Shown: positions 1-64,000 of the stretch, in pieces | Layout: each line of letters starts with the position of its first letter | How positions within the stretch are numbered: the first letter of the stretch is position 1 | Assembly: GCA_031800475.1 (NCBI GenBank) | Contig: DAPKRQ010000263.1 | Coordinates: forward strand, 14,547 to 78,546 | From: Myxococcales bacterium LLY-WYZ-16_1 | Lineage (GTDB): Bacteria > Myxococcota > Kuafuiibacteriia > Kuafuiibacteriales > Kuafuiibacteriaceae | DNA length: 64,000 nt | Direction: 5' to 3' | The notes under the pieces: model-generated | What the model was told of the DNA's origin: nothing | The model's input: only the letters and a program-made list of their open reading frames with translations | The model's database searches: none | Translations under genes and position numbers: made by a program

Positions 1-1029
1 GCGGCGTCTCCGCCGTCGGCGGCTCCGACCGGGCTGACCGAGGCCGGGAGCACCGCTCGGGCTCCGGCCCCGGGGGCGCCGGGGCGGGCCCGGGCAGCGA
101 AGACCCTCGAAGGGCGAAAAACCGAAGCCGGGGCAGCGCAGGCGATCGACGGGGCAGGGGAAGCGGTGCGGCTGGATCGGGCACGGACCCTGCGTCCGAC
201 GGACGGAGCGCCCCCGGGTGCGGATCCCGGGATCATGGACGCCCGGCCGACCGACGGGAGCCAGGTGGGCGCACGGCGGCTGACCGTCGACGGGAAGGCG
301 ATCTCCGAGCGAGCCGCGCAGCTCGGCGCAGGCGTGGCCGGCGCCGCCGTATCGGCCACCGCGCACCCCGAGGACGACCGCGAGGTCGCCCTCCGAGCGG
401 GCTTTGCGTGGGGCATGGACGCAGGAGGGCTCGGCGTTTCCACCGCAGAGGCGGTCCGGGCTCGCCGGGCGGCCCAACAGGCCGAGGCCCGCGCCCGAGC
501 GGCCCAGCCGAGTCCCGGAGATGCGCCCCTTCGAGCGTCCTCGGCGGACGCCGAAGCCGCCGAGGCGGTCCACGCCGGTCCCCGGGTCGACGCGGCGACG
601 GCGGCCCACGCCCGAGCGGCCGAAGCTCGACGGGCGGCGGACCACGCGGCCCGAGAGGTCGAGCGGCGGGTGCTTCAGCTCGGCGCCGGAGCGGGGCTCG
701 CCGCCCTCCGAAGCCTGGACGGACGCTCGGGCGCCGAAGCGATGGCCTGGGGGCGAGGCTGGACGGGCCGGGCCAGGTCCGCGGCCGAGGGGGTCCGGAC
801 CTTGGCGGAACGTCCGGGTGGAGCGGCCGCAGCCCGCGTCCTGGCCGAAGCTGGCGGCCTGGGCCTGCAGGTCGCGGCGGACGTCTTCGGCGACGCGACG
901 CGGCGGAACGGCCGGAACACACGGACCGCCCACCGGCTGCAGGCCGCCGCGACCGGGTTCGACCGGGCCGCCGCCGCGGTCTCCGGACCCGAAGCCCTGA
1001 CCGACCCGTCGTCTGGTTTGGACGAATGA
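1..1029 (+). CDS. 5'-truncated Ala/Arg-rich low-complexity protein of unknown function; the CDS appears to continue upstream of the window
   Basis: Frame 1 is open from base 1 to the stop at 1027-1029. Third codon positions are almost all G/C, as expected for real coding in this GC range. No recognisable domain. The overlapping minus-strand 1030-aa ORF is Arg/Pro-rich and judged spurious. Confidence 0.3.
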   Translation, partial: AASPPSAAPTGLTEAGSTARAPAPGAPGRARAAKTLEGRKTEAGAAQAIDGAGEAVRLDRARTLRPTDGAPPGADPGIMDARPTDGSQVGARRLTVDGKAISERAAQLGAGVAGAAVSATAHPEDDREVALRAGFAWGMDAGGLGVSTAEAVRARRAAQQAEARARAAQPSPGDAPLRASSADAEAAEAVHAGPRVDAATAAHARAAEARRAADHAAREVERRVLQLGAGAGLAALRSLDGRSGAEAMAWGRGWTGRARSAAEGVRTLAERPGGAAAARVLAEAGGLGLQVAADVFGDATRRNGRNTRTAHRLQAAATGFDRAAAAVSGPEALTDPSSGLDE

Positions 1030-1054
1030 CCGGCGGCGCGCTACGACCCCTGGG

Positions 1055-3460
1055 GTGGGCGCGTCCTTCGTCGTGCACGGGCATTTCTACCAGCCCCCGC
1101 GAGAGAACCCCTGGACCGAAGAAGTGGATCGCGAGCCCTCCGCGGCTCCCTTTCACGACTGGAACCAACGGATCTTCAAGGAATGCTACCGGGCCAATGC
1201 CTACGCCCGGATCGTGGACGACCGGGGCCGGGTGGTCCGCATCGTCAACAACTACGTCCACATGAGCTTCAACTTCGGCCCCACCCTCCTGCAGTGGATG
1301 GAGCGGCACCACCCGATCACCTACGGGCGCATCCTCGAAGCGGACCGGATCAGCCTGGAGCGTCGGGGCTACGGAAACGCCTTGGCCCAGGCCTACAACC
1401 ACACGATCCTCCCCCTCGACGCGCCTCGGGACCGCCGCACCCAAATCCGATGGGGCCTTTCCGACTTCCGAAAGCGCTTCCACCGGCCGGCCGACGGCAT
1501 GTGGCTGCCCGAAGCCGCCATCAACGCCGAGGTCGTCGACACCTTGATCGAGGAGGGAGTCGGCTTCGTGGTCCTGAGTCCCCACCAGGCCACCGGATTT
1601 CGAAAGCTGGGGGACCCCACGTGGACCCAGGTGGAGCGAGGCGCCATCGACCCGACCCGGCCGTACCTGATCCGGCACCGCATCCACCCCGAGCGCACCT
1701 TGTCGGTGCTGTTCTACGATGGTCCCAAGAGCCGGGCCGTGGCATTCGAGCGATCGATTTCCACCAGCCAGCGCCTGGTCGACAGCCTGATGGACCATGC
1801 GCCGAGCCAAGGCTTGGTCGCCCTGGCCACCGACGGAGAAAGCTACGGGCACCACACGGTCTTCGGAGACCGGACCCTGGCTCACGCCTTCGAAATGGAA
1901 GGCCCCCGGCGTTCGCTCGAATTCACCAACTTCGCGGCATGGCTCGCAGAAAACGAGCCGGCCCACGAGGTCTGCTTGTGGAGCGGCGACAACGGTCGGG
2001 GCAGTTCCTGGTCGTGTGCCCATGGGGTCGGGCGCTGGATCCGAGATTGCGGATGCCAGACCGGGGGGGCTCCGGAGTGGAATCAACGCTGGCGCACCCC
2101 ACTGCGGGCGGGCCTGGACGCCCTGCGCGAAAAGGCCAGCCAGGTCTTCGAAGATCGGGGCTCGGATCTCTTCGAGGACCCTTGGGAAGCCCGGGACGCC
2201 TACGTGGAGGTCCTGGGCGCGAGCCCGGTGGCGTTCGAACAGTGGTCTCGAGATCGGCAAAAACGGCCATGGACCGACGAAGACGCGGTCACGGCCCGGA
2301 CCCTGCTCGAAATGCAGCGGCACGCCTTGCTGATGTACACCTCTTGCGCCTGGTTCTTTCACGACATCTCGGGCATCGAAACGATCCAGATTCTGAAGTA
2401 TGCGGGACGCTGCATCGACGATCTCGCAGCGCTGGGTGCTCCTTCGTTCGAGCCGATTCTCTTGGAGCACTTGGCCGAAGCTGAAAGCAACCTTCCAGAG
2501 AAGGGAACGGGAGCCGACATCTACCGAAACCACGTTCCCCGATCGCGGGTGACCGCGGAACGGGTGGTGGGGCACCTGGCAATTTCGAGCGTCATGGACG
2601 GTATGCCTTCTGGTGGCTCGTTGGGAGCTTTCGCTTACGAGACCACAGATTTTCAAAAGACCTCGGTCCCGCCGCTGACCCTGTGCACCGCTCGGGTGAA
2701 GCTTCGTTCGGAATCGACGGGTCGGCCGAGTCACTTCGGCTTCGCCGCCCTGCACTTCGGCGGTATCGACTTCTATGCCGTGGTCCGCCCGAATCCCCAC
2801 GTGGAGGCCTTTTCGGCCCGGTCCCGAAAGCTTCACGACCTGATGGACGAAGCGTCGCTTCCCGTATTGCTGCGGGAGACCTTCGAATCCCTCGGTCCGC
2901 GAGAGTATCGGCTCGAGGACCTGCTTCCCGGGGGCGCCGAAAAGCTCGCCAAAGAAGTCTTCGGGTCGCTGCTGGACCGGTTCTTCGAAGCCTATGCACA
3001 GCTGTACCGGGACCACGGTCGCACCATGGAGATGCTGCAAGCCGCCGGCTTCGAGCTGCCCCGCGAGCTTCGGGCGGCGGCAGAGTTCACGCTGCAGCAC
3101 CGCTTCGAGGAGGAGATCCGACGCCAGGAAGAGAGCCGGGACCCCCGGGCCTATCGCCGGGCCATTCAGATCGCCCAAGAGGTCTCGGATCGGGGCTATC
3201 AGATCGATCGCACCAGCTCGAGCAGGGTGTTCGAAGCCATGCTGCATCGGTCGGTGCAGCAGGCCCTGCGCATGGCCGACGCTGCGTCGGTTCAGACCGT
3301 CCAGGAGATCGTCGAACTCATCCAACGACTGGATCTGCAGGTGTCCATCGAGCAGTCTCAGGAAGCAGTGGTGGAGGCGGTCCGCCGCCGGCGGGTACCG
3401 CCCGAGATCCGCGGTCCCCTGGGCGAAGCGCTGTTTATCTCACCGGAAGCGTTCTCCTGA
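1055..3460 (+). CDS. Glycoside hydrolase family 57 protein (GH57 catalytic region plus long C-terminal extension of the DUF3536 type)
   Basis: The N-terminus carries HGHFYQPPRENPW, the hallmark GH57 motif. Length is 801 aa, typical for this GH57 subfamily. Coding-like GC3. Confidence 0.85.
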   Translation: MGASFVVHGHFYQPPRENPWTEEVDREPSAAPFHDWNQRIFKECYRANAYARIVDDRGRVVRIVNNYVHMSFNFGPTLLQWMERHHPITYGRILEADRISLERRGYGNALAQAYNHTILPLDAPRDRRTQIRWGLSDFRKRFHRPADGMWLPEAAINAEVVDTLIEEGVGFVVLSPHQATGFRKLGDPTWTQVERGAIDPTRPYLIRHRIHPERTLSVLFYDGPKSRAVAFERSISTSQRLVDSLMDHAPSQGLVALATDGESYGHHTVFGDRTLAHAFEMEGPRRSLEFTNFAAWLAENEPAHEVCLWSGDNGRGSSWSCAHGVGRWIRDCGCQTGGAPEWNQRWRTPLRAGLDALREKASQVFEDRGSDLFEDPWEARDAYVEVLGASPVAFEQWSRDRQKRPWTDEDAVTARTLLEMQRHALLMYTSCAWFFHDISGIETIQILKYAGRCIDDLAALGAPSFEPILLEHLAEAESNLPEKGTGADIYRNHVPRSRVTAERVVGHLAISSVMDGMPSGGSLGAFAYETTDFQKTSVPPLTLCTARVKLRSESTGRPSHFGFAALHFGGIDFYAVVRPNPHVEAFSARSRKLHDLMDEASLPVLLRETFESLGPREYRLEDLLPGGAEKLAKEVFGSLLDRFFEAYAQLYRDHGRTMEMLQAAGFELPRELRAAAEFTLQHRFEEEIRRQEESRDPRAYRRAIQIAQEVSDRGYQIDRTSSSRVFEAMLHRSVQQALRMADAASVQTVQEIVELIQRLDLQVSIEQSQEAVVEAVRRRRVPPEIRGPLGEALFISPEAFS

Positions 3461-3486
3461 CGCCGCACGACTGCTAGTCAGGGGCG

Positions 3487-4035
3487 ATGGCTTTGACCGA
3501 GACGCCCGCCACGCCGCTCGGGTCGCCGGCACCCGACTTCGAGCTTTCGGACCCACGCGGCACGACCCACCGCCTCTCAGACCACGCGGGGCAGATCACG
3601 GTGGTGATGTTTTTGTGCAACCACTGTCCCTTCGTCCGGCACATCGCCGATCACCTGGCGACCTTCGCGGCCCGGCACCAGGAAGACGGCGTCGCCTTCT
3701 TGGCGGTGAACGCCAACGACGCCGAGAGCTATCCCCAAGACGGTCCCGGACCCATGGCGGAGGAAGCAAACCGACGGGGCTACCCGTTTCCCTACCTGCA
3801 CGACGCCGACCAGACCGTGGCCCGGGCCTACGGCGCCGTGTGCACGCCGGACTTCTTCGTCTACGACGGCGCGCACCGGCTGGCATACCGCGGCCGGTAC
3901 GACGGAAGCCGGCCGGCCAATGACATTCCGGTCACGGGCGAAGACCTGGCCGCGACCCTCGAGGCCCTGAAAGCGGGCCGGCCGGCCCCGGCCGGTGCCC
4001 CGAGCATGGGGTGCAGCATCAAGTGGAAGCGATGA
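3487..4035 (+). CDS. Thioredoxin-fold thiol-disulfide oxidoreductase (CxxC)
   Basis: 182 aa with a CNHCP redox motif in a thioredoxin-like context (FLCNHCPFV ... VCTPDFFVYD). Confidence 0.7.
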   Translation: MALTETPATPLGSPAPDFELSDPRGTTHRLSDHAGQITVVMFLCNHCPFVRHIADHLATFAARHQEDGVAFLAVNANDAESYPQDGPGPMAEEANRRGYPFPYLHDADQTVARAYGAVCTPDFFVYDGAHRLAYRGRYDGSRPANDIPVTGEDLAATLEALKAGRPAPAGAPSMGCSIKWKR

Positions 4036-4064
4036 CCCGAAGGAGACCGCCGCCGACGGCCCGG

Positions 4065-4083
4065 GTTTGCATTTGGTTTGCAC
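4065..4083 (+). promoter_or_regulatory. Direct repeat GTTTGCA-N5-GTTTGCA in an AT-richer island about 30 bp upstream of the Fur-family gene; candidate operator or promoter element
   Basis: Seen directly: gGTTTGCAtttgGTTTGCAcc. Local AT enrichment is unusual in this genome. It sits immediately 5' of the regulator start at 4115. Confidence 0.25.
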
Positions 4084-4114
4084 CTCGAAGGGTCGAGGGG
4101 TTAGGGTACCACAG

Positions 4115-4609
4115 ATGGGGCGGCTGAAACGACACGACGCTCGAAAGGCCCTGCGCGATGCGGGGCTCCGCGCCACGGCACCTCGGGTCGCCGTGCTCCA
4201 GCTGTTGGATCAGGCCAAAAAGCCCGTCTCCCACTCGGACGTGGTCGAGGCCTTGGGCGACGAGAGCTGGGATCAGGCCACGCTGTACCGCAACCTGTTG
4301 AAACTGGTGGAGGTCAACATGGCCCGGGTGGCCAGCCGGGCGTCCGGCATCACCCGGTACGAACGCGCGCTTCCCGACGACGACCCCCACCACCATCCTC
4401 ACTTCGCGTGCTCGGACTGCGGCAACGTGCTGTGCCTGCCCGGAGTTCAGGTGAAGGTCACGCCCAACTCCAAGTGGGGCCCAGCCATTCGGGACGCGGA
4501 GCTTCAGGTGGTCGGCAGTTGCCCCGACTGCAGAAAGCGCAAACCCCGAGGCCGCGGCCCGTCGACCCGGGCCCGGCGCACGGCCGACGGTCGACGCGCC
4601 CGGGCCTGA
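4115..4609 (+). CDS. Fur-family metalloregulator (Fur/Zur/PerR type)
   Basis: The N-terminus has a winged-helix region (LRATAPRVAVLQLL ... HSDVVEAL) typical of Fur. It also has an HHHPHF metal site and CxxC...CxxC structural-zinc motifs (CSDCG, CPDC). ATG at 4115. Confidence 0.8.
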   Translation: MGRLKRHDARKALRDAGLRATAPRVAVLQLLDQAKKPVSHSDVVEALGDESWDQATLYRNLLKLVEVNMARVASRASGITRYERALPDDDPHHHPHFACSDCGNVLCLPGVQVKVTPNSKWGPAIRDAELQVVGSCPDCRKRKPRGRGPSTRARRTADGRRARA

Positions 4610-4642
4610 ACCCGAGCCGACGCCGAGCCTCGGACGCGCCCG

Positions 4643-5386
4643 TCAGGCCGTTTCGGGCACCCGAATGAAGTCCACGTACTCGCCGTGGGTCAGGCAATGG
4701 GCCCAGATCCGGATCGTGTCGCCGGGCTTCGCGTCTTTGGGCAGCTGAACCAGGTACACCGTGTTCTTGCCCGAGTCGGCGGTGATGTCCCCACCGCCGT
4801 AGACCACGAAGTGGCCCTCCCGCTGCTCCAAAGTGCCCGGCCACTCCGGATAGGTGTTCTTTACCTCTTCGGCGTCGCCGTCCACGGCCTTCCGGACCTT
4901 CACCCAGTTGTACCAGTGGCCCTGGTTGTCGTTTTCGGGTCCTCGGGCTGCGTTGGGGTGCCGCACGTAGCCCTTGTCCGGGTCGCCCCACATGATCGCC
5001 AGCATGCCCGACGGCACTTGGGCGGACTTCAGCTCCGGAACGTAAGGCAGATGCTTGCCCAGGTGTTTTTTCACCCCGTCGGGTCCGTTGATCGAAGGCA
5101 GGTACGACTCGGGGATCTTCCCGGCATTCCCCCGGGCTCGGTTGTACGCGATCGGATCCCAGTCGGCCGGCTTCACCGCCGGCACTGCCAACACCGCGGC
5201 CTTCGGCTGGGCCTCGGCCTCGTCCGGCCCGGACGAAGCCGGCCCGGACTTTTCGGCGGACTCGGACCCGTTGTTCGAGGACACGCACGAGGTGACCCAC
5301 GGCATCAGCACCACGCCGCCCGTGGTTTGGGCGAGTTGCTGCATGAAGCGTCGTCGGGTGGGGTTCGAAAGCGGATCGGTCGTCAT
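4643..5386 (-). CDS. Tat-signal lipoprotein, function unknown
   Basis: Twin-arginine motif TRRRFMQQLA followed by a hydrophobic stretch and lipobox VTSC. Convergent with the Fur-family gene. Last gene of a co-directional run that also contains the TonB receptor. Confidence 0.55.
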   Translation of the reverse strand: MTTDPLSNPTRRRFMQQLAQTTGGVVLMPWVTSCVSSNNGSESAEKSGPASSGPDEAEAQPKAAVLAVPAVKPADWDPIAYNRARGNAGKIPESYLPSINGPDGVKKHLGKHLPYVPELKSAQVPSGMLAIMWGDPDKGYVRHPNAARGPENDNQGHWYNWVKVRKAVDGDAEEVKNTYPEWPGTLEQREGHFVVYGGGDITADSGKNTVYLVQLPKDAKPGDTIRIWAHCLTHGEYVDFIRVPETA

Positions 5387-5476
5387 GGCGGCGCGAGCCT
5401 AGCAGACTCATCCCCGCGGATCTCGCTCGCGCCGCGTCCGCGCCGCCGAGGCAGACCGGCCGGCCGGCCGGCCGGG

Positions 5477-6097
5477 TCAGTTCACCGTGATGTCGAAGGC
5501 CAGATCGACGTCGGTGCCACCGTCGTTGATGCCCGAGTTCATGGTCTTGACCGGCACGCCCCCCTCCGGAGGCTGGTGCTTCAAGATCACCCGAAAGCCC
5601 TCTGGCTCGGTCCCGGCCGTGGTGGCCTGCACGTTGTTGATCAATCCGACGGGCAGACCGTTTTCGTCCATGTCCGCGTAGTCCACGGTCACCAGGCTCC
5701 CGACGGCCGGCCCCTGGAAGAAGAACTGGTGTTCGTCGTCCTCTTCCGAGATCTCTTCGGTCACGTTCTCGGGTGGGGCGTCGGTCTCGTTCAACAGGGT
5801 CAGCGTCAAGGTGTACGTGTTCCCCGAGTCCAGCACGATCTCTTCGAACAGCTCCGGGGGCTCGGCGTCGTCCGGGTTCAGATCCCGGTAGGTGGCCTGC
5901 ACCGGGTTGCCGCCACCGTCGGGCGTGAAGGTCAAGGTCACGGTCGTGATCACCTCTTCGGGGTTGTCTCCATGGTCGTGGTCGTCGTCTCCGTGCCCGT
6001 TGACCTCGCCGTCGTCGCCGCAGGCCGGCGCCACGAGCCCCAACGCCAGGATGGCGGCCAAGGTGTGCAGCCAGGTCGTTCCGTTTCGCTTCATCAT
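5477..6097 (-). CDS. His-rich lipoprotein (HGHGDDDHDHGD), candidate metal-binding accessory of the adjacent TonB-dependent receptor
   Basis: Signal peptide with lipobox LVAPAC, then a histidine/aspartate cluster. Lies immediately downstream of the receptor gene on the same strand. Confidence 0.5.
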   Translation of the reverse strand: MMKRNGTTWLHTLAAILALGLVAPACGDDGEVNGHGDDDHDHGDNPEEVITTVTLTFTPDGGGNPVQATYRDLNPDDAEPPELFEEIVLDSGNTYTLTLTLLNETDAPPENVTEEISEEDDEHQFFFQGPAVGSLVTVDYADMDENGLPVGLINNVQATTAGTEPEGFRVILKHQPPEGGVPVKTMNSGINDGGTDVDLAFDITVN

Positions 6098-6142
6098 CTT
6101 TCGCTCCTCTCTTTCATGCTCCATTCGACCGAAGTCGAATCT

Positions 6143-8554
6143 TCAAAATCGGGTCTCGAAGGGCATTTGCAGGCGCAAGAAGCCCTGTAGTCCCGGCTCG
6201 TCGGCGTAGTACCGAAGACGGCTCAGGTAGTCGCGGTAGACCTCGTTGCCGAGGTTTCGGATCTCCACCTGAAGCCGAAAGGACTGTCCGGAGACCTCGA
6301 AGGTGGTCCCGAGCCCCACGTTCAACAGATGGTACGACGGTGGAGGCTCCGCGAAGTCCGCGTCCAAATCGAAGCGGGTTTGCTGGAGGACCACCTGGCT
6401 TTCGGCGTAGACGTAGTCCGAGCCCAGGACCGTTCCTGGCGGAGCCAGGGTCAGGCGCGTTCGCACCGAGTCGGGCGGCACGAATACCACGAAGCGGTCG
6501 TTGCTCAGATCCTCGCCCCGGATCAGCGATAGCTGGGTCTTCAACTCCATCCACGGAAACGGCCGCACGGCCGCCTCGGCGTCGATACCGGCGAACACCG
6601 CGTCGATCTGCGCGTACTGAAAGAGCGGAAACCGACCCCGGTTCGTGAGGGGGGCAACCGGAATGCCGTCTTCGGTGAGCACCGGCCCTGCGTAGATGTA
6701 CCCGTCGACGTAGTGGGTGTAGGCGCTGGCCGAAAAAGCGGTCCGGTCGCCCTGGTACTCGATCTGCCCCTGCAGGTTGTAGGTGATCTCGTTGTCCAGG
6801 TCCGGGTCGCCCCGTTCGAGGGCGGCGAGGCCCGAACTGACCCCGTTCACGAACAGTTCGTTCGGGGCTGGGTTTCGCACCGCCGACCCGAGGTTCGTGC
6901 GAAAGGTCCATCCGTCGGCCAGCTCGAAGATTCCGCCCACCCCGAAGGTGACTGCCGAGAACTCCCGGATCGCTTCCCGCTCGTCGGGTTCACAGGCCGG
7001 GCTGGTGGGTAGCTCTTCGGCGAAGGAGGACCGCTCCCCGACACAGAAGCGGTAGCGGCTCAGATCGACCCGCACGCCCGCGTCCAGAGCCACGCGATCC
7101 GCCACCCAGCGCGTTTGGGCGAACGCCCCGCCCGCGTTACGGACGTAGTCCGGAATGAACGGGTTCGCTCCGAAGAACCCGTTCACCTGATGCTGATAGG
7201 TCAGGCCCAGTTCGGTCTCGAGCGGGCCCGTGGAGACGGTCCCAGCAACTTCCGCGTAATGGGTGTCCAACTCGAAGGTCGCTTGGGGACGGTCTCGAAA
7301 GCGACGCTGCACCTGATCGAACTCTCGCCGGTCGTCCCGCTGAAACGCGTAACGCAGGTCGACGCGCACCGCATCGGAAAGCTCGGCACCCGCCTCCAGG
7401 CGGGTCGTCAGATGCTTCACCGAGACGAAGGGCCGCTCGAAACCCAGGTCGAATCGAAAGAACTCGGAGCCGAAGGGAAGCTCCGCGTCGAGCTGGTCCT
7501 GAAAAGTGGTGAAGCTCGAGTCGCCGATGCCAAAGAAAATGCCGTAGTTCGTCTGATAGAAGTCTGCCGAGGCCTCCACATACGCGGCGTCCCACTCGGC
7601 CCGCAACGCCCCACCGAAGTTCGCCTCTTCCTGGCCGGTATTGGCCAAAAAGTACCGGGGAGTGCGCAAGGTCCCTTGCTTTCGCAGGCTCGCCTGCCCC
7701 CGCGTGAACAGCTGCGGTCCGTCGTCCCCGAACCAGCGTGGCAAGGCCGCCTGCACCGACAGAGCCCCCGCCCCGCCGAACCCGTTGGCGAATCCCACCA
7801 AGGTCGTCTCGCCCGATAGACCCGGCTGTTCCGGATAGGGCGGGGGCTCCAGCAAGATGACCCCACCCAAGGCATCCGGTCCGAACCGCACGCCCGCCGC
7901 CCCTTTGACGACCTGCAGTTTGCCCGCCGAGAACGGGTCGATCTCGGGGCCGTGGTCCAGGCTCCAGTCCTGGCTTTCGTGGCGAATCCCGTCGTTCAGG
8001 ATCAACAGACGCTGGCCGGTGAACCCGTTCACCACCGGCTTGCTCACCGCCCCGCTGCCGATCACCTGGACGCCCGTGAGGGCTTGCAGGCTCCGGCCCA
8101 GGTCCAGGCCCCGGGTGCGGGCCAACGCTTCGCCGTCCAGGGTCTCGACGACGTGGGCCTCCCGGTCGGCGCCATTCAACTCTCGAGCCCGGATGTCCAC
8201 TTGGCCCAGGTCGAATGGGGTCAAGAAGAAATCGTGCTGGTTGGTGTGATCGCGGATGCCGAAGCGCTCCACGTGACGGGAATAGCCGGGCTTTTCCACC
8301 TCGACGCGAAACTCCCCCGGGCACAGCCCTTCGAGCCGATAGCGGCCGCCGGCACCGGACTCGGCCACCCGCACCTGGGCCGGCACCATCACCCGAGCCC
8401 CCGATATCGGTTGTCGTCGTTCCACATCGAGCACCTCGCCTTCGAGCACCCCGCTGCACTCCGCCCGGGCCGCGGACGGGAGCAGCACCGCGGCGGCGAA
8501 CGCTACCCAGATGAACCCGCGTCGCAACAAGCAGGTACCTGCAATCGGGTTGCG
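6143..8554 (-). CDS. TonB-dependent outer-membrane receptor with N-terminal carboxypeptidase-regulatory-like domain
   Basis: Signal peptide (MRNPIAG...SAARA). CarboxypepD_reg-like block (GEVLDVERRQPISGARVMV ... RYRLEGLCPGEFRVEV). Plug-domain motifs (LQALTGVQV, ILNDGIRHES). Long beta-barrel ending in an aromatic residue (ETRF). Confidence 0.85.
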   Translation of the reverse strand, partial: RNPIAGTCLLRRGFIWVAFAAAVLLPSAARAECSGVLEGEVLDVERRQPISGARVMVPAQVRVAESGAGGRYRLEGLCPGEFRVEVEKPGYSRHVERFGIRDHTNQHDFFLTPFDLGQVDIRARELNGADREAHVVETLDGEALARTRGLDLGRSLQALTGVQVIGSGAVSKPVVNGFTGQRLLILNDGIRHESQDWSLDHGPEIDPFSAGKLQVVKGAAGVRFGPDALGGVILLEPPPYPEQPGLSGETTLVGFANGFGGAGALSVQAALPRWFGDDGPQLFTRGQASLRKQGTLRTPRYFLANTGQEEANFGGALRAEWDAAYVEASADFYQTNYGIFFGIGDSSFTTFQDQLDAELPFGSEFFRFDLGFERPFVSVKHLTTRLEAGAELSDAVRVDLRYAFQRDDRREFDQVQRRFRDRPQATFELDTHYAEVAGTVSTGPLETELGLTYQHQVNGFFGANPFIPDYVRNAGGAFAQTRWVADRVALDAGVRVDLSRYRFCVGERSSFAEELPTSPACEPDEREAIREFSAVTFGVGGIFELADGWTFRTNLGSAVRNPAPNELFVNGVSSGLAALERGDPDLDNEITYNLQGQIEYQGDRTAFSASAYTHYVDGYIYAGPVLTEDGIPVAPLTNRGRFPLFQYAQIDAVFAGIDAEAAVRPFPWMELKTQLSLIRGEDLSNDRFVVFVPPDSVRTRLTLAPPGTVLGSDYVYAESQVVLQQTRFDLDADFAEPPPSYHLLNVGLGTTFEVSGQSFRLQVEIRNLGNEVYRDYLSRLRYYADEPGLQGFLRLQMPFETRF

Positions 8555-8588
8555 CATAACTTGCACGGCTTCTTCGTCCAAGTCGTTT

Positions 8589-9263
8589 TCAGGTGCGAAC
8601 GCGGTAAAACGTGAGATCGGCCCCCCGGCGAACGGCGGCAGACGCCGGAACCGTCCGCGACGACCGGTCGACCCGCAGCCCGAGCCCCGCCACCTCTTCG
8701 GCGAAACGATCCGCCCACTTGCGCCCCGGGTCGGACACCCACAGCTCGACCGATCCCCGGATCCAGCGCCGGCAAAGCCGTACCAGCCACCGAACGTTGC
8801 GGGCTTCGTAGAGCACGTCCGCCGCCAAGATCACGTCGGCTTCCGGGGTCGCAGGAGCCTCGCGCCAGTCGAGGCGACCCGTCTCCACCGCAAGCCCGTT
8901 TTCGCCGGCGCTGGCCGCCACGTATCGGAGCGCCTCCGGATCCCAGTCCGTAGCCCGGACCCGGGTCGCCCCTGCCCGGGCCGCCGCCAAGCTGCACAGC
9001 CCGAGTCCGCAGCCCAGTTCCAAGACCGAGCGGCCCGACACGTCGATCTCCGTCCGAGCCACCGCTTCGGCCAGACCCACCGCGCTGGCCCACAGGTCGG
9101 ACCAATAGGGCATCTTGTCGTCCGGATCGGCGGGTGCCTCGACCAGGGCGTCCAGCACGGTCTCCGGGTTCAGGGGCCGCCACAGCTGCAGCGGTCCCTC
9201 GGGAAGCGGCACCGGCTCGAGCTTCGACGGATACGGGAGCGGTTCGGAAATCAGGTCGGACAC
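8589..9263 (-). CDS. Class I SAM-dependent methyltransferase, Methyltransf_16-like (putative protein-lysine methyltransferase)
   Basis: Motif I VLELGCGLGLCSLAAARAGA, then ATDWDPEAL and ADVLY post-motifs characteristic of the Nnt1/METTL21-like family. Confidence 0.65.
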   Translation of the reverse strand: MSDLISEPLPYPSKLEPVPLPEGPLQLWRPLNPETVLDALVEAPADPDDKMPYWSDLWASAVGLAEAVARTEIDVSGRSVLELGCGLGLCSLAAARAGATRVRATDWDPEALRYVAASAGENGLAVETGRLDWREAPATPEADVILAADVLYEARNVRWLVRLCRRWIRGSVELWVSDPGRKWADRFAEEVAGLGLRVDRSSRTVPASAAVRRGADLTFYRVRT

Positions 9264-9339
9264 CGTGACAACTTTCGAGGCGGAACGTCGAAGCGGCCCC
9301 CGATCGCCTCGCTCCCGGCCAGGCCGCGCAACGCGCCGA

Positions 9340-10743
<1,404 letters not shown>

Positions 10744-10794
10744 GGACGCCGGCTACCACAGGCCCCCGACCGGGTCAGCCAGCCGGGGTGTTGC

Positions 10795-10864
10795 GGATCC
10801 GACACGGTGCGGTGTCGGATCTCCATGACCCGGGATCGGGTTGACCGGCATCCCGACACCGCAC
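10795..10864. promoter_or_regulatory. Palindrome GGATCCGACAC-N6-GTGTCGGATC plus a further copy of the 12-mer CCGACACCGCAC about 35 bp downstream, in the divergent fumC-prfC intergenic region
   Basis: Seen directly in sequence. The 12-mer GTGCGGTGTCGG occurs once on each strand. This is a candidate dimeric regulator site or a structured RNA leader. Confidence 0.3.
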
Positions 10865-11108
10865 GCCGGAGTTCGAGAGCGGGAACAAACGGCACGGATG
10901 TTGAACAGGCAGAGAGGCATGCTGCGCGACGACGATCGGCGACCCCGGGTCGACTGGCTGACGGCAGTGGCGTTCGGCCTGCCGCTTTTGGCCCTCCTGG
11001 GAGTCGCCGGAAGCTGACCCCGGGGTTCGCCCCAAAATCTTCGGCCGGCGCTCGAAGCGACCGTTCGGGGTCGCGTCGAGGCGGTGGCCCGCGGTATCTG
11101 AGCCGCCC

Positions 11109-12707
11109 GTGGAAACGGCCGTCCACCCCAAGGTCCAGCAAGAAAGCCAGCGCCGCCGGACCTTCGCGATCATCTCTCACCCAGACTCGGGCAAGACGAC
11201 CCTGACCGAAAAACTGCTCCTGTACGCCCAGGCGATCCACCTGGCGGGCTCGGTGAAGGCCAAGAAGTCCTCGCGCCACGCCCTGTCGGACTGGATGGCC
11301 ATGGAGCAGGAGCGAGGCATCTCGATCACCTCGTCGGTCCTGCAGTTCGACCACGAAGGGAAGGTCCTGAACCTCCTCGATACCCCCGGCCACGCGGACT
11401 TCTCGGAAGACACGTATCGAACCCTGTCGGCGGTGGACTCGGCGGTGATGCTGATGGACCACGCCAAGGGCGTCGAGCCCCGGACGCGAAAGCTCTTCGA
11501 GGTCTGTCGGCTCCGAAAGCTCCCGGTCGTCACCTTCATGAACAAGCTCGATCGGGAGGGCCTGGAGCCGCTGGCCCTGGTGGACGACGTGCAGGACGCC
11601 TTGAACCTGAAGGTGGCCCCCCTCACCTGGCCGGTGGGCATGGGCCGGCGATTCAAGGGCGTGGTGGACCTGCGCCGAAAGGAGCTGCTGCTCTACGCCC
11701 CGAAGGCCCACGGTGCCGAAGTGCTCGAAAGCACCCGCATCCCTTGGGACGACGCCCGGGAAGCCGTCGGTGGCGCCCTGTACGACCAGGTCCAAGAGGA
11801 GATGGAGTTGCTGTCCGAGGCGGGCGAAGCCTTCGACGACGCGCAGTTTCGAAGCGGCGAGCTGAGCCCCATGTTCTGGGGCTCGGCCATGACCAACTTC
11901 GGGGTGGATACCTTGCTCGAGTTCTTGGTGGAGCGGGCCGCCGAGCCTGCGCCCCGAACCACCGAAGACGCCCGAGAAGTGCCTCCGGGCCACCCGGAGT
12001 TCGCGGGCTTCATCTTCAAGATTCAAGCGAACATGAACCCGAAACACCGGGATCGGGTGGCATTCCTGCGCGTGGTGAGCGGTCGCTTCGAGCGGGGCAT
12101 CGACGTGACCATCGGCCGGTCCGGCGAGGCATTGCGCCTGGCGCGGCCCCACTCGTTCATGGCCAAGGAGCGCTCCATCGTCGAGGAGGCCTGGCCCGGG
12201 GACATCGTCGGCATCTACGACAGCGGAAAGCTTCGGGTCGGTGACACGATCTCGAGCAAAAAGCGGATCAAGTTCGGCGGCATCCCGCGCTTCGCGCCGG
12301 AGCACTTCGGGCAGCTGCGATTGAAAGATCCGCTGAAACGAAAGCAGCTGGACACGGGCCTCGAGCAGCTCGGCCACGAAGGCGTGATTCAGGTGTTCTA
12401 CCGAACCAAAAACGACCGCCAGTCGCCGTATCTGGGAGCGGTGGGGTTGCTGCAGTTCGAGGTGCTGAAAGAGCGCCTCAAGAACGAGTACAACGTGAAT
12501 GCGGTGTTCGAAGGCCTCCCATTCCAGCACGCCCGCTGGATCGGTGGGTCCGAGGAGGGGCTTCGCTGGCTTTTGGGCTCCAGCAGCTACGTGGTGGTCT
12601 ACGACCGCAACGACAGTCCCGTGCTCCTGACCGAGACCGAATGGGCGATTCAGTACGCCCTGGACAACGCCCCCGGGCTCGAACTGCACGACATCGAGCC
12701 GCTGTGA
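11109..12707 (+). CDS. prfC: Peptide chain release factor 3
   Basis: RTFAIISHPDSGKTTLTEKLL, DTPGHADFSEDTYRTL and NKLDREG GTPase motifs. Full-length match to the RF3 architecture. Confidence 0.95.
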   Translation: METAVHPKVQQESQRRRTFAIISHPDSGKTTLTEKLLLYAQAIHLAGSVKAKKSSRHALSDWMAMEQERGISITSSVLQFDHEGKVLNLLDTPGHADFSEDTYRTLSAVDSAVMLMDHAKGVEPRTRKLFEVCRLRKLPVVTFMNKLDREGLEPLALVDDVQDALNLKVAPLTWPVGMGRRFKGVVDLRRKELLLYAPKAHGAEVLESTRIPWDDAREAVGGALYDQVQEEMELLSEAGEAFDDAQFRSGELSPMFWGSAMTNFGVDTLLEFLVERAAEPAPRTTEDAREVPPGHPEFAGFIFKIQANMNPKHRDRVAFLRVVSGRFERGIDVTIGRSGEALRLARPHSFMAKERSIVEEAWPGDIVGIYDSGKLRVGDTISSKKRIKFGGIPRFAPEHFGQLRLKDPLKRKQLDTGLEQLGHEGVIQVFYRTKNDRQSPYLGAVGLLQFEVLKERLKNEYNVNAVFEGLPFQHARWIGGSEEGLRWLLGSSSYVVVYDRNDSPVLLTETEWAIQYALDNAPGLELHDIEPL

Positions 12708-12711
12708 GCGT

Positions 12712-12735
12712 TGCGGGCTTGGCGGCCCGCAACGA
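12712..12735 (+). terminator. Stem-loop with a perfect 9-bp stem (GTTGCGGGC / GCCCGCAAC) and a 6-nt loop, 5 bp after the prfC stop; candidate intrinsic terminator without a U-tract
   Basis: Seen directly. Position right after the stop codon of a convergent gene pair. Confidence 0.4.
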
Positions 12736-12882
12736 TGCCCTCGTCTCGGCAGCGGTCCCCGGAACGCGGATCTGGCGCGCATCCCTGCGCAGCGGCTTCA
12801 CCTGTCGAGTGGTCGACCGTTTCTCGGTGTCGGACCGCCGGGCGGGGACCGAGCCGGGCCGGCGGACCGACCCGGGCCGAGA

Positions 12883-13347
12883 TCAGCGGCGCCGCTGCAT
12901 CCGAAGGTAGGCCAAGGCCACGGGCTCGGTGGCCCGAGGTCTCGGGCAGGCCTTCTGGGGCGGCGCGGTGCCGAGGAGGGCGGCGTAGCGGTTATCGTTC
13001 ACGAAGGCGGACCATCCGACCACGCCCTCTTGCATCGCCCGTCGAAGCTCGAAGGTGAGCTCCGCGGGCAGGGGATGGGCCTCGAGGTAGGCGAGGGCCC
13101 GATCGTCCAGATCGAATCCGGCGTCGCCGGGGGCGAAGGCTTCGACCCGGCCCAAAAACGCCCCGATGGCCCGGTCCAGCACGGGGGGCCCTTCTTCGGG
13201 CTGAACGCCCAGAGCGAAGGCCAAGACCGCCAAAAAGTCTTCGACTTCCTCCTTCGCGTACCGCGAACGCCCGTCGGGACCGGTGCGGCTCAACGCGCCC
13301 GGCAGCCAGGACCAAAAGCGACTGTCGGGGTTCATCTTCTCGTCCAA
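12883..13347 (-). CDS. Hypothetical protein (154 aa)
   Basis: Coding-like composition and codon bias. No motif recognised. Confidence 0.4.
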   Translation of the reverse strand: MDEKMNPDSRFWSWLPGALSRTGPDGRSRYAKEEVEDFLAVLAFALGVQPEEGPPVLDRAIGAFLGRVEAFAPGDAGFDLDDRALAYLEAHPLPAELTFELRRAMQEGVVGWSAFVNDNRYAALLGTAPPQKACPRPRATEPVALAYLRMQRRR

Positions 13348-13390
13348 GATCGGCAGGTCGGGTACGGCGGGACGTTCACCGTGGACGCCT

Positions 13391-13660
13391 TCACGCGCCG
13401 CGGGTCGGATCCGACCGCATGGCGTCGATCGCCCGCTGGACCGAGCGCTTTTCCAGGGCTTCGAACAACGCGACCTTGACGCGCACCGCCGTGTCCCGAC
13501 GGACCAGATTTCGCTTCAGGCCCATCAGTTGCTGGGCCAGACCCTGCATCCGCTCTTTCGTCGACCCGCGGATCGAAGGCTCGCCCCGGTCGGCCGAGGA
13601 AAGACCCGATGAGCGCTGAAGGGAGCCGGGTCGAAGCTTCCCGTCGTTCGCAGCCTGCAT
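13391..13660 (-). CDS. Small hypothetical protein (up to 89 aa; may start at an internal Met)
   Basis: ORF only. Weak. Confidence 0.2.
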   Translation of the reverse strand: MQAANDGKLRPGSLQRSSGLSSADRGEPSIRGSTKERMQGLAQQLMGLKRNLVRRDTAVRVKVALFEALEKRSVQRAIDAMRSDPTRGA

Positions 13661-13798
13661 GGTACCCCGAGCCTATACCCGCCGGGGCCGGCCGGGCCAT
13701 CGGATGATCGGCGGGGTCCTTTTTTCGGCCGCCGGGACCGGGCCCCGACTCAGGGGAAGATGCGGGGACGCGGGCGCGGTAGAGGGTTCGAGCACGCC

Positions 13799-16700
13799 AT
13801 GATCGACCGAAGCCCGTTTCGCTCCCTGGGATGGAGCCCCGTCTGGACCCTGGCCGCGGCCGTCGCTTGCGACGGCTCGACCCCTTCCGAGGCCCCGGCC
13901 CCGGCCGGCGGGCCCCAGGTGATCGCCCATACCGACGGCGCCATGCCCAAGGCCGGAGCGATCCACGTCGAGTTCGATCGGCCGATGGACCCGTCGAAGG
14001 GAGGACCTCGGGTCGATCTGACCCTGCGCCCCAAGCTCGAAGGCTCCATCGAGTGGATTCGCGGAACGCGGCTCCGGTTTCATCCGAACGTCCCCCTTCA
14101 GCCGGACCGTCGCTACGAGGCCACGGTTCGGGTGGACGGCCGGGTCCTGACCCGGTTTTCCGTGTTCGCCGTTCCCCAAGCCTTCGAGGTGCGCTGGTCG
14201 GGCCTGGACCCGGAGGCGGGGCGCTTTGGCGGCGAGATCACCACCCGAGATTCGGCCCCGTCCGACTCGGTTCGGCAGATGCTGACGGCCGAGATCGACG
14301 GCGAGCCCCTGAAGGCCCAGTGGTCGCACAGCGCGGACGGGACGAGCCACCGATTCGAGGTGGTCGGCATCCGGCGGAACGATTCGGACCGAAGACTGAC
14401 CCTGCAGGTGGATGGCCAGCCGCTCGATCTGAAACAGGACATCCGAACCCACCAGGTGTCCGTGCCGGCCCGCAGCCGCTTCACGACCCTGGGCGCCCGG
14501 GTCCACGGGCGTTCCGGACCCATCGAAGTGCGCTTTTCGGACCCGTTGGCCTCGAACCTGCGCCCCGCGGGCCTGTTCACCGTGGTCGCCCGGCGGTCCC
14601 TGCGGTTTCAGGTCACGGGCAGTGTGGTCCGGATCTACAGCTCGAGGGCCTGGGCCGACGAAGAGGTGGTCACGGTCTCCGGCGCCATCCGCGACCGAAA
14701 CGGGCGCCGCCTGGCAGAGCCCCGCACGTTCCGCTTGAAGCAACCGACCGAAAAGCCCGCGGTGCGCTTCGCCGGAAAGGGCGTGATCCTCGCCGCCCGG
14801 CCGGGTGCAGCCCTGCCGATCGAAACCACAAGCCTTCGGGCCGTGCGGGTGCGAGCCTGGCGGATCCCTCCGTCCAACCTGGGTCAGTTTTTTCAAGTTA
14901 ATCCCTTGAACGGAACACAAGAACTCGAGCGGGTGGGACGCGTGGTGTGGGAACGTCGGATCGAGCTCGACGAGGGAGGCGGAGACGATTGGGGCCTGGA
15001 CCTGTCGCCTCTGGTCGAAAAGCAGGGCCAGGGCCTATACCACCTGGAGCTTTCGTTTCGACCTGAAGACATCACCTACGATTGTCCCGCCGGCTCCTTC
15101 GACGGTATGCCCCAGGCTCGCAATCTCGAGTCGGGCGACATGACCGACTGGGCTCCCGACGAGTCCAGCAACTGGGATTTTGCGTGGGGCGCGTGGGTTT
15201 CGGGTATTTCGCCTGGTGAGCGATACCGGCAACGAAACAACCCCTGCCACCCCGCGTACTACCTCCCTCAAACGTCTCACGATATTCGCGTGAAGCGAAA
15301 CGTACTCTTGACCCATGTAGCGGTCGTCGCCAAGCAGGATCCGGCCCATCGGCTTCGGATCTGGGCCACCGACCTGCGCACGGCAGCCCCTCTTTCGGGC
15401 GCCGAGGTTCGGGTCTTCGACTTCGCCCATGGTCTGCTCTCGGAGGGACGGACGGACCCGAACGGGATGGTCCGTGCGGAGCCGGAGCGGGCGCCCTACA
15501 CCGTGTTGGTGCGGCACGAAGGCGAGCTCGGCGCCCTTCGCCTGCACGATGGCGAAAGCCTGGCCGTATCCCACTTCGACGTGGGCGGTGCCGACCTGTC
15601 CAAGCGCCTTCGCGGCTTTCTGTACGGCGAGCGGGGGGTGTGGCGCCCCGGCGACCCGATCCACCTGTTCTTCGTGCTGCAGGATCCGGAGGGGCGGCTG
15701 CCGAAAGATCATCCGGTCCACTTCACCCTGCGCGATCCGCGCGGGGGCGTGGTCGATTCCCGCCGGCTTCGCCCGGCGGCCGGTCGTTTCTATCGACTGA
15801 CCACCCGGACCGGATCAAAGGCACCCACCGGAGTCTATCGGGCGCAAGTGGCGGTGGGGGGCACCACCTTTGGCAAAGACCTGCCCATCGAGTCCGTGGT
15901 CCCGAATCGTCTCGAGATGAAGCTGGACTTCGGGACCGAGTTGCTCTCGGGCCCCACGGCGAAACTCGATGCCCCCCTCGAGGCCCGGTGGCTCCACGGC
16001 GCTGCGGCCCGGGGCCTGCAGGCCGAGGTCGAGGCGTCGTTCCGTCAGGTCGAGACGTCTTTTCCCAAATACGGCGACTTCACCTTCGACGACCCGACCC
16101 GATCCGTGGCGGGCGCCTCCCAAACGGTGTTTTCTGGAAGGCTCGACGAGCAGGGCCGGGTGAGGGTGCGCGGGACCTTGGAGCTGGACGGAGAGGCGCC
16201 GGGCATGGCCCTGGCCCGCTTCACCACCCGGGTGTTCGAGCCTTCGGGCCAGAGCAGCTCGCAGCGTTTCGGCATTCGGTTCTCGCCTCACCCCAGATAC
16301 ATCGGGGTGGATCTACCCAAAGGAGATCGGGCGCGGGGCATGCTGCGGACCGACGTGGACCACCCGGTACGGCTCGCGGCCGTCGATCCGCGAGGCGAGC
16401 CGGTGGACACGGAGGTGAACGTCCGCATCTACGAGATCCACTGGCGGTGGTGGTGGGAGAAGGGGGAAGAGGACCTCTCCCAATATGCGGGAACGGTCAG
16501 CCGCCAACTGGTCGCCGAAGACCAGGTCGAGGTCCGAAACGGTCGGGGCGAGTGGACCTTTCGCATCGCATACCCCAGCTGGGGCCGTTACCTGCTGCTC
16601 GTCGAGGACGCGAACGGCAGCCATCGCACCGGCCGCGTGTTCTACGCGGACTGGCCGGGCTGGGCCGGCCGGGGGCAGCGCGAAAATCCGGGAGGCCCGG

Positions 16701-19276
16701 CGGTGTTGACGGTGCAGCGCGAGTTCGACGATCCGGTCCAGGTCGGCGGAGAATTCTCGGTCACCTTTCCCAGCGCTCGGGGGGCAAGGGCCTTGGTGAC
16801 GCTCGAAAGTGGCCGCCGCGTTCTGGCGAGCACCTGGGTCGACACCGAGGCCCCGGCCACCCGGTACACGTGGACCGCAACACCCCAGATGGCGCCCAAC
16901 GTCTACGCCCACGTGATGCTGCTGCAGCCCCTCGACGGCCGGCAGAACGACCACCCCCTTCGGCTGTACGGCGTGGTCCCGATCTCGGTGCGCGACCCGA
17001 AGACGGTACTCGAACCCCGGGTCGAGGCGCCGAAAGAAATGGAGCCTTCCACCACTCAGCTCGTGAAAGTGCGCGAAGCCGGCGGCCGGCCCATGACCTA
17101 CACCCTGGCCCTGGTCGATGAGGGCCTGCTGGGCCTGACCCGCTTTCGCACCCCCGACCCGTGGCGGCACTTTCATCGCCGCGCCGGGCTGGGCGTCCGA
17201 ACCTGGGATAACTACGACCGGATCGCAGGGGCCTTTTCCGGCTCGCTGGAAACCTTGCTTGCAGTGGGAGGCGGCGAGACGGGTGAAACGGCCGATGAAG
17301 ACGAGCCGCGCCGATTTCCTCCGGTGGTGATAGTCGAAGGTCCCTTCTCTTTGAACGAAGACGAGACGAGAGCGCACGAGCTCCGCATTCCCAGTTACGT
17401 GGGCAAGGTGCGGGCCATGGTGATAGCCGGAAACGACCGCGCCTACGGCAGCGCCGACCAGCAAATCTCCGTGCGAAAGCCCCTGATGCTTCATGTGGCT
17501 GCGCCTCCCGTCGTTTCACCCGACGACCGGGTGGAGCTGCCCGTGACCATCTTCTCTTCGCTCGACGGAAAGCACGAGGTGGCCGTCCGGCTCGAAATCG
17601 AAGGAGATGCAGAAAGCATGCGCCCGACCCGCACGGTGTCGTTGTCGGGCCCGGGGGAACGGACGGTGCAGCTTCCGATGGCGCTCGGATCCGGCGTGGG
17701 TCCGTTGCGGCTGCGGGTGACGGCCGAGGCCGGCTCGAACCGCCACGTGGAGGAGATCTCGCTGCCTGTCCGCCATCCCACCCTGCCGGAAGTCACGGTG
17801 GTGGAGCACACGGTGAAGCCGGGCGACACTTGGTCTCCTCGACTCTCCCGGCCGGGGCTCGAATCGCCGGAGGTCGAGCTCGAAATCTATCGAGACCGCC
17901 CGTTCGGGCTGGGCCGGCGGCTCGCGGAGTTGGTGGCCTACCCCCACGGTTGCCTGGAGCAGACGGTGTCCCGCGCCTTTCCCCAGGTCTTTTTGCGCCG
18001 GCTTCAGGTGCTGGACCCGAAGTCCGCGCAGGCGGTCCGAGGTCACGTGAACGCGGCCATCGACAAGCTTCGCCTGTACCAGAGTCCCTCGGGTGGGTTC
18101 GGCATGTGGCCCGGTTCCGGCGTTCACGCCTGGACGAGCGTATGGGCCGGACACTTCCTGCTCGAAGCCCGGCGTCTCGGCTTCGTGGTACCGGAGGATC
18201 TCTTGAAGCGCTGGCAGCGAGACCAACGGGAACGGGCCATGCGTTTTTCCGAGCTGGCCGGTCCGCGGGCCCGCTTGACCCAAGCCTACCGGCTCTACGC
18301 CCTGGCCTTGGCCGGCACTCCGGACACGTCGTCCATGAACCGGCTCCGCGAAGCGGAGGGCTTGGACCGCCCCACCGCACTGCGGCTGGCCGCGGCCTAT
18401 GCGTTGACGGGTCTGCCGGACGTGGCCCGCAGCCTGGCGACAGCTGCACCCACGGCCCCTTCTCTGCAGGCCGATGCCCCGGACCCGACCCTGGGTTCGC
18501 CGCTCCGGGACAAAGCCATGGCCCTCGAGACCTTCCTGTGGGTCGGGGACTCGGATCGAACGGACCAACTCGCGGAGGAGCTCGCCTCCATCCTGGACTC
18601 GGACCGGGCCACCAGCACGCAGGAAGCGAGCCAGTCCCTGCTGGCTCTATCTCGGTGGGCGGCGCAGCAAGCAGGCGAAGGGGCTCCGACGGTGGAGATC
18701 CGCGCGGCAGACGAATCGGAGTCGGTCTCGCTCGAGACGGCCGTGGTGCGGCGCCGGTATCGGCTCGACGAAGATGCCGAGCTCACGATCCGCAACCGAG
18801 GGCGGCGTCCCCTGTCGGTGCGGCTCGTGCGGCGGGGACGCCCGGACCCAGACGACGTGGAAGCGTTTTCTCGAGGCCTCGAAATCGAATCCTCTTGGGA
18901 TCCTTCCGATGGATTCGTCCGAGGCGAAGATGTCCGGACCAAGGTCCGCATCACGAACACCACGGAGCGCCATCTATCGGACCTGGCCTTGACCCAGGCA
19001 GTCCCGTCCGGGTTCGAGATCCGAAACGATCGGTTTGCGGAGCGAAGGAACCCGGAGGGAGAGTACGTATACCGAGACATCCGCGATGATCGCTTGCACA
19101 CCTACTTCGATCTCGCGCCCGGAGCGTCCAAGACCTTCGAAGCCCGACTTCACGCCACCTTCGCCGGCCGGTTTAGGCTTCCGCCGGTCCGGGTCGAGTC
19201 GATGTACGACGTGGAACTGCAAGCCCAGACCGGCGGACGGTGGGTGACGGTGAACCGTCCCGGACAGACCCAGTGA
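13799..19276 (+). CDS. Alpha-2-macroglobulin family lipoprotein (bacterial A2M, YfhM-like)
   Basis: Lipobox AAVAC after a signal peptide. Roughly 1800 aa. Thioester motif GCLEQ present (YPHGCLEQTVSRAFP). Followed by pbpC, as in the conserved A2M-PBP1C pair. Confidence 0.9.
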   Translation: MIDRSPFRSLGWSPVWTLAAAVACDGSTPSEAPAPAGGPQVIAHTDGAMPKAGAIHVEFDRPMDPSKGGPRVDLTLRPKLEGSIEWIRGTRLRFHPNVPLQPDRRYEATVRVDGRVLTRFSVFAVPQAFEVRWSGLDPEAGRFGGEITTRDSAPSDSVRQMLTAEIDGEPLKAQWSHSADGTSHRFEVVGIRRNDSDRRLTLQVDGQPLDLKQDIRTHQVSVPARSRFTTLGARVHGRSGPIEVRFSDPLASNLRPAGLFTVVARRSLRFQVTGSVVRIYSSRAWADEEVVTVSGAIRDRNGRRLAEPRTFRLKQPTEKPAVRFAGKGVILAARPGAALPIETTSLRAVRVRAWRIPPSNLGQFFQVNPLNGTQELERVGRVVWERRIELDEGGGDDWGLDLSPLVEKQGQGLYHLELSFRPEDITYDCPAGSFDGMPQARNLESGDMTDWAPDESSNWDFAWGAWVSGISPGERYRQRNNPCHPAYYLPQTSHDIRVKRNVLLTHVAVVAKQDPAHRLRIWATDLRTAAPLSGAEVRVFDFAHGLLSEGRTDPNGMVRAEPERAPYTVLVRHEGELGALRLHDGESLAVSHFDVGGADLSKRLRGFLYGERGVWRPGDPIHLFFVLQDPEGRLPKDHPVHFTLRDPRGGVVDSRRLRPAAGRFYRLTTRTGSKAPTGVYRAQVAVGGTTFGKDLPIESVVPNRLEMKLDFGTELLSGPTAKLDAPLEARWLHGAAARGLQAEVEASFRQVETSFPKYGDFTFDDPTRSVAGASQTVFSGRLDEQGRVRVRGTLELDGEAPGMALARFTTRVFEPSGQSSSQRFGIRFSPHPRYIGVDLPKGDRARGMLRTDVDHPVRLAAVDPRGEPVDTEVNVRIYEIHWRWWWEKGEEDLSQYAGTVSRQLVAEDQVEVRNGRGEWTFRIAYPSWGRYLLLVEDANGSHRTGRVFYADWPGWAGRGQRENPGGPAVLTVQREFDDPVQVGGEFSVTFPSARGARALVTLESGRRVLASTWVDTEAPATRYTWTATPQMAPNVYAHVMLLQPLDGRQNDHPLRLYGVVPISVRDPKTVLEPRVEAPKEMEPSTTQLVKVREAGGRPMTYTLALVDEGLLGLTRFRTPDPWRHFHRRAGLGVRTWDNYDRIAGAFSGSLETLLAVGGGETGETADEDEPRRFPPVVIVEGPFSLNEDETRAHELRIPSYVGKVRAMVIAGNDRAYGSADQQISVRKPLMLHVAAPPVVSPDDRVELPVTIFSSLDGKHEVAVRLEIEGDAESMRPTRTVSLSGPGERTVQLPMALGSGVGPLRLRVTAEAGSNRHVEEISLPVRHPTLPEVTVVEHTVKPGDTWSPRLSRPGLESPEVELEIYRDRPFGLGRRLAELVAYPHGCLEQTVSRAFPQVFLRRLQVLDPKSAQAVRGHVNAAIDKLRLYQSPSGGFGMWPGSGVHAWTSVWAGHFLLEARRLGFVVPEDLLKRWQRDQRERAMRFSELAGPRARLTQAYRLYALALAGTPDTSSMNRLREAEGLDRPTALRLAAAYALTGLPDVARSLATAAPTAPSLQADAPDPTLGSPLRDKAMALETFLWVGDSDRTDQLAEELASILDSDRATSTQEASQSLLALSRWAAQQAGEGAPTVEIRAADESESVSLETAVVRRRYRLDEDAELTIRNRGRRPLSVRLVRRGRPDPDDVEAFSRGLEIESSWDPSDGFVRGEDVRTKVRITNTTERHLSDLALTQAVPSGFEIRNDRFAERRNPEGEYVYRDIRDDRLHTYFDLAPGASKTFEARLHATFAGRFRLPPVRVESMYDVELQAQTGGRWVTVNRPGQTQ

Positions 19277-21588
19277 AACGAGGACTCGCGGCAGGCGTTG
19301 CCGTCATGGCGGCTGCCGGAGGGTTTGTCGCCCTGCCGGTGGTGGAGCCGCGGGCGCCTTTTTCTCGGATCCTGCTGGATCGGGAGGGGCGTCTTTTGGC
19401 CGCCCGCGTCGCGGCGGACGGCCAGTGGCGCCTTCCACCAGGCCCGGAGCTTCCGGACCGCTACGTGACCGCACTCTTGGCCTTCGAAGATCGCCGGTTT
19501 TTTCACCACCCTGGGGTCGACCCGCTGGCGGTGGCGCGGGCTCTGGTCTCGAACCTGCGAAACGGCCGGATCGTGAGCGGCGCGAGCACCCTGACGATGC
19601 AGCTCGTTCGTCTGAGTCGAAACGCACCACCTAGAACCTTCGCGCAGAAAGTGTGGGAGGCCCTCGTCGCCCTCCGCCTCGAGTCTGTTCGCTCGAAAGA
19701 AGAGATCCTTCGTAGCTACGCCTCCCACGCTCCCTTCGGGGGCAATGTGGTCGGTCTCGAAGCCGCTGCGTGGAGGTACTTTGGGCGGCGGAGCCAGGGG
19801 CTGACCTGGGGGGAAGCGGCGCTCTTGGCGGTGCTGCCCAACAGCCCGGCCTTGATTCACCCGGGGCGCCACCGTGCCGACCTGCGGGTCAAGCGGGACC
19901 GGCTGCTGCTCCGCCTGCACGAGCGGGGCGAGCTGTCGGACGTGGAGCTGTCGGCCGCTCGGGCTGAACGGCTTCCGGACCGGCCGCGCGCCATGCCCCA
20001 GTGGGCGGTGCATGGCCTGGCCTGGACGAGTTCGGACGGAGCGAAACCGCCCGCGCATCGAACCACCATCGATCGGGATCTGCAGCGCCGAGCGGAGCGG
20101 GTCGTGCAGGAGCGGTTGCGCCGACTTCGGGGCGATGGCGTTCACAACGCGGGCGCCCTGGTGGTCCGGATAGATCGGGGCGAGGTGCTCGCCTACGTGG
20201 GGAATGCTGCGCCCCTCGACGCGGCGGAGCACGCCCCGTTCGTGGACGTGGTCCGAGCGCCCCGGAGCACCGGCAGCATCCTGAAACCGTTTCTGTACGC
20301 CCATGCGCTGGACGTGGGCGAGCTGACTCCCGCGTTCCGGCTGACCGATGTCCCGGTGCGGCTCGGCACGTTTTCGCCCGAAAACTTCGACGGCCACCAT
20401 CGGGGCCTGGTTCGGGCCGACGTGGCCCTGGCCCGGTCCCTGAACGTCCCGGCGGTGCTGCTGCTCCGCCAGGTGGGGGCAGGGCGATTTTTGGACTTTT
20501 TGCGGCGGGCGGGGCTTTCGACTCTGGACCGCTCGGCAGGGCACTACGGATTGTCGCTGGTGCTCGGGGGCGCCGAGGCGAGCCTGTGGGAGTTGACGGG
20601 CCTGTACTCGGCCTTGGCTTGGCGAGCCGCCGGGCACAGGGCTCCGTGGCAGGGTCTTCGGGTCGTCGCCGGGGCTGCCACTCCCTTCGCACCGCAGGTC
20701 TCGGCCGGCGGCGCCTACTTGACGGCCGCAGCCTTGCTGCACGTGAAGCGCCCGGGGATCCGCAAGCGGTGGCGCCGCCATTCGGGCGCGTCCGCGATTT
20801 CGTGGAAGACCGGAACGAGTTTCGGCTTTCGGGACGCTTGGGCCATCGGATTCACCCGAGATCACGCGGTGGGTGTCTGGGTCGGAAACGCCGACGGCGA
20901 GGGTCGCCCGAACCTGACCGGTCTTCGGGCTGCGGCGCCGATCCTGTTTTCGCTCTTCGAGCTGCTGCCCGAAAGCCGTCCCCTCGCTCCACCGAGCCTT
21001 GGCCTCACCCGCGTTCAGGTTTGCGCGCACAGCGGCCGTCGACCCGGTCCTCACTGTACAGAGCGCGCTTGGACTCGGATCCCCGCCGGAAGTCCTTTCG
21101 AACGAACCTGCCCCTACTGCCGCACGATCACCTGCGACGCCGGGTGTGGCCGCCGCGTGCATGCGGACTGCCACCCTTTGGGGGACATTCACACCGAGCG
21201 CAGGTTCGTGCTGCCGCCGAGCATCGAACGACACCACCGAGCCCACGACCCGGCCTACCGCCGGCTTCCCCCGTTGGCCGTGGGCTGCGAAGCAGCTCGG
21301 GTTTCAGGCTCGCCCTTCGACATTCTCTTTCCGCCGGCGGGGGGAAACTTCTTCTTGCCGCGGGAGCTGGATGGCCGATTGGGGCGCTTGGTGCTCGAGG
21401 CGGAGCACACCGTCCCCGACACCGAGATCCACTGGCACTTGGACGGCCGCTATCTCGCCACGACCCGCCACGTCCACCAGGTAGAGGTGACACCCAGCCC
21501 CGGCCCGCACATGTTGGTGGTCGTGGACCGAGACGGCCACCGGCTACAGCGGCGCTTTCGCGTGCGCCGGACCAGACAGGTCCCTTGA
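19273..21588 (+). CDS. pbpC: Penicillin-binding protein 1C (transglycosylase/transpeptidase)
   Basis: Glycosyltransferase-51 motifs (FEDRRFFHHPGVD, SGASTLTMQL) followed by a transpeptidase region. The GTG start overlaps the A2M stop (GTGA). Alternative starts lie at 19240 and 19303. Confidence 0.85.
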   Translation: MKRGLAAGVAVMAAAGGFVALPVVEPRAPFSRILLDREGRLLAARVAADGQWRLPPGPELPDRYVTALLAFEDRRFFHHPGVDPLAVARALVSNLRNGRIVSGASTLTMQLVRLSRNAPPRTFAQKVWEALVALRLESVRSKEEILRSYASHAPFGGNVVGLEAAAWRYFGRRSQGLTWGEAALLAVLPNSPALIHPGRHRADLRVKRDRLLLRLHERGELSDVELSAARAERLPDRPRAMPQWAVHGLAWTSSDGAKPPAHRTTIDRDLQRRAERVVQERLRRLRGDGVHNAGALVVRIDRGEVLAYVGNAAPLDAAEHAPFVDVVRAPRSTGSILKPFLYAHALDVGELTPAFRLTDVPVRLGTFSPENFDGHHRGLVRADVALARSLNVPAVLLLRQVGAGRFLDFLRRAGLSTLDRSAGHYGLSLVLGGAEASLWELTGLYSALAWRAAGHRAPWQGLRVVAGAATPFAPQVSAGGAYLTAAALLHVKRPGIRKRWRRHSGASAISWKTGTSFGFRDAWAIGFTRDHAVGVWVGNADGEGRPNLTGLRAAAPILFSLFELLPESRPLAPPSLGLTRVQVCAHSGRRPGPHCTERAWTRIPAGSPFERTCPYCRTITCDAGCGRRVHADCHPLGDIHTERRFVLPPSIERHHRAHDPAYRRLPPLAVGCEAARVSGSPFDILFPPAGGNFFLPRELDGRLGRLVLEAEHTVPDTEIHWHLDGRYLATTRHVHQVEVTPSPGPHMLVVVDRDGHRLQRRFRVRRTRQVP

Positions 21589-21623
21589 CATCGCCCGAAA
21601 CGCCCTTGCACCGACCATCGTCA

Positions 21624-21636
21624 CGCAAAAATTGCG
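21624..21636. promoter_or_regulatory. 13-bp palindrome CGCAAAAATTGCG, flanked by CGCCCTTGCA / CGCCTTGCA direct repeats, upstream of the hybrid kinase gene
   Basis: Seen directly. AT-rich palindrome in a GC-rich intergenic region. Confidence 0.15.
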
Positions 21637-21735
21637 CGCCTGTCGCGAACGCCTTGCAGGCCGGTCGACGGAGCCATCGTGCTAAGAAGGCACCATGGCG
21701 GTTGGACCACCGGCCCGATTCGGTACGGAAGAGCC

Positions 21736-23826
21736 ATGAGCGACGTAAGCTGCCGGGTGTTCGAGTACTTCGACGTCGCCGCCCGGGAATACGGCTTTCC
21801 CGTCGAAAGCCTCTTGGCCGGGCTCGACATCTCACTCGACCACCTTCGAGACCCGAATCGGCGGGTGCCCTGGAGTACGTGGGCCGTGCTGTGCGACCGC
21901 CTCGAAGCGCGGATCGGTCCCGACGGGATTCGAAACATCTCGGGACAGATCAAAGACATGAACATGTCGCGCACCTTTTTGGCAGTGACGAGCTCTATAC
22001 TTTCGGTAGAACGCTTATACCGAGCCGTTTGCCTTTGGCTCGCGCCTCACCTTTTTCGCCACGCCACCTACTCGGTGGAGGTCCACGGCCCCGGGCGCAT
22101 CACCATCGACATTCGGATTCCCGAGGAGCTTCCGGGGTCGGTCGCCTGGCTGCGCATGAACGAAGGCGCGCTCTGTACCATACCAAGCTTGGTGGGGGCG
22201 CCCGACGCCCAGATCCGAGGTCAATTCACCCCGCACCACGGTCGTTTCGAAGTCTTCCATCCGGCTGAGCCCTCGTGGTCCGAGCGCTTGTGGCGGCGGC
22301 TTCGGATGCGCTTCGACCCGGACTCGACCATCGACGAACTGGCCGAAATGCAGCGGGACCTTCGGTCGGCATACGGAAAGCTGGCCGAGTCGGAGCGAGA
22401 GCTGCACCAGGTGCTGGAGCGGCTCCCCGACCCGGTTTCGGTATGGTCCGACGACGGACTCGTGTTCAGCAACCGAGCCTGGGCGGAGTCGTTTCCCGGC
22501 GGCCTCGACCCGAGGGGTCAGGGCCTCGTCCACCCGGACCGCCCCCGAAAGGAGGTTCGGCTACGGGGGCCCGATGGGGTCCAGAGGGTCTACGTGAGTC
22601 CGCCGGTCTCGGCCGTGCGCTTTCGGGGTCGGGATGCGGTCGTGCTGGTGCTGCGCGACGTGACCGCCGAGCGAGCCGAAGCGGAGAAGACGGCGCTTTC
22701 CGACCGTCTGACCACCCTCGGCACGCTGGCAGCGTGCGTGGGTCACGAGATCAACAATCCTTTGGCGTACGTGGCGGCAAGCCTGGAGTGCATGAGCGCG
22801 GACCTGAAGCGGGACGGGTCGGTCGACCGGGCTGCACTCCAAGAGGCGATTCGGTCGGCCATGGATGGCCTCGATCGAGTCACCACGATCAGCCAGGACC
22901 TCAATACCTTCGCTCGAAAGGAATTTCGTACCGAGCCCGTATGCGTCCGCCAGGCGCTGAAGCTCGCCCTTCGAATCTGCGGCAATCAAATCAAGCACGT
23001 GGCTCGAGTACAGCTCGACGCGACCGACGACCTTCCGCCCATCGCGGCGGATGCGAGCCGAGTGAGCCAGGTGTTCGTCAACCTGGTGGTGAACGCCGCC
23101 CACGCCATGGCCGGCGGAAGTCCCGATACCGACCGCCTCACGCTTCGAGCCTGCGCGCGAGACGGCGGGGTACAGGTCGACGTGGAAGATACCGGCACCG
23201 GCATGGAGCCCTGGGTGGTCGAGCGGGCCTTCGAACCCTTCGTGACCACCAAGGGTCAACGGGGCACGGGCTTGGGTCTGGCGGTGTGCCGCAAGATCGT
23301 CGACGAGCACGGCGGCTGGATCGACCTGAAAAGCACACCCGGCGAAGGCACTCGGATCTCGGTGTGGTTTCCGGCGGCACAGAGCCTCGGCCCTTCGGTC
23401 CGTCCCGAGCGAACCCCCGAGCCTTCTCGGCAGTGGCGGGTCCTTTTGGTCGACGACGAACCCGAGCTCGCTCGGCTGGTGAGCCGACTTCTGCGCCCCC
23501 ACCGGGTCGAATCGGTACCGGACGGTACGAGAGCACTGGCCCGACTCCGGGCCGATTCCGAATTCGACGCCGTGGTGTGCGACCTGATGATGCCCCGCAT
23601 GAGCGGAGTCGAGCTCCATCGGCAGATGGCAGAGGTCACGCCCGAACTCGCCCAGCGAACCGTGTTCTTGACCGGCGGCACCTTCAGCGATGACTGCGAG
23701 GCGCATCTGGCGGACGTGCAGCTGCCCTGCGTGATGAAGCCGTTTCGGCGCGATGACCTGATCCGGGCCCTCCAGCGGGTGACGGAGGTCCGTGCGACCA
23801 CGAGCCCGCGGTCGCTCCTTCCCTGA
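21736..23826 (+). CDS. Cytoplasmic hybrid sensor histidine kinase / response regulator (sensor region - HisKA - HATPase_c - REC)
   Basis: H-box LAACVGHEINNPLAYV. ATP-binding G-boxes (GTGMEP, GTGLGLAVCRKIV). C-terminal receiver (LLVDDEPELARL ... DAVVCDLMMPRMSG). No transmembrane segment. Confidence 0.85.
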   Translation: MSDVSCRVFEYFDVAAREYGFPVESLLAGLDISLDHLRDPNRRVPWSTWAVLCDRLEARIGPDGIRNISGQIKDMNMSRTFLAVTSSILSVERLYRAVCLWLAPHLFRHATYSVEVHGPGRITIDIRIPEELPGSVAWLRMNEGALCTIPSLVGAPDAQIRGQFTPHHGRFEVFHPAEPSWSERLWRRLRMRFDPDSTIDELAEMQRDLRSAYGKLAESERELHQVLERLPDPVSVWSDDGLVFSNRAWAESFPGGLDPRGQGLVHPDRPRKEVRLRGPDGVQRVYVSPPVSAVRFRGRDAVVLVLRDVTAERAEAEKTALSDRLTTLGTLAACVGHEINNPLAYVAASLECMSADLKRDGSVDRAALQEAIRSAMDGLDRVTTISQDLNTFARKEFRTEPVCVRQALKLALRICGNQIKHVARVQLDATDDLPPIAADASRVSQVFVNLVVNAAHAMAGGSPDTDRLTLRACARDGGVQVDVEDTGTGMEPWVVERAFEPFVTTKGQRGTGLGLAVCRKIVDEHGGWIDLKSTPGEGTRISVWFPAAQSLGPSVRPERTPEPSRQWRVLLVDDEPELARLVSRLLRPHRVESVPDGTRALARLRADSEFDAVVCDLMMPRMSGVELHRQMAEVTPELAQRTVFLTGGTFSDDCEAHLADVQLPCVMKPFRRDDLIRALQRVTEVRATTSPRSLLP

Positions 23827-23886
23827 TGCTTCCGGTTTTTTCGGGCATCGCATACTCGGGCCCGATGCGGTAGCCCGGTCGCAACC

Positions 23887-25464
23887 ATGGCCAAGGTCTA
23901 CCAGCGCCTGCTCGATGGCGTGGAGCGCGCCGGAAACCTGCTTCCCCATCCGTTCTGGCTGTTTCTGATCCTGATCGGTGCGGTGGCGATCGTGTCGGAG
24001 CTCGCGGTTCAACTCGACTGGCAGCTTTCCCTTCCCGACGGCTCGGGAACGGCTGAAGCCCGCTCGCTGCTGCGACCGGAAGCGCTGGCGTGGTTCGTGC
24101 TTCACATGGTCGAAAACTTTGGCCACTTCGAGCCCCTGGGCCTGGTGTTGGTCATGCTGATGGGGGTGTCGATCGCCGAGGGTTCGGGGCTCATCACCAC
24201 GGTCATGCGGCGCATCGCCCTGACGGTTCCAGCTCGGGCAGTTACGCCGGTGCTCTTCGCCTTGGCCGCATGCGGAAACATCGGGTCGGACGCGGGGGTG
24301 GTGGTCGTGCCCCCTTTGGCCGCAGCCGTGTTTCGACAACTCGGACGGAACCCGATCGTGGGCCTGATGGTGGGCTATGTGGGAGCCACGGCCGGATTCA
24401 CCGCCAACCTGATCCCGGCAGGCACCGACGTGCTGGCCGTGGCCTTGACCAATGCCGCCACCAACGGGAACCCGGAGATCAACGTCCTCGCCAACTGGTA
24501 CTTCATGGTGGTTTCGGTCCTGTTCCTGGCGACCTTGGGCACCTGGGTGACCAAGACCGTCGTCGAGCCCCGCGTGCGTCGAACCACGGCCCCCCGGCCC
24601 GACGGACCGGACGGGAGCCGGCAAGGCAGTGCGGCAGGCGGGGACAGCGACTCGTCAGCTGCCCCATCGAAAGAGCCTCGCACACCCGATCCCCGCCGCG
24701 AAAGCCGGGCCCTGGCCTGGGCCCTCGGGGCCGTGGCGGTGGGTGCCGCCGTGTGGTTGTCGATGGTCCTCGTGCCGAACGGAGCGCTGCGGTCTACCGA
24801 CCCGGAGCAGTTCTGGCGCTCCCCGTTCTTCAAGGGCTTGGTGCCGATCCTGTTTTCGCTGTTTGCCCTGGGGGGCGTGGTATTCGGCCGGGTCAGCGGC
24901 ACGGTCCGGCGACCGGACGACGTCCTCGACTTCATGACCGAAGCGATGCGGAGCATGGGGGGCTATATCGTCCTCGTTCTCGCGATCAGTCAGTTCACGG
25001 AGTGCTTTCAGTATACCGGACTCGACCAACTGATCGCCGTCGGAGGTGCCGACCTGCTCCGCTCGTTGGGTATCCAAGACGTTCCGATCCCGTTTTTCGT
25101 CGCGTTCATCGTCGCGGTCGCCGTGGCCAACTTGTTCATGGGCAGCGCCTCGGCCAAGTGGGCGATCTTCGCACCGATCTTCGTGCCCATGTTCCTGCAG
25201 CTCGACTACCACCCAGCCTTCACCCAGCTGCTTTACCGGGTAGGCGACTCGATCACGAACTGCGTGAGTCCGCTCTATCCCTACTTCCCTCTGCTGCTCG
25301 GTTGGGTAGGCCGCGAATCTCCCGAACAGGCCCGGGTGGGCTCGGTGCTGGCGCTGCTCGTGCCCTACGCCTTCTTCCTGCTCCTGGGATGGACCGTCAT
25401 GCTCGTGCTCTGGTTCTTGCTGGGCCTGCCGGTCGGTCCGGACAGTCCGATCCGGATGCCCTGA
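23887..25464 (+). CDS. AbgT-family transporter (p-aminobenzoyl-glutamate/antimetabolite transporter family)
   Basis: N-terminus MAKVYQRLLDGVERAGNLLPHPF is typical of AbgT. 525 aa, polytopic and hydrophobic. Confidence 0.8.
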   Translation: MAKVYQRLLDGVERAGNLLPHPFWLFLILIGAVAIVSELAVQLDWQLSLPDGSGTAEARSLLRPEALAWFVLHMVENFGHFEPLGLVLVMLMGVSIAEGSGLITTVMRRIALTVPARAVTPVLFALAACGNIGSDAGVVVVPPLAAAVFRQLGRNPIVGLMVGYVGATAGFTANLIPAGTDVLAVALTNAATNGNPEINVLANWYFMVVSVLFLATLGTWVTKTVVEPRVRRTTAPRPDGPDGSRQGSAAGGDSDSSAAPSKEPRTPDPRRESRALAWALGAVAVGAAVWLSMVLVPNGALRSTDPEQFWRSPFFKGLVPILFSLFALGGVVFGRVSGTVRRPDDVLDFMTEAMRSMGGYIVLVLAISQFTECFQYTGLDQLIAVGGADLLRSLGIQDVPIPFFVAFIVAVAVANLFMGSASAKWAIFAPIFVPMFLQLDYHPAFTQLLYRVGDSITNCVSPLYPYFPLLLGWVGRESPEQARVGSVLALLVPYAFFLLLGWTVMLVLWFLLGLPVGPDSPIRMP

Positions 25465-25577
25465 CCGGTCGGAAGGGGGCGATTCAGGTCCCCGAACCGG
25501 GTGGAAGGGGGCGATTCGGGTCCCCGAACCGGGTGGAAGGGACGCGCGTGGAAGGGTCCGAAGCGCTCCGGGTCCCC
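25465..25577 (+). repeat. Tandem direct repeat, about 32-36 bp unit x2 plus a degenerate third copy (GGAAGGGGGCGATTCRGGTCCCCGAACCGGGT), immediately 3' of the abgT-family stop
   Basis: Seen directly. Each unit has an internal GGGGG...CCCC inverted segment. Lies in the 300-bp convergent intergenic region. Confidence 0.6.
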
Positions 25578-25769
25578 ATCTCGGTCGAGGCCACCGAGGT
25601 CCAAGGCACCTTTAGGCTGACCCCGCGGATTCCGCGGCTACCGAACTTCGAGCTGCGCTGGAGCGCCGACCTCCGGGGAAGGAGTCCAGAGGTCACGCCC
25701 GAGCGGCCCACCCGATACGCCTTGGAGGTGCGGGCGGGCGGCCAGCTGTTCGGGCGGGGCGAAGCGGGA

Positions 25770-27356
25770 TCAAAACAGCTGCTCCACACTCGCGCTCACG
25801 CCCCACTCGTTTTCGCCCGTCTGGGTCACGAAGCCGGTGAGCCCGTACAGGCTCACCTTGAACGCGTCCAACAACACCGTGTGGGCCCCGATGCCGAAGG
25901 CGTTCGCCGCCTGAAAAGAACGGGCAAAGGTCTGTCGATTCACACCCTCGAACAGGGCACCGTCGTGGAAAGCACTGACTTTGAAGTAGTCGCGAAGGAT
26001 CGCCAGTTGGTATTCTACGCGAAGAGATCCGATGTGCTCGGTGAAGAAGCGGTCGCCAAACAGGCCCCGCACGTGGTCGCTGATTCGCACCTCGTCCACG
26101 AAGGATACAGTTCCGGCCAAAGACTCGGCGTACAGCCGAATCACCAACTCGTCGAGCCCAAACCCGAACGTCTTGTCGTACCGAAAGACCCCCACCCACA
26201 GGGGCCGTTCCTGAAAGGAAGGAAAAACTCTTCCTTCCAAAAGAAATCGATGCCGCCGGTCGATCCGGAGCTGGTCTAGACCGAATGCGAGGCCCACTCC
26301 GAAGGACGCCATCAGCCGGGTCTCGTCGAGGGGATCTCTGCGAGGCAGCGGGTCCTCCTCCCGAAGACCGAGAAGCTGACGGTACTGAATACCTCCGCCA
26401 AAGGACAGTCGCAGCTGCTCGATGATCGGCCACGACACGCCGACCATGGGCTCGACCTGAAGAAAGTCGTAAGAACGGATCCCCAGGTCCAGCCGCTGGC
26501 GGCTGATCAATACGGCCCCCGGTGCCACGAATGGTCTCAGGCCCTCGATCGGGGGGCTCCACCATCGCATCCCGAACCCCCCTCGCGAAACGAATCGACG
26601 GCCCTCGGCGTCCGAGAACACGTCCTGGACCCGAAGTCCCAGCTCCGGGATCAACTCCAGTCGGTCGTCTTCGAGGAATGCCGACCGAAAGCGATACAGA
26701 ACCCGGGCCGTGAGACCGTCGGGACCCTGCAGGTCCGCGTCGAAGTCGAACCCGGGCGGCAGCCACTCTCTGGAGGCGAACACATAGAGCTCGTAGCGTC
26801 CTTGCACGGGAAGCTCCACGAACCGCTCGAGAAGCCGCTCGAGCTGAACGAGCCGCCCAGGGCCGAGGCCCCCTTCCTTGTCTTCACTGACTCGGATCTC
26901 GAAGTGATCGATCTCGACGCCGAACTGCCGTTCGAGCTGGGGAAACTGGGCTTCGAGTGCCTTTCTGTTGAAAATATCTTTCGGGAGTTCGAGCGCAAGC
27001 TTCATCCCCGCCGCTCTGAGCGCATCTTGACCCGGAAACACGATGCGATCGAGCTTGCCCTCGTCGACTCGAACCTGGATGCTCTTTCCGTCGGTCGACG
27101 TCCGTACCGAAGCCAGCTCGTAGCCCGACTCCCGCAAAAACTCCAAAATTCGGCGTCGCACGGTCCGGGCGGTCTCGGAATCTGCCGCGTCGAACCGATC
27201 CAGGTCGGCGACCGCTTCGTAGACATAGTCGCTCAAGACCTGGTTGCCCTCGATCACCAGATCGGCGGCGGCTTCGGCCGACCGCGGAACGGTGAGCCCG
27301 CCGCCGACGCAAGCCGCCAGGATGGCGGCGACGGCGCTGCGATCGGCACGAGCCAT
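25770..27356 (-). CDS. Omp85-superfamily outer-membrane protein (POTRA-like N-terminus plus C-terminal beta-barrel; BamA/TamA-like or two-partner-secretion transporter-like)
   Basis: Signal peptide (AAILAACVGG). Alternating amphipathic beta-strand pattern. C-terminal EQLF. About 520 aa. Last gene of a three-gene coupled operon. Confidence 0.6.
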   Translation of the reverse strand: MARADRSAVAAILAACVGGGLTVPRSAEAAADLVIEGNQVLSDYVYEAVADLDRFDAADSETARTVRRRILEFLRESGYELASVRTSTDGKSIQVRVDEGKLDRIVFPGQDALRAAGMKLALELPKDIFNRKALEAQFPQLERQFGVEIDHFEIRVSEDKEGGLGPGRLVQLERLLERFVELPVQGRYELYVFASREWLPPGFDFDADLQGPDGLTARVLYRFRSAFLEDDRLELIPELGLRVQDVFSDAEGRRFVSRGGFGMRWWSPPIEGLRPFVAPGAVLISRQRLDLGIRSYDFLQVEPMVGVSWPIIEQLRLSFGGGIQYRQLLGLREEDPLPRRDPLDETRLMASFGVGLAFGLDQLRIDRRHRFLLEGRVFPSFQERPLWVGVFRYDKTFGFGLDELVIRLYAESLAGTVSFVDEVRISDHVRGLFGDRFFTEHIGSLRVEYQLAILRDYFKVSAFHDGALFEGVNRQTFARSFQAANAFGIGAHTVLLDAFKVSLYGLTGFVTQTGENEWGVSASVEQLF

Positions 27357-27393
27357 CGGACCGGGTGGCGGTAGCAAAACCCAAGGCCGCTGG

Positions 27394-28899
27394 CTACGCC
27401 GAGTACGTCCGTGACGGCGGCTGCACGAAGGCGCGAAGGTCGGCACAGCGAAACCTCGGGGGTCTCGCCGCTTCTTCTGTGGCCATCCGTCGATGAAACC
27501 GCGCCGCAGCCCGGCGCACCTGCTCCGCCGCGTGTTCGCGAAAGGGCTCTCCCCGCATCAAAAACGGCCAGTCGCTGGCCTGCAGATCCAAAACGGCCTC
27601 CACCCGGGTCGAAGCCGCGGGATCGTCGGGATTCGCATGTTTGGCCCACCGCAGAAGCCGGCGGCTGCATGTTTCGACCAACCCCTGGACCCACGCATTT
27701 TCAGCGCCGATCCAGGTCTGAAAAAACCCGCCCCGTCCCCAGCTGCTCGGCTCCGGCACGCGCACCTCCACGGGCGCCCCGGAGCGAACGACACCAGCGG
27801 GCCCACGGACCGCGAACCCAGCGGCCAGTCCGGCCCGGACCACCCGGTCGAGCCATCGGGGTCCTTCGTACCACCAGTGCCCGAAGAGCTCGGCGTCGAA
27901 CGGCGCGCTCGAAACGGGGACGCGACCGGTGCGCGCTCGAAAGGCCTCGGCGTCGGCGGCAGCCCCTTCGACGAAGGACCGGACGTCCCGGTCCACCTGC
28001 CGGTGGGCGTCAGCGGCCACGTAGGGTCGTTTCGGTCCACCGGTGTGGTCGGTGACCCGCCAGACCTTCAGGCCCAAGGGCCTGCGGTCGGGGGGCAAAC
28101 CGCAGTCGACTCGGAGCCGTTCGCCCACCCCATCCGACCCGTCGGAGTGAAAGTCTCGGTAGGCGGGACGGGTGGGGAAACCGAAATCGGAACTCCACAC
28201 CCGAAGGGCCGCTTTCGGATCTCGCGGAAAAGCCACCGGCCCGCTCGGACACTGCATCGGCGCCCCCGTGCCGAAAACGGCCTCGGAGGCGGCGTGGGCC
28301 TCCACGAAAAAGACCGGCACCGCTTCCGCTGCCAGGATGGGTTCGAGCTCCGGCGACCATGCGCACTCTGGCAACCACAGGCCGGCGGGGCGGTGCCCCA
28401 TGCGCGCCCGGAACTCCGCGAGGCCGATGCGGATCTGGGCCGCCGCCAGGCGGAGATCCATCGAAGCGAGCAGCGGCAAAATCCCGTGGGAGGCGGCGGT
28501 GGTCTGAAGTTCGAGCACGCCCGCCTGGGAAAGGCGCCGGAAGACCTGGATCAGGTCACCGTCCCATCGCTCGAATCGACGGAGACGGGCTTTCCAGTCC
28601 TGGGCCAAATCGGTGTGCCCGAGGCGTTCGGCCAGCCGGACCGAGCCCTCTTGGCGTCGCACGAAGGCCCGCTGCACGGCGGGATCTTGCAGCATCGACA
28701 GCAAGGGCGGGGACACCGACCACGCCACGGAAGCGTCGAGGCCGTCCCGGGCCCACCCCTCGAACACGGTGAGGAGCGGTACATAAGCGTCGCGCACCGC
28801 TTCGAACACCCAATCCAGCGGCCACGGTGCCTCCACCTCCGGGTCCCGCACCTCCGGCAGGTGGGCATGCAACCCGAAGACCCAAACGCCTCGCACCAT
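27394..28899 (-). CDS. GH57-family alpha-glucan branching-enzyme-like protein (GH57 domain plus DUF1957-type C-terminus)
   Basis: The N-terminus (VFGLHAHLPEVRDPE ... DWVFEAVRDAYVPLL) matches the VLHTHIPYV...EEWLFEA...ETYIPLL pattern of GH57 branching enzymes. WLPECAW catalytic-region motif present. 501 aa. Confidence 0.8.
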   Translation of the reverse strand: MVRGVWVFGLHAHLPEVRDPEVEAPWPLDWVFEAVRDAYVPLLTVFEGWARDGLDASVAWSVSPPLLSMLQDPAVQRAFVRRQEGSVRLAERLGHTDLAQDWKARLRRFERWDGDLIQVFRRLSQAGVLELQTTAASHGILPLLASMDLRLAAAQIRIGLAEFRARMGHRPAGLWLPECAWSPELEPILAAEAVPVFFVEAHAASEAVFGTGAPMQCPSGPVAFPRDPKAALRVWSSDFGFPTRPAYRDFHSDGSDGVGERLRVDCGLPPDRRPLGLKVWRVTDHTGGPKRPYVAADAHRQVDRDVRSFVEGAAADAEAFRARTGRVPVSSAPFDAELFGHWWYEGPRWLDRVVRAGLAAGFAVRGPAGVVRSGAPVEVRVPEPSSWGRGGFFQTWIGAENAWVQGLVETCSRRLLRWAKHANPDDPAASTRVEAVLDLQASDWPFLMRGEPFREHAAEQVRRAAARFHRRMATEEAARPPRFRCADLRAFVQPPSRTYSA

Positions 28900-30785
28900 C
28901 AGCCGTCGTCGTGGGGGCCGAACTCGTGGGCGGGAATCAGAGCGCTCGAGGGACGCTCGGTTCGACCCGACCGGCGAGGATCCGGCGCGGGTCCGGGCCC
29001 CGGTCCTCGGTGGAGCGCCTGGGGCCCCTGCCGCACCGGCGCCGACCAGGCGTCGAGCCGGGCCCGGTGCGCCACCCCCGAACGGTCTTCCTCGGCAGCG
29101 TCCGGCGGCTCGAAAGCTCCGGGTCCCTCGACCGGCCCCCCGGCGAACTGGGATGGCCAGATCGGCCCGGGGACCCGGCCCGCCGCCCCCGCGTCAGGCC
29201 CCCTCGACAGGGGTTGCCTGTCGGGAAAGACGGGTGAGGGGCCGGCGGCCGGAACGGCTGCGCCCCCGGCGGGCTCGGACCCACCGCTCGTTTCGAGCGA
29301 ACCCGAGACCGGGGTCCGTTCGGCGGGCTCCGAGCCCGGCCTGGCCCTCACCCCCTGCTCGGCCGGGCCGGCCGCTGGGTGGACGAGCCCCGCCCTTCGC
29401 CCATCCAAACTCCGGAACGAAGTCGGTCGTTCCAGGGCGCGGCCCGGAAGGCCCCGCGCCGACGTCGGAAGCCCCGAAACCTCCCAGGCGCGACCCGGAA
29501 GGCCCCGCGCCGAGGTGGGCACGCGCCCCACGCTGCCGGGGCCCCAGGCCGACAGGTCGCCCTGCGGGAGAATCGGTCCGGGACCCGCCGAGGTGCCGGC
29601 GGCTCCGGGGGCCTCGAGTCTGGCCCCGACCGCGCCGGATGGCGTCCCGCCCAGGTGCTTGGACCCGTGGGCAGTAAAGGGCGCATCTGGCCGAGGACGC
29701 CGCAGATCTGGGGCCGGGCCGCGCCACCCCGAATCGGTCGAGCTGGCGCTGTCGGGAGCGTGGGCACCGCAGAGGGAGCTCGCCTCGAGCCAAGACGCCG
29801 CCTGGGTGGGGGGTTCGAAACGGGGCCCGTCCGCCTTCGATGGGTCCGCCGGACCGGGAGCCTCCACGATTCCAGACCGGGCCAACTCGCGCTCCCCTTC
29901 GTCCGCGACCACCACCAACTGAGCGTAGAAGCGCCCCGGACCGGGCCACCGGAAGAAGTACTGACCCTCCGACGGCGCCACCGCATCGTCGATGGCCGGC
30001 ATCGAATCGCACAGGGACCAGACCCGAAGCCGAGCGATGGCCCAGCGCATGCCGGCGGCAGCCGCCCCCACGGCGTGAAGCGGGATGTTCCAGGAAACGT
30101 AGGCCCAGGTCCGATCCCGCGGCAGCAAGAGCAGGCCGTCGGCCCCGGCCTGCGGTCCTTCGAGGGGCAGCAGGGGCTCGGAGTGGGGCGCCGCCGGTTC
30201 GGAGGGGTCCGGTGCAGATCGGGCAGGCTCGTCGGCCCTCGGCGCCAGGGTGGGGGACGGCGGAGCGGCGGTCGTCGATTGTGTTGCCCTGCCCGGCTTC
30301 GAAGAACCGCCGCGCTTCACGGCCTCGGCCTCGGGCGGTTCGGCGTCGGCTGCCGCCCCTGCGTGGGACGGAGCGGAGGAAGGCGCCGAACGGCGCCCCC
30401 CATCGGCCGGCGGGGCCGCCTCAGCCTCGGCGGCTTGTTCCTGCGCACCGGTCCCAGGCGCCGGATCGGCTGCGGGCTCGGTTTCCCGCATCGTTCTTTG
30501 GTTCGTCTGAATGGACGCAGCGAGCTGAGCAGCGCGTTTCAACAGATCGCTCGGCCGAGTCCGGATCGGCCGGCGACTGAGCTGGCTCACCAACTCGTCC
30601 ATGACGCGAATCCCCATGTCCCCGAGCCGAGACCGAGCCCGGCGAGCCCGGTCGACCGTAGCCGAAAGATTCTTGCCCAGGGCCCGAAGGGTCCGCAGCG
30701 CCTGGTCTTCCTGGGGTGCGGTCACGCCGCGGACGTAACAGGCCGCGATGAAATTCGGAACGCGATCCTCTCCGATCGACAGCAT
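28899..30785 (-). CDS. Pro/Ala/Gly-rich low-complexity protein with one conserved central block (LLLLPRDRTWAYVSWNIP); possibly the DUF4912-type partner often found beside GH57 genes
   Basis: The stop overlaps the GH57 start (TGATG). Internal nucleotide repeats encode TSARGLPGRA x2. The start is uncertain (ATG at 30785, or the longer ORF to 30965). The domain assignment is from memory only. Confidence 0.45.
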   Translation of the reverse strand: MLSIGEDRVPNFIAACYVRGVTAPQEDQALRTLRALGKNLSATVDRARRARSRLGDMGIRVMDELVSQLSRRPIRTRPSDLLKRAAQLAASIQTNQRTMRETEPAADPAPGTGAQEQAAEAEAAPPADGGRRSAPSSAPSHAGAAADAEPPEAEAVKRGGSSKPGRATQSTTAAPPSPTLAPRADEPARSAPDPSEPAAPHSEPLLPLEGPQAGADGLLLLPRDRTWAYVSWNIPLHAVGAAAAGMRWAIARLRVWSLCDSMPAIDDAVAPSEGQYFFRWPGPGRFYAQLVVVADEGERELARSGIVEAPGPADPSKADGPRFEPPTQAASWLEASSLCGAHAPDSASSTDSGWRGPAPDLRRPRPDAPFTAHGSKHLGGTPSGAVGARLEAPGAAGTSAGPGPILPQGDLSAWGPGSVGRVPTSARGLPGRAWEVSGLPTSARGLPGRALERPTSFRSLDGRRAGLVHPAAGPAEQGVRARPGSEPAERTPVSGSLETSGGSEPAGGAAVPAAGPSPVFPDRQPLSRGPDAGAAGRVPGPIWPSQFAGGPVEGPGAFEPPDAAEEDRSGVAHRARLDAWSAPVRQGPQALHRGPGPGPAPDPRRSGRTERPSSALIPAHEFGPHDDG

Positions 30786-30831
30786 GCTTCGCCGACCGAC
30801 CGCACCCTCTGAGGCGCTCGATGCGCGCTCG

Positions 30832-31554
30832 ATGTTGTGTCTCGCCCGGCGGTGGGAAAGGCTCGCGGAGATGGGCGCAAACCCTTTTTCGGTCGCGCTG
30901 ATCCTGTTGGGCCTGCTGGGGCTCTCGGTCGTCCTGCTGCTGCGCCGACCGGCGGGCCTGTTCACCAGCCGCCGGGCCCGTCTGCCCCGTCACCTGGATC
31001 TGGAACCGTTGGAAGGAAGTGTGCCGTTCGACGCCCGGACCCCGATGGAATATCTGTCGGAGCGCCTCGGCCACCTGGGCTTCGAATCTGCCGGTCCCCC
31101 GGTCCGGGTCCGGGCCTTCGACCGGACCGGCCATCGGCTCTTGGTCGTGCCTTTCGTCCATCGAGACGAGCGGGCGTACTTCCTGATGGGCATCGAATCA
31201 GGAGTATCCCCGAGATCCGAACTCATGTTGCACATCATCACGCCCCTGGAGGGCCAGCGCCGGGTGGAAACCACCACCTTGCCCATGTTGCAGGAAATGC
31301 GGTCGCCCGAAGCCGTCGAAGCCCGGGTGGTTCTTGACGCAGACTCGGTGGAGGAGATCTGGAGTCGCCACCGGCGGGCCCTGGTGGAGCACGAACGCCG
31401 AGAGCGGGCAGCCGTCGGCGCCGCGCAGTGGCCGCAGGTGGCGGCAGAGGCGTACGAAGCGTGGCTGCAGGCCGCGGTCCGGGCCCAGCGGCTGATCCTG
31501 GAGCCGAGCCGCGATCGATATCGGGTGCGACCGCGCCCGAAGAGCGTCGTCTGA
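30832..31554 (+). CDS. Hypothetical membrane protein
   Basis: One strong TM helix (FSVALILLGLLGLSVVLLL). No recognised domain. Divergent from the GH57 operon and directly upstream of the ElbD-like gene. Confidence 0.4.
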   Translation: MLCLARRWERLAEMGANPFSVALILLGLLGLSVVLLLRRPAGLFTSRRARLPRHLDLEPLEGSVPFDARTPMEYLSERLGHLGFESAGPPVRVRAFDRTGHRLLVVPFVHRDERAYFLMGIESGVSPRSELMLHIITPLEGQRRVETTTLPMLQEMRSPEAVEARVVLDADSVEEIWSRHRRALVEHERRERAAVGAAQWPQVAAEAYEAWLQAAVRAQRLILEPSRDRYRVRPRPKSVV

Positions 31555-31635
31555 CACCGGCCCGCAGCGGACGAGGATCCGAGACATGCCGGCGGCGGTC
31601 TGCTAGCTAGATGCCCGACGCGGCCAGCCGCCCGA

Positions 31636-34600
31636 TTGTCCATGGAATCGAACGGTTCATTTTCGCCTCTTCAGTCCCTGACGGGTCGGAGCGTCCTGCT
31701 CCTCGGCACCACCGGATTCTTGGGGAAGGTGGTGCTGGCCATGCTCCTCGAACGGTTTTCGGTCCGGCGGCTGCACTGCATCGTCCGGTCTACCCGAAGC
31801 CAGAGCGCAGCAGACCGATTCCGGGCCGAGGTGCTCGGCTCGGACATGATGAAGCCGCTGCGCGCCCGCTTCGCGGACAGCTTCGACGCATGGGTGGAGG
31901 AACAGGTCGAGGTCCACGACGGCGGCCTGCGCGAAAACCTCGGGTTGGCACCAGAGGTGGTGGAGCGGCTTCGGGGCGAGCTGGACCTGGTGATCAACTC
32001 GGCGGGCCTGGTGAACTTCAACCCAGCCCTGGATCAGGCCCTCGAGAGCAACACCCTGGGCGCCGACGTGGTGGCCCGGTTCACACGGGCCTGCGACCGC
32101 GCAAAGCTCGTCCACATCAGCACCTGCTTCGTCGCGGGAAACCGAAGCGGCCGGATCCGAGAAGACGCCAACGTCGTCGGATGGTTTCCGCGGCAAGACG
32201 AAATGCCCGGGGCGACCCTCGATTGGCAGCGCGAGGTCGGCGACCTGCAGCGACTCATCCAGCAGGTCCGCGCGCGCACCGACGACGCGGCGCTCGAGGC
32301 CCACTTTCGTCAGGAGGCGCTGGACCGGCTGAAGCGTGAAAGCCGGGAAGCCTCGGAACGAACCGTCCGGGCCGCCTTGACCAACCAGCGCCGTCGTTGG
32401 GTCACCGACGAGTTGATAAGACTCGGTCGGGAGCGGGCAGAGCATTGGGGCTGGCCGAACATATATACCTACTCCAAGGCCCTCGGCGAACAGGCCATCG
32501 CCTCGAACGAAGATCTCGATTGGGCCATCGTTCGGCCGGCCATCGTCGAAAGCGCGCTGAAGTATCCCTTTTCGGGGTGGAACGAGGGCATGAACACCAC
32601 CGCGCCCTTGGCCCTCATCGGCAAGCGGGGCCAGTTGGTCTATCCGGGGTCCAACGACTTGATCCTCGACGTCGTCCCCGTTGACTTCGTCGCCTCTGCC
32701 ACCATCGCCGCGGGGGCGGCGCTGCTCGACGGCGAGGGCAACCGGGTCTACCAAGTTGCGGCGGGCGACGTGAACCCGTGCAGCATGGCACGCACGGTCC
32801 ACCTCCTCGGTATCTATCGAACCCGGCAGCTCAAAGAACGGGAAGATCAAGGGGAGCTTTCCTCTTGGAAAGCTTCGGTGGCCCGCCTGGCCCGCCCCGT
32901 CCCGCGCAGCAAAGCCACCTACCAGACCTTCGGCGCCCCGGGGCTGCGGCGACTGGTCTCCGGAATCAAATCGCGCCTGGACGAACTGGAGCCCGAACGC
33001 CTCGGTTCTCTTGGCGAGTTCGTGCATCGGGCCCAAAAGGCCGCCGCCGACGTGGACGGGGAGCTGGCGAAGGTGGTCGACGCCTTCGAGCTCTTCATGC
33101 CGTTCATCTGGGAGCACCGATACGTCTTCCGCTCCGACAACACTCGCCGGCTGTTTCGCGACATGGCACAGGCAGACCGGGGTTTGCTTCCCTTCGACAC
33201 CGAGGGCATCGATTGGCGTCACTATTGGCTGGACGTCCATCTTCCGGGATTGGAAACCTGGGTATTTCCGAAACTCGAAACGCAGGGTCCAAAGCGGATC
33301 GCGATCCATCGAGACTATCGAGACCTCGCCGAGCTGTTCGATTCCCGCACGCGGGACAATGCGCGGCGAACGGCCTATCGGATCCTTCGAAAAGACGACG
33401 TTGCCGACGGCTTCACCTACAAGGACCTTCGGCGCGCAGCCACAGCCGTGCAAGCGTTTTTGCAACACCAGGGCATCGGGCGCAAAGATCGCATCGCCAT
33501 CGCGTCGGAAGGGCGCCCCGAGTGGGGGATGTGCTTTTTCGGGATTCTGTTGTCTGGAGGCACCGCAGTCCCGCTGGACGTCGAGCTTTCCGATGGCGAG
33601 CTATCGAACATCGTTCGAAGCAGCGGGTGCAAAGGGGTGATCGCCAGCGACGAACAGCGAACGAAGCTGTCGTCGGTCGGGGTTCCGGTTTGGTCCTTTT
33701 CCGACGTATTCGAGACCGCCCACACCCGAACCGAGACGCAACTCGCAACCATGCGCCGTAGGCCCGAGGACGTGGCGTCGATCATCTTCACATCCGGGAC
33801 CACCGGTCGCCCGAAGGGTGTGATGCTGACGGACCGGAACTTCACCGCGTTGACCGCTCGGCTGTCGGCGCTTTTCGAGCTACAGCGCTCGGACGCTCTG
33901 TTGTCGGTTTTGCCTCCTCACCACACCTTCGAGTTTTCGGCCGGTCTATTGATGCCATTGGCCGCTGGGGCCAGCGTGACCTATCTGGAAGAGCGCTCCC
34001 CCGAGCTGATTCAGCGGGCCTTCCGCGAGATTCCCGTTACTGGGCTCATCGGGGTGCCAGCGGTCTGGGAGAGCCTGCATCGACGAATCGTCGAACGGGT
34101 CGAGCAGCATCCGCTTCTGGTTCGTTGGACCGTAAAGACTCTTTCTCTTTTGAACAGAAAACTTCGAGAGAAAACCGGCATGAACTTCGGCCGACTGGCC
34201 TTTCGAAAGGTGCACGCCGGCTTTGGCGGGCGACTCCGCTACCTGGTGAGTGGGGGCGCCGCGCTGTCCACCCGGGTGTTCAACGATCTCCGTGGCTATG
34301 GATTCTCGATCTACGAAGGCTACGGGCTCACCGAGGCCGCTCCGGTGCTCACGGTCGACTGGCCCCGGCAGCGCTTTCCGGCGGGCAGCGTCGGATGGCC
34401 CTTGCCCGGAATCGACGTACGTCTTCACGCCGCCGACGACAACGGAATCGGAGAGGTGGTCGCTCGGGGTCCGACGATCATGCTCGGGTACCTGGACGAT
34501 CCGGATTCCACCCGAGGAGTTTTGAAGGACGGATGGCTGCATACCGGCGATCTGGGGCGGTTCGACGACGACGGGCGCCTGTATATCGTTGGTCGCAATA

Positions 34601-36009
34601 AAGATGTCATCATCGACGCCAACGGCAAGAATGTCTACCCAGACGAGGTCGAAGAGCTCTACGAGGGCCACCCGCTGATCAAGGAGCTTTCGGTGGCCGG
34701 CATTCCGGACGAGACCGGCCAGCATGAGCGGGTGGCGGCCATGGTTCATCCCGATTTCGAGCGAGGCAAAGACGAGGATGATCTGGACCCGAACGAAGTC
34801 GAAGAGCGGATCCGCGCCCATTTTCGCGAAGTCGGAAGCCGACTCCCGTTCGCGCGGCGGGTCAAGGTTCTGCACTTTGCTCGGTCCGAGCTGCCACGCA
34901 CTTCCGCCCGCAAAATCCGGCGCAGCTGGGTGCGGCAGGAACTCGTTCGACTGGAAGGCGCCGGGCGAAAGGTCGAAGCCGGCAACGGGACCACCAGTCA
35001 AACCGCAGAGCGTGTCCGCCGGTTGGTTGCGAACGTCGCCCAGCGTCCGCTGCGGGACTTGAGTCCGGCCACGTCGCTTTCGAACCAGCTCGGGTTCGAT
35101 TCGCTTCTTCAGATGGAGCTTTTGAATGCCCTGGAGCGGGAGTTTCCAGACCGGGACCTGGCGCCGGAGGAGCTGACTGCCGTCGACACCCTGTCGGAGC
35201 TCGTGCAGTTGATGGAGCGCAGCCCCGACCATCGCTCCCGTCCCGTCACCGACGTCGCCCACGAGGAAGAGGCCCCTCCGGTCAAGATCCCAGGACCGGT
35301 GGCCCGGATGGGCAAGCGCATGCTCGGTCAGGCTCAACATCTGGCCTACGACCGGTGGCTGCACTGCGAAGTTCAGGGCCGTGGCAACATTCCCGCGAAT
35401 ACCAACTTCATCGTGGCGTCGAACCACGCGAGCCATCTGGACATGGGCCTCGTAAAGTATGCCCTCGGGCCTTTCGGACGGGGGCTGCGGTCCCTGGCCG
35501 CTCGAGACTACTTCTTTGATGATCCGGTCCGCCGGACCTACTTCGAAAACTTCACCAACCTGCTTCCGATGGAGCGGCACGGCTCTCTGCGCAGGTCGCT
35601 CGAGTTGGCCGTACGTAGCTTGCGGCAGGGCGAGTCGCTGTTGATCTTTCCCGAGGGCACCCGGGCCCGGGACGGGGTGATGACTGCCTTCAAGCCGGCA
35701 GTGGGCTACCTGTGCCTCCACGCCAAGGTCGACGTCTTGCCGATCTACTTGCGAGGCACCCACCAGGCGCTGCCGGTCGGGGAATGGCGTCTGGACCCGG
35801 CGCTCAAGATCGAGGCTCACATCGGTCCTCCGATTCGGGTCGACGCCATGATGGAAGCCACTCGAAAGATGTCCCGCTCTCGCGCCTACCGCCATGTGGC
35901 CCAGCAGGTGGAGGCTGCGGTCCGACGGCTGGGACGCGTGGAAGACGTGGCGACATCGGACGACGACCATCCATCGTGGGTGCTCGAGCGACGGGAGCGG
36001 TCCTCGTGA
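31636..36009 (+). CDS. Four-domain lipid-biosynthesis enzyme: fatty acyl-CoA reductase (NAD_binding_4) - long-chain acyl-CoA ligase (AMP-binding) - ACP - lysophospholipid acyltransferase (AGPAT); ElbD-like (myxobacterial ether-lipid biosynthesis)
   Basis: FAR domain: GTTGFLGK and YTYSK motifs. AMP-binding domain: TSGTTGRPKG, YGLTEAAP, GWLHTGDLGRFDDDGRLYIVGRNKD. ACP: LGFDSL. AGPAT: NHASHLD (HX4D) and FPEGTR. 1457 aa. Confidence 0.85.
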   Translation: MSMESNGSFSPLQSLTGRSVLLLGTTGFLGKVVLAMLLERFSVRRLHCIVRSTRSQSAADRFRAEVLGSDMMKPLRARFADSFDAWVEEQVEVHDGGLRENLGLAPEVVERLRGELDLVINSAGLVNFNPALDQALESNTLGADVVARFTRACDRAKLVHISTCFVAGNRSGRIREDANVVGWFPRQDEMPGATLDWQREVGDLQRLIQQVRARTDDAALEAHFRQEALDRLKRESREASERTVRAALTNQRRRWVTDELIRLGRERAEHWGWPNIYTYSKALGEQAIASNEDLDWAIVRPAIVESALKYPFSGWNEGMNTTAPLALIGKRGQLVYPGSNDLILDVVPVDFVASATIAAGAALLDGEGNRVYQVAAGDVNPCSMARTVHLLGIYRTRQLKEREDQGELSSWKASVARLARPVPRSKATYQTFGAPGLRRLVSGIKSRLDELEPERLGSLGEFVHRAQKAAADVDGELAKVVDAFELFMPFIWEHRYVFRSDNTRRLFRDMAQADRGLLPFDTEGIDWRHYWLDVHLPGLETWVFPKLETQGPKRIAIHRDYRDLAELFDSRTRDNARRTAYRILRKDDVADGFTYKDLRRAATAVQAFLQHQGIGRKDRIAIASEGRPEWGMCFFGILLSGGTAVPLDVELSDGELSNIVRSSGCKGVIASDEQRTKLSSVGVPVWSFSDVFETAHTRTETQLATMRRRPEDVASIIFTSGTTGRPKGVMLTDRNFTALTARLSALFELQRSDALLSVLPPHHTFEFSAGLLMPLAAGASVTYLEERSPELIQRAFREIPVTGLIGVPAVWESLHRRIVERVEQHPLLVRWTVKTLSLLNRKLREKTGMNFGRLAFRKVHAGFGGRLRYLVSGGAALSTRVFNDLRGYGFSIYEGYGLTEAAPVLTVDWPRQRFPAGSVGWPLPGIDVRLHAADDNGIGEVVARGPTIMLGYLDDPDSTRGVLKDGWLHTGDLGRFDDDGRLYIVGRNKDVIIDANGKNVYPDEVEELYEGHPLIKELSVAGIPDETGQHERVAAMVHPDFERGKDEDDLDPNEVEERIRAHFREVGSRLPFARRVKVLHFARSELPRTSARKIRRSWVRQELVRLEGAGRKVEAGNGTTSQTAERVRRLVANVAQRPLRDLSPATSLSNQLGFDSLLQMELLNALEREFPDRDLAPEELTAVDTLSELVQLMERSPDHRSRPVTDVAHEEEAPPVKIPGPVARMGKRMLGQAQHLAYDRWLHCEVQGRGNIPANTNFIVASNHASHLDMGLVKYALGPFGRGLRSLAARDYFFDDPVRRTYFENFTNLLPMERHGSLRRSLELAVRSLRQGESLLIFPEGTRARDGVMTAFKPAVGYLCLHAKVDVLPIYLRGTHQALPVGEWRLDPALKIEAHIGPPIRVDAMMEATRKMSRSRAYRHVAQQVEAAVRRLGRVEDVATSDDDHPSWVLERRERSS

Positions 36010-37001
36010 AGGTGGTGGTGACCGGGGCCAATGGCTTTTTGGGTCAGGCCGTGGTCGACGCCGTGCTGGACGCCGGCCACCAGGTACGCGCTTGGTTTCG
36101 ACGGCCGCCAGCGCAGGCACGAACCGACGTGGACGTTCGGGTGGTGGACCTGGAGCAGGACCCGGACCTGGACCGCGAACTCGAGGGGGTCGACGCCATC
36201 ATCCACCTGGCAGGCCTCGTCTCTCGACGTCCGGAAGACGCGACCCGCATGTACCGGCTGCACTTGGCCTGCACGCGCAAGCTCCTGGAAGCTTCGGAAC
36301 GCCGAGGGGTGGCTCGATGGGTCTTGGCTTCCTCGTCGGGCACGGTGGCAGTGTCCTCCCAAAAACGGGTGATGGACGAAGACCACGAGCCCGACCTGGA
36401 ACTGGTGGGCCGCTGGCCATACTACATGTCCAAGCTTCACCAAGAGCAAGAGGTCTTGCGTTGGTACGAACGAGGTGCGGTCGAGCCCGTGATCTTGAAC
36501 CCGTCCCTCTTGCTGGGACCCGGCGACGCCCGGCTGTCGTCCACGGCCGACGTCCTCGATGTGCTGACCGGAAGATACCCGGCAGCTGTAGACGGCACGG
36601 TGGCCTTCGTCGACGTGCGAGACTGCGCTCCCATTTTCGCGAAAGCCCTGAAGAGAGGCCGTCCGGGAGAGAAGTATCTCTTGAATGGCGCCAATATGTC
36701 GGTTCGGCGTTTCGCCGAGCGGGTGGCGCTGACCGGAGGCGTCGCCGGCCCCCGGATGGTGGTCAAGGGAGCCTGGGCGTACCGGGGGGCGAAGCTCTTG
36801 GAGGGCCTCCGCACCGCAGCGGGACTGGATCCCGAGGCCGGGCTCGATCCGGTGGCGGTCGACATGGCCCGACACCACTGGGCTTGCGATTCCCGGCGGG
36901 CCATGTCCGAGCTCGGGTTCTCCCCGCGGGACCCGGCCCGTACCATCGCGGACACCGTGTCGGACCTGGAATCCCGAAACCTCTTCCGTCGTTCGGCCTG
37001 A
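36006..37001 (+). CDS. NAD-dependent epimerase/dehydratase-family (extended SDR) protein; ElbE-like
   Basis: VVVTGANGFLGQAVV Rossmann motif. The GTG start overlaps the upstream stop (GTGA). About 330 aa. Confidence 0.75.
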   Translation: MKVVVTGANGFLGQAVVDAVLDAGHQVRAWFRRPPAQARTDVDVRVVDLEQDPDLDRELEGVDAIIHLAGLVSRRPEDATRMYRLHLACTRKLLEASERRGVARWVLASSSGTVAVSSQKRVMDEDHEPDLELVGRWPYYMSKLHQEQEVLRWYERGAVEPVILNPSLLLGPGDARLSSTADVLDVLTGRYPAAVDGTVAFVDVRDCAPIFAKALKRGRPGEKYLLNGANMSVRRFAERVALTGGVAGPRMVVKGAWAYRGAKLLEGLRTAAGLDPEAGLDPVAVDMARHHWACDSRRAMSELGFSPRDPARTIADTVSDLESRNLFRRSA

Positions 37002-37019
37002 CCGGGGTGAACCGGGCCC

Positions 37020-38357
37020 ATGGGCAACGCAGACGCCAACGAGCCCCCCGCGGATCCGCGTCCCGCAGCGCCGGCTCGCCACCGGACCAACCGGATCTGG
37101 GACCGATTCCTGGATGGCCTGGCCCAGGTCGAGGTCGGTCGTCCGGCGGACCAGGTCCTCCGAAAGCTCGAGGCCCGAGCCAAAGACCTGGGTCGGTCCG
37201 AGAGGCGGGCTTTGCGGGAAGGCTTTTTCGGCTTTCTACGAACGCGGCGCTCCGTCGTCGACCAGCTCGAGAGGGCGATGCAAGCCGAGCGACGTCCGCT
37301 CGACACCCTATCCGTCCCGGCTCGGCAGGAGCTGGAGCTGCTCGCGTTTCTCGCCGGAACCGGGGCCGAGCTTCCCCCGTCTCAGATCGCCAAGCGTCAT
37401 GCCAAAGTGCTTGACCGGATCCGAGCTGGTCGACTTCCCAAGCCCAAAGGCTCCCAGCTCCACCGGGCGGCCATTGAAGCGAACGTCCCCGATTGGATCT
37501 TCGAACGCTGGGAGGCAGACCGCGGATGGGAACGAGCTCGTGCCCTGGGCGGCATTCTGCGGGAGCGAGCTCCCGTCACGTTGTTCGTTCGAGGCGACCG
37601 AGATGAGGCCGTGGCCGCGCTCGAAAACGCCGCTCCCACGCGGTGGTCACCCGCAGGCCTCACCCTTCCACCGGGGACCCCGCTGTCGACGTTGGGCGAT
37701 TGGGTGGAACGGAGCCACCTGCAGGACGAAGGCAGCCAACTGCTGGCGTGGGCAGCCGCGCACCCCACTGCCGGCCCCCCCCCGCGCCGAATCTTGGACG
37801 CCTGCACCGGAGCGGGCGGTAAAATCTTGGCGCTCGCCCACTGGTCCGATGCGGAGCTGCACGGGGTCGAACCCGAGGCGTCGCGCTTGGGCGAAGCGAA
37901 GCGCCGGGTCAAGCAGGCTGAATTGCAACGAGCCGTCGCGTGGCACCCGACCACCCTGGAGCAGCATGCCCAGGACCACCCTGGCGCCTACGACGTGGTC
38001 CTGGTGGATGCGCCCTGCACGGGAACCGGAACCCTGCGAAGGCACCCCGAGCTCGCCGCCCGCCTGACGAAAGGAGATCTCGAGCAGGCCACGGCGACCC
38101 AAAAGCGCCTCTTGGCGGCAGCCCTCGGGGCCCTGGCACCCCATGGCACCCTGCTCTACGCCACCTGCTCGGTCCTCCATCGAGAGAACGAAGCGGTGGC
38201 CGCCTACCTGCTCGCCCACGCTCCACAGCTGCGGCCGGTACCCGTCTTTTCCCACGATGCGCCCGAACTCCGCGGCTGCGCCGTGCGGATCGGTCCAGGA
38301 CCCGACCCGAGAGGACCCGACGGCTTCTTCGTGGCGGCGTTTCGACGAGGCGGCTGA
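37020..38357 (+). CDS. RsmB/RsmF (NOL1/NOP2/Sun) family RNA cytosine-C5 methyltransferase
   Basis: SAM motif DACTGAGGKILAL and catalytic DAPCTGTGTLRRHPE / LLYATCS motifs. Confidence 0.75.
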   Translation: MGNADANEPPADPRPAAPARHRTNRIWDRFLDGLAQVEVGRPADQVLRKLEARAKDLGRSERRALREGFFGFLRTRRSVVDQLERAMQAERRPLDTLSVPARQELELLAFLAGTGAELPPSQIAKRHAKVLDRIRAGRLPKPKGSQLHRAAIEANVPDWIFERWEADRGWERARALGGILRERAPVTLFVRGDRDEAVAALENAAPTRWSPAGLTLPPGTPLSTLGDWVERSHLQDEGSQLLAWAAAHPTAGPPPRRILDACTGAGGKILALAHWSDAELHGVEPEASRLGEAKRRVKQAELQRAVAWHPTTLEQHAQDHPGAYDVVLVDAPCTGTGTLRRHPELAARLTKGDLEQATATQKRLLAAALGALAPHGTLLYATCSVLHRENEAVAAYLLAHAPQLRPVPVFSHDAPELRGCAVRIGPGPDPRGPDGFFVAAFRRGG

Positions 38358-38460
38358 TCTTTGGCCGATTTCGGGGTCCTCGCACCCATGACGAACACGA
38401 AACCCTGGACCGGGCGAGGCTCCGACTGTGCGCGCCGACCGGGCCTGCTACACTCGAGGC

Positions 38461-38733
38461 ATGTTCGGCCCCGGTATCGCCATGGCCGCAGGCATGGCCG
38501 AGCCTCCACAACCGGATCCGGTCCTCCGGATCATCTTCGCGTTGATGGCCCTGGCGCTCGTGGGTTTGGCGATCCGGATGAGTCTGCGCATCCTGGCGCT
38601 CTTTCAGAGCCCGCCGCCCGTCTACGGCATGCGCTCGAGCTGCCCCCGCTGCCAGCAGGAGCTGCATCTGTGGACCGGCGCGACCCGCTGCCCCAAATGC
38701 GATCTTCGGATCGTGGTGCGGTTTGAAGAGTGA
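38461..38733 (+). CDS. Small membrane protein with C-terminal zinc ribbon (CPRC...CPKC)
   Basis: One TM helix (ILRIIFALMALALVGLAI), then CxxC-N17-CxxC. ORF only. Confidence 0.35.
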   Translation: MFGPGIAMAAGMAEPPQPDPVLRIIFALMALALVGLAIRMSLRILALFQSPPPVYGMRSSCPRCQQELHLWTGATRCPKCDLRIVVRFEE

Positions 38734-38965
38734 ACCGAAGCGCTCGAAGCGACCGAAGCGGTAGAAGGCCCCCGGTAAAATCTGTGGAACAGGGGTGCCG
38801 TCTGGATGGCCCCTGGACTGCACCTCCGTATGGGCAGTCGGGTCCGATCTGCCTCCATGGGGGCCCTCGACCCGGAATCCATTGCGGAGTCCCCAGCTTG
38901 CGGGAATCCGTGCTCGGGCCCGCACCCGATCGCCAAGTCCGGTTCTTTTCGTTCAGCCTCGCCAC

Positions 38966-39775
38966 ATGGTCGCGTTGGGGGGCTGGGCCGTCATGCTCTT
39001 GGCAGGCGCGAGCGTGCCGGGTTCGTCCGAGGCGCCGCCGCCCCCAGCCGACGCCGGTCCGCCCTCGGAGGAATGCGTGGGTTGCCCGCCGCGGTCTGGG
39101 TTTTTCGTTCGCTTCACTGGAAACGGCCTGACCGGTTGGTACGGAGACCCGCTCTACGCCGACGCCGAACGACGGGCCATCTCAGAGTTGGCCTTCGGAG
39201 CGGGCATGGCGTTCGGCCTGCAGATCGACCCCACCTGGAGCATCGCGGTGTTCGGCGACGTGTTGTTCGGAGGCGTGGATACCACGTCGCTCGAAGGCTT
39301 CGCCCAGTTGGCGGACGTGGACAGCCTTCAGGCCAGCGTCGGGCTCAGCGGCCGCATCACCCTGGGGCAAGACCCGGGCTGGCAGCCGGTGCTCGGGGTG
39401 GAGGGGGCGCTGCTGCGACAGTGGGTGTGGTGGCAAAGCGCCGAGGGACGGCCCGTGGCCGTGCTCAGCCCGTACACGGGCCGTCGGGTTGGCACGGTCT
39501 ACCGACCAGAGCTCGAGCTTCGGAGCCAACACGACGGGTGGGCCGTGGGCCCGATCTTGGGTCTGGCCAAGCGCCTGGGCCCGGATGGATATGGACCGAA
39601 GTTCGTGGTCGAAGCGGCCGGCCAGTACCAGCGGTGGTCGCCCGGGAGCACCGACGTGAGCGCCGCGCCCAGCCGCGAAGTGCTGGAGGCCACGGTCCGC
39701 TCCATCGAATCGATTCAGCAAGACGCCGAAGTGTGGAGCGCCACCATCCGGGTGGGCCTGCAGTTCGGGCCGTGA
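38966..39775 (+). CDS. Secreted hypothetical protein (signal peptide; possible beta-rich OM or periplasmic protein)
   Basis: N-terminal signal MVALGGWAVMLLAGASVPGSS. No known motif. Confidence 0.45.
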   Translation: MVALGGWAVMLLAGASVPGSSEAPPPPADAGPPSEECVGCPPRSGFFVRFTGNGLTGWYGDPLYADAERRAISELAFGAGMAFGLQIDPTWSIAVFGDVLFGGVDTTSLEGFAQLADVDSLQASVGLSGRITLGQDPGWQPVLGVEGALLRQWVWWQSAEGRPVAVLSPYTGRRVGTVYRPELELRSQHDGWAVGPILGLAKRLGPDGYGPKFVVEAAGQYQRWSPGSTDVSAAPSREVLEATVRSIESIQQDAEVWSATIRVGLQFGP

Positions 39776-39793
39776 CACGAGGTCGTTCCAATC

Positions 39794-40564
39794 ATGAGAT
39801 GGCTCTTTGCTCTATCCCTGCTCGTAGCCAGCAACCTCGGTTGCTTCGAAGACCGGGGCCGTCCTGCGGGTCCCAGTTCCCAGTGGATCTGCACACCCGC
39901 CGACGACGCCGATCCTCCCGGGACTCCGGGGGACCCGGACACGCCGCCGTCGGTCCCGGATGATCCGAGCTGTCCCGCGCCGAGCTGTCCGTCCGGCCTG
40001 GACGCCATGTACGTGTCGGGAGACCCGATGGCATGCGCGGCCATCGAGTTCGACTGCCCCGAGGGTGAAGTGCGGTTCGACGCACCGTGCGGATGCGGCT
40101 GCCGCCCCGAGGCGCCATCCGGCGGAGACTCGGGCTCCACCGGCCTATGTCCGGAGCCGGGAGAGAACGGAGCCTTCTATTTGGGCGAAGGCGGCAAGGT
40201 CTGCGAGACGATCGACTTCACCTGTCCCGACGGCCAAGAGCGATTCGACGGCCCGTGCGGATGCGGTTGCTGGAACGGCTGCCCGGATCCGGAAGACCCC
40301 CGGGTCCACTATCTCTCGGAAGACCCGGAAATCTGCGAGCTCGTCGAGTTCACGTGCCCGGCCGACTGCGTGGCGTTCGACGACGGCTGTGGGTGCGGTT
40401 GCATCGAGCCCGAGGCCGGAGCCGCATGCCCCGATCCCGACGATCCGACCGTGTTGTACGTGAGCACGTCGACCACCGTGTGCAGCCGGGTGAACCTGAA
40501 TTGCCCGGGCGACAGCTTCGACGACGCCTGCGGCTGCGGCTGCCTGGACGACCCGGGCAACTGA
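39794..40564 (+). CDS. Cysteine-rich lipoprotein with four tandem ~45-aa repeats, each ending FDxxCGCGC (about 31 Cys in 256 aa)
   Basis: Lipobox SNLGC. Four copies of CP(D/E)P...Y(V/L)S...C..(I/V)(E/D)F(D/T)CP......FD..CGCGC, read directly from the translation. Confidence 0.6.
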   Translation: MRWLFALSLLVASNLGCFEDRGRPAGPSSQWICTPADDADPPGTPGDPDTPPSVPDDPSCPAPSCPSGLDAMYVSGDPMACAAIEFDCPEGEVRFDAPCGCGCRPEAPSGGDSGSTGLCPEPGENGAFYLGEGGKVCETIDFTCPDGQERFDGPCGCGCWNGCPDPEDPRVHYLSEDPEICELVEFTCPADCVAFDDGCGCGCIEPEAGAACPDPDDPTVLYVSTSTTVCSRVNLNCPGDSFDDACGCGCLDDPGN

Positions 40565-40614
40565 CGCGGCGACCCATCGGCTCGGCCGGGTTCCCCGGGT
40601 CGGTGCGTTGCGGT

Positions 40615-41139
40615 CTACGGTCTCGGGCTGGCGCCCCCGCACACCGCGCCGGTGTCCTGGTCGGCCACGGAGTCGTTGTAGGCGTTCAGCGCGTCTTGGA
40701 ACCGCGCTTCGCTCCGGCGGGTGGCGCCGGCCGACACGAGTGCCGGGATCAGGGAGGTTCCGGCCAACACCAAACCCGCGATGCCTTCGCCTTGAATCTC
40801 GTCCTCCAGGGGCCCCGGCTCGTCCTGCAGGTCGACCGCCACCAAAATCACGGCCGCCGTCGACATGGCGAGGGACGTCATCGAAAACCAGAATGCCTGC
40901 TGGCGGGCCCCCTGCGCCCGCTGGGCATAGCCGCGGGCCTCGGTGTCTGCCGGAAAGATGCCGTCCAGACCCGAGAACATGCTCTCGTCGAGGGCGTACC
41001 GCTCACCGCACCGGCTGACGGTGCGCCGCAATCCCTCATGCTCCACTCGAGCGAATCGAGGCTGTTGCGGAACGTACTCGGTCGTGGCGCAACCGACCAG
41101 GGCGGTCAGCGCCGCGACCGAAGCCAACCTGCGTGTCAT
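40615..41139 (-). CDS. Hypothetical lipoprotein with one internal TM segment
   Basis: Signal plus lipobox LVGC. Hydrophobic helix AVILVAVDL. Confidence 0.45.
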   Translation of the reverse strand: MTRRLASVAALTALVGCATTEYVPQQPRFARVEHEGLRRTVSRCGERYALDESMFSGLDGIFPADTEARGYAQRAQGARQQAFWFSMTSLAMSTAAVILVAVDLQDEPGPLEDEIQGEGIAGLVLAGTSLIPALVSAGATRRSEARFQDALNAYNDSVADQDTGAVCGGASPRP

Positions 41140-41219
41140 GGACGTTGGGTATCAGACGGAACGATCGGAGAAAACCGCGGCCCCGTTCGAAACGACCCGC
41201 GCCGCCCGGAGCGCGCCGC

Positions 41220-42128
41220 TCAGCCCAGGTCTGCGCGGGCTTTGCGCAACACCTCGGCCGAGTGTTCGAGGGCTTCCCGTTCGTCGGAGTCCAGCTCGGG
41301 TTCGAGCACCCGCGCAACCCCAGCGTGGGTGACCACGGACGGCAGGCTCAAGGCCACGTCGCGAAATCCCATGGCGCCCGACTGGACCCGGGTCACCGTG
41401 AGAACGCGATCTCCGCCGCGCAACGCCGCTTCGAGCAAGAATGCAGTCACGAGGCCAATGGCGTGGTTGGTCGCTCCTTTGCGGGAGATGATCTCGTAGG
41501 CGGCCCGCCGGACCTGCCCGGCGATGTCCGCTTCGAAGCTCGGATCCCATCCTGGGTACTGGCGGAGCGATACGCCCCCGATGGATGCCCGCGACCACAC
41601 GCACACCTCGGAATCGCCGTGCTCGCCCAAAACCTGAGCGTGGATCGACCGGGCGTCCAGGCCGAGTTGGGCACCGAGCACCTGGCGAAGCCGGGCCGTG
41701 TCGAGCATGGTGCCCGTGCCCACGACCCGCCACGGGTCCAGCCCGGAAGCCTCGGTCACGAGCTGGGTCATCACGTCCACCGGGTTCGTGACCACCACCA
41801 CGAGCCCACCAAATCCACGGAGCTGCCGGCCCACCGAACGGGCGATCTCGGCGTTGCCCGCCAGCAGCGACAGCCGAGACTCGTCGCCTTCGCCGCCCCG
41901 ACCGGCGGCCAACACCACGGCATCGGCGTCCTGCATGGCGTCGAGACCGCCCGCTTCCACCCGACAGGTCGGATAGAACGAAGACCCGTGGGCAAGATCC
42001 ATGGCTTCGCCCTCGGCGAGGCCTTCCTTGACGTCGTGGAGCACCAGGGTGCGTGCCACGCCCCGCTGCAGGGTGGCGATGGCCACGCTCGCTCCCACCC
42101 AACCCATACCGATGATGCCGACCTTCAT
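41220..42128 (-). CDS. ldh: L-lactate/malate dehydrogenase family (LDH-like)
   Basis: MKVGIIGMGWVGASVA Rossmann motif, VVVVTNPVD, catalytic-loop GEHGDS. ATG at 42128. Confidence 0.8.
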   Translation of the reverse strand: MKVGIIGMGWVGASVAIATLQRGVARTLVLHDVKEGLAEGEAMDLAHGSSFYPTCRVEAGGLDAMQDADAVVLAAGRGGEGDESRLSLLAGNAEIARSVGRQLRGFGGLVVVVTNPVDVMTQLVTEASGLDPWRVVGTGTMLDTARLRQVLGAQLGLDARSIHAQVLGEHGDSEVCVWSRASIGGVSLRQYPGWDPSFEADIAGQVRRAAYEIISRKGATNHAIGLVTAFLLEAALRGGDRVLTVTRVQSGAMGFRDVALSLPSVVTHAGVARVLEPELDSDEREALEHSAEVLRKARADLG

Positions 42129-42244
42129 GATGGGCGGAGGATAGGGGTCGACGGGGCGGAAAGAAAAACGTTCTCCGGGACTCGGCCGGTGGGTCGCCGC
42201 CCTCCGCCCTCGACCGGCGCAGGCCAGCCCCTGGACCGCACACC

Positions 42245-42334
42245 CCTCAGCCGCCACGACCCTCAGCCGCCACACTCCTCAGCCGCCACGACCTTCCGCC
42301 GCCACAACCGTTCGCCACAACCCTCAGCGGCCAC
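42245..42334. repeat. 16-bp tandem direct repeat, about 6 copies (plus strand CCTCAGCCGCCAC + 3-nt spacer; gene strand GTGGCGGCTGAGG)
   Basis: Seen directly. Three perfect 13-mers are at 42245, 42261 and 42277. Three degenerate copies follow. The last copy overlaps the stop codon of the metallophosphoesterase gene. The array fills most of the region upstream of ldh. Confidence 0.7.
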
Positions 42335-44420
42335 GGGCGGTCAGTTCGACGCGGTCGATCACCTCACCCCGATCGTTCACCACCTCCAGGTCCACCCGAT
42401 CTCCGTCGACCTGCACCTCACAGTAGTGGATCTGGGGCCGGTACACCCGAATGGCCGCCCGCCAGGGCACGGACTCGTCCAGGGCGTAGTAGGGAGCCCC
42501 TGCCCCCCCCGTCACCAACTGCCAAACCGGCACGTCGAAAGCCGGCCGGACCGAGGCGTCGACCAGGGTCCGGGTGTAGCTGTGCTCGTCGCCAAAGAAG
42601 GCGGCCAAGACCCGGTGCTTCACCAGCACCGACCAGAATGCATCGCGGCGGGCCAAAACCTCGGGAATGCGCCCGTCCCAGTACATGGCGTCCTTCACGT
42701 GGCCCGCCGAGGGAAAAGCGGGCTCGTGGGTGAACACGAACAGGTGGGTGGCGCCGCGCTGCCGGGCCGCAGTCAGATCGGCGTCGAGCCAAGCCAGCTG
42801 AGCGTCGGTGAGATACCCCTCCCGCACCCCTCGACCGAAGTGGGGATGGTCGGTGCGTTCGATGTGAGACCGAAAAAAGTAGTTGGTGTTGAGCACCGCC
42901 AGGTGCACCGGGCCCCGATCGAAGCTGTAGACCGATTCGCGGTAGCTCGGCGCCCCTGGCTTCGCCTCGGGTCCATTGTGTGGATTGACGAAGACCTCGG
43001 CGAACAGGCTTTCGCTGTTCACGGGCCCGGGCAAGTCGACCATGAACCCATGGGAATCTGCGGCCATCAACAGCTCGTGGTTGCCCATGGCTTCGTAGAA
43101 CGGAATGCGGCTGGCGAAGGGCTGCACCGAGCGGACGAAACCGGCCAACTCGTGCCGGTAGGCACCCGGCTCGGTGGTGTAGCCGTTGATCAAATCCCCG
43201 ACGAACACCACGAAGTCGTTGTCCCGGGCCCAGATCCACTCGCTCAGATCCCGCAGGGCCTCCCGGTTTGATCCCCGAAAATTCCGGTCCGGCGCCCCGA
43301 GCCCCGCCCGGCTGTCACTCATGACCGCGAAGCGAAACCGGTCGCTCGACGGAGGCCAGGTTCGAAACGCGCCTTCGGTGGCCACCGCCACCTCGCCCCG
43401 CCCGTCCCGCACGAGCACCAGGTACCGGTAGGCGGTGTCGGGCTCCAGGCCCCGCAACGGGACTTCGTGTCGAAGCCCCCCGGTACGGGTGTCGAAGCGA
43501 CGGACCGAACCGCCATCAGACCAAACCACGACCCGGGCCATGGTGGGCACATCGGTCTCGAACGAGACCATTGCCCGGTCGGTCATCACCCGGTCCACCA
43601 ACGGCCCCAGCCGAAACGAAGGCAGCTGAACGAACCTGGATCCCGGCCGGCAGGGCACCGGCTCGCAGCGGTAGTACACGTCCAGGTCGTCGAACCGCTC
43701 GGCTCCGACCCGCGGGTCCAAGACCCGCACCCGTACCGCCAAGATCCCGCGGCCCCCGGTCCGGGTCTTCTCCACGTCGTACTTGTCCCGGAGCAACCGG
43801 GTCAGCGGGATCCGAGCCCGCCACTTCCGGTGCGGGGTGGAGGGCGACTGCGAAGGGGTAGGCTCGATCGGAACCGCCTTTCGCAGCGTGCGCTGGGGCA
43901 AGCCGAACCCCTGCAGCCGCACACCGTAGTCGACCCGCCCTCCGGCGAGCGGTGCGTCGGTGGCGAAAGACAGCTCCACCACCCCGTCTTCCCGCAGCCT
44001 GGCCCCGGGAGCCTGCGTAAAAGCCAGGTTGTGCACCTGCACCGGCCGTCCGGGCGGCAAAGGAGGGGCGCCTGGCTCCACCCCGTCCAGGTATGATTCC
44101 ATTCGATAGACATCTCCGGAGAACGGCCGCACCAGGTCGGGTCCCGAGGAGTCGAACAGGGGCGCTGGCAGGGCCCCTTTTTCGTTCTCAGCGGCAAAGG
44201 CCTCCCGCTCCTGCCCGAGGAAGTCCCAGTCCCCGGCGGGAAGCTTTGCGGTCCACGAAGGCCCGACCGCAGCTGCGCTCCGCCCGGCCCGGGCCGCCGC
44301 GGTGTTCGTGCCTTCACCGGAATCCGCCGGCCCGCTCCCGGCCCCCCCATCGGTCGCGCAGGCCCCGGCGAACCACAGGACGGCCGCCGCCAGCGAAGCG
44401 CGAAGGCGGTGTCCCGTGCG
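42324..44420 (-). CDS. Metallophosphoesterase lipoprotein (purple-acid-phosphatase-like: FN3-like N-domain plus calcineurin-like phosphoesterase)
   Basis: Motifs FAVMSDSR, VVFVGDLINGY and GNHE(L) of calcineurin-like phosphoesterases, preceded by a PAP-type N-domain. Probable lipoprotein signal LWFAGAC near residue 235 of the long ORF. The true start is uncertain; the ORF is open to 45122. Confidence 0.7.
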   Translation of the reverse strand, partial: RTGHRLRASLAAAVLWFAGACATDGGAGSGPADSGEGTNTAAARAGRSAAAVGPSWTAKLPAGDWDFLGQEREAFAAENEKGALPAPLFDSSGPDLVRPFSGDVYRMESYLDGVEPGAPPLPPGRPVQVHNLAFTQAPGARLREDGVVELSFATDAPLAGGRVDYGVRLQGFGLPQRTLRKAVPIEPTPSQSPSTPHRKWRARIPLTRLLRDKYDVEKTRTGGRGILAVRVRVLDPRVGAERFDDLDVYYRCEPVPCRPGSRFVQLPSFRLGPLVDRVMTDRAMVSFETDVPTMARVVVWSDGGSVRRFDTRTGGLRHEVPLRGLEPDTAYRYLVLVRDGRGEVAVATEGAFRTWPPSSDRFRFAVMSDSRAGLGAPDRNFRGSNREALRDLSEWIWARDNDFVVFVGDLINGYTTEPGAYRHELAGFVRSVQPFASRIPFYEAMGNHELLMAADSHGFMVDLPGPVNSESLFAEVFVNPHNGPEAKPGAPSYRESVYSFDRGPVHLAVLNTNYFFRSHIERTDHPHFGRGVREGYLTDAQLAWLDADLTAARQRGATHLFVFTHEPAFPSAGHVKDAMYWDGRIPEVLARRDAFWSVLVKHRVLAAFFGDEHSYTRTLVDASVRPAFDVPVWQLVTGGAGAPYYALDESVPWRAAIRVYRPQIHYCEVQVDGDRVDLEVVNDRGEVIDRVELTARGR

Positions 44421-44429
44421 GCCTTCCAA

Positions 44430-44525
44430 GCCGATCGGGCCGAGCGCGCGGGCCTTCGCACCACCGGTCGAGCCGACCGGACCGAGCGCGCCGCCAGCCG
44501 AGCCGACCGGGCCGAGCGCGCTGGC
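44430..44525. repeat. About 30-bp tandem repeat x2.5-3 (GAGCCGACCGGRCCGAGCGCGC core)
   Basis: Seen directly. If translated (minus strand) it encodes ALGPVGSAGG / ALGPVGSTGG / ALGPIGLEG. It lies at or just upstream of the probable start of the metallophosphoesterase gene. Confidence 0.55.
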
Positions 44526-44611
44526 CGTCGCGCCGCCGACGAAACCGAACGCGTGGCGTCCGCCACCTCGGCTCCGGTCGAGTGGGGGGCGTTTTGAGCC
44601 GCCGCGCCCCC

Positions 44612-45172
44612 TCACGAAGCGCGCCGGCCGCAGAAGAAGCGCTGCAGCGCCTGCCGATCCACCCAAGGGCTGGTCCCCGGCGGACGGCGATCGAAGCGAA
44701 GAAGCTCGCGAAGCGGCATGGAGCCCCGTTCGGAGCCCGACGGAGCTCGCCAGAGCGGCGGCGGCGCCCGGTATCGGCCATGCTCGTCGAGCATGTGGCT
44801 TCTGTCGCTCCAAAAGCGTTCCACGAACACCGCCGAGGGAATCCATCGAAACGCTGGCTGGAATGGATGGGGCAGATTCGAGGGAAAGCTTCGCGCCAAG
44901 TACGACTCGAGGCGGATGCCAAAGAACAGCCGCGTGTCCAGGTCGTGCACCGTCCATGCCCGTTCCATTTCTTTCGGCCGAAGGCCGACCACGTGATAGT
45001 CCCAAACCAGCGGGCTCCCCGGACTTGCGGCTCGCTGCTCCGTCATGCACACGGCGCGGGCCGGGTTCGAAATGAACAGAACGACCCCGTTCGGCCGAGG
45101 CCTTCGTTCGAACATCTTCCATACGTTCTCTTCGCAGTAGAATGGTTGGTGGGAGTGAAGCGGGCCCGTCAT
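44612..45172 (-). CDS. Protein N-terminal glutamine amidohydrolase (NTAQ1 / WDYHV family) homologue
   Basis: FYCEENVWKM, VLFISNP, LVWDYHVVGL, HDLDTRLFFG, FWSDRSHMLD, YRAPPPLW. These align block-for-block with my recollection of animal NTAQ1 (CYCEENIWKL, AVFISNE, VIWDYHVVLL, YDLDTVLPFP, FASDRSHMKD, WREPPPPYP). The ATG overlaps the upstream stop (ATGA). Confidence 0.8.
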   Translation of the reverse strand: MTGPLHSHQPFYCEENVWKMFERRPRPNGVVLFISNPARAVCMTEQRAASPGSPLVWDYHVVGLRPKEMERAWTVHDLDTRLFFGIRLESYLARSFPSNLPHPFQPAFRWIPSAVFVERFWSDRSHMLDEHGRYRAPPPLWRAPSGSERGSMPLRELLRFDRRPPGTSPWVDRQALQRFFCGRRAS

Positions 45173-45771
45173 CGGGCTTCGAAGCGCAGGGTTTCGTCGG
45201 AGACCACCACGATGTCTCCCGAGGCGATCTTGTCCTTTTCGATGCGCTGCCCGTTCTTCCACAACCCGTTGGCCGAGCCCAGGTCTTCGATGAAGAGTTC
45301 TCCGTCGTCCATGGTCAGGGTCGCGTGCTGCCGGCTCACCTTGGCCGACGGCAAAATGATGTCGCAGTTGCGACTTCGCCCGATCACCATGTGGTCCTTG
45401 TCGATGGACAGGCGCTCCCCACTGTCGAGCCAGACGTACCAACCCCGACCCGACGCCGCCGGCTTGGAGGCGGGCACCGGCGCCGGTCGGACTTCGACCT
45501 GGGGCACGGGGCCGGCGTCCGCCTCCGGCATCGCCGACTCCTCGGTCGGGCGCGCCGCGCCGACGGCCACCGGAGGCACGACCGGCCACGCCGCCAACCC
45601 CTGGCCACAGGCCGCCTGAAATCCGGCCTCGTCCTCGGACAGATCCACCTGACGGCCGCAGACGTGACAGGCCACCGCCCGCGGGAGCTCGCTCACCGAC
45701 AGCTCGAGCCAATTTTGGGGGCACTGCTCGGCGTGGGTGCAGTTGGTGATCCAACCGAGGCTCTCCCGCAT
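45169..45771 (-). CDS. FHA-domain protein with N-terminal zinc-ribbon-like CxxxxC...CxxC region
   Basis: C-terminal FHA core (MVIGRSRNCDIILPSAKVSRQHATL ... GSANGLWKNGQRI). Its stop overlaps the NTAQ1-like start. Confidence 0.7.
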   Translation of the reverse strand: MRESLGWITNCTHAEQCPQNWLELSVSELPRAVACHVCGRQVDLSEDEAGFQAACGQGLAAWPVVPPVAVGAARPTEESAMPEADAGPVPQVEVRPAPVPASKPAASGRGWYVWLDSGERLSIDKDHMVIGRSRNCDIILPSAKVSRQHATLTMDDGELFIEDLGSANGLWKNGQRIEKDKIASGDIVVVSDETLRFEAR

Positions 45772-45839
45772 GGGCCGGTTTGTAAGCAGAAGCCGGGAGG
45801 GGTGCAAACCCCCGAACTCGGCCGCTCGTCGACAGTTCC

Positions 45840-46520
45840 TCAAACCGCGTAGGGCGTGGGATCGGAAACGCCGGCTTCGGCGAAACCCTTGCGGCGGAGC
45901 CGGCAGGCGTCACACCGACCGCACGCCCGTCGTTCTCGGGGATCGTAGCAGGATACGGTCGGGGACAGATCGACCCCAAGGCGGGCAGCTTCCCGGACGA
46001 TTTCGGCCTTGGTCCACTGCATCAGGGGGGCGTGCACCCGGAACGGTTGGCCTTCGACCCCCGCTTTGGTCGCCACCTGGGCCAGGCGCTCGAAGGCCTC
46101 GACGAAGGCGGGGCGGCAGTCGGGGTAGCCCGAGTAGTCCAGGGCGTTGGCGCCGAAGAACAAATCTTGGGCACCGACGGTCTCGGCCAATCCCAGGGCC
46201 ACGGCCAGGAACACGGTGTTGCGAGCCGGGACATAGGTGACCGGAATCGCGGTCCCGCCCTCTGGCATGGCCTGGCCCTCCGGCACTTCGATGGCCCGAT
46301 CCGTCAAGGCCGAGCCGCCCACGGCCGAAAGATCCAGCCGAACGATCCGGTGGTCGACGACCCCCTGGGCGGCCGCCACCTCCCGGGCCGCGTCCAGTTC
46401 GACCCGATGGCGCTGGCCGTAGTCGAAAGACAAGCAGCTGACCGAAAACCCCCGCTCCTGGGCAATGCCCAGGGTGGTGGCCGAATCCAGGCCTCCCGAC
46501 AGCAAAACCACGGCCCGCAT
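45840..46520 (-). CDS. queC: 7-cyano-7-deazaguanine synthase
   Basis: PP-loop [13 protein letters not shown] and C-terminal zinc site [16 protein letters not shown]. Confidence 0.9.
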
Positions 46521-46698
46521 GCCGCCATTTTGACACGGCACTCCCCAACTGCCGCGGTCAAAAGCCGCGGCCAGACGCCTTCGACCTCCCCGAAGCCCCC
46601 GCAGAGCTCGACCGCGGAGCGCAGAACGGGAGCCGCGAAGCCCATCGGGCTGGACTCCCTTTCGGTTCCCGGTGTACGTCGCCGTGGTTTCGCCCCGG

Positions 46699-46779
46699 GC
46701 GAGGGTGGCGGAATTGGTAGACGCACTGGATTTAGGTTCCAGCGGGCTTCCCGTGCGGGTTCGAGTCCCGCCTCTCGCA
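46699..46779 (+). tRNA. tRNA-Leu (anticodon TAG), class II with long variable arm
   Basis: Cloverleaf folded by hand. Acceptor stem GCGAGGG / CTCTCGC with a G-U pair and discriminator A. D-arm GCGG...ACGC. Anticodon stem CTGGA/TCCAG with loop TTTAGGT. 12-nt variable arm. T-arm GCGGG TTCGAGT CCCGC. No encoded CCA. Confidence 0.75.
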
Positions 46780-46795
46780 GCGAGTCCCCATACCC

Positions 46796-48112
46796 ATGAA
46801 GATCGAGGTTGAAACCCTGTCCCCTGCCGAACGGAAGGTCCGCGTCGAGGTCCCCTGGGAGACCGTGCGGGCCGAGCTGGACGAAGCCTACCGGGCCCTG
46901 AGCAAGCGGGCCAAGGTACGCGGCTTTCGCCCCGGCAAAGTGCCCCGAAAGGTCCTCGAGCAGATGTACCGGCAGACCGTCGAAGGCGAGGTGCTGCAGC
47001 GGGTCATCGACGACGGCTTCCGGCAGGCGGTGAACCAAAACGACCTCCACCCCATCGACCGGCCTCGGCTCGACGAGGTCCCCGCGCTTCGGGCGGATGA
47101 GCCCCTGAAGTTCGAGGCCCGGGTCGAAGTCAAACCCGAGGTCGAGGCCGAAAACGTGGAGGGCCTGGAGGTCAAAAAGGAGGTCCGGCCCATCGGCGAC
47201 GCCGAAGTGGAAGCGGAGCTCATGAACCTGCGGGAAAAGGCCGTGGTCATCGAGCCGATCACGGATCGACAGGTGGCCCAGGAGGGCGATCTGGCGGTCA
47301 TCGACTTCTTCGGCTACGTCGACGGCGAAACCTTCAAAGGCGGCAAGGGCATCAGCTACACCGTCCACCTGGGCGAAAAGCAGATGATCCCCGGATTCGA
47401 AGAGCAGATCGTCGGCATGTCGATCGGTGACGAGAAGACGTTCGAACTGCCCTTTCCCGAGGGGACCGGACCGGAAGAGGTGCAGGGGAAGGACGTCGAG
47501 TGGAAGGTCGACCTCAAGGAACTCAAGCAGAAGATCTACCCGGACCTGGACGACGAATTCGCCAAGGACCTGGGCGAGTTCGACACGCTGGAGGAGCTGA
47601 AGACCCAGATCCGCGAAAACCTCGCCACCCGCGAAGACGCGAAGCAGCTGCGCTCCCTCAAAGAGTCCGCTCTGAACGCACTGGTCGACGCCAACCCGAT
47701 CACGGTGCCATCGGCCATGGTGGATCGGCAGGTCGACCTGATGCTCCAGGACGCTACCGCATCCCTCCAAAAGAACGCCGACCCCGCGCTGCGCGAAGCA
47801 CTGGAACGGGTCAAGACCGAGATCCGTCCCCAGGCCGAGCGTCGGGTGGCAGGCATGCTTCTGTTGGAAGCCGTGGCCCGGAAAGCGGAGCTGAAGGTGT
47901 CGGAAGAGGAGCTCGAAGGTCGGCTGGGGGAGCTGGCCCGGGAGCATCGGATGCCGGTCCGGCAAGTGCGGCAGCAGCTGCGCTCCAACGACCAGCTGGA
48001 AGGCTTGGAGTACGGCATGCTCCAGGACAAAGCCCTGGATTGGGTGCTGGAGCGGTCCCAGGTTGTGGAGGTCGAGCCAGCCCCCGAGTCCGAGACTCCC
48101 TCGGAAGGTTGA
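46796..48112 (+). CDS. tig: Trigger factor
   Basis: N-terminus [22 protein letters not shown] ... [14 protein letters not shown], and a PPIase-type middle domain. Confidence 0.95.
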
Positions 48113-48186
48113 GCCGACATGCTGCGTCGACCGCCCGTTGGTGAGGGTTCTCTCGGGGTTCCCGCCATCGGTTCGATGGGTCGACG

Positions 48187-48876
48187 ATGGCTGCCAACAC
48201 TGGACCTGGGGCGGAAGAGTGTCCACCATGGTCCAGGCGGAGCGATTCCGCGAGGACAGTCTTGAGTTACCTGGTCCCCACCGTCATCGAACAAACCCAC
48301 CGCGGCGAGCGGGCCTACGACATCTGGTCCCGCCTCATGAAGGATCGGATCGTGTTTCTCGGCACCGAGATCCACGACGACCTGGCCAACGTCATCGTCG
48401 CCCAGCTCCTGTTCCTGGAGTCCGAGGACCCGGAAAAGGACGTGAATCTCTACATCAACAGTCCCGGTGGCTCCGTGTCGGCCGGAATGGCCATCTACGA
48501 CACCATGCAGTACGTCCGGTGCCCGATCACCACGATCTGCATCGGTCAGGCCGCATCCATGGCTGCCGTGATACTGGCCGCTGGGACGAAAGGGCGCCGC
48601 AAGGGCCTGCCGCACTCCCGGATCATGATCCACCAACCGGCGGGCGGAGCCCGAGGTCAGGCGTCGGACATCGAAATCGCCGCCAAAGAGGTCCTGCGCA
48701 GTCGCGACATGCTCAACCGGGTCCTCTCCGAGCACACGGGGAAGCCCCTCGACCAGATCGCCCAGGATTCGGACCGGGACTACTACATGACCGCCGAAGA
48801 AGCCCGAGACTACGGGATCATGGACGACGTGGTGGTCAGCAAGAAGGCCGACGAAGGCTCGTCCGAGCCCGGCTGA
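48187..48876 (+). CDS. clpP: ATP-dependent Clp protease proteolytic subunit
   Basis: [19 protein letters not shown], catalytic [11 protein letters not shown]. An alternative TTG start at 48261 would give the canonical [11 protein letters not shown]-terminus. Confidence 0.9.
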
Positions 48877-48928
48877 GTCTGGCAGGCGTTGATCGACCGG
48901 AGGATTTCAGGCGACATGGGAGAGTCCG

Positions 48929-50200
48929 ATGGCTGACCGGGGCAAGCGAGACGAATACGGGGGCAACCTGACCTGCTCGTTCTGCGGCAAATCGCAGAAA
49001 GAGGTGAAAAAGCTGATCGCCGGCCCGGGCGTGTACATCTGCGACGAATGCATCGGTCTGTGCAACGACATCATTGCGGAGGAGCAAGACCACGAGCTCA
49101 AGACCGATGGCAGCTTCAAGCTCCCGAAACCCGCCGAAATCAAGCGCGTGCTCGACGAGTACGTGATCGGGCAAGAGCGGGCCAAAAAGTCCCTCGCGGT
49201 GGCGGTTCACAACCACTACAAGCGCGTCTTCGAAAAAGAAAAGGACGAGGACGGCGACGACGTCGAGCTGCAAAAGTCCAACATTCTACTGATCGGACCG
49301 TCCGGCTCGGGAAAGACGCTGCTCGCCCAGACCTTGGCGCGGATCCTCAACGTGCCCTTCACCATCGCGGACGCCACCACCCTGACCGAGGCGGGCTACG
49401 TCGGCGAGGACGTGGAGAACATTTTGGTCCACCTGCTCCAGGACGCCGAGGGCGATATCGAACGGGCGAGTCGGGGCATCGTCTACATCGACGAGATCGA
49501 CAAGCTCGCCCGAAAGAGCGAGTCCCCATCGATCACCCGGGACGTTTCGGGCGAAGGGGTGCAACAGGCGCTCCTCAAGATCCTGGAAGGGACCATGGCA
49601 AACCTTCCGCCCAAGGGTGGAAGAAAGCATCCGCAGCAAGACTTCGTGCAGATGGACACCACGAACATCCTATTCATCTGCGGCGGAGCGTTCTGCGGCC
49701 TCGAAAACGTGGTCGAGCATCGGATCGGCAAGAAGACCATGGGCTTCGGGGCGGAGATCCGGGGCAAGTCTTCCCGGCGGATCGGCGAGCTGCTCCAAGA
49801 GGTTCAGCCAGGCGATCTGCTCAAGTTCGGCATGATCCCGGAGTTCACCGGCCGTCTTCCGGTGATCACCCACCTGAACGAGTTGGACGAGCAGGCGCTG
49901 ATGGACATTCTCACCAAGCCGAAGAATGCCCTGGTCAAGCAGTATCAGCGTCTTCTGGAGCTCGATAACGTCAAGATCAGTTTCGCCGAGAACGCCCTGG
50001 AGGCCGTGGCCCAAAGGGCGATCAAAAAGGGTACCGGAGCGAGAGGGCTCCGGGCCATTCTCGAAAAGTGCATGCTCGAGGTCATGTACGAGATCCCGGC
50101 CAAGAAAGATGTGGTCGAGGTCGTGGTCACGCCCGAAGCCATCGACCTCGCCGAGCCGCCCAAGTTGATCCGCAAGTCGGTGGAACGCACCGGAACTTGA
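48929..50200 (+). CDS. clpX: ATP-dependent Clp protease ATP-binding subunit ClpX
   Basis: Zinc-finger CSFCGK...CDEC, Walker [17 protein letters not shown]. Confidence 0.95.
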
Positions 50201-50224
50201 GTCCCGACGCCCGCCGGGCGGCTC

Positions 50225-50728
50225 TCACTCTGCTGGCGTAGGATTCCCTTCAAAAGACTCGAAGCTGGCTGGGTCCGAGCCCAGGCGGTCTCGATTTCTT
50301 CCACGCCGAGGCAGCCGTTCGGTGTGCTCGTCCCGAACTCGAGCCGGACGCGGCGACACTTCGACCCGCGGCCAAACCTCCGGTTCGGATGGGTCGGTCA
50401 AGAATGCCGCTTCTTCGGTCCGTTCGAGCCACCCTTCGGGTGCGTCCACCGTGGTCCGTTCCTGGGGCGGCTCGGTGTCCGGCTCGGCCGGAATCTCCAC
50501 CGGTTTCAGGTGCTGTCGATCGCGAAGCTGCGCCGCTTCGGGCAAAGCGTAGGGCGAATCAGCCTCGTCCAGTTCTCGGGGCTGCACCACCGGGGCGCTC
50601 GTTCGCCGGGTGGCAGCCTGCACCTGGACTTCGGCCTCCATGGCCCGGCGGACCGTCTTGACCAGGCGATGGACCGCGGCCGGTTCACCTTGAATGACCA
50701 CGTCGAGCCCTTCCGTCCGCAGGCGGGC
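50225..50728 (-). CDS. Hypothetical protein with acidic Pro/Glu-rich C-terminal tail
   Basis: GTG start preceded by GGAAGGG 6 nt upstream. The N-terminal block VVIQGEPAAVHRLVKTVRRAMEAEV was not recognised. Downstream of kdsC on the same strand. Confidence 0.3.
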   Translation of the reverse strand, partial: ARLRTEGLDVVIQGEPAAVHRLVKTVRRAMEAEVQVQAATRRTSAPVVQPRELDEADSPYALPEAAQLRDRQHLKPVEIPAEPDTEPPQERTTVDAPEGWLERTEEAAFLTDPSEPEVWPRVEVSPRPARVRDEHTERLPRRGRNRDRLGSDPASFESFEGNPTPAE

Positions 50729-50771
50729 CCGGGCCCGCGGCGAACGGCCCTGAAGCCAGTTCCACCAGCGA

Positions 50772-51312
50772 CTAAACGCGCCAGTTGCCCTTTGCTTTGA
50801 GGATCCGCTCACAAACCTCCCGGACGGCACCCTGGCCTCCGTTCGCCCGCAGCACCACGTTGGCGGTGGCGCGAACTTCCGGGGCGGCATCCGCCACGGC
50901 GAAGCCTAGCCCACAGCGGCGGATCAAGGGTAGGTCCGGCAGGTCGTCTCCCACGTACGCCACCTCTTCTTCCGTGACGTCGAGCTCCTGCACGCAGGCC
51001 TCGAACGCAGCGACCTTGTCCTCGACGCCCAGCTTCAGGAGCTTGACTCCCAGCTCTTCGCCCCGGCGCTGCACCACCTCGTTCCGCTTTCCCGAGATGA
51101 AGGCCACCGGGATCCCGGCGGCCATCAGGAGTTGGACTCCCAGGCCATCCCGCACGTGGAAGCTCCGGGTCTCCCCACCCCCCGGAAGGTACGTCATCCG
51201 TCCGTCGGTGAGGACGCCGTCCACGTCCAACAAGAGCGCCCGAACCCGCTGGGCGCGAGCGTCGATGTCCGCGGCGGAGGGCGGCATGACCATGATGGGC
51301 GGAAGTAGCATG
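50772..51312 (-). CDS. kdsC: 3-deoxy-D-manno-octulosonate 8-phosphate phosphatase (HAD family, KdsC-type)
   Basis: LLLDVDGVLTDGRMTY HAD motif I and C-terminal GDDLPDLP / AVADA. Start at 51312 or 51294. Confidence 0.75.
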
Positions 51313-51344
51313 GGGGCAGCCCTGGCGAAACGCTTTGGTTTAGG

Positions 51345-53957
51345 ATGGCCCCCATGGAGTGTTCGACGCGGTGGGCCGCGGTCTGGGTGATGACCGGGCT
51401 CGGCCTGCTGGCCTGCGGAGAAGAGACAGAAGATCCAGGCTCGGACCAGGCCGACGCCGGTCCGGTCTTCGACGACCGGGGCCCGGGCCCCGACGGCGGG
51501 CGTGGCGGGCCCGACATGACGCCGGCTGCGCCCGAGCCCCCACAGGTCACCGGCTGGACGCCGCAACCGGGGTCGGTCCGGGTGCCTCGCGAGACCTCCG
51601 TTCGGATCCGCTTCTCCGAAGCGATGGACGTGGCCACCGTGGCCGCTCACCTGCAGGCCACGGCCGACCGGGGCGACGGCCCCCGGCTCGTTCCACTCCA
51701 GGTCGGGGCCGGCGAAGGGCCCAGCGAGGTGACGGCTCGCCCGGCGCGTTCCTGGCCCCCGGTGGCCCGGGTGGTCGTCCGGCTCGGGACCGGGGCCCTG
51801 TCGGCGGAGGGCCTCGCTCTTTTGGAGTCCGCGGAACTTTCCTTTCAGACCCGGGGCACGGTCCCAACCGTGCCCGCCGTCGGCCAAGCGGCGTTCGAGC
51901 CCCTGTCCTGCGTGGACGCTTGGGTCCCTCCCGCAGCCCTCGAAGGACCGGAGGGTCTGAGCGCCCTGGGATGGGACTGGCGGAACCTCCGGGCCGCGCC
52001 CGCGTGGGCGGTGCCGGTGGCCGCTTCCCTTCCTTGGGTCAACGACAACTCCCTTGCCTTGGTAGGCGTTCGGACCGAGCCGCGTCGAGCGCCCGACGCG
52101 GGCTTTTGCTTCGTGACCGCCATTCGGGACGCACCTGCGTCCGCAGTGCTTCGGGTGCAATCTGCCTTTCACGATCCGACCCGGGGCTTCGACGACTTGC
52201 AGCTCGCAGCCTGGACGTCCCCCGGGTACCGGACCGGTCTGGACCACCCCCTAACCGGAGCCGTGTGGGGGCTGTGGGAAGCTTTCGAGCCGGGCGGATT
52301 CTCCGAGGCGGACCGGGCCACCCTCGAGGCCTACGACGAAGCCCTTTCGAACGAATGGGCCCAGGCCCTGGCGGACTTCGTGCACGCGGCAGGCGAGGCC
52401 CGCCTCCTCCGAGAAGCGGCCTTTTCGGGCTGGACCGAGACCGACGTGGAGACTTTGCGTCGGGCGGTCTTGGACACCGCCTATGCGCAGACGAACTTCT
52501 TTGTCTCCGAACCCCTGGCGAGCCTGGATGTCCTGGCGCGGGTCGGAGACGAGCTGGATCTGGCATCTGTCAACCGGGCGGCGCAGCGGGTGATGGCCGC
52601 GACCGAGGCGCTTGCCGCACTGGGTGACACCCCCCTGCCTCCGATCTCCCTCGAGGTCGAGACGCCGCTCGGAGCCTTGGTGATCCGGCCCGGTGACGAG
52701 GACCACACCCAGGTCCCCGAGGGCGCCCTCCTCGTCCTGGATGGAGGCGGCGACGACGTCTACGACGGCCAGGTGGCCTCCACCGCCGACGGTCGTGCGG
52801 TGTCGGTGCTGCTCGACCTGGGAGGCGACGACAGGTACGGGCCGGACCGACCGTTGCTCGAGCGATCGCGGTCCGTCGCGCTCGGCTCGGAAGACGGATT
52901 CGGCCAGGGCTTTGGCCTTGCCGGCGTGGCAATTCTTTTCGACGTATCGGGCGACGATGTCTATCGCGGCAGCGTGTTCACCCAAGGCGCGGCCTTTGCG
53001 GGCGTGGGCGCATTGGTGGATCGCGGTCTCGGCAACGATGTCTACGAAGCCGCCTACTTCTCTCAGGGCGCCGCCCAGTACGGCGCAGGTCTGCTCGACG
53101 ACGACGGCGGCAACGACCGCTACTTGGTGGGCAGCCAAGGACAGGGCATGGGCCGACCGCGAGGTCAGGGCCTACTTCTCGATCGAGACGGAGGGGACGA
53201 CTACGTCTCGCTCTACGTGGCCGATCCTCCGGGTCTACCCAATGGAGGGCCCCTGTGGTTTCCATCCGGTTACACCGACGCCCGCGGCAACAACCACAAC
53301 CTGAGCGCCACCCAGGGCGTAGGCTGGGGGCTCCGGCCCGAATGGGGCACGAACGGCGTGGCGTGGTCCGGCGGCTTCGGCGCCCTGGTCGACCTGGGTA
53401 CGCAATCGGACCTGCACTTCGCGGACACCTTGGCCATGGGTCAAGGCTTCGTGTACGGGCTGGGCCTTCTGTGGGACGACGGCGGCTCGGACTTCTACCG
53501 GGCTCTGTGGTGGGGCATGGGCTCCGGCACCCACATGGGCACCGGCGTGATGATCGAGGCCGGCGGCGACGACGATCTTTCGGTCAATCGCGTGTCGGCC
53601 GCCCTGGGCCACGACTTGGGGGTCAGCTGGTACATCGACCAGGGTGGGGACGACGTGTACGGCGGAGGCATCAGCTTTGGCCGAGCCTACGACGAGGGCA
53701 ATGCGTTCTTTTTGGACCTGGGCGGAGAAGACGTCTACGACGGAATCTTCGTCCAAGGCTTCGGAAGCTGTCACTTCAGCCAAGGGGTTCGATTGCCCAC
53801 GGTGCCGCGGCTCGGTCTGTTCATGGACCTCGGAGGCGGAGACGACACCTACCTCACCGACAATGAAGCTGCCGCGAACGACGCGCGCTGGGAGCAGGTA
53901 CCGTTCGGTGCGCCCGAAGCCGTCGACCAGAAGAAGGGTCTCGGCTTCGACCGCTGA
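51345..53957 (+). CDS. Large lipoprotein with N-terminal SbsA-type Ig-like domain and about 10 degenerate ~23-aa GGDD repeats (predicted beta-solenoid)
   Basis: Lipobox LLACG. Ig-like block VTGWTPQPGSVRVPRETSVRIRFSEAMDVATV. Repeats LDLGGDDRYGPD, FDVSGDDVYRGS, LDDDGGNDRYLVGSQGQGMG, LDRDGGDDYVSL, IEAGGDDDLSV, IDQGGDDVYGGG, LDLGGEDVYDG, DLGGGDDTYLT. Confidence 0.6.
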   Translation: MAPMECSTRWAAVWVMTGLGLLACGEETEDPGSDQADAGPVFDDRGPGPDGGRGGPDMTPAAPEPPQVTGWTPQPGSVRVPRETSVRIRFSEAMDVATVAAHLQATADRGDGPRLVPLQVGAGEGPSEVTARPARSWPPVARVVVRLGTGALSAEGLALLESAELSFQTRGTVPTVPAVGQAAFEPLSCVDAWVPPAALEGPEGLSALGWDWRNLRAAPAWAVPVAASLPWVNDNSLALVGVRTEPRRAPDAGFCFVTAIRDAPASAVLRVQSAFHDPTRGFDDLQLAAWTSPGYRTGLDHPLTGAVWGLWEAFEPGGFSEADRATLEAYDEALSNEWAQALADFVHAAGEARLLREAAFSGWTETDVETLRRAVLDTAYAQTNFFVSEPLASLDVLARVGDELDLASVNRAAQRVMAATEALAALGDTPLPPISLEVETPLGALVIRPGDEDHTQVPEGALLVLDGGGDDVYDGQVASTADGRAVSVLLDLGGDDRYGPDRPLLERSRSVALGSEDGFGQGFGLAGVAILFDVSGDDVYRGSVFTQGAAFAGVGALVDRGLGNDVYEAAYFSQGAAQYGAGLLDDDGGNDRYLVGSQGQGMGRPRGQGLLLDRDGGDDYVSLYVADPPGLPNGGPLWFPSGYTDARGNNHNLSATQGVGWGLRPEWGTNGVAWSGGFGALVDLGTQSDLHFADTLAMGQGFVYGLGLLWDDGGSDFYRALWWGMGSGTHMGTGVMIEAGGDDDLSVNRVSAALGHDLGVSWYIDQGGDDVYGGGISFGRAYDEGNAFFLDLGGEDVYDGIFVQGFGSCHFSQGVRLPTVPRLGLFMDLGGGDDTYLTDNEAAANDARWEQVPFGAPEAVDQKKGLGFDR

Positions 53958-53963
53958 CGCCGG

Positions 53964-54515
53964 TCAACCTGGAACCGTCGCCAACACCTCTACCGGAACC
54001 TCCTCGACAAAGGGCGATTCCTCCACGTCGCAGTTCGCATCGAAGGGCACGACCTCGCCTCGGATGATGACGGGTCGAGAAAAGTCGCTGTCGACGAATA
54101 CCCGATTGTTGGGGTCGACGACGAAGCGGCCCGCTTCACACAAGCGCACACGCTGGACCACCCCGCCGACCCGGACCCCGTCGGATGGCCGGAGCACCTC
54201 GAACACGATGCCCCAGGAACCAGCACGGGGGGCGTCGAACTCCATGCCCACGTAAACGTGTTGCCCCGCGCGCTGCACGGGGCTCCCCTTGACGAGCTGC
54301 AGGCTCTGACCGGGTGCCAAAGACTGGGTCCCGTCTCCTTCGCGAGTGAGCAGACGGATCCCTGCCTCTCCATTGAACGGAGTTACAGGTCGACACGTGC
54401 GACCGTCTCCGCAGCCGATGGCTGGGTCGAGTCCATTTTGGTCCGAGCTGCTGTCCGGCGCTTCACCGCCGCACGCGAACAACAGAGTCAACCATCCGAG
54501 CCGAGCCCATTTCAC
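53964..54515 (-). CDS. Hypothetical lipoprotein
   Basis: Signal peptide plus lipobox LLFACG. 183 aa. Confidence 0.45.
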   Translation of the reverse strand: MKWARLGWLTLLFACGGEAPDSSSDQNGLDPAIGCGDGRTCRPVTPFNGEAGIRLLTREGDGTQSLAPGQSLQLVKGSPVQRAGQHVYVGMEFDAPRAGSWGIVFEVLRPSDGVRVGGVVQRVRLCEAGRFVVDPNNRVFVDSDFSRPVIIRGEVVPFDANCDVEESPFVEEVPVEVLATVPG

Positions 54516-54594
54516 GGCGGCGGAGCCTACTCGCAGCCTTTCGGGCGTTCAAGAGCCCGCCTTTTCTCCCCCACCGATCTGTGCGACAAGCCAG

Positions 54595-57500
54595 CCGATG
54601 TCGCACCGCCCGGATCGCGTTCGGAAGCTCTTTGCGGCGGGGCTGACGGTGGCGCTTCACGGATCTTTGGCGTGGGCCCAACCCGCCTCGGATCGTTTGC
54701 CAGCGGAAGCTACACTCCGGTTCGACGCAGAGGGTCCGAGACGGCTGTTGCCACGGGTTCGATTTCACCCGGTGATCGATCCCCTGCCCTCGCTGGCCAT
54801 CACTGGGCTGACCCAGGACGCGAAGGGCTTTCTGTGGGTGGCCACGCAGAATGGCTTGGGGCGGTGGGACGGCCGACAGATGACGGTCTTTCGTGCCCGC
54901 GAGGGCAAGAAGAAGGGAGGCCTGCCCTCCTCGTACGCCAGCGCGATCACCGCCGACGGCGCGGGTGACGTGTGGGTGGGAACCTATGACCGAGGCGTGG
55001 CCCGCTTCTCCTACCGGGACGGAAGCTGGGAGACATGGGACACCGAAGAAAGATTGTCATCCCCGTCCGTCACAGCGCTGCACGCCGACGGAGAAGGACA
55101 AATGTGGGTAGGACACGCCACCGGTACGGTGGACCGGATCTCGGTCGACAGCGGCTCGGTCACGGCAGTCGTCGAGCCCGGTTACATCGATGCCGAGATC
55201 ACTTCGATTCGGTCCACCCAGGACGGATCTGTCTGGCTCGCGTCAAAAGATGGCCTTCATCGTTTCCGGAACGGCGTCCTCGATTCATACCGCCACGACC
55301 CCTTCGTGGAAGGCTCGCTACCGGCCCAGGAACTGAATGATGTCCTCGTGGACGACGGCCGAGTCTGGGTGGCTACGGCGGGCCGGGGCGTCTTCGTGGC
55401 GTCCACGAGGGACATGCGTTTCGAGCGGGTCCGAGAAGGCTCGGAAAACGCCCACGCCCTCGTACTCGAGCGCGGACCCGACGGCTCGGTGTGGGTCGGG
55501 ACCCGAGTGGGTTTGGAGCAGCATCTCCCCGACGGAAGCTTTCAGCGCTATCAGCGCGATGAAAAGGATCCCGCTTCCGAATCCTTCCCCCCTTGGACCA
55601 GCGAGCTTCTGTTCGATGGTCGAGGCATCCTATGGCTCGCGGGGTTCGGACACGGCCTGCGCAAGCTGGACTTCCATGAAAGCCAGTTTGGGCCATTGCA
55701 CCTCGACCGGCTCACGTCGCCCGTCTTCGCCGAAGAGACTCCGGGCACGGTCTGGATTGGAACACCTACACGCGGCCTCTATCGGGTCGATTTTGAGGGT
55801 GACCAGGTCCGGCGGTACCCAACCTTTCGGGTGGGAGGGAGGACGAGAAGGCTTCTCGGCACGTGGATCACCGCCGTCCACCACAGCTCGCGCATCCGCC
55901 TGCCGGGCCGACGCCAGCCATCGAACCCGGCGGGCAATGTATTCATTTCGACCGAAGCCCACGGTATCCTGGGCCTCGATGCCGGCACCGGCACGGGCCG
56001 GGCCATTCCCGTGGACGTGGTCGAAGAGGGCCTCTTCGACACCCTCCGAGTCGACGACTTCGTAGAGTCCGGCGGAATGCTCTTCGCCGCCTCCTGGGGC
56101 GGAGGTCTGCTGCGTTACGTTCCCGAGCGGGGCCACTTCGAGCGGGTCCCGGTCGAGTTGCCGAGCCCTTACCTGTACGACCTGGAGGTAGCCCCGGACG
56201 GCCGATTGTGGGTGGGTATGGCCGAAGGCGGCGTGGCGTCGATCCGACCGGACCCCCTCGAGCTGACCGTGCCCGACGCGGTGAATGCGAGTCTTCCCGA
56301 TCGAAACGTCACTTCCGTGCGGGTCGAAGACGGACGACTGTGGATGGGTACCTTTGGCGGGGGATTGGTCCGGTGGGATCCCCGCTCTGGGGACCTCAAC
56401 AGCTGGGGCATGGAGGAAGGCCTGCCGAGCGACACCGTGTTTTCGGCGCTCCGGGGAGATGACGGCGCCCTGTGGGCGTCGACCCCTAGAGGACTGGTTC
56501 GAACCCGCGTCGAACCCGATGCCAGCCTGGGACCGACGCGGATTTTGGGTCTGGCGGACGGACTGCAGGGCGACGAGTTCAACCAGAGCACGCATCTCGC
56601 CGGATCCGACGGCCATCTGTACTTCGGCGGGACCCGGGGCGGACATCGCTTCAGACCCTCGGACCTCGAGTGGCCGGACCATCGGCCCCAGGTTCACGTG
56701 ATGGATTTCTCGATCTTTCAAGAGTCGGTGCCTCTCGAGGAGCCGGTGTGGACCCATCCTCCCGTCCACCTCGGTTATCGCGACTCGGTCTTTTCATTCG
56801 AATTCGTGGCGCCGTATGGAGGCAATCCGAACCGACTTACCTACGCCTATCGCCTCGCCGGACTGAGCGGTTCCTGGATCGAGAGCGACCGAACCTTCGC
56901 CACATTCACGAGCCTTCCCGGCGGCAACTACAACTTCCAGGTTCGTGCCCGGATCGACGGCGGAACCTGGTCGGAACCCACGACGATTCCGATTCGGGTG
57001 GATCGCCCCCCTTGGCTGCGATGGTGGGCCTTTGTCATCTACGGAGCCATCGGGGCTTTGGTGGCTCTCGCGTTCCTGCGACGCCAGCGCGCCAAGCTTC
57101 GAGCGATGCAGCAGGCCCACCGCCTTCAGACGGTGGAGCGCGAACTGGAGCTGACCAGTGCGGTGCAGACCGGTTTTTTGCCCACGGAAGACCGATTCGA
57201 CGACGGTCGGGTTCGGCTGCAGGGCTACTATCGACCGGCGGACCAATGCTCCGGCGACTGGTGGTACTTCGAAGACGATTCGGACCAAACCTTGTCGGTC
57301 TTGGTGGGCGACGTGACCGGGCACGGTCCCGGGCCGGCCATGGTGACAGCCGCAGCTGCCACCGCATTCCGCGTAAGCCGGTCGGGCGACCCCTTGGCTC
57401 AGCGACTGGGTGCAGTCCATTCCGAGGTCCAGTCCGTGGCCCGCGGCAAATACCACATGACGATGACAGCCGTGCAGGTTGACAAGCGGACCGGCGCGTT

Positions 57501-57873
57501 CCGTCTTTTCAGTGCTGCGGGTATGCCGGTCGTCATCGTCAAGAGGGAGGGACGGCCAAAGACCGTGACATGCCGAGGCGTCCCACTGGGCTTCGATGGC
57601 TTCGAGATCGCCTGGACCGACGGACAGTTGGATCCTCACGATCGGCTGGTTCTCTTCACCGACGGAATTCCCGAGCTCGAGACACCAAAAGGTCGCCTGC
57701 TGGGTGTACGAGGCTTTTCACGGTGGTTCGAAGGCGCCCGGGGCGACTCGCTGGAAGGGGTGGTGCGGCACGTGGTGGGCCGAGCAGAGCAGATGCTGAA
57801 CGGCGCGGCTCAAGAAGACGACTGGACCTTTGCCATCGTCGAGTACGTTCCTTCGGAACCCGCAGCTCGCTGA
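54595..57873 (+). CDS. Membrane sensor phosphatase: periplasmic two-component-regulator-propeller repeats plus Y_Y_Y domain, one TM helix, cytoplasmic PP2C/SpoIIE-type Ser/Thr phosphatase
   Basis: Signal peptide (KLFAAGLTVALHGSLAWA). Many W/G-rich propeller repeats (GLGRWDG, VWVGTYDRGVARF, MWVGHATGTV ...). YAYRLAGLSGSWIESDRTFATFTSLPGGNYNFQVRA. TM WWAFVIYGAIGALVALAFL. PP2C motifs SGDWWYF, LVGDVTGHG, LFTDGIPE. Confidence 0.75.
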   Translation, partial: PMSHRPDRVRKLFAAGLTVALHGSLAWAQPASDRLPAEATLRFDAEGPRRLLPRVRFHPVIDPLPSLAITGLTQDAKGFLWVATQNGLGRWDGRQMTVFRAREGKKKGGLPSSYASAITADGAGDVWVGTYDRGVARFSYRDGSWETWDTEERLSSPSVTALHADGEGQMWVGHATGTVDRISVDSGSVTAVVEPGYIDAEITSIRSTQDGSVWLASKDGLHRFRNGVLDSYRHDPFVEGSLPAQELNDVLVDDGRVWVATAGRGVFVASTRDMRFERVREGSENAHALVLERGPDGSVWVGTRVGLEQHLPDGSFQRYQRDEKDPASESFPPWTSELLFDGRGILWLAGFGHGLRKLDFHESQFGPLHLDRLTSPVFAEETPGTVWIGTPTRGLYRVDFEGDQVRRYPTFRVGGRTRRLLGTWITAVHHSSRIRLPGRRQPSNPAGNVFISTEAHGILGLDAGTGTGRAIPVDVVEEGLFDTLRVDDFVESGGMLFAASWGGGLLRYVPERGHFERVPVELPSPYLYDLEVAPDGRLWVGMAEGGVASIRPDPLELTVPDAVNASLPDRNVTSVRVEDGRLWMGTFGGGLVRWDPRSGDLNSWGMEEGLPSDTVFSALRGDDGALWASTPRGLVRTRVEPDASLGPTRILGLADGLQGDEFNQSTHLAGSDGHLYFGGTRGGHRFRPSDLEWPDHRPQVHVMDFSIFQESVPLEEPVWTHPPVHLGYRDSVFSFEFVAPYGGNPNRLTYAYRLAGLSGSWIESDRTFATFTSLPGGNYNFQVRARIDGGTWSEPTTIPIRVDRPPWLRWWAFVIYGAIGALVALAFLRRQRAKLRAMQQAHRLQTVERELELTSAVQTGFLPTEDRFDDGRVRLQGYYRPADQCSGDWWYFEDDSDQTLSVLVGDVTGHGPGPAMVTAAAATAFRVSRSGDPLAQRLGAVHSEVQSVARGKYHMTMTAVQVDKRTGAFRLFSAAGMPVVIVKREGRPKTVTCRGVPLGFDGFEIAWTDGQLDPHDRLVLFTDGIPELETPKGRLLGVRGFSRWFEGARGDSLEGVVRHVVGRAEQMLNGAAQEDDWTFAIVEYVPSEPAAR

Positions 57874-57883
57874 GCGACGCCGT

Positions 57884-58672
57884 TCAGACGAACGCAGGAC
57901 GCATGTTTCCCAGCGTGAGTCCGCCATCCACGACGATGGCCTGACCGGTCACGTATCGGGCTCCCTCACCGAGAAGAAACTCGATCACCCGGGCTACGTC
58001 GTCTGCCCTGCCGACCCTTCCTAGGGGCACGAAGGGCTCGATCCGTGCCAACCGTTCGGCGCTTCCAGCCTGGTCGGGAGCGGTGGACTGAGCCGTGGTG
58101 ATGAAGCCGGGTGCCACGGCATTGACGCGAACCCCGTCGCCGCCGAGTTCGATGGCCAAGGACCGGACCAGCCCCTCGATGGCCCCTTTCGACGCCGCAT
58201 AGTGTCCGTGTCCGGACCAGCCCCAACGAGGGCCCATGATCGAGGATACCGCCACCACCGCGCCCCCGCTGGCCCTAAGTGCAGACTCCGCCCCTCGGAC
58301 GGCGTGCAGAACTCCACCGAAGTTCACATCCATGACCCGGAGCCAAGCATCCCGGCGCAGCTCACCCAAAATCCGCCGGTTCGCGATGCCAGCGTTCGCG
58401 ACCAGGCCAGTCAAACCCTCGACCGCCGTCAGCTCCCGAATCCGTTCCTCGAACCGCTCGGCCTCGGACACGTCTGCCACCAGGACCTCCACGTCGTGCC
58501 GAACCCCTTCGGCTCGCAGGGTGTCTCGAAGTTCGATCAGGGGGCCCTCCTCGACATCATTGGCCACCACCCGATGCCCTCCGCGGGCCAACGAAGCGAC
58601 GGTGGCCCAGCCGATACCCGAGGGCGATCCAGCCCCCGTAACGAGAACTCGTGAAGGGCTTTCGTCTCGATC
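57884..58672 (-). CDS. Short-chain dehydrogenase/reductase (SDR) family oxidoreductase
   Basis: VLVTGAGSPSGIGWAT cofactor motif, NAGI, catalytic Y...K (YAASKGA). GTG start inferred. The longer ORF would overlap the divergent P450 gene. Confidence 0.75.
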   Translation of the reverse strand, partial: DRDESPSRVLVTGAGSPSGIGWATVASLARGGHRVVANDVEEGPLIELRDTLRAEGVRHDVEVLVADVSEAERFEERIRELTAVEGLTGLVANAGIANRRILGELRRDAWLRVMDVNFGGVLHAVRGAESALRASGGAVVAVSSIMGPRWGWSGHGHYAASKGAIEGLVRSLAIELGGDGVRVNAVAPGFITTAQSTAPDQAGSAERLARIEPFVPLGRVGRADDVARVIEFLLGEGARYVTGQAIVVDGGLTLGNMRPAFV

Positions 58673-58684
58673 CACCGGGCCCTT

Positions 58685-59956
58685 TTGACATCGACTCGGG
58701 GCCGTCTTCAATATCCCTGCATGGTCTTCGACGACCTGGTAGCGCGCTCCGACTTCTTGGCGGACCCATACCCGACGTACCACCGCATGCGGAGCGAAGC
58801 CCCGATCTTCTACAGTGAGCGCTGGGGAGGGTGGGTACTCACGAGGCACCGCGACGTGGTCGAAACCAAACGAGATCACCAGCGATTTTCGAACGGTGGC
58901 CGCTTCGCTGCATTCATTCGAAAGCTACCCGAAGCAGCCGACGGCACGCTCACGCCGTTGTTCGAGGCCTTCGACACCGGGATCATCCACCGGGATCCTC
59001 CGAAGCACGCGGAGCTTCGTCGCATCGTCATGAAGGCCTTCAACCCCAGGGCCATGCGGGCTCTGTCGGACTTCATCGAAGACTGGACCGACCGCGCCCT
59101 GGCGACCGCGGAAGAGCGGGGGGAGTTCGACATGGTGGCCGACCTGGCAGAGCCCCTTCCCTGCACGGTCGTAGCAAAATTGGTGGGTGTGGCCCCCCAG
59201 ATGCAGGGGCGTTTCAAGGCGTGGGCCGACGACATCACGGGCTTTTTGGTCACGCCGGATTCCGAAACCACGCGGCGGGCCCTCGGGAGCGTCCTGGACG
59301 CTCGTGCGTGGCTCACGGAGCTCATCGAAGCCCGTCGCCGCTTTCCCGAAAACGACCTGATCTCCGCCTTCGCCAACGAAGACCTCCAAGGCATTCGCAT
59401 GTCTACCGATGACGTGCTCTCCACAGCTCGTACATTCATGGTGGCAGGACACGGAACGACCACCTCTTTGCTCGCCGTGGGCACCCTGGCACTCCTGCAG
59501 CACCCCAAAGCCATGATCCGGCTCCGAAGGCTCCTCGATACCACCGACCCGGCGGTGAAGAAGGCTGCACTGCGCAGGGCCATCGAAGAGATGATGCGTT
59601 TTGAAAGCCCCCTTCAGCGGGATCTTCGGATCTGCGCTCGTGACCTGGAGTTTCGGGGGCAGCCCATGAAGGCGGGAGATCTGGTGGTGCAGGTCCTGGG
59701 CGCGGCCCATCGAGACCCGAAAGTCTTCGAGCGACCGGACGCGTTCGATCCCGAGCGGAGCTCCAACCGCCACCTGGCATTCGGCGTTGGCATTCACGCG
59801 TGCATCGGCGCCACCTTGGCGCGTTTGGAGGCGGAGATCGTGTTCGAGAAGCTACTCTGTAGATTTCGCCACATCGAGTTGGTAGAGCCGGACATCGATT
59901 GGGAGAGAAGCGTGGTGCGTCTTCCAAAGCGTCTTCGGCTGCGTGTCCGGGCCTGA
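58685..59956 (+). CDS. Cytochrome P450
   Basis: Heme-binding loop FGVGIHACIGATLA, EXXR (EEMMRFESP) and I-helix AGHGTTT. The start may be the internal Met at 58721. Confidence 0.85.
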   Translation: MTSTRGRLQYPCMVFDDLVARSDFLADPYPTYHRMRSEAPIFYSERWGGWVLTRHRDVVETKRDHQRFSNGGRFAAFIRKLPEAADGTLTPLFEAFDTGIIHRDPPKHAELRRIVMKAFNPRAMRALSDFIEDWTDRALATAEERGEFDMVADLAEPLPCTVVAKLVGVAPQMQGRFKAWADDITGFLVTPDSETTRRALGSVLDARAWLTELIEARRRFPENDLISAFANEDLQGIRMSTDDVLSTARTFMVAGHGTTTSLLAVGTLALLQHPKAMIRLRRLLDTTDPAVKKAALRRAIEEMMRFESPLQRDLRICARDLEFRGQPMKAGDLVVQVLGAAHRDPKVFERPDAFDPERSSNRHLAFGVGIHACIGATLARLEAEIVFEKLLCRFRHIELVEPDIDWERSVVRLPKRLRLRVRA

Positions 59957-60191
59957 TTCGCTCCACCCTTCCCTTCGAGAGAAGTCCGACCGCATCCTAC
60001 CTGGTGAAGAGAGGTGAACCCTTGTAGGACCATGTCGGGCAAAACTGCGGAAATCCGCGCTTTTCGGACGAATTTCGGCTACTTCCGCCCGTCGATTTTT
60101 TGCATCCCCCCGCTTCCACTCCCCTCCGAGGGCTGGTAGTTCCGCGACCGAGATCACAGAGACTGATCAGAAGGGAATCGAAGGAAGCGAG

Positions 60192-61151
60192 ATGCGTATC
60201 CAGTTTTTGAATCGAATCACCATGGCGCTCGTGCTCGGCGCCGCAGCCTGCGGGGACGACGACACGAGCAACGCCAACGGAAGCAACAGCGGAGTTCACG
60301 GCGGCAACGGCAATGACCAAGTGGGTTTCACTTCTCCCGAGGGCGGCGAGGTCCGCTGGGAGTTCATGGACTTTGGCGGAGGCGTGGAAGCCGTTCGTCT
60401 CACGGCGTTCTTCAAAGCGGCCCAGGACCCAGACTTCATTCCGTTCGTGCCCGAGGGTGAATGCACCGAGATCACCGACTCCAACCCGCTGTGGCCGCTC
60501 GAGCCATCCGACCCCTCGAACACGACCTATTACAACGTCGGTAACCTCCGGGTCGGTGGCATGCCGCAAGCGACCGAAGTGCAGCCGATCATCGGGGGCC
60601 AGCCCGATCCCTTCTTCCGTTCGCACGATGTCTATTACTTCACGTTCCTGTCGAACATCGACCTGGCGACCGGAATGGACACGGGCATCGACATTTCGGA
60701 GCTGATCGCCCCAGCCCGCACCTACAACGTGGAAGTGGAGGGCAACGCCGACTACGCGCCCTGGCGGATCAACGCAGAGCTGCGCATTCCCGGGCGCTAC
60801 CCGGTGCCCGACGCGATGGACACCGCGAACATGGAGATTCAGGCCGGGCAGGACCTGCCGCTTCCGTTCAACGATGAAGACGACGGCTTCAACGACCCGG
60901 TGATCCCGTTCGTCGTCATCGCGAACTCTGCCCAGGAAACCACTCACGTCTGTCTCGGCAACCCCGACGAGGACACAGTCGTTGTCGATGCCGCCACGAC
61001 CCAGAACATGCCGGACGAAGGCTTCTTGCTCCATGCGACCTCGATCCACCGAGTGGTTCCATTGCCCGACGAGAACGGCGAGGACACCGATCGTCGACTC
61101 GACCTGCTGGGCCTGTGGTGCTACCTGCGCCCGTTCACCAAGGTGCAGTGA
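60192..61151 (+). CDS. Hypothetical lipoprotein in a locally lower-GC island
   Basis: Lipobox LGAAACG. Preceded by a 235-bp AT-richer intergenic region with a GGAAGGAAG RBS. No known motif. Confidence 0.5.
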   Translation: MRIQFLNRITMALVLGAAACGDDDTSNANGSNSGVHGGNGNDQVGFTSPEGGEVRWEFMDFGGGVEAVRLTAFFKAAQDPDFIPFVPEGECTEITDSNPLWPLEPSDPSNTTYYNVGNLRVGGMPQATEVQPIIGGQPDPFFRSHDVYYFTFLSNIDLATGMDTGIDISELIAPARTYNVEVEGNADYAPWRINAELRIPGRYPVPDAMDTANMEIQAGQDLPLPFNDEDDGFNDPVIPFVVIANSAQETTHVCLGNPDEDTVVVDAATTQNMPDEGFLLHATSIHRVVPLPDENGEDTDRRLDLLGLWCYLRPFTKVQ

Positions 61152-61261
61152 ATCCAGCGCCGCGCTCGTTGCTCGGAACGCACTCTTCCCGAGCTTGAGA
61201 TCCATTCAGAATCTTCTCTACCTGGCTTGAATCCGAGTCTACCCCGTGGCAGACCGACGCC

Positions 61262-61633
61262 ATGGGTCGCATCTTCATCGCCCTGAGCACCATGCTCGCC
61301 ATGGCCTGCGGACCGGGCGGCGACACGAACAACGACTGCACCGGGGGCTTTTCGGGAGTACTCCTCGAAGAGTCGGGGGAAGAGGCCGGGTACTTTTCGG
61401 CTTTTCTCACTTTTGCCGACCCTGGTGAGACGAGCGAGCTACGCAGCGGGTTCTTCTTTTTGGAAGAATCTGATGAGATCCCGTCCACCATGACCGTCTC
61501 GGATGACGGCCAGATCATGCCGCAGAGCGGCAGGGTACAACTGACCGGGGTCCTGGAAACAGACGACTGCACGGCGTCGGGCCAGTGGACCGCCCTCGGC
61601 CGGTCCGGAACCTTCACGGCGGAAAAGCAATGA
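61262..61633 (+). CDS. Small hypothetical lipoprotein
   Basis: Lipobox LAMACG. 123 aa. Its stop overlaps the next start (ATGA). Confidence 0.4.
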   Translation: MGRIFIALSTMLAMACGPGGDTNNDCTGGFSGVLLEESGEEAGYFSAFLTFADPGETSELRSGFFFLEESDEIPSTMTVSDDGQIMPQSGRVQLTGVLETDDCTASGQWTALGRSGTFTAEKQ

Positions 61634-62556
61634 TGGCCAAGACTCGAACCCTCCTCCTATCCTTCCTGCTCGCCGGCTTGGCGATGACGGCGGCCTCGCC
61701 GGCTTTCGGTCAGGCTTGGGTCGGCGAAACCAACAGTCTGAGCCTCGGGGTCCAGTACACACTGGCGCCCTCGAACGAGATCGTTGAAGAAGAAGGTCTA
61801 AGCATCGGCAACACGGATCTGCTGGCCCAGATCGTGACGCTTTCCGCCGACTACGTCACCCCGATCCCCCGACTGGCAGTGCGGCTGCAGCTTCCGTTGG
61901 TCATCGTCGAGTATCAGGGCACGGACACCCCCGGTCTGGAGCGCCATGGTAGCCTGGACGATGGAAGCCTCCACCTGGTTCCGACAGACCTGCGGCTCGA
62001 CGTGCGATATGGAGTCCTGGTCGACCCCTTCGCCTTGGCTGTCAACTTGGGTGGCAGCCTCCCCACGCACGATTACGAGACCCAAGGATTCGCAGCACCG
62101 GGGCGCGGGATCGCGAAGTTCCATCTGGGAGCCTCGGTCGGTCGCACGCTCGAGCCCCTGCTGGACGAGCTTTTTTTCCAGGTGGGTTACGAGCTGACCC
62201 TCGGCGAAAACTTCTCGACCTCTGCACCGGAGACGTCCGAAATCTCGCAGCACTATTCGGACGTTTCGGCGACCATCGGATACTTCATCTTGCCGCAGCT
62301 TCCGGTGACCGTGGACTTCGACTACCACGTCCAGCACGACGGGATACGCTTTCTCGAATTCGGTGATTTGTCCTCGCCCCTTCAAGATTTTCACGATGCG
62401 CTCCTGCTCGAAGAGGTTGTGCTATTCGGTGGAAGCCTATCCTACTTCTTCGGAGAACGGCTGGCGGTTACCGGATTCGGGCGCGCATTCGTCGGCGGCG
62501 CGAACACCCGGAACCAGTACATCCTCGGCGCAAACTTCGACATTCGCGTCTTCTGA
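61630..62556 (+). CDS. Putative outer-membrane beta-barrel protein
   Basis: Signal peptide (TLLLSFLLAGLAMTAASPAFGQA). Alternating amphipathic strands. C-terminal NFDIRVF. Confidence 0.5.
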   Translation: MMAKTRTLLLSFLLAGLAMTAASPAFGQAWVGETNSLSLGVQYTLAPSNEIVEEEGLSIGNTDLLAQIVTLSADYVTPIPRLAVRLQLPLVIVEYQGTDTPGLERHGSLDDGSLHLVPTDLRLDVRYGVLVDPFALAVNLGGSLPTHDYETQGFAAPGRGIAKFHLGASVGRTLEPLLDELFFQVGYELTLGENFSTSAPETSEISQHYSDVSATIGYFILPQLPVTVDFDYHVQHDGIRFLEFGDLSSPLQDFHDALLLEEVVLFGGSLSYFFGERLAVTGFGRAFVGGANTRNQYILGANFDIRVF

Positions 62557-62617
62557 TCCTCGCCCCACAATTGTCACAGGGGCCCCTTGCGGCCACATCT
62601 TGCCGGCGTGCTAGCGT

Positions 62618-63121
62618 TTGCACGTGACCCAAATCTCGGTAACGCCGGAACTTCTGGTCCGGACCATCGTAGAGAACGGGGTGACCCACGTTCCCTATCT
62701 TCCGGACATCGAGCACGACAGCACGTATCAGCTCATGTCCCGGGCGCCGTCCTTGACGATGATTCCCGTATCTCGCGAGGGCGAGACGATGGCGGTCGCG
62801 GCCGGGCTCATCGTGGGAGGCAAAAAGCCCCTGATCGTCATTCAAAATACCGGAATGTTCGAGTCCGGAGATTCGATCCGAGGATTCGGCCACTACGCTC
62901 GGATCCCGTTCGTCATGATGGTGGGATACCGAGGCTGGGATCCGGCGGGCCATCCGAAGGATTCGGCTGCGGTGTACACTGAGCCTGTACTCGAAGCCTG
63001 GGGGATCCGCTCGTTCCCGATTCTCGAGGACGCCGACCTGAGCCGGATTGCGGCGGCCTATTCCACCGCGACCGAGACCGGGAAGCCCACGGCCATTCTC
63101 CTGCCGGAGGAAACCAAGTGA
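62618..63121 (+). CDS. Thiamine-diphosphate decarboxylase, alpha subunit (TPP-enzyme N-terminal domain; sulfopyruvate/phosphonopyruvate-decarboxylase ComD-like)
   Basis: 167 aa with the TPP_enzyme_N pattern (VSREGETMAVAAGLIVGGKKPLIVIQNTGMFESGD ... VGYRGW). Its stop overlaps the beta-subunit start. Confidence 0.6.
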   Translation: MHVTQISVTPELLVRTIVENGVTHVPYLPDIEHDSTYQLMSRAPSLTMIPVSREGETMAVAAGLIVGGKKPLIVIQNTGMFESGDSIRGFGHYARIPFVMMVGYRGWDPAGHPKDSAAVYTEPVLEAWGIRSFPILEDADLSRIAAAYSTATETGKPTAILLPEETK

Positions 63122-63699
63122 TCCGAGTTTCCGAGTTGTTCGCTCGCTTCGAATCCCGCCGGGATGGCGCCATCGTCATTCCATGCCAGACCGCTCGCCA
63201 GCCCTGGTTCGACGTGAGCCGCGAGCCGGACTTGGACGTGCACTTTCGGGGTTGCATGGGCAAAGGCTCGTCGCTGGGGCTGGGCCTGGCTATGGCTCGC
63301 CCCGAGCGGCCGGTTTGGGTGTTCGACGGGGACGGAAGCCTTCTGATGAACCTGGGGACAATGGCCACCATCGTCGCGCAGGCTCCGCCCAACTACTCCC
63401 TGTTCGTCCTCGAGAACGGAGTCTACGCCGGAACCGGAGGGCAGCCGGTTCCCGCTCGCGACAAGTTGTCCTTCGAGGGGCTGGCTCGAGCCGCTGGTTT
63501 CGAGCGCACTTTCACCGCCGACACCATCCAGCAGGTCGACCAGAACCTGGATGCTTGGCTCCAATGGACCGGACCGGTATTCGGAGCTTTTCGGACCGAG
63601 ATCGTGCCCGGTGGCAATCGCCTTCGGGACCAGCTGCCTCATCTTTGGGATTGCCTCGGCCGGCTTCGCTCCCGCCTGGCCCATCCACCAGCTTCTTGA
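63118..63699 (+). CDS. Thiamine-diphosphate decarboxylase, beta subunit (TPP-binding domain; ComE-like)
   Basis: ThDP-binding GDG...N motif: VFDGDGSLLMNLGTMATIVAQAPPNYSLFVLENGVYAGTGGQ. Confidence 0.65.
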   Translation: MIRVSELFARFESRRDGAIVIPCQTARQPWFDVSREPDLDVHFRGCMGKGSSLGLGLAMARPERPVWVFDGDGSLLMNLGTMATIVAQAPPNYSLFVLENGVYAGTGGQPVPARDKLSFEGLARAAGFERTFTADTIQQVDQNLDAWLQWTGPVFGAFRTEIVPGGNRLRDQLPHLWDCLGRLRSRLAHPPAS

Positions 63700-63718
63700 A
63701 CGAGAATCCGGAGAATGG

Positions 63719-64000
63719 TCATGAGTGCACGAACGCTCTTCGACAAAGTTTGGGAACAGCACGAGGTCACCCGCCGGGAGGATGGGACCACGCTGCTCTA
63801 CATCGACCGGCATTTCCTCCATGAAGGATCGTTTCATGCCTTTGCCGCGCTACAGATGGCTCAAAGGACCGTACGCCGCCCCGACGCGACATTCGCTTGC
63901 GCGGATCACTACGTTCCCACCCAGAACCAGCGGAAAGGTCTGGAGGGCATCGAGAACGCCGAGATTCGCAACATGGTGCGCCTGCTTCACGAGCACACCG
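63719..64000 (+). CDS. Aconitase-family dehydratase large subunit (3-isopropylmalate dehydratase LeuC / homoaconitase-like), 3'-truncated by the window end
   Basis: N-terminus TLFDKVWEQHEV...TLLYIDRHFLHEGSFHAF matches the LeuC pattern TLYEKLWDAHVV...LLYIDRHLVHEVTSPQAF. Confidence 0.7.

Follow-up and report, generated by a model that had tools for sequence, protein, structure and literature searches.

Stand-alone split thiamine diphosphate (ThDP) enzymes form a family of more than 6000 uncharacterised relatives, and the only split members of the decarboxylase family to have been characterised are ComDE, of coenzyme M biosynthesis in Methanocaldococcus jannaschii, and RhiEF, of rhizocticin biosynthesis in Bacillus subtilis ATCC 6633. 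ComDE is encoded by two genes, the first for a PYR-domain subunit and the second for a PP-domain subunit that carries the GDG...N motif. RhiEF is the sole split decarboxylase of the family with a solved structure, and in the rhi cluster it is accompanied by a homolog of 4-hydroxy-2-oxovalerate aldolase and by an aminotransferase, which add pyruvate to the aldehyde and aminate the compound that results. In actinomycetes, phosphonopyruvate undergoes a TCA-like homologation, carried out by FrbC/FrbA/FrbB(E) in the FR-900098 pathway and by Pms/Pmi in that of phosphinothricin, which adds one carbon to a three-carbon keto acid with an anionic beta-substituent. Other systems that bear on the present locus are AksA/AksDE/AksF of coenzyme B biosynthesis, LysS/LysTU/Hicdh of the alpha-aminoadipate route to lysine, and BioA-BioD, a class-III aminotransferase (DAPA aminotransferase) and a BioD-fold P-loop protein (dethiobiotin synthetase) encoded by adjacent, translationally coupled genes. 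Few sulfonates occur in nature, and what is known of how they are made concerns mainly coenzyme M, sulfolipids, capnine and taurine. For misaugamycin, a cassette of ComA and a glyoxalase has already been proposed as the source of a sulfoacetyl unit.

The operon described here resembles each of these systems in part. Its decarboxylase has the gene order and motif placement of ComDE, falls in the same HMM family and has a ComC-like neighbor, with comA-comB as neighbors in a sister lineage; it differs from ComDE in being bacterial, in scores that do not reach 50% of the equivalog cut-offs (65 of 148 and 100 of 221 bits), in lying among homologation, aldolase, BioD-like and transaminase genes with comAB not found nearby, and in a substrate that may be a keto acid one carbon longer. 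The rhi cluster likewise combines a split decarboxylase with a 4-hydroxy-2-oxovalerate-aldolase homolog and an aminotransferase, and RhiF is the best PDB match to our beta subunit, but at 56 bits only; PEP mutase was not found at our locus, the aldolase carries an extra C-terminal region, and the transaminase is of class III and Toa-like. Set side by side with Frb and Pms/Pmi at the level of pathway steps, the operon has the same three kinds of enzyme, a homocitrate/isopropylmalate synthase (IPMS)-like synthase, an aconitase-family isomerase and a member of the isocitrate dehydrogenase family, with an isomerase that is here a heterodimer of the LeuCD type and a genomic setting that points to a sulfonate or carboxylate, where those pathways act on phosphonates. 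In common with the Aks and Lys systems it has a dehydrogenase near homoisocitrate dehydrogenase (HICDH) with Arg85-Tyr86 and a synthase near archaeal homocitrate synthase (HCS), whereas its synthase has neither the His nor the Arg for 2-oxoglutarate binding, the LeuCD pair is of the bacterial LeuCD type rather than HacAB/LysTU, and LysW/LysX-type genes are absent. As in BioA-BioD, genes for a BioD-fold protein and a class-III aminotransferase are adjacent and translationally coupled, but here the BioD-like gene comes first and the aminotransferase is nearest to taurine aminotransferase. We propose that this operon probably serves to lengthen, decarboxylate and aminate a keto acid whose side chain bears a negative charge, most likely that of a sulfonate, rather than to make leucine.

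Results

A preliminary description of this DNA had read its last genes as a two-subunit TPP decarboxylase with overlapping stop and start, an N-domain in alpha and a GDG...N motif in beta, followed after about 20 bp by an aconitase-family large subunit, and had placed the remainder of the cluster beyond the window (the whole 64-kb stretch of DNA that was analysed). All of these points were borne out (Table 1). The alpha stop and beta start share 4 nt (GTGA); the Pfam domain TPP_enzyme_N is confined to alpha (E=1.4e-5, 25.3 bits, slightly below the gathering score of 26.8) and TPP_enzyme_C to beta (E=1.2e-16), which also holds the motif GDG-x26-N. The LeuC-like frame opens with an ATG at 63721, 21 nt past the beta stop, and is cut by the window end, beyond which the operon continues. 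From a TTG at 62618 the alpha frame encodes 167 aa, and from a GTG at 62624, the start preferred by gene callers, 165 aa; an exact look-up of the 167-aa protein returned no record, the gene callers taking the later start. Beta opens with GTG and encodes 193 aa, and the Shine-Dalgarno-like GGAGGA ahead of it, together with the GTGA overlap, indicates translational coupling of the two subunits. GC3 is 75-77%, as for coding sequence in a window of 66.6% GC, and the open reading frames with their family matches are far beyond chance.

Table 1. Positions of the split decarboxylase genes and neighboring features in the window.
Feature	Position	Strand	Basis
Predicted lipoprotein, 319 aa, signal peptide ending ...LGAAAC	60192..61151	+	ORF; lipobox read from sequence
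Small predicted lipoprotein, 123 aa, ...LAMAC	61262..61633	+	ORF; stop overlaps next start by 4 nt
Secreted protein, 308 aa, Sec signal, C-terminal ...IRVF	61630..62556	+	ORF
Alpha (PYR-domain) subunit, split ThDP-dependent 2-oxoacid decarboxylase, ComD/RhiE type	62618..63121	+	TPP_enzyme_N, TIGR03845
Shine-Dalgarno-like GGAGGA, 6 nt 5' of beta GTG	63106..63111	+	Read from sequence
Beta (PP-domain) subunit, split ThDP decarboxylase, ComE/RhiF type	63118..63699	+	TPP_enzyme_C, TIGR03846, TIGR03297
ThDP-binding motif GDG-x26-N in beta	63328..63417	+	aa 71-100: GDGSLLMNLGTMATIVAQAPPNYSLFVLEN
LeuC-type aconitase-family large subunit, 5' end, 93 codons	63721..64000	+	Aconitase Pfam E=2e-10; LeuC models E ~1e-22

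The best HMM match of alpha is the ComD model TIGR03845 (E=5.7e-18, 65.3 bits against a cut-off of 147.95), the phosphonopyruvate decarboxylase (Ppd) model TIGR03297 giving 42 bits (cut-off 312.5). Beta scores almost equally against the ComE model TIGR03846 (100.5 bits, cut-off 221.5) and the Ppd model (100.1 bits, cut-off 312.5), and its closest solved structure is RhiF, from the split phosphonopyruvate decarboxylase 9iz3 (55.7 bits). Since the ComD, ComE and Ppd scores are all far below the equivalog cut-offs, the term ComDE-like is valid at the level of the family only. Moreover, the closest relatives of beta (P0002, P0018 and P0113, 47-56% identity) belong to stand-alone alpha/beta pairs with Com genes absent from their surroundings and no informative neighbors of other kinds, so that the substrate cannot be read from family membership.

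The rest of the operon is visible on L001, a near-identical public contig that extends about 7.5 kb beyond the window end. The order is alpha, beta, leuC-like, leuD-like, a homoisocitrate-dehydrogenase-like dehydrogenase, a short IPMS/HCS-like synthase and then four further genes, the distal part reading aldolase-like fusion, VOC protein, BioD paralog and omega-transaminase; the operon thus has ten genes, all on one strand and spaced by -4 to 27 nt. The preliminary description had let its reading turn on the downstream genes, and a leuD-like gene, a beta-decarboxylating dehydrogenase and a synthase of the IPMS/homocitrate-synthase kind do lie in this same tight operon. A scan for promoters and terminators gave nothing above shuffled expectation, with no promoter- or terminator-like enrichment within the operon, and an Rfam scan found no riboswitch 5' of it. 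A convergent Ldh_2 (ComC-like) gene is adjacent. Directly 5' of the operon lie three genes for secreted proteins, none of which matched a family (for the first, neither Pfam nor NCBIfam). The first of them has a 38% identical homolog at the same position in L004 and L085, and the third has homologs that are 47-48% identical to it 5' of the cluster in the same two loci, and one of 35% identity at the L109 edge; from its C-terminal Phe and alternating pattern, the product of the third is possibly an outer-membrane beta-barrel.

By score, the LeuC/LeuD-like pair is the canonical part of the homologation module, both proteins passing the equivalog cut-offs, and the dehydrogenase and synthase are its non-canonical parts. 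The full-length LeuC-like protein (467 aa, L001 positions 10604-12007) scores 674 bits against TIGR00170 (cut-off 560.25) and the LeuD-like protein 203.7 bits against TIGR00171 (cut-off 116.25); LeuC-like cysteines stand in CGDSH, GSCTNS and GCSMCLG contexts, which we take to be the Fe-S ligand motifs of the aconitase family. The pair belongs by these measures to the LeuCD family, and its substrate specificity is a prediction. The specificity loop of LeuD, of the YLRT/YLVM type, reads FLRK here. As a clue to the substrate it was judged uninformative, because ordinary bacterial LeuDs (E. coli, B. subtilis, M. tuberculosis) also have basic residues in this loop.

The dehydrogenase falls short of the LeuB model TIGR00169 (199.4 bits, cut-off 353.2). 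Its closest solved relative is the homoisocitrate dehydrogenase of T. thermophilus (217 bits, against ~172 for isopropylmalate dehydrogenase, IPMDH), and it scores 256 bits against AksF2, below the curated AksF/HICDH cut-offs (256 vs 540). In alignment it keeps the Arg85-Tyr86 pair of HICDH (T. thermophilus numbering), reading LRYIRY where 1x0l and 3asj have IRYLRR; the variant 3ah3, presumably an engineered form active on isopropylmalate, has IMALRR at this site. The pair is also present in L120. Mutagenesis of T. thermophilus HICDH reportedly shows that it recognises the distal carboxylate in (homo)isocitrate dehydrogenase. In our enzyme it would be expected to read an anionic side chain in place of the hydrophobic contact of IPMDH, and this group could be a carboxylate as an alternative to a sulfonate. 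The branched aldehyde or alcohol that the preliminary description had entertained as an end product is disfavored by the Arg-Tyr pair standing in place of the hydrophobic IPMDH residues.

The synthase (395 aa) consists of HMGL-like and HCS_D2 domains only, with no C-terminal leucine-binding regulatory domain. It scores 255-275 bits against the LeuA equivalogs (cut-offs 532-599) and 345.6 bits against the homocitrate synthase model TIGR02660 (cut-off 462.9), and its closest solved relative is an archaeal homocitrate synthase. Aligned to 6ktq and 3ivs, it has Leu for the HCS His (...aaLcR) and Ser for the HCS Arg (...aSfAvED), with no obvious cationic substitute. These are the residues that we take, from the T. 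thermophilus and S. pombe structures, to bind the C5 carboxylate of 2-oxoglutarate in HCS. A route from 2-oxoglutarate through 2-oxosuberate to pimelate and biotin was considered, and is weakened because the synthase lacks both.

That the four genes are simply a housekeeping leucine (or citramalate/isoleucine) set beside an unrelated decarboxylase is therefore a reading that LeuC and LeuD, with their passing scores, would favor and that the other two enzymes contradict: dehydrogenase and synthase fail LeuB and LeuA, the synthase has no regulatory domain, and the dehydrogenase has Arg-Tyr at its specificity site. In two lineages, moreover, the four genes stay with the decarboxylase, aldolase, VOC, BioD paralog and aminotransferase genes despite reshuffling, and stop/start overlaps join them to the cluster. 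We consider this explanation very unlikely, and the earlier statement that the pairing is not a canonical leucine operon stands.

The distal genes add further kinds of chemistry. The BioD paralog scores 65.4 bits against TIGR00347 (cut-off 83.3) and is 36-46% identical to BioD of genuine bioB-bioA-bioD-bioF operons. It retains Lys37 and the (L)VEGAGG motif, but P-loop Thr11 is lost (GTGM for GTxT), KPxE(S/T)G is replaced by KAVEAW (KAVE(A/G)W), and DRLGxINH, the loop that binds the DAPA carboxylate in E. coli BioD, by DHIQGSTLA (DHxQG..). These changes are largely common to other cluster-linked paralogs, with the exception of L109, which has KPVETE at the second motif. The closest solved relative of the transaminase is the taurine:2-oxoglutarate aminotransferase 6jix (264 bits, E=1.7e-77); it scores 417 bits against PRK06062 (cut-off 472), 193 bits against GABA transaminases and 207.9 bits against the BioA model TIGR00508 (cut-off 405), with ~30% identity to BioA of a bioBADF operon. 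Genuine biotin genes were considered and set aside, the transaminase failing the BioA cut-off at ~30% identity and the BioD paralog being without key residues. The aldolase fusion (609 aa) joins a 4-hydroxy-2-oxovalerate-aldolase-like part to an extra C-terminal alpha/beta region of ~260 aa. The best model for the adjacent Ldh_2 protein is L-sulfolactate dehydrogenase (238 bits, cut-off 500). Relatives of it were met on 80 soil contigs in a metagenome scan (55-59% identity), none carrying another cluster gene, and Ldh_2 is thus a widespread family and not specific to the cluster.

The operon is conserved in a few uncultured myxobacteria-like bacteria. L004, L085 (a MAG labelled Deltaproteobacteria) and L120 represent one sister lineage, Myxococcota-like and 48-66% identical to the cluster studied here (61-62% for alpha), with the same ten genes and two of the upstream secreted-protein genes in shuffled order and the BioD-aminotransferase pair relocated next to the decarboxylase. 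A five-gene core (split TPP enzyme, aldolase fusion, VOC protein, BioD paralog and aminotransferase) is found again in L122 and, in part, in the Nannocystineae MAG L109. Between the four lineages the aminotransferases share 45-52% identity, against ~30% with real BioA. L109 also encodes an HpcH/HpaI aldolase and a PanE/ApbA reductase; L122 also encodes a ProA-type reductase and two lyases that each match XcbD, an enzyme of coenzyme M synthesis in bacteria, at ~430 bits, far below the cut-off.

In all three sister loci a comB-comA operon directly adjoins the cluster, and it also holds genes for a GSP-synthetase-like protein and a gamma-glutamyltranspeptidase (GGT). This physical link to sulfolactate synthesis was seen in that one lineage. 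For the studied cluster, tblastn searches of the window and of downstream loci gave no hits for ComA, ComB, the ELFV dehydrogenase, the GSP-synthetase-like protein or GGT, and comA/comB were found neither in the window nor in the 10 kb that follow the cluster. The sulfonate option of the preliminary description has nonetheless gained indirect support from the comA-comB genes of the sister lineage, the adjacent ComC-like gene, the Toa-like transaminase and the XcbD-like lyases of L122.

The same comparison bears on a phosphonate pathway, another option of the preliminary description, in which a RhiEF-like phosphonopyruvate decarboxylase would act with an FrbC/FrbA/FrbB-like synthase, LeuCD and dehydrogenase and with a RhiG-like aldolase. 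The PEP-mutase motif EDKx5NS is absent from every frame of the window and L001, and no PEP-mutase-type Pfam family appears among the called genes 10 kb downstream or in the related loci inspected, so that pepM, one of the downstream genes on which the earlier reading had turned, was not found. With comA-comB in the sister lineage instead and a transaminase nearest to the taurine enzyme, we hold the phosphonate pathway to be highly improbable, even though beta matches the Ppd model as well as it does that of ComE (100 bits for either), RhiF is its closest solved relative, and split decarboxylase and HOA-aldolase homolog are paired as among the rhizocticin genes, where the homolog is reportedly RhiG (Borisova et al. 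2010).

A cofactor or thiol like coenzyme M or coenzyme B would be a third destination, with ComABC and the ComDE-like enzyme leading to sulfoacetaldehyde and an Aks-like elongation as in methanogens. Com-type genes do occur together with an Aks-like trio whose dehydrogenase reaches 256 bits against AksF2, the sister-lineage comAB operon holds the GSP-synthetase-like and gamma-glutamyltranspeptidase genes, and XcbD-like lyases are present in L122. Every score is far below its cut-off, however, LeuCD is not of the HacAB type, no thiol-insertion gene was recognised among the genes seen, and the hosts are Myxococcota-like aerobes, for which we know of no use of either coenzyme; there is little to recommend this explanation.

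Discussion

A search of the literature found no described pathway of this kind. We favor a specialised pathway in which keto acids of the sulfopyruvate type are homologated and/or decarboxylated and the resulting aldehyde is aminated; we hold this reading tentatively, at a probability of roughly 0.45. Against it count the failure to find comA or comB in the window or the 10 kb beyond the cluster, the wide occurrence of Ldh_2 relatives away from other cluster genes, the low ComD, ComE, ComC and XcbD scores, the stand-alone relatives of beta, the possibility that the dehydrogenase reads a carboxylate, and a synthase with no obvious cationic residue in place of the HCS His and Arg. The proposal of the preliminary description, elongation and decarboxylation of a 2-oxoacid, is the natural reading of a conserved operon with these genes, but it is too narrow, since the RhiG-like aldolase fusion, VOC protein, BioD paralog and omega-transaminase imply a pathway that exceeds these two steps.

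Gene content, operon structure, conservation, families and residue patterns are what we observed, and from them we infer every substrate in the scheme that follows. Sulfopyruvate could arise from sulfolactate, made by enzymes of the ComA/ComB type and oxidised by the neighboring ComC-like Ldh_2. One carbon would then be added in TCA-like fashion by the synthase, LeuCD and the dehydrogenase to give 2-oxo-4-sulfobutanoate, a sulfonate counterpart of the conversion of oxaloacetate to 2-oxoglutarate and of the action of FrbC/FrbA/FrbB on phosphonopyruvate. The split decarboxylase would convert sulfopyruvate or its homologue to a sulfo-aldehyde, from which the transaminase would form an amine of the taurine or homotaurine type. 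Condensation of the aldehyde with pyruvate may fall to the aldolase fusion, as it does to RhiG on the way to rhizocticin, and the BioD paralog may use ATP for a carbamate or acyl-phosphate activation that prepares ring closure or ligation.

The same operon could instead act on dicarboxylic keto acids of the oxaloacetate, 2-oxoglutarate or 2-oxoadipate type. The homologation module would then be a private TCA-like or an alpha-aminoadipate- or coenzyme-B-like elongation, the decarboxylase would yield the semialdehyde of malonate, succinate or a longer acid, the transaminase would form beta-alanine, GABA or an omega-amino acid, and the aldolase would build a C7-type 4-hydroxy-2-oxo-dioate; the product would be an amino or diamino acid with no sulfonate group (pantothenate-, GABA- or dethiobiotin-like), in which the BioD paralog has possibly formed a cyclic urea. 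HpcH/HpaI aldolases usually act on pyruvate and succinate semialdehyde, and the presence of one in L109 with a PanE/ApbA reductase fits such a scheme, as do the ProA-type reductase of L122, the resemblance of the transaminase to GABA transaminases, the identity of the BioD paralog to genuine BioD, the failure to find comAB near the studied cluster and the Arg-Tyr pair, if read as the distal-carboxylate reader of (homo)isocitrate dehydrogenase. It is harder to reconcile with the Leu and Ser that replace the C5-carboxylate binders of HCS, and with the lost P-loop Thr and altered DAPA-binding loops of the BioD paralog, and it leaves unexplained why comA-comB, ComC-like and XcbD-like genes recur by the cluster in different lineages. 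Also against it, no split ComDE/Ppd-type enzyme is, to our knowledge, active on dicarboxylic keto acids. We think this alternative unlikely, though it deserves serious consideration; were the substrates ordinary dicarboxylic acids, the locus would be just an uncharacterised amino-acid or secondary-metabolite operon.

Within the sulfonate reading that we prefer, a fuller version can be put forward, which we regard as speculative and rather improbable. The operon would carry out the first 2-oxoacid elongation of a sulfonate, taking sulfopyruvate by a private series of steps like those of citrate synthase, aconitase and isocitrate dehydrogenase to 2-oxo-4-sulfobutanoate and on to a homotaurine-type amine, and the BioD paralog, having ceased to recognise DAPA, would build a ureido, carbamate or amide linkage other than that of biotin. 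If true, uncultured marine or microbial-mat Myxococcota would have a new class of sulfonated metabolite, whether osmolyte, antimetabolite or cofactor.

A new organosulfur route of the kind that we propose would combine a split decarboxylase of the ComDE/RhiEF type with a homologation module like part of the TCA cycle, an aldolase like RhiG, a transaminase of the taurine type and a BioD paralog put to a new use, and would add a new type of biosynthetic gene cluster for uncultured Myxococcota. It would show that BioD chemistry has been reused beyond biotin synthesis, and it would give the stand-alone split ThDP family its first functional context outside methanogens and rhizocticin.

A split ThDP decarboxylase heads a ten-gene operon

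The reading frames, their Pfam families and a GDG-x26-N motif at residues 71-100 of the beta subunit confirm the claim of the preliminary description that the window ends in a two-gene ThDP decarboxylase with overlapping subunits, followed by a LeuC-like gene. Pfam assigns only TPP_enzyme_N to alpha (E=1.4e-5), only TPP_enzyme_C to beta (E=1.2e-16) and the Aconitase family to the third ORF. Alpha, which gene callers start at the GTG at 62624 (165 aa), overlaps beta by GTGA, and GGAGGA lies 6 nt ahead of the beta start, indicating that the two are translationally coupled. The description of the pair as ComDE-like holds at the family level but no further: the top-ranked NCBIfam model for alpha is ComD (65 bits), and beta scores equally with ComE and Ppd (100 bits each), all far under the curated cut-offs. 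Among solved structures, beta is closest to RhiF, a subunit of the split phosphonopyruvate decarboxylase RhiEF (56 bits). Beta has more than 6000 relatives, just one of which exceeds 56% identity, and the nearest ones not in the cluster are alpha/beta pairs that stand alone in unrelated surroundings; the decarboxylase family alone does not reveal the substrate. One split-enzyme relative, on contig L003, has one alpha and two tandem beta subunits and adjoins MFS transporters and a luciferase-like monooxygenase of the alkanesulfonate-monooxygenase superfamily.

Exact look-up of beta found L001, a 26 kb public contig that continues past the window and differs from it at 6 of 10,883 overlapping bases; the same organism is represented by five further contigs, including some from microbial-mat metagenomes, a 96-kb JGI contig and NCBI MAG GCA_964345465.1. 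The source genome is represented by contig CAYFRI010000014 of that MAG and by JGI Ga0153773_1000069. The assignment of ten genes to one operon is firmly supported. Their intergenic spacings in L001 are -4 to 27 nt, no promoter-like or terminator-like signal inside the operon rises above chance, and no riboswitch was found. Both a leuD-like gene and a synthase of the isopropylmalate synthase (IPMS)/homocitrate type are present downstream, where the preliminary description had suggested looking for them; for pepM, the third gene it named, no PEP-mutase motif was found in the window or in L001. An Ldh_2 gene, convergent with the operon, ends 20 nt past its last gene, and beyond it lie unrelated, housekeeping-type genes (EthD, a second VOC protein, CTP synthase, a methyltransferase, a tail-specific protease and ArgG). 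Directly upstream are genes for two predicted lipoproteins and a secreted protein with a terminal Phe, none of the three with a family match. A Y_Y_Y/SpoIIE regulator precedes the cluster here and in the sister lineage; here a P450 gene and an SDR gene intervene, neither of them conserved in relatives.

Elsewhere, the window (66.6% GC) encodes a 1457-aa protein with an architecture like that of ElbD, an ether-lipid protein of myxobacteria, which is a helpful pointer to Myxococcota. A Myxococcota-like origin of the window is likely. It also encodes the classic periplasmic defence pairing of alpha-2-macroglobulin and PBP1C, and two GH57-family proteins. Three long ORFs match no Pfam family.

Homologation genes

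Leucine biosynthesis is firmly argued against as the role of the cluster. LeuC (674 bits, cut-off 560) and LeuD (204, cut-off 116) pass their equivalog cut-offs, but the dehydrogenase falls below that for LeuB (199 vs 353); its best models, of archaeal LEU3/AksF types, are likewise under cut-off. Its best solved relative is the homoisocitrate dehydrogenase (HICDH) of T. thermophilus (217 bits; isopropylmalate dehydrogenases score about 172). HICDH Arg85 reads the distal carboxylate, and substituting it confers isopropylmalate activity. HICDH 'IRYLRR' aligns with 'LRYIRY' in our dehydrogenase, an Arg-Tyr motif kept in the sister lineage, whereas variant 3ah3, an engineered isopropylmalate-active form, has 'IMALRR'; the dehydrogenase is therefore expected to accept an anionic side chain, not isopropyl. 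The synthase lacks a regulatory domain and falls below cut-off for every IPMS, citramalate and homocitrate model. Together with the dehydrogenase, it bears out the earlier statement that this is not the canonical leucine operon. Among solved structures, the synthase is closest to the homocitrate synthase of S. acidocaldarius (229 bits). Homocitrate synthases hold the C5 carboxylate of 2-oxoglutarate with a His and an Arg, which align with Leu and Ser here, and a 2-oxoglutarate-using homocitrate synthase was rejected on this ground.

Downstream enzymes and the BioD paralog

Residues 5-349 of the 609-aa aldolase fusion fall just short of the 4-hydroxy-2-oxovalerate aldolase subfamily cut-off (221 vs 229). 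More distant fusions of the family occur in secondary-metabolite contexts: one shares its surroundings with an NRPS, an aminotransferase, a VOC protein and a full-length ThDP enzyme, and the neighbours of another are MBOAT, an AMP-ligase, a methyltransferase and RraA-like and NicX-like proteins; for the conserved C-terminal 260-300 aa of these fusions no fold besides generic alpha/beta could be assigned. The omega-transaminase (AT) is below the BioA cut-off (208 vs 405) and finds its top model in PRK06062 (417 vs 472); among solved structures, the taurine:2-oxoglutarate aminotransferase 6jix matches it best (264 bits, vs about 193 for GABA transaminases and 189 for a BioA-annotated structure). 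Its identity is about 30% to genuine BioA and 45-52% to cluster-linked transaminases in three other lineages. The closest model for Ldh_2 is L-sulfolactate dehydrogenase (238 vs cut-off 500).

The BioD-like protein, too, is below its cut-off (65 vs 83). We aligned it with E. coli BioD and metagenomic relatives, one of which, P0130, sits in a bioB-bioA-bioD-bioF operon. Three cluster-linked members (ours and those of L085, of the sister lineage, and L109) have derived changes in common: in the P-loop, GTxT becomes GTGM or GTSI, KPxE(S/T)G becomes KAVE(A/G)W (KPVETE is kept in L109), DRLGxINH becomes DHxQG..., and a C-terminal extension is added. The L122 member, read apart from this alignment, has KAIEPWCD and GDHSHE and yet another P-loop (GATGRDTGKT). 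The cluster-linked proteins form a paralogous subfamily with a remodelled substrate site; P-loop Thr11 is lost, a DH..QG loop is present, and KA(V/I)ExWCD occurs in most members. The paralog is linked in every case to the same omega-aminotransferase, VOC protein and aldolase fusion.

Related clusters

The closest cluster relatives are in MAGs labelled Deltaproteobacteria and Nannocystineae. L004, with a 48%-identical beta, has the same ten genes in changed order, preceded by homologs of two of the three secreted-protein genes and by the large regulator. L085 (labelled Deltaproteobacteria) and L120 are of that lineage too, and in both a tightly packed operon lies convergent to the cluster, encoding, in order, GGT, a glutathionylspermidine-synthetase-like ATP-grasp ligase, a distant GDH-like ELFV dehydrogenase, ComA and ComB. 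This operon suggests the joining of a sulfonated amino acid, by ligation or transfer, to a partner of the gamma-glutamyl type. A fourth lineage (L122/L123) has the split decarboxylase, aldolase fusion, VOC, BioD paralog and AT without the leuCD/dehydrogenase/synthase module. In L122 this module is replaced by a ProA-type reductase and two adenylosuccinate-lyase-family proteins, whose scores against XcbD, a protein of bacterial coenzyme M synthesis, are about 430 bits (cut-off 600); an ELFV dehydrogenase is also present. In L109, which is a MAG of Nannocystineae, the aldolase fusion, VOC, BioD paralog and AT are accompanied by LutABC, an HpcH aldolase, an Aldedh-family protein, a PanE-like reductase and an FAD oxidoreductase. 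The split ThDP enzyme, aldolase fusion, VOC, BioD paralog and omega-AT are thus a mobile functional core, and the homologation trio is an accessory module common to this organism and the sister lineage.

Features by position in the window, or on the contig named
Feature	Position	Strand	Details
GH57-family proteins	1055-3460	+	DUF3536 in one of the two
	27394-28899	-	
Alpha-2-macroglobulin, then PBP1C	13760-21588	+	bacterial type (1838 aa), then transglycosylase/transpeptidase (782 aa); small overlap
Long ORFs	25770-27446; 46304-48229; 38795-39775		
ElbD-like protein	31636-36009	+	NAD_binding_4/Sterile (fatty-acyl reductase), AMP-binding, PP-binding, PlsC-type acyltransferase
Y_Y_Y/Reg_prop + SpoIIE phosphatase	54346-57873	+	1091 aa as called; longest ORF 1175 aa
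Same regulator, sister lineage	L004 3756-7085; L120 start		
SDR	57884-58570	-	
P450	58685-59956		
Alpha	62618-63121	+	TTG start, 167 aa (ORF list, raw sequence)
Beta	63118-63699	+	GTG start, 193 aa
LeuC-like	63721, off window at 64000	+	ATG start; 21-nt gap after beta
Operon, genes 1-5	L001		alpha, beta, LeuC (467 aa), LeuD (217), Iso_dh (373)
Operon, genes 6-8	L001		HMGL-like+HCS_D2 (395 aa), HMGL-like (609), Glyoxalase/VOC (123)
Operon, genes 9-10	L001		AAA_26/BioD-like (243 aa), Aminotran_3 (437)
Sister cluster	L004		alpha, beta, BioD-like, AT, LeuC, LeuD, dehydrogenase, synthase, aldolase fusion, VOC
BioD paralogs	L001 17216-17947; L120 3582-4313		
BioD paralogs	L109 8879-9620; L122 6242-6946	-	
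comA-comB operon	L120 12238-17730; L085 13350-18992	-	
XcbD-like lyases	L122 2079-3599	+	
	L122 4839-6224	-	
ProA-type acyl-phosphate reductase	L122 7501-8763	+	ProA cut-off passed
Related aldolase fusions	P0208 contig; L121 4496-6409		637-657 aa
Split-enzyme relative	L003 8785-10579		

Proposed pathway

It is firmly supported that the cluster encodes a predicted homologation, decarboxylation, aldol extension and amination of anionic-substituted 2-oxo acids. That the substituent is a sulfonate, one of the options raised in the preliminary description, is our leading but tentative reading (probability about 0.45). It is favored by the position of comA-comB right next to the sister-lineage cluster, by the adjoining ComC-like gene and Toa-like transaminase here, by the XcbD-like lyases of L122 and by the use of sulfopyruvate or phosphonopyruvate by the sole characterised split family members; in addition, a cassette of ComA and a glyoxalase has been proposed to supply a sulfoacetyl unit (PMC9136965). 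Against it, this organism has no comAB in the 64 kb upstream or the 10 kb downstream, each 'sulfonate' score is under its cut-off, and the Ldh_2 family is widespread and otherwise unlinked to the cluster. The Arg-Tyr signature suits a carboxylate equally well, and a carboxylate version of the pathway, although rather unlikely, deserves consideration. The phosphonate option is unlikely because no PEP-mutase motif was found in the window or in L001, and any reading other than sulfonate or carboxylate is individually very improbable; the rest of the probability is given to no particular reading.

On the sulfonate reading, ComA and ComB would convert PEP and sulfite to sulfolactate, which the ComC-like Ldh_2 would oxidize to sulfopyruvate. 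The synthase, LeuCD and dehydrogenase could then extend this to 2-oxo-4-sulfobutanoate, a homologation whose counterparts are the conversion of oxaloacetate to 2-oxoglutarate and the action of FrbC/A/B on phosphonopyruvate. The split decarboxylase would yield sulfoacetaldehyde or 3-sulfopropanal, from which the Toa-like transaminase would form taurine or homotaurine, and the RhiG-like aldolase may join pyruvate to the aldehyde. The BioD paralog might carry out carbamate or acyl-phosphate chemistry at the expense of ATP, the VOC protein may act in isomerization or protection, and the three secreted proteins could serve transport across the outer membrane.

In full-text literature searches, no account was found of sulfopyruvate homologation, of such a bacterial pathway to homotaurine or homocysteate, or of these genes in combination. 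Every enzyme family involved has been described before, and coenzyme B, FR-900098, rhizocticin and coenzyme M offer precedents for the logic. The most interesting elements are the product and the re-purposed BioD paralog, in which BioD chemistry may have been reused outside biotin synthesis.
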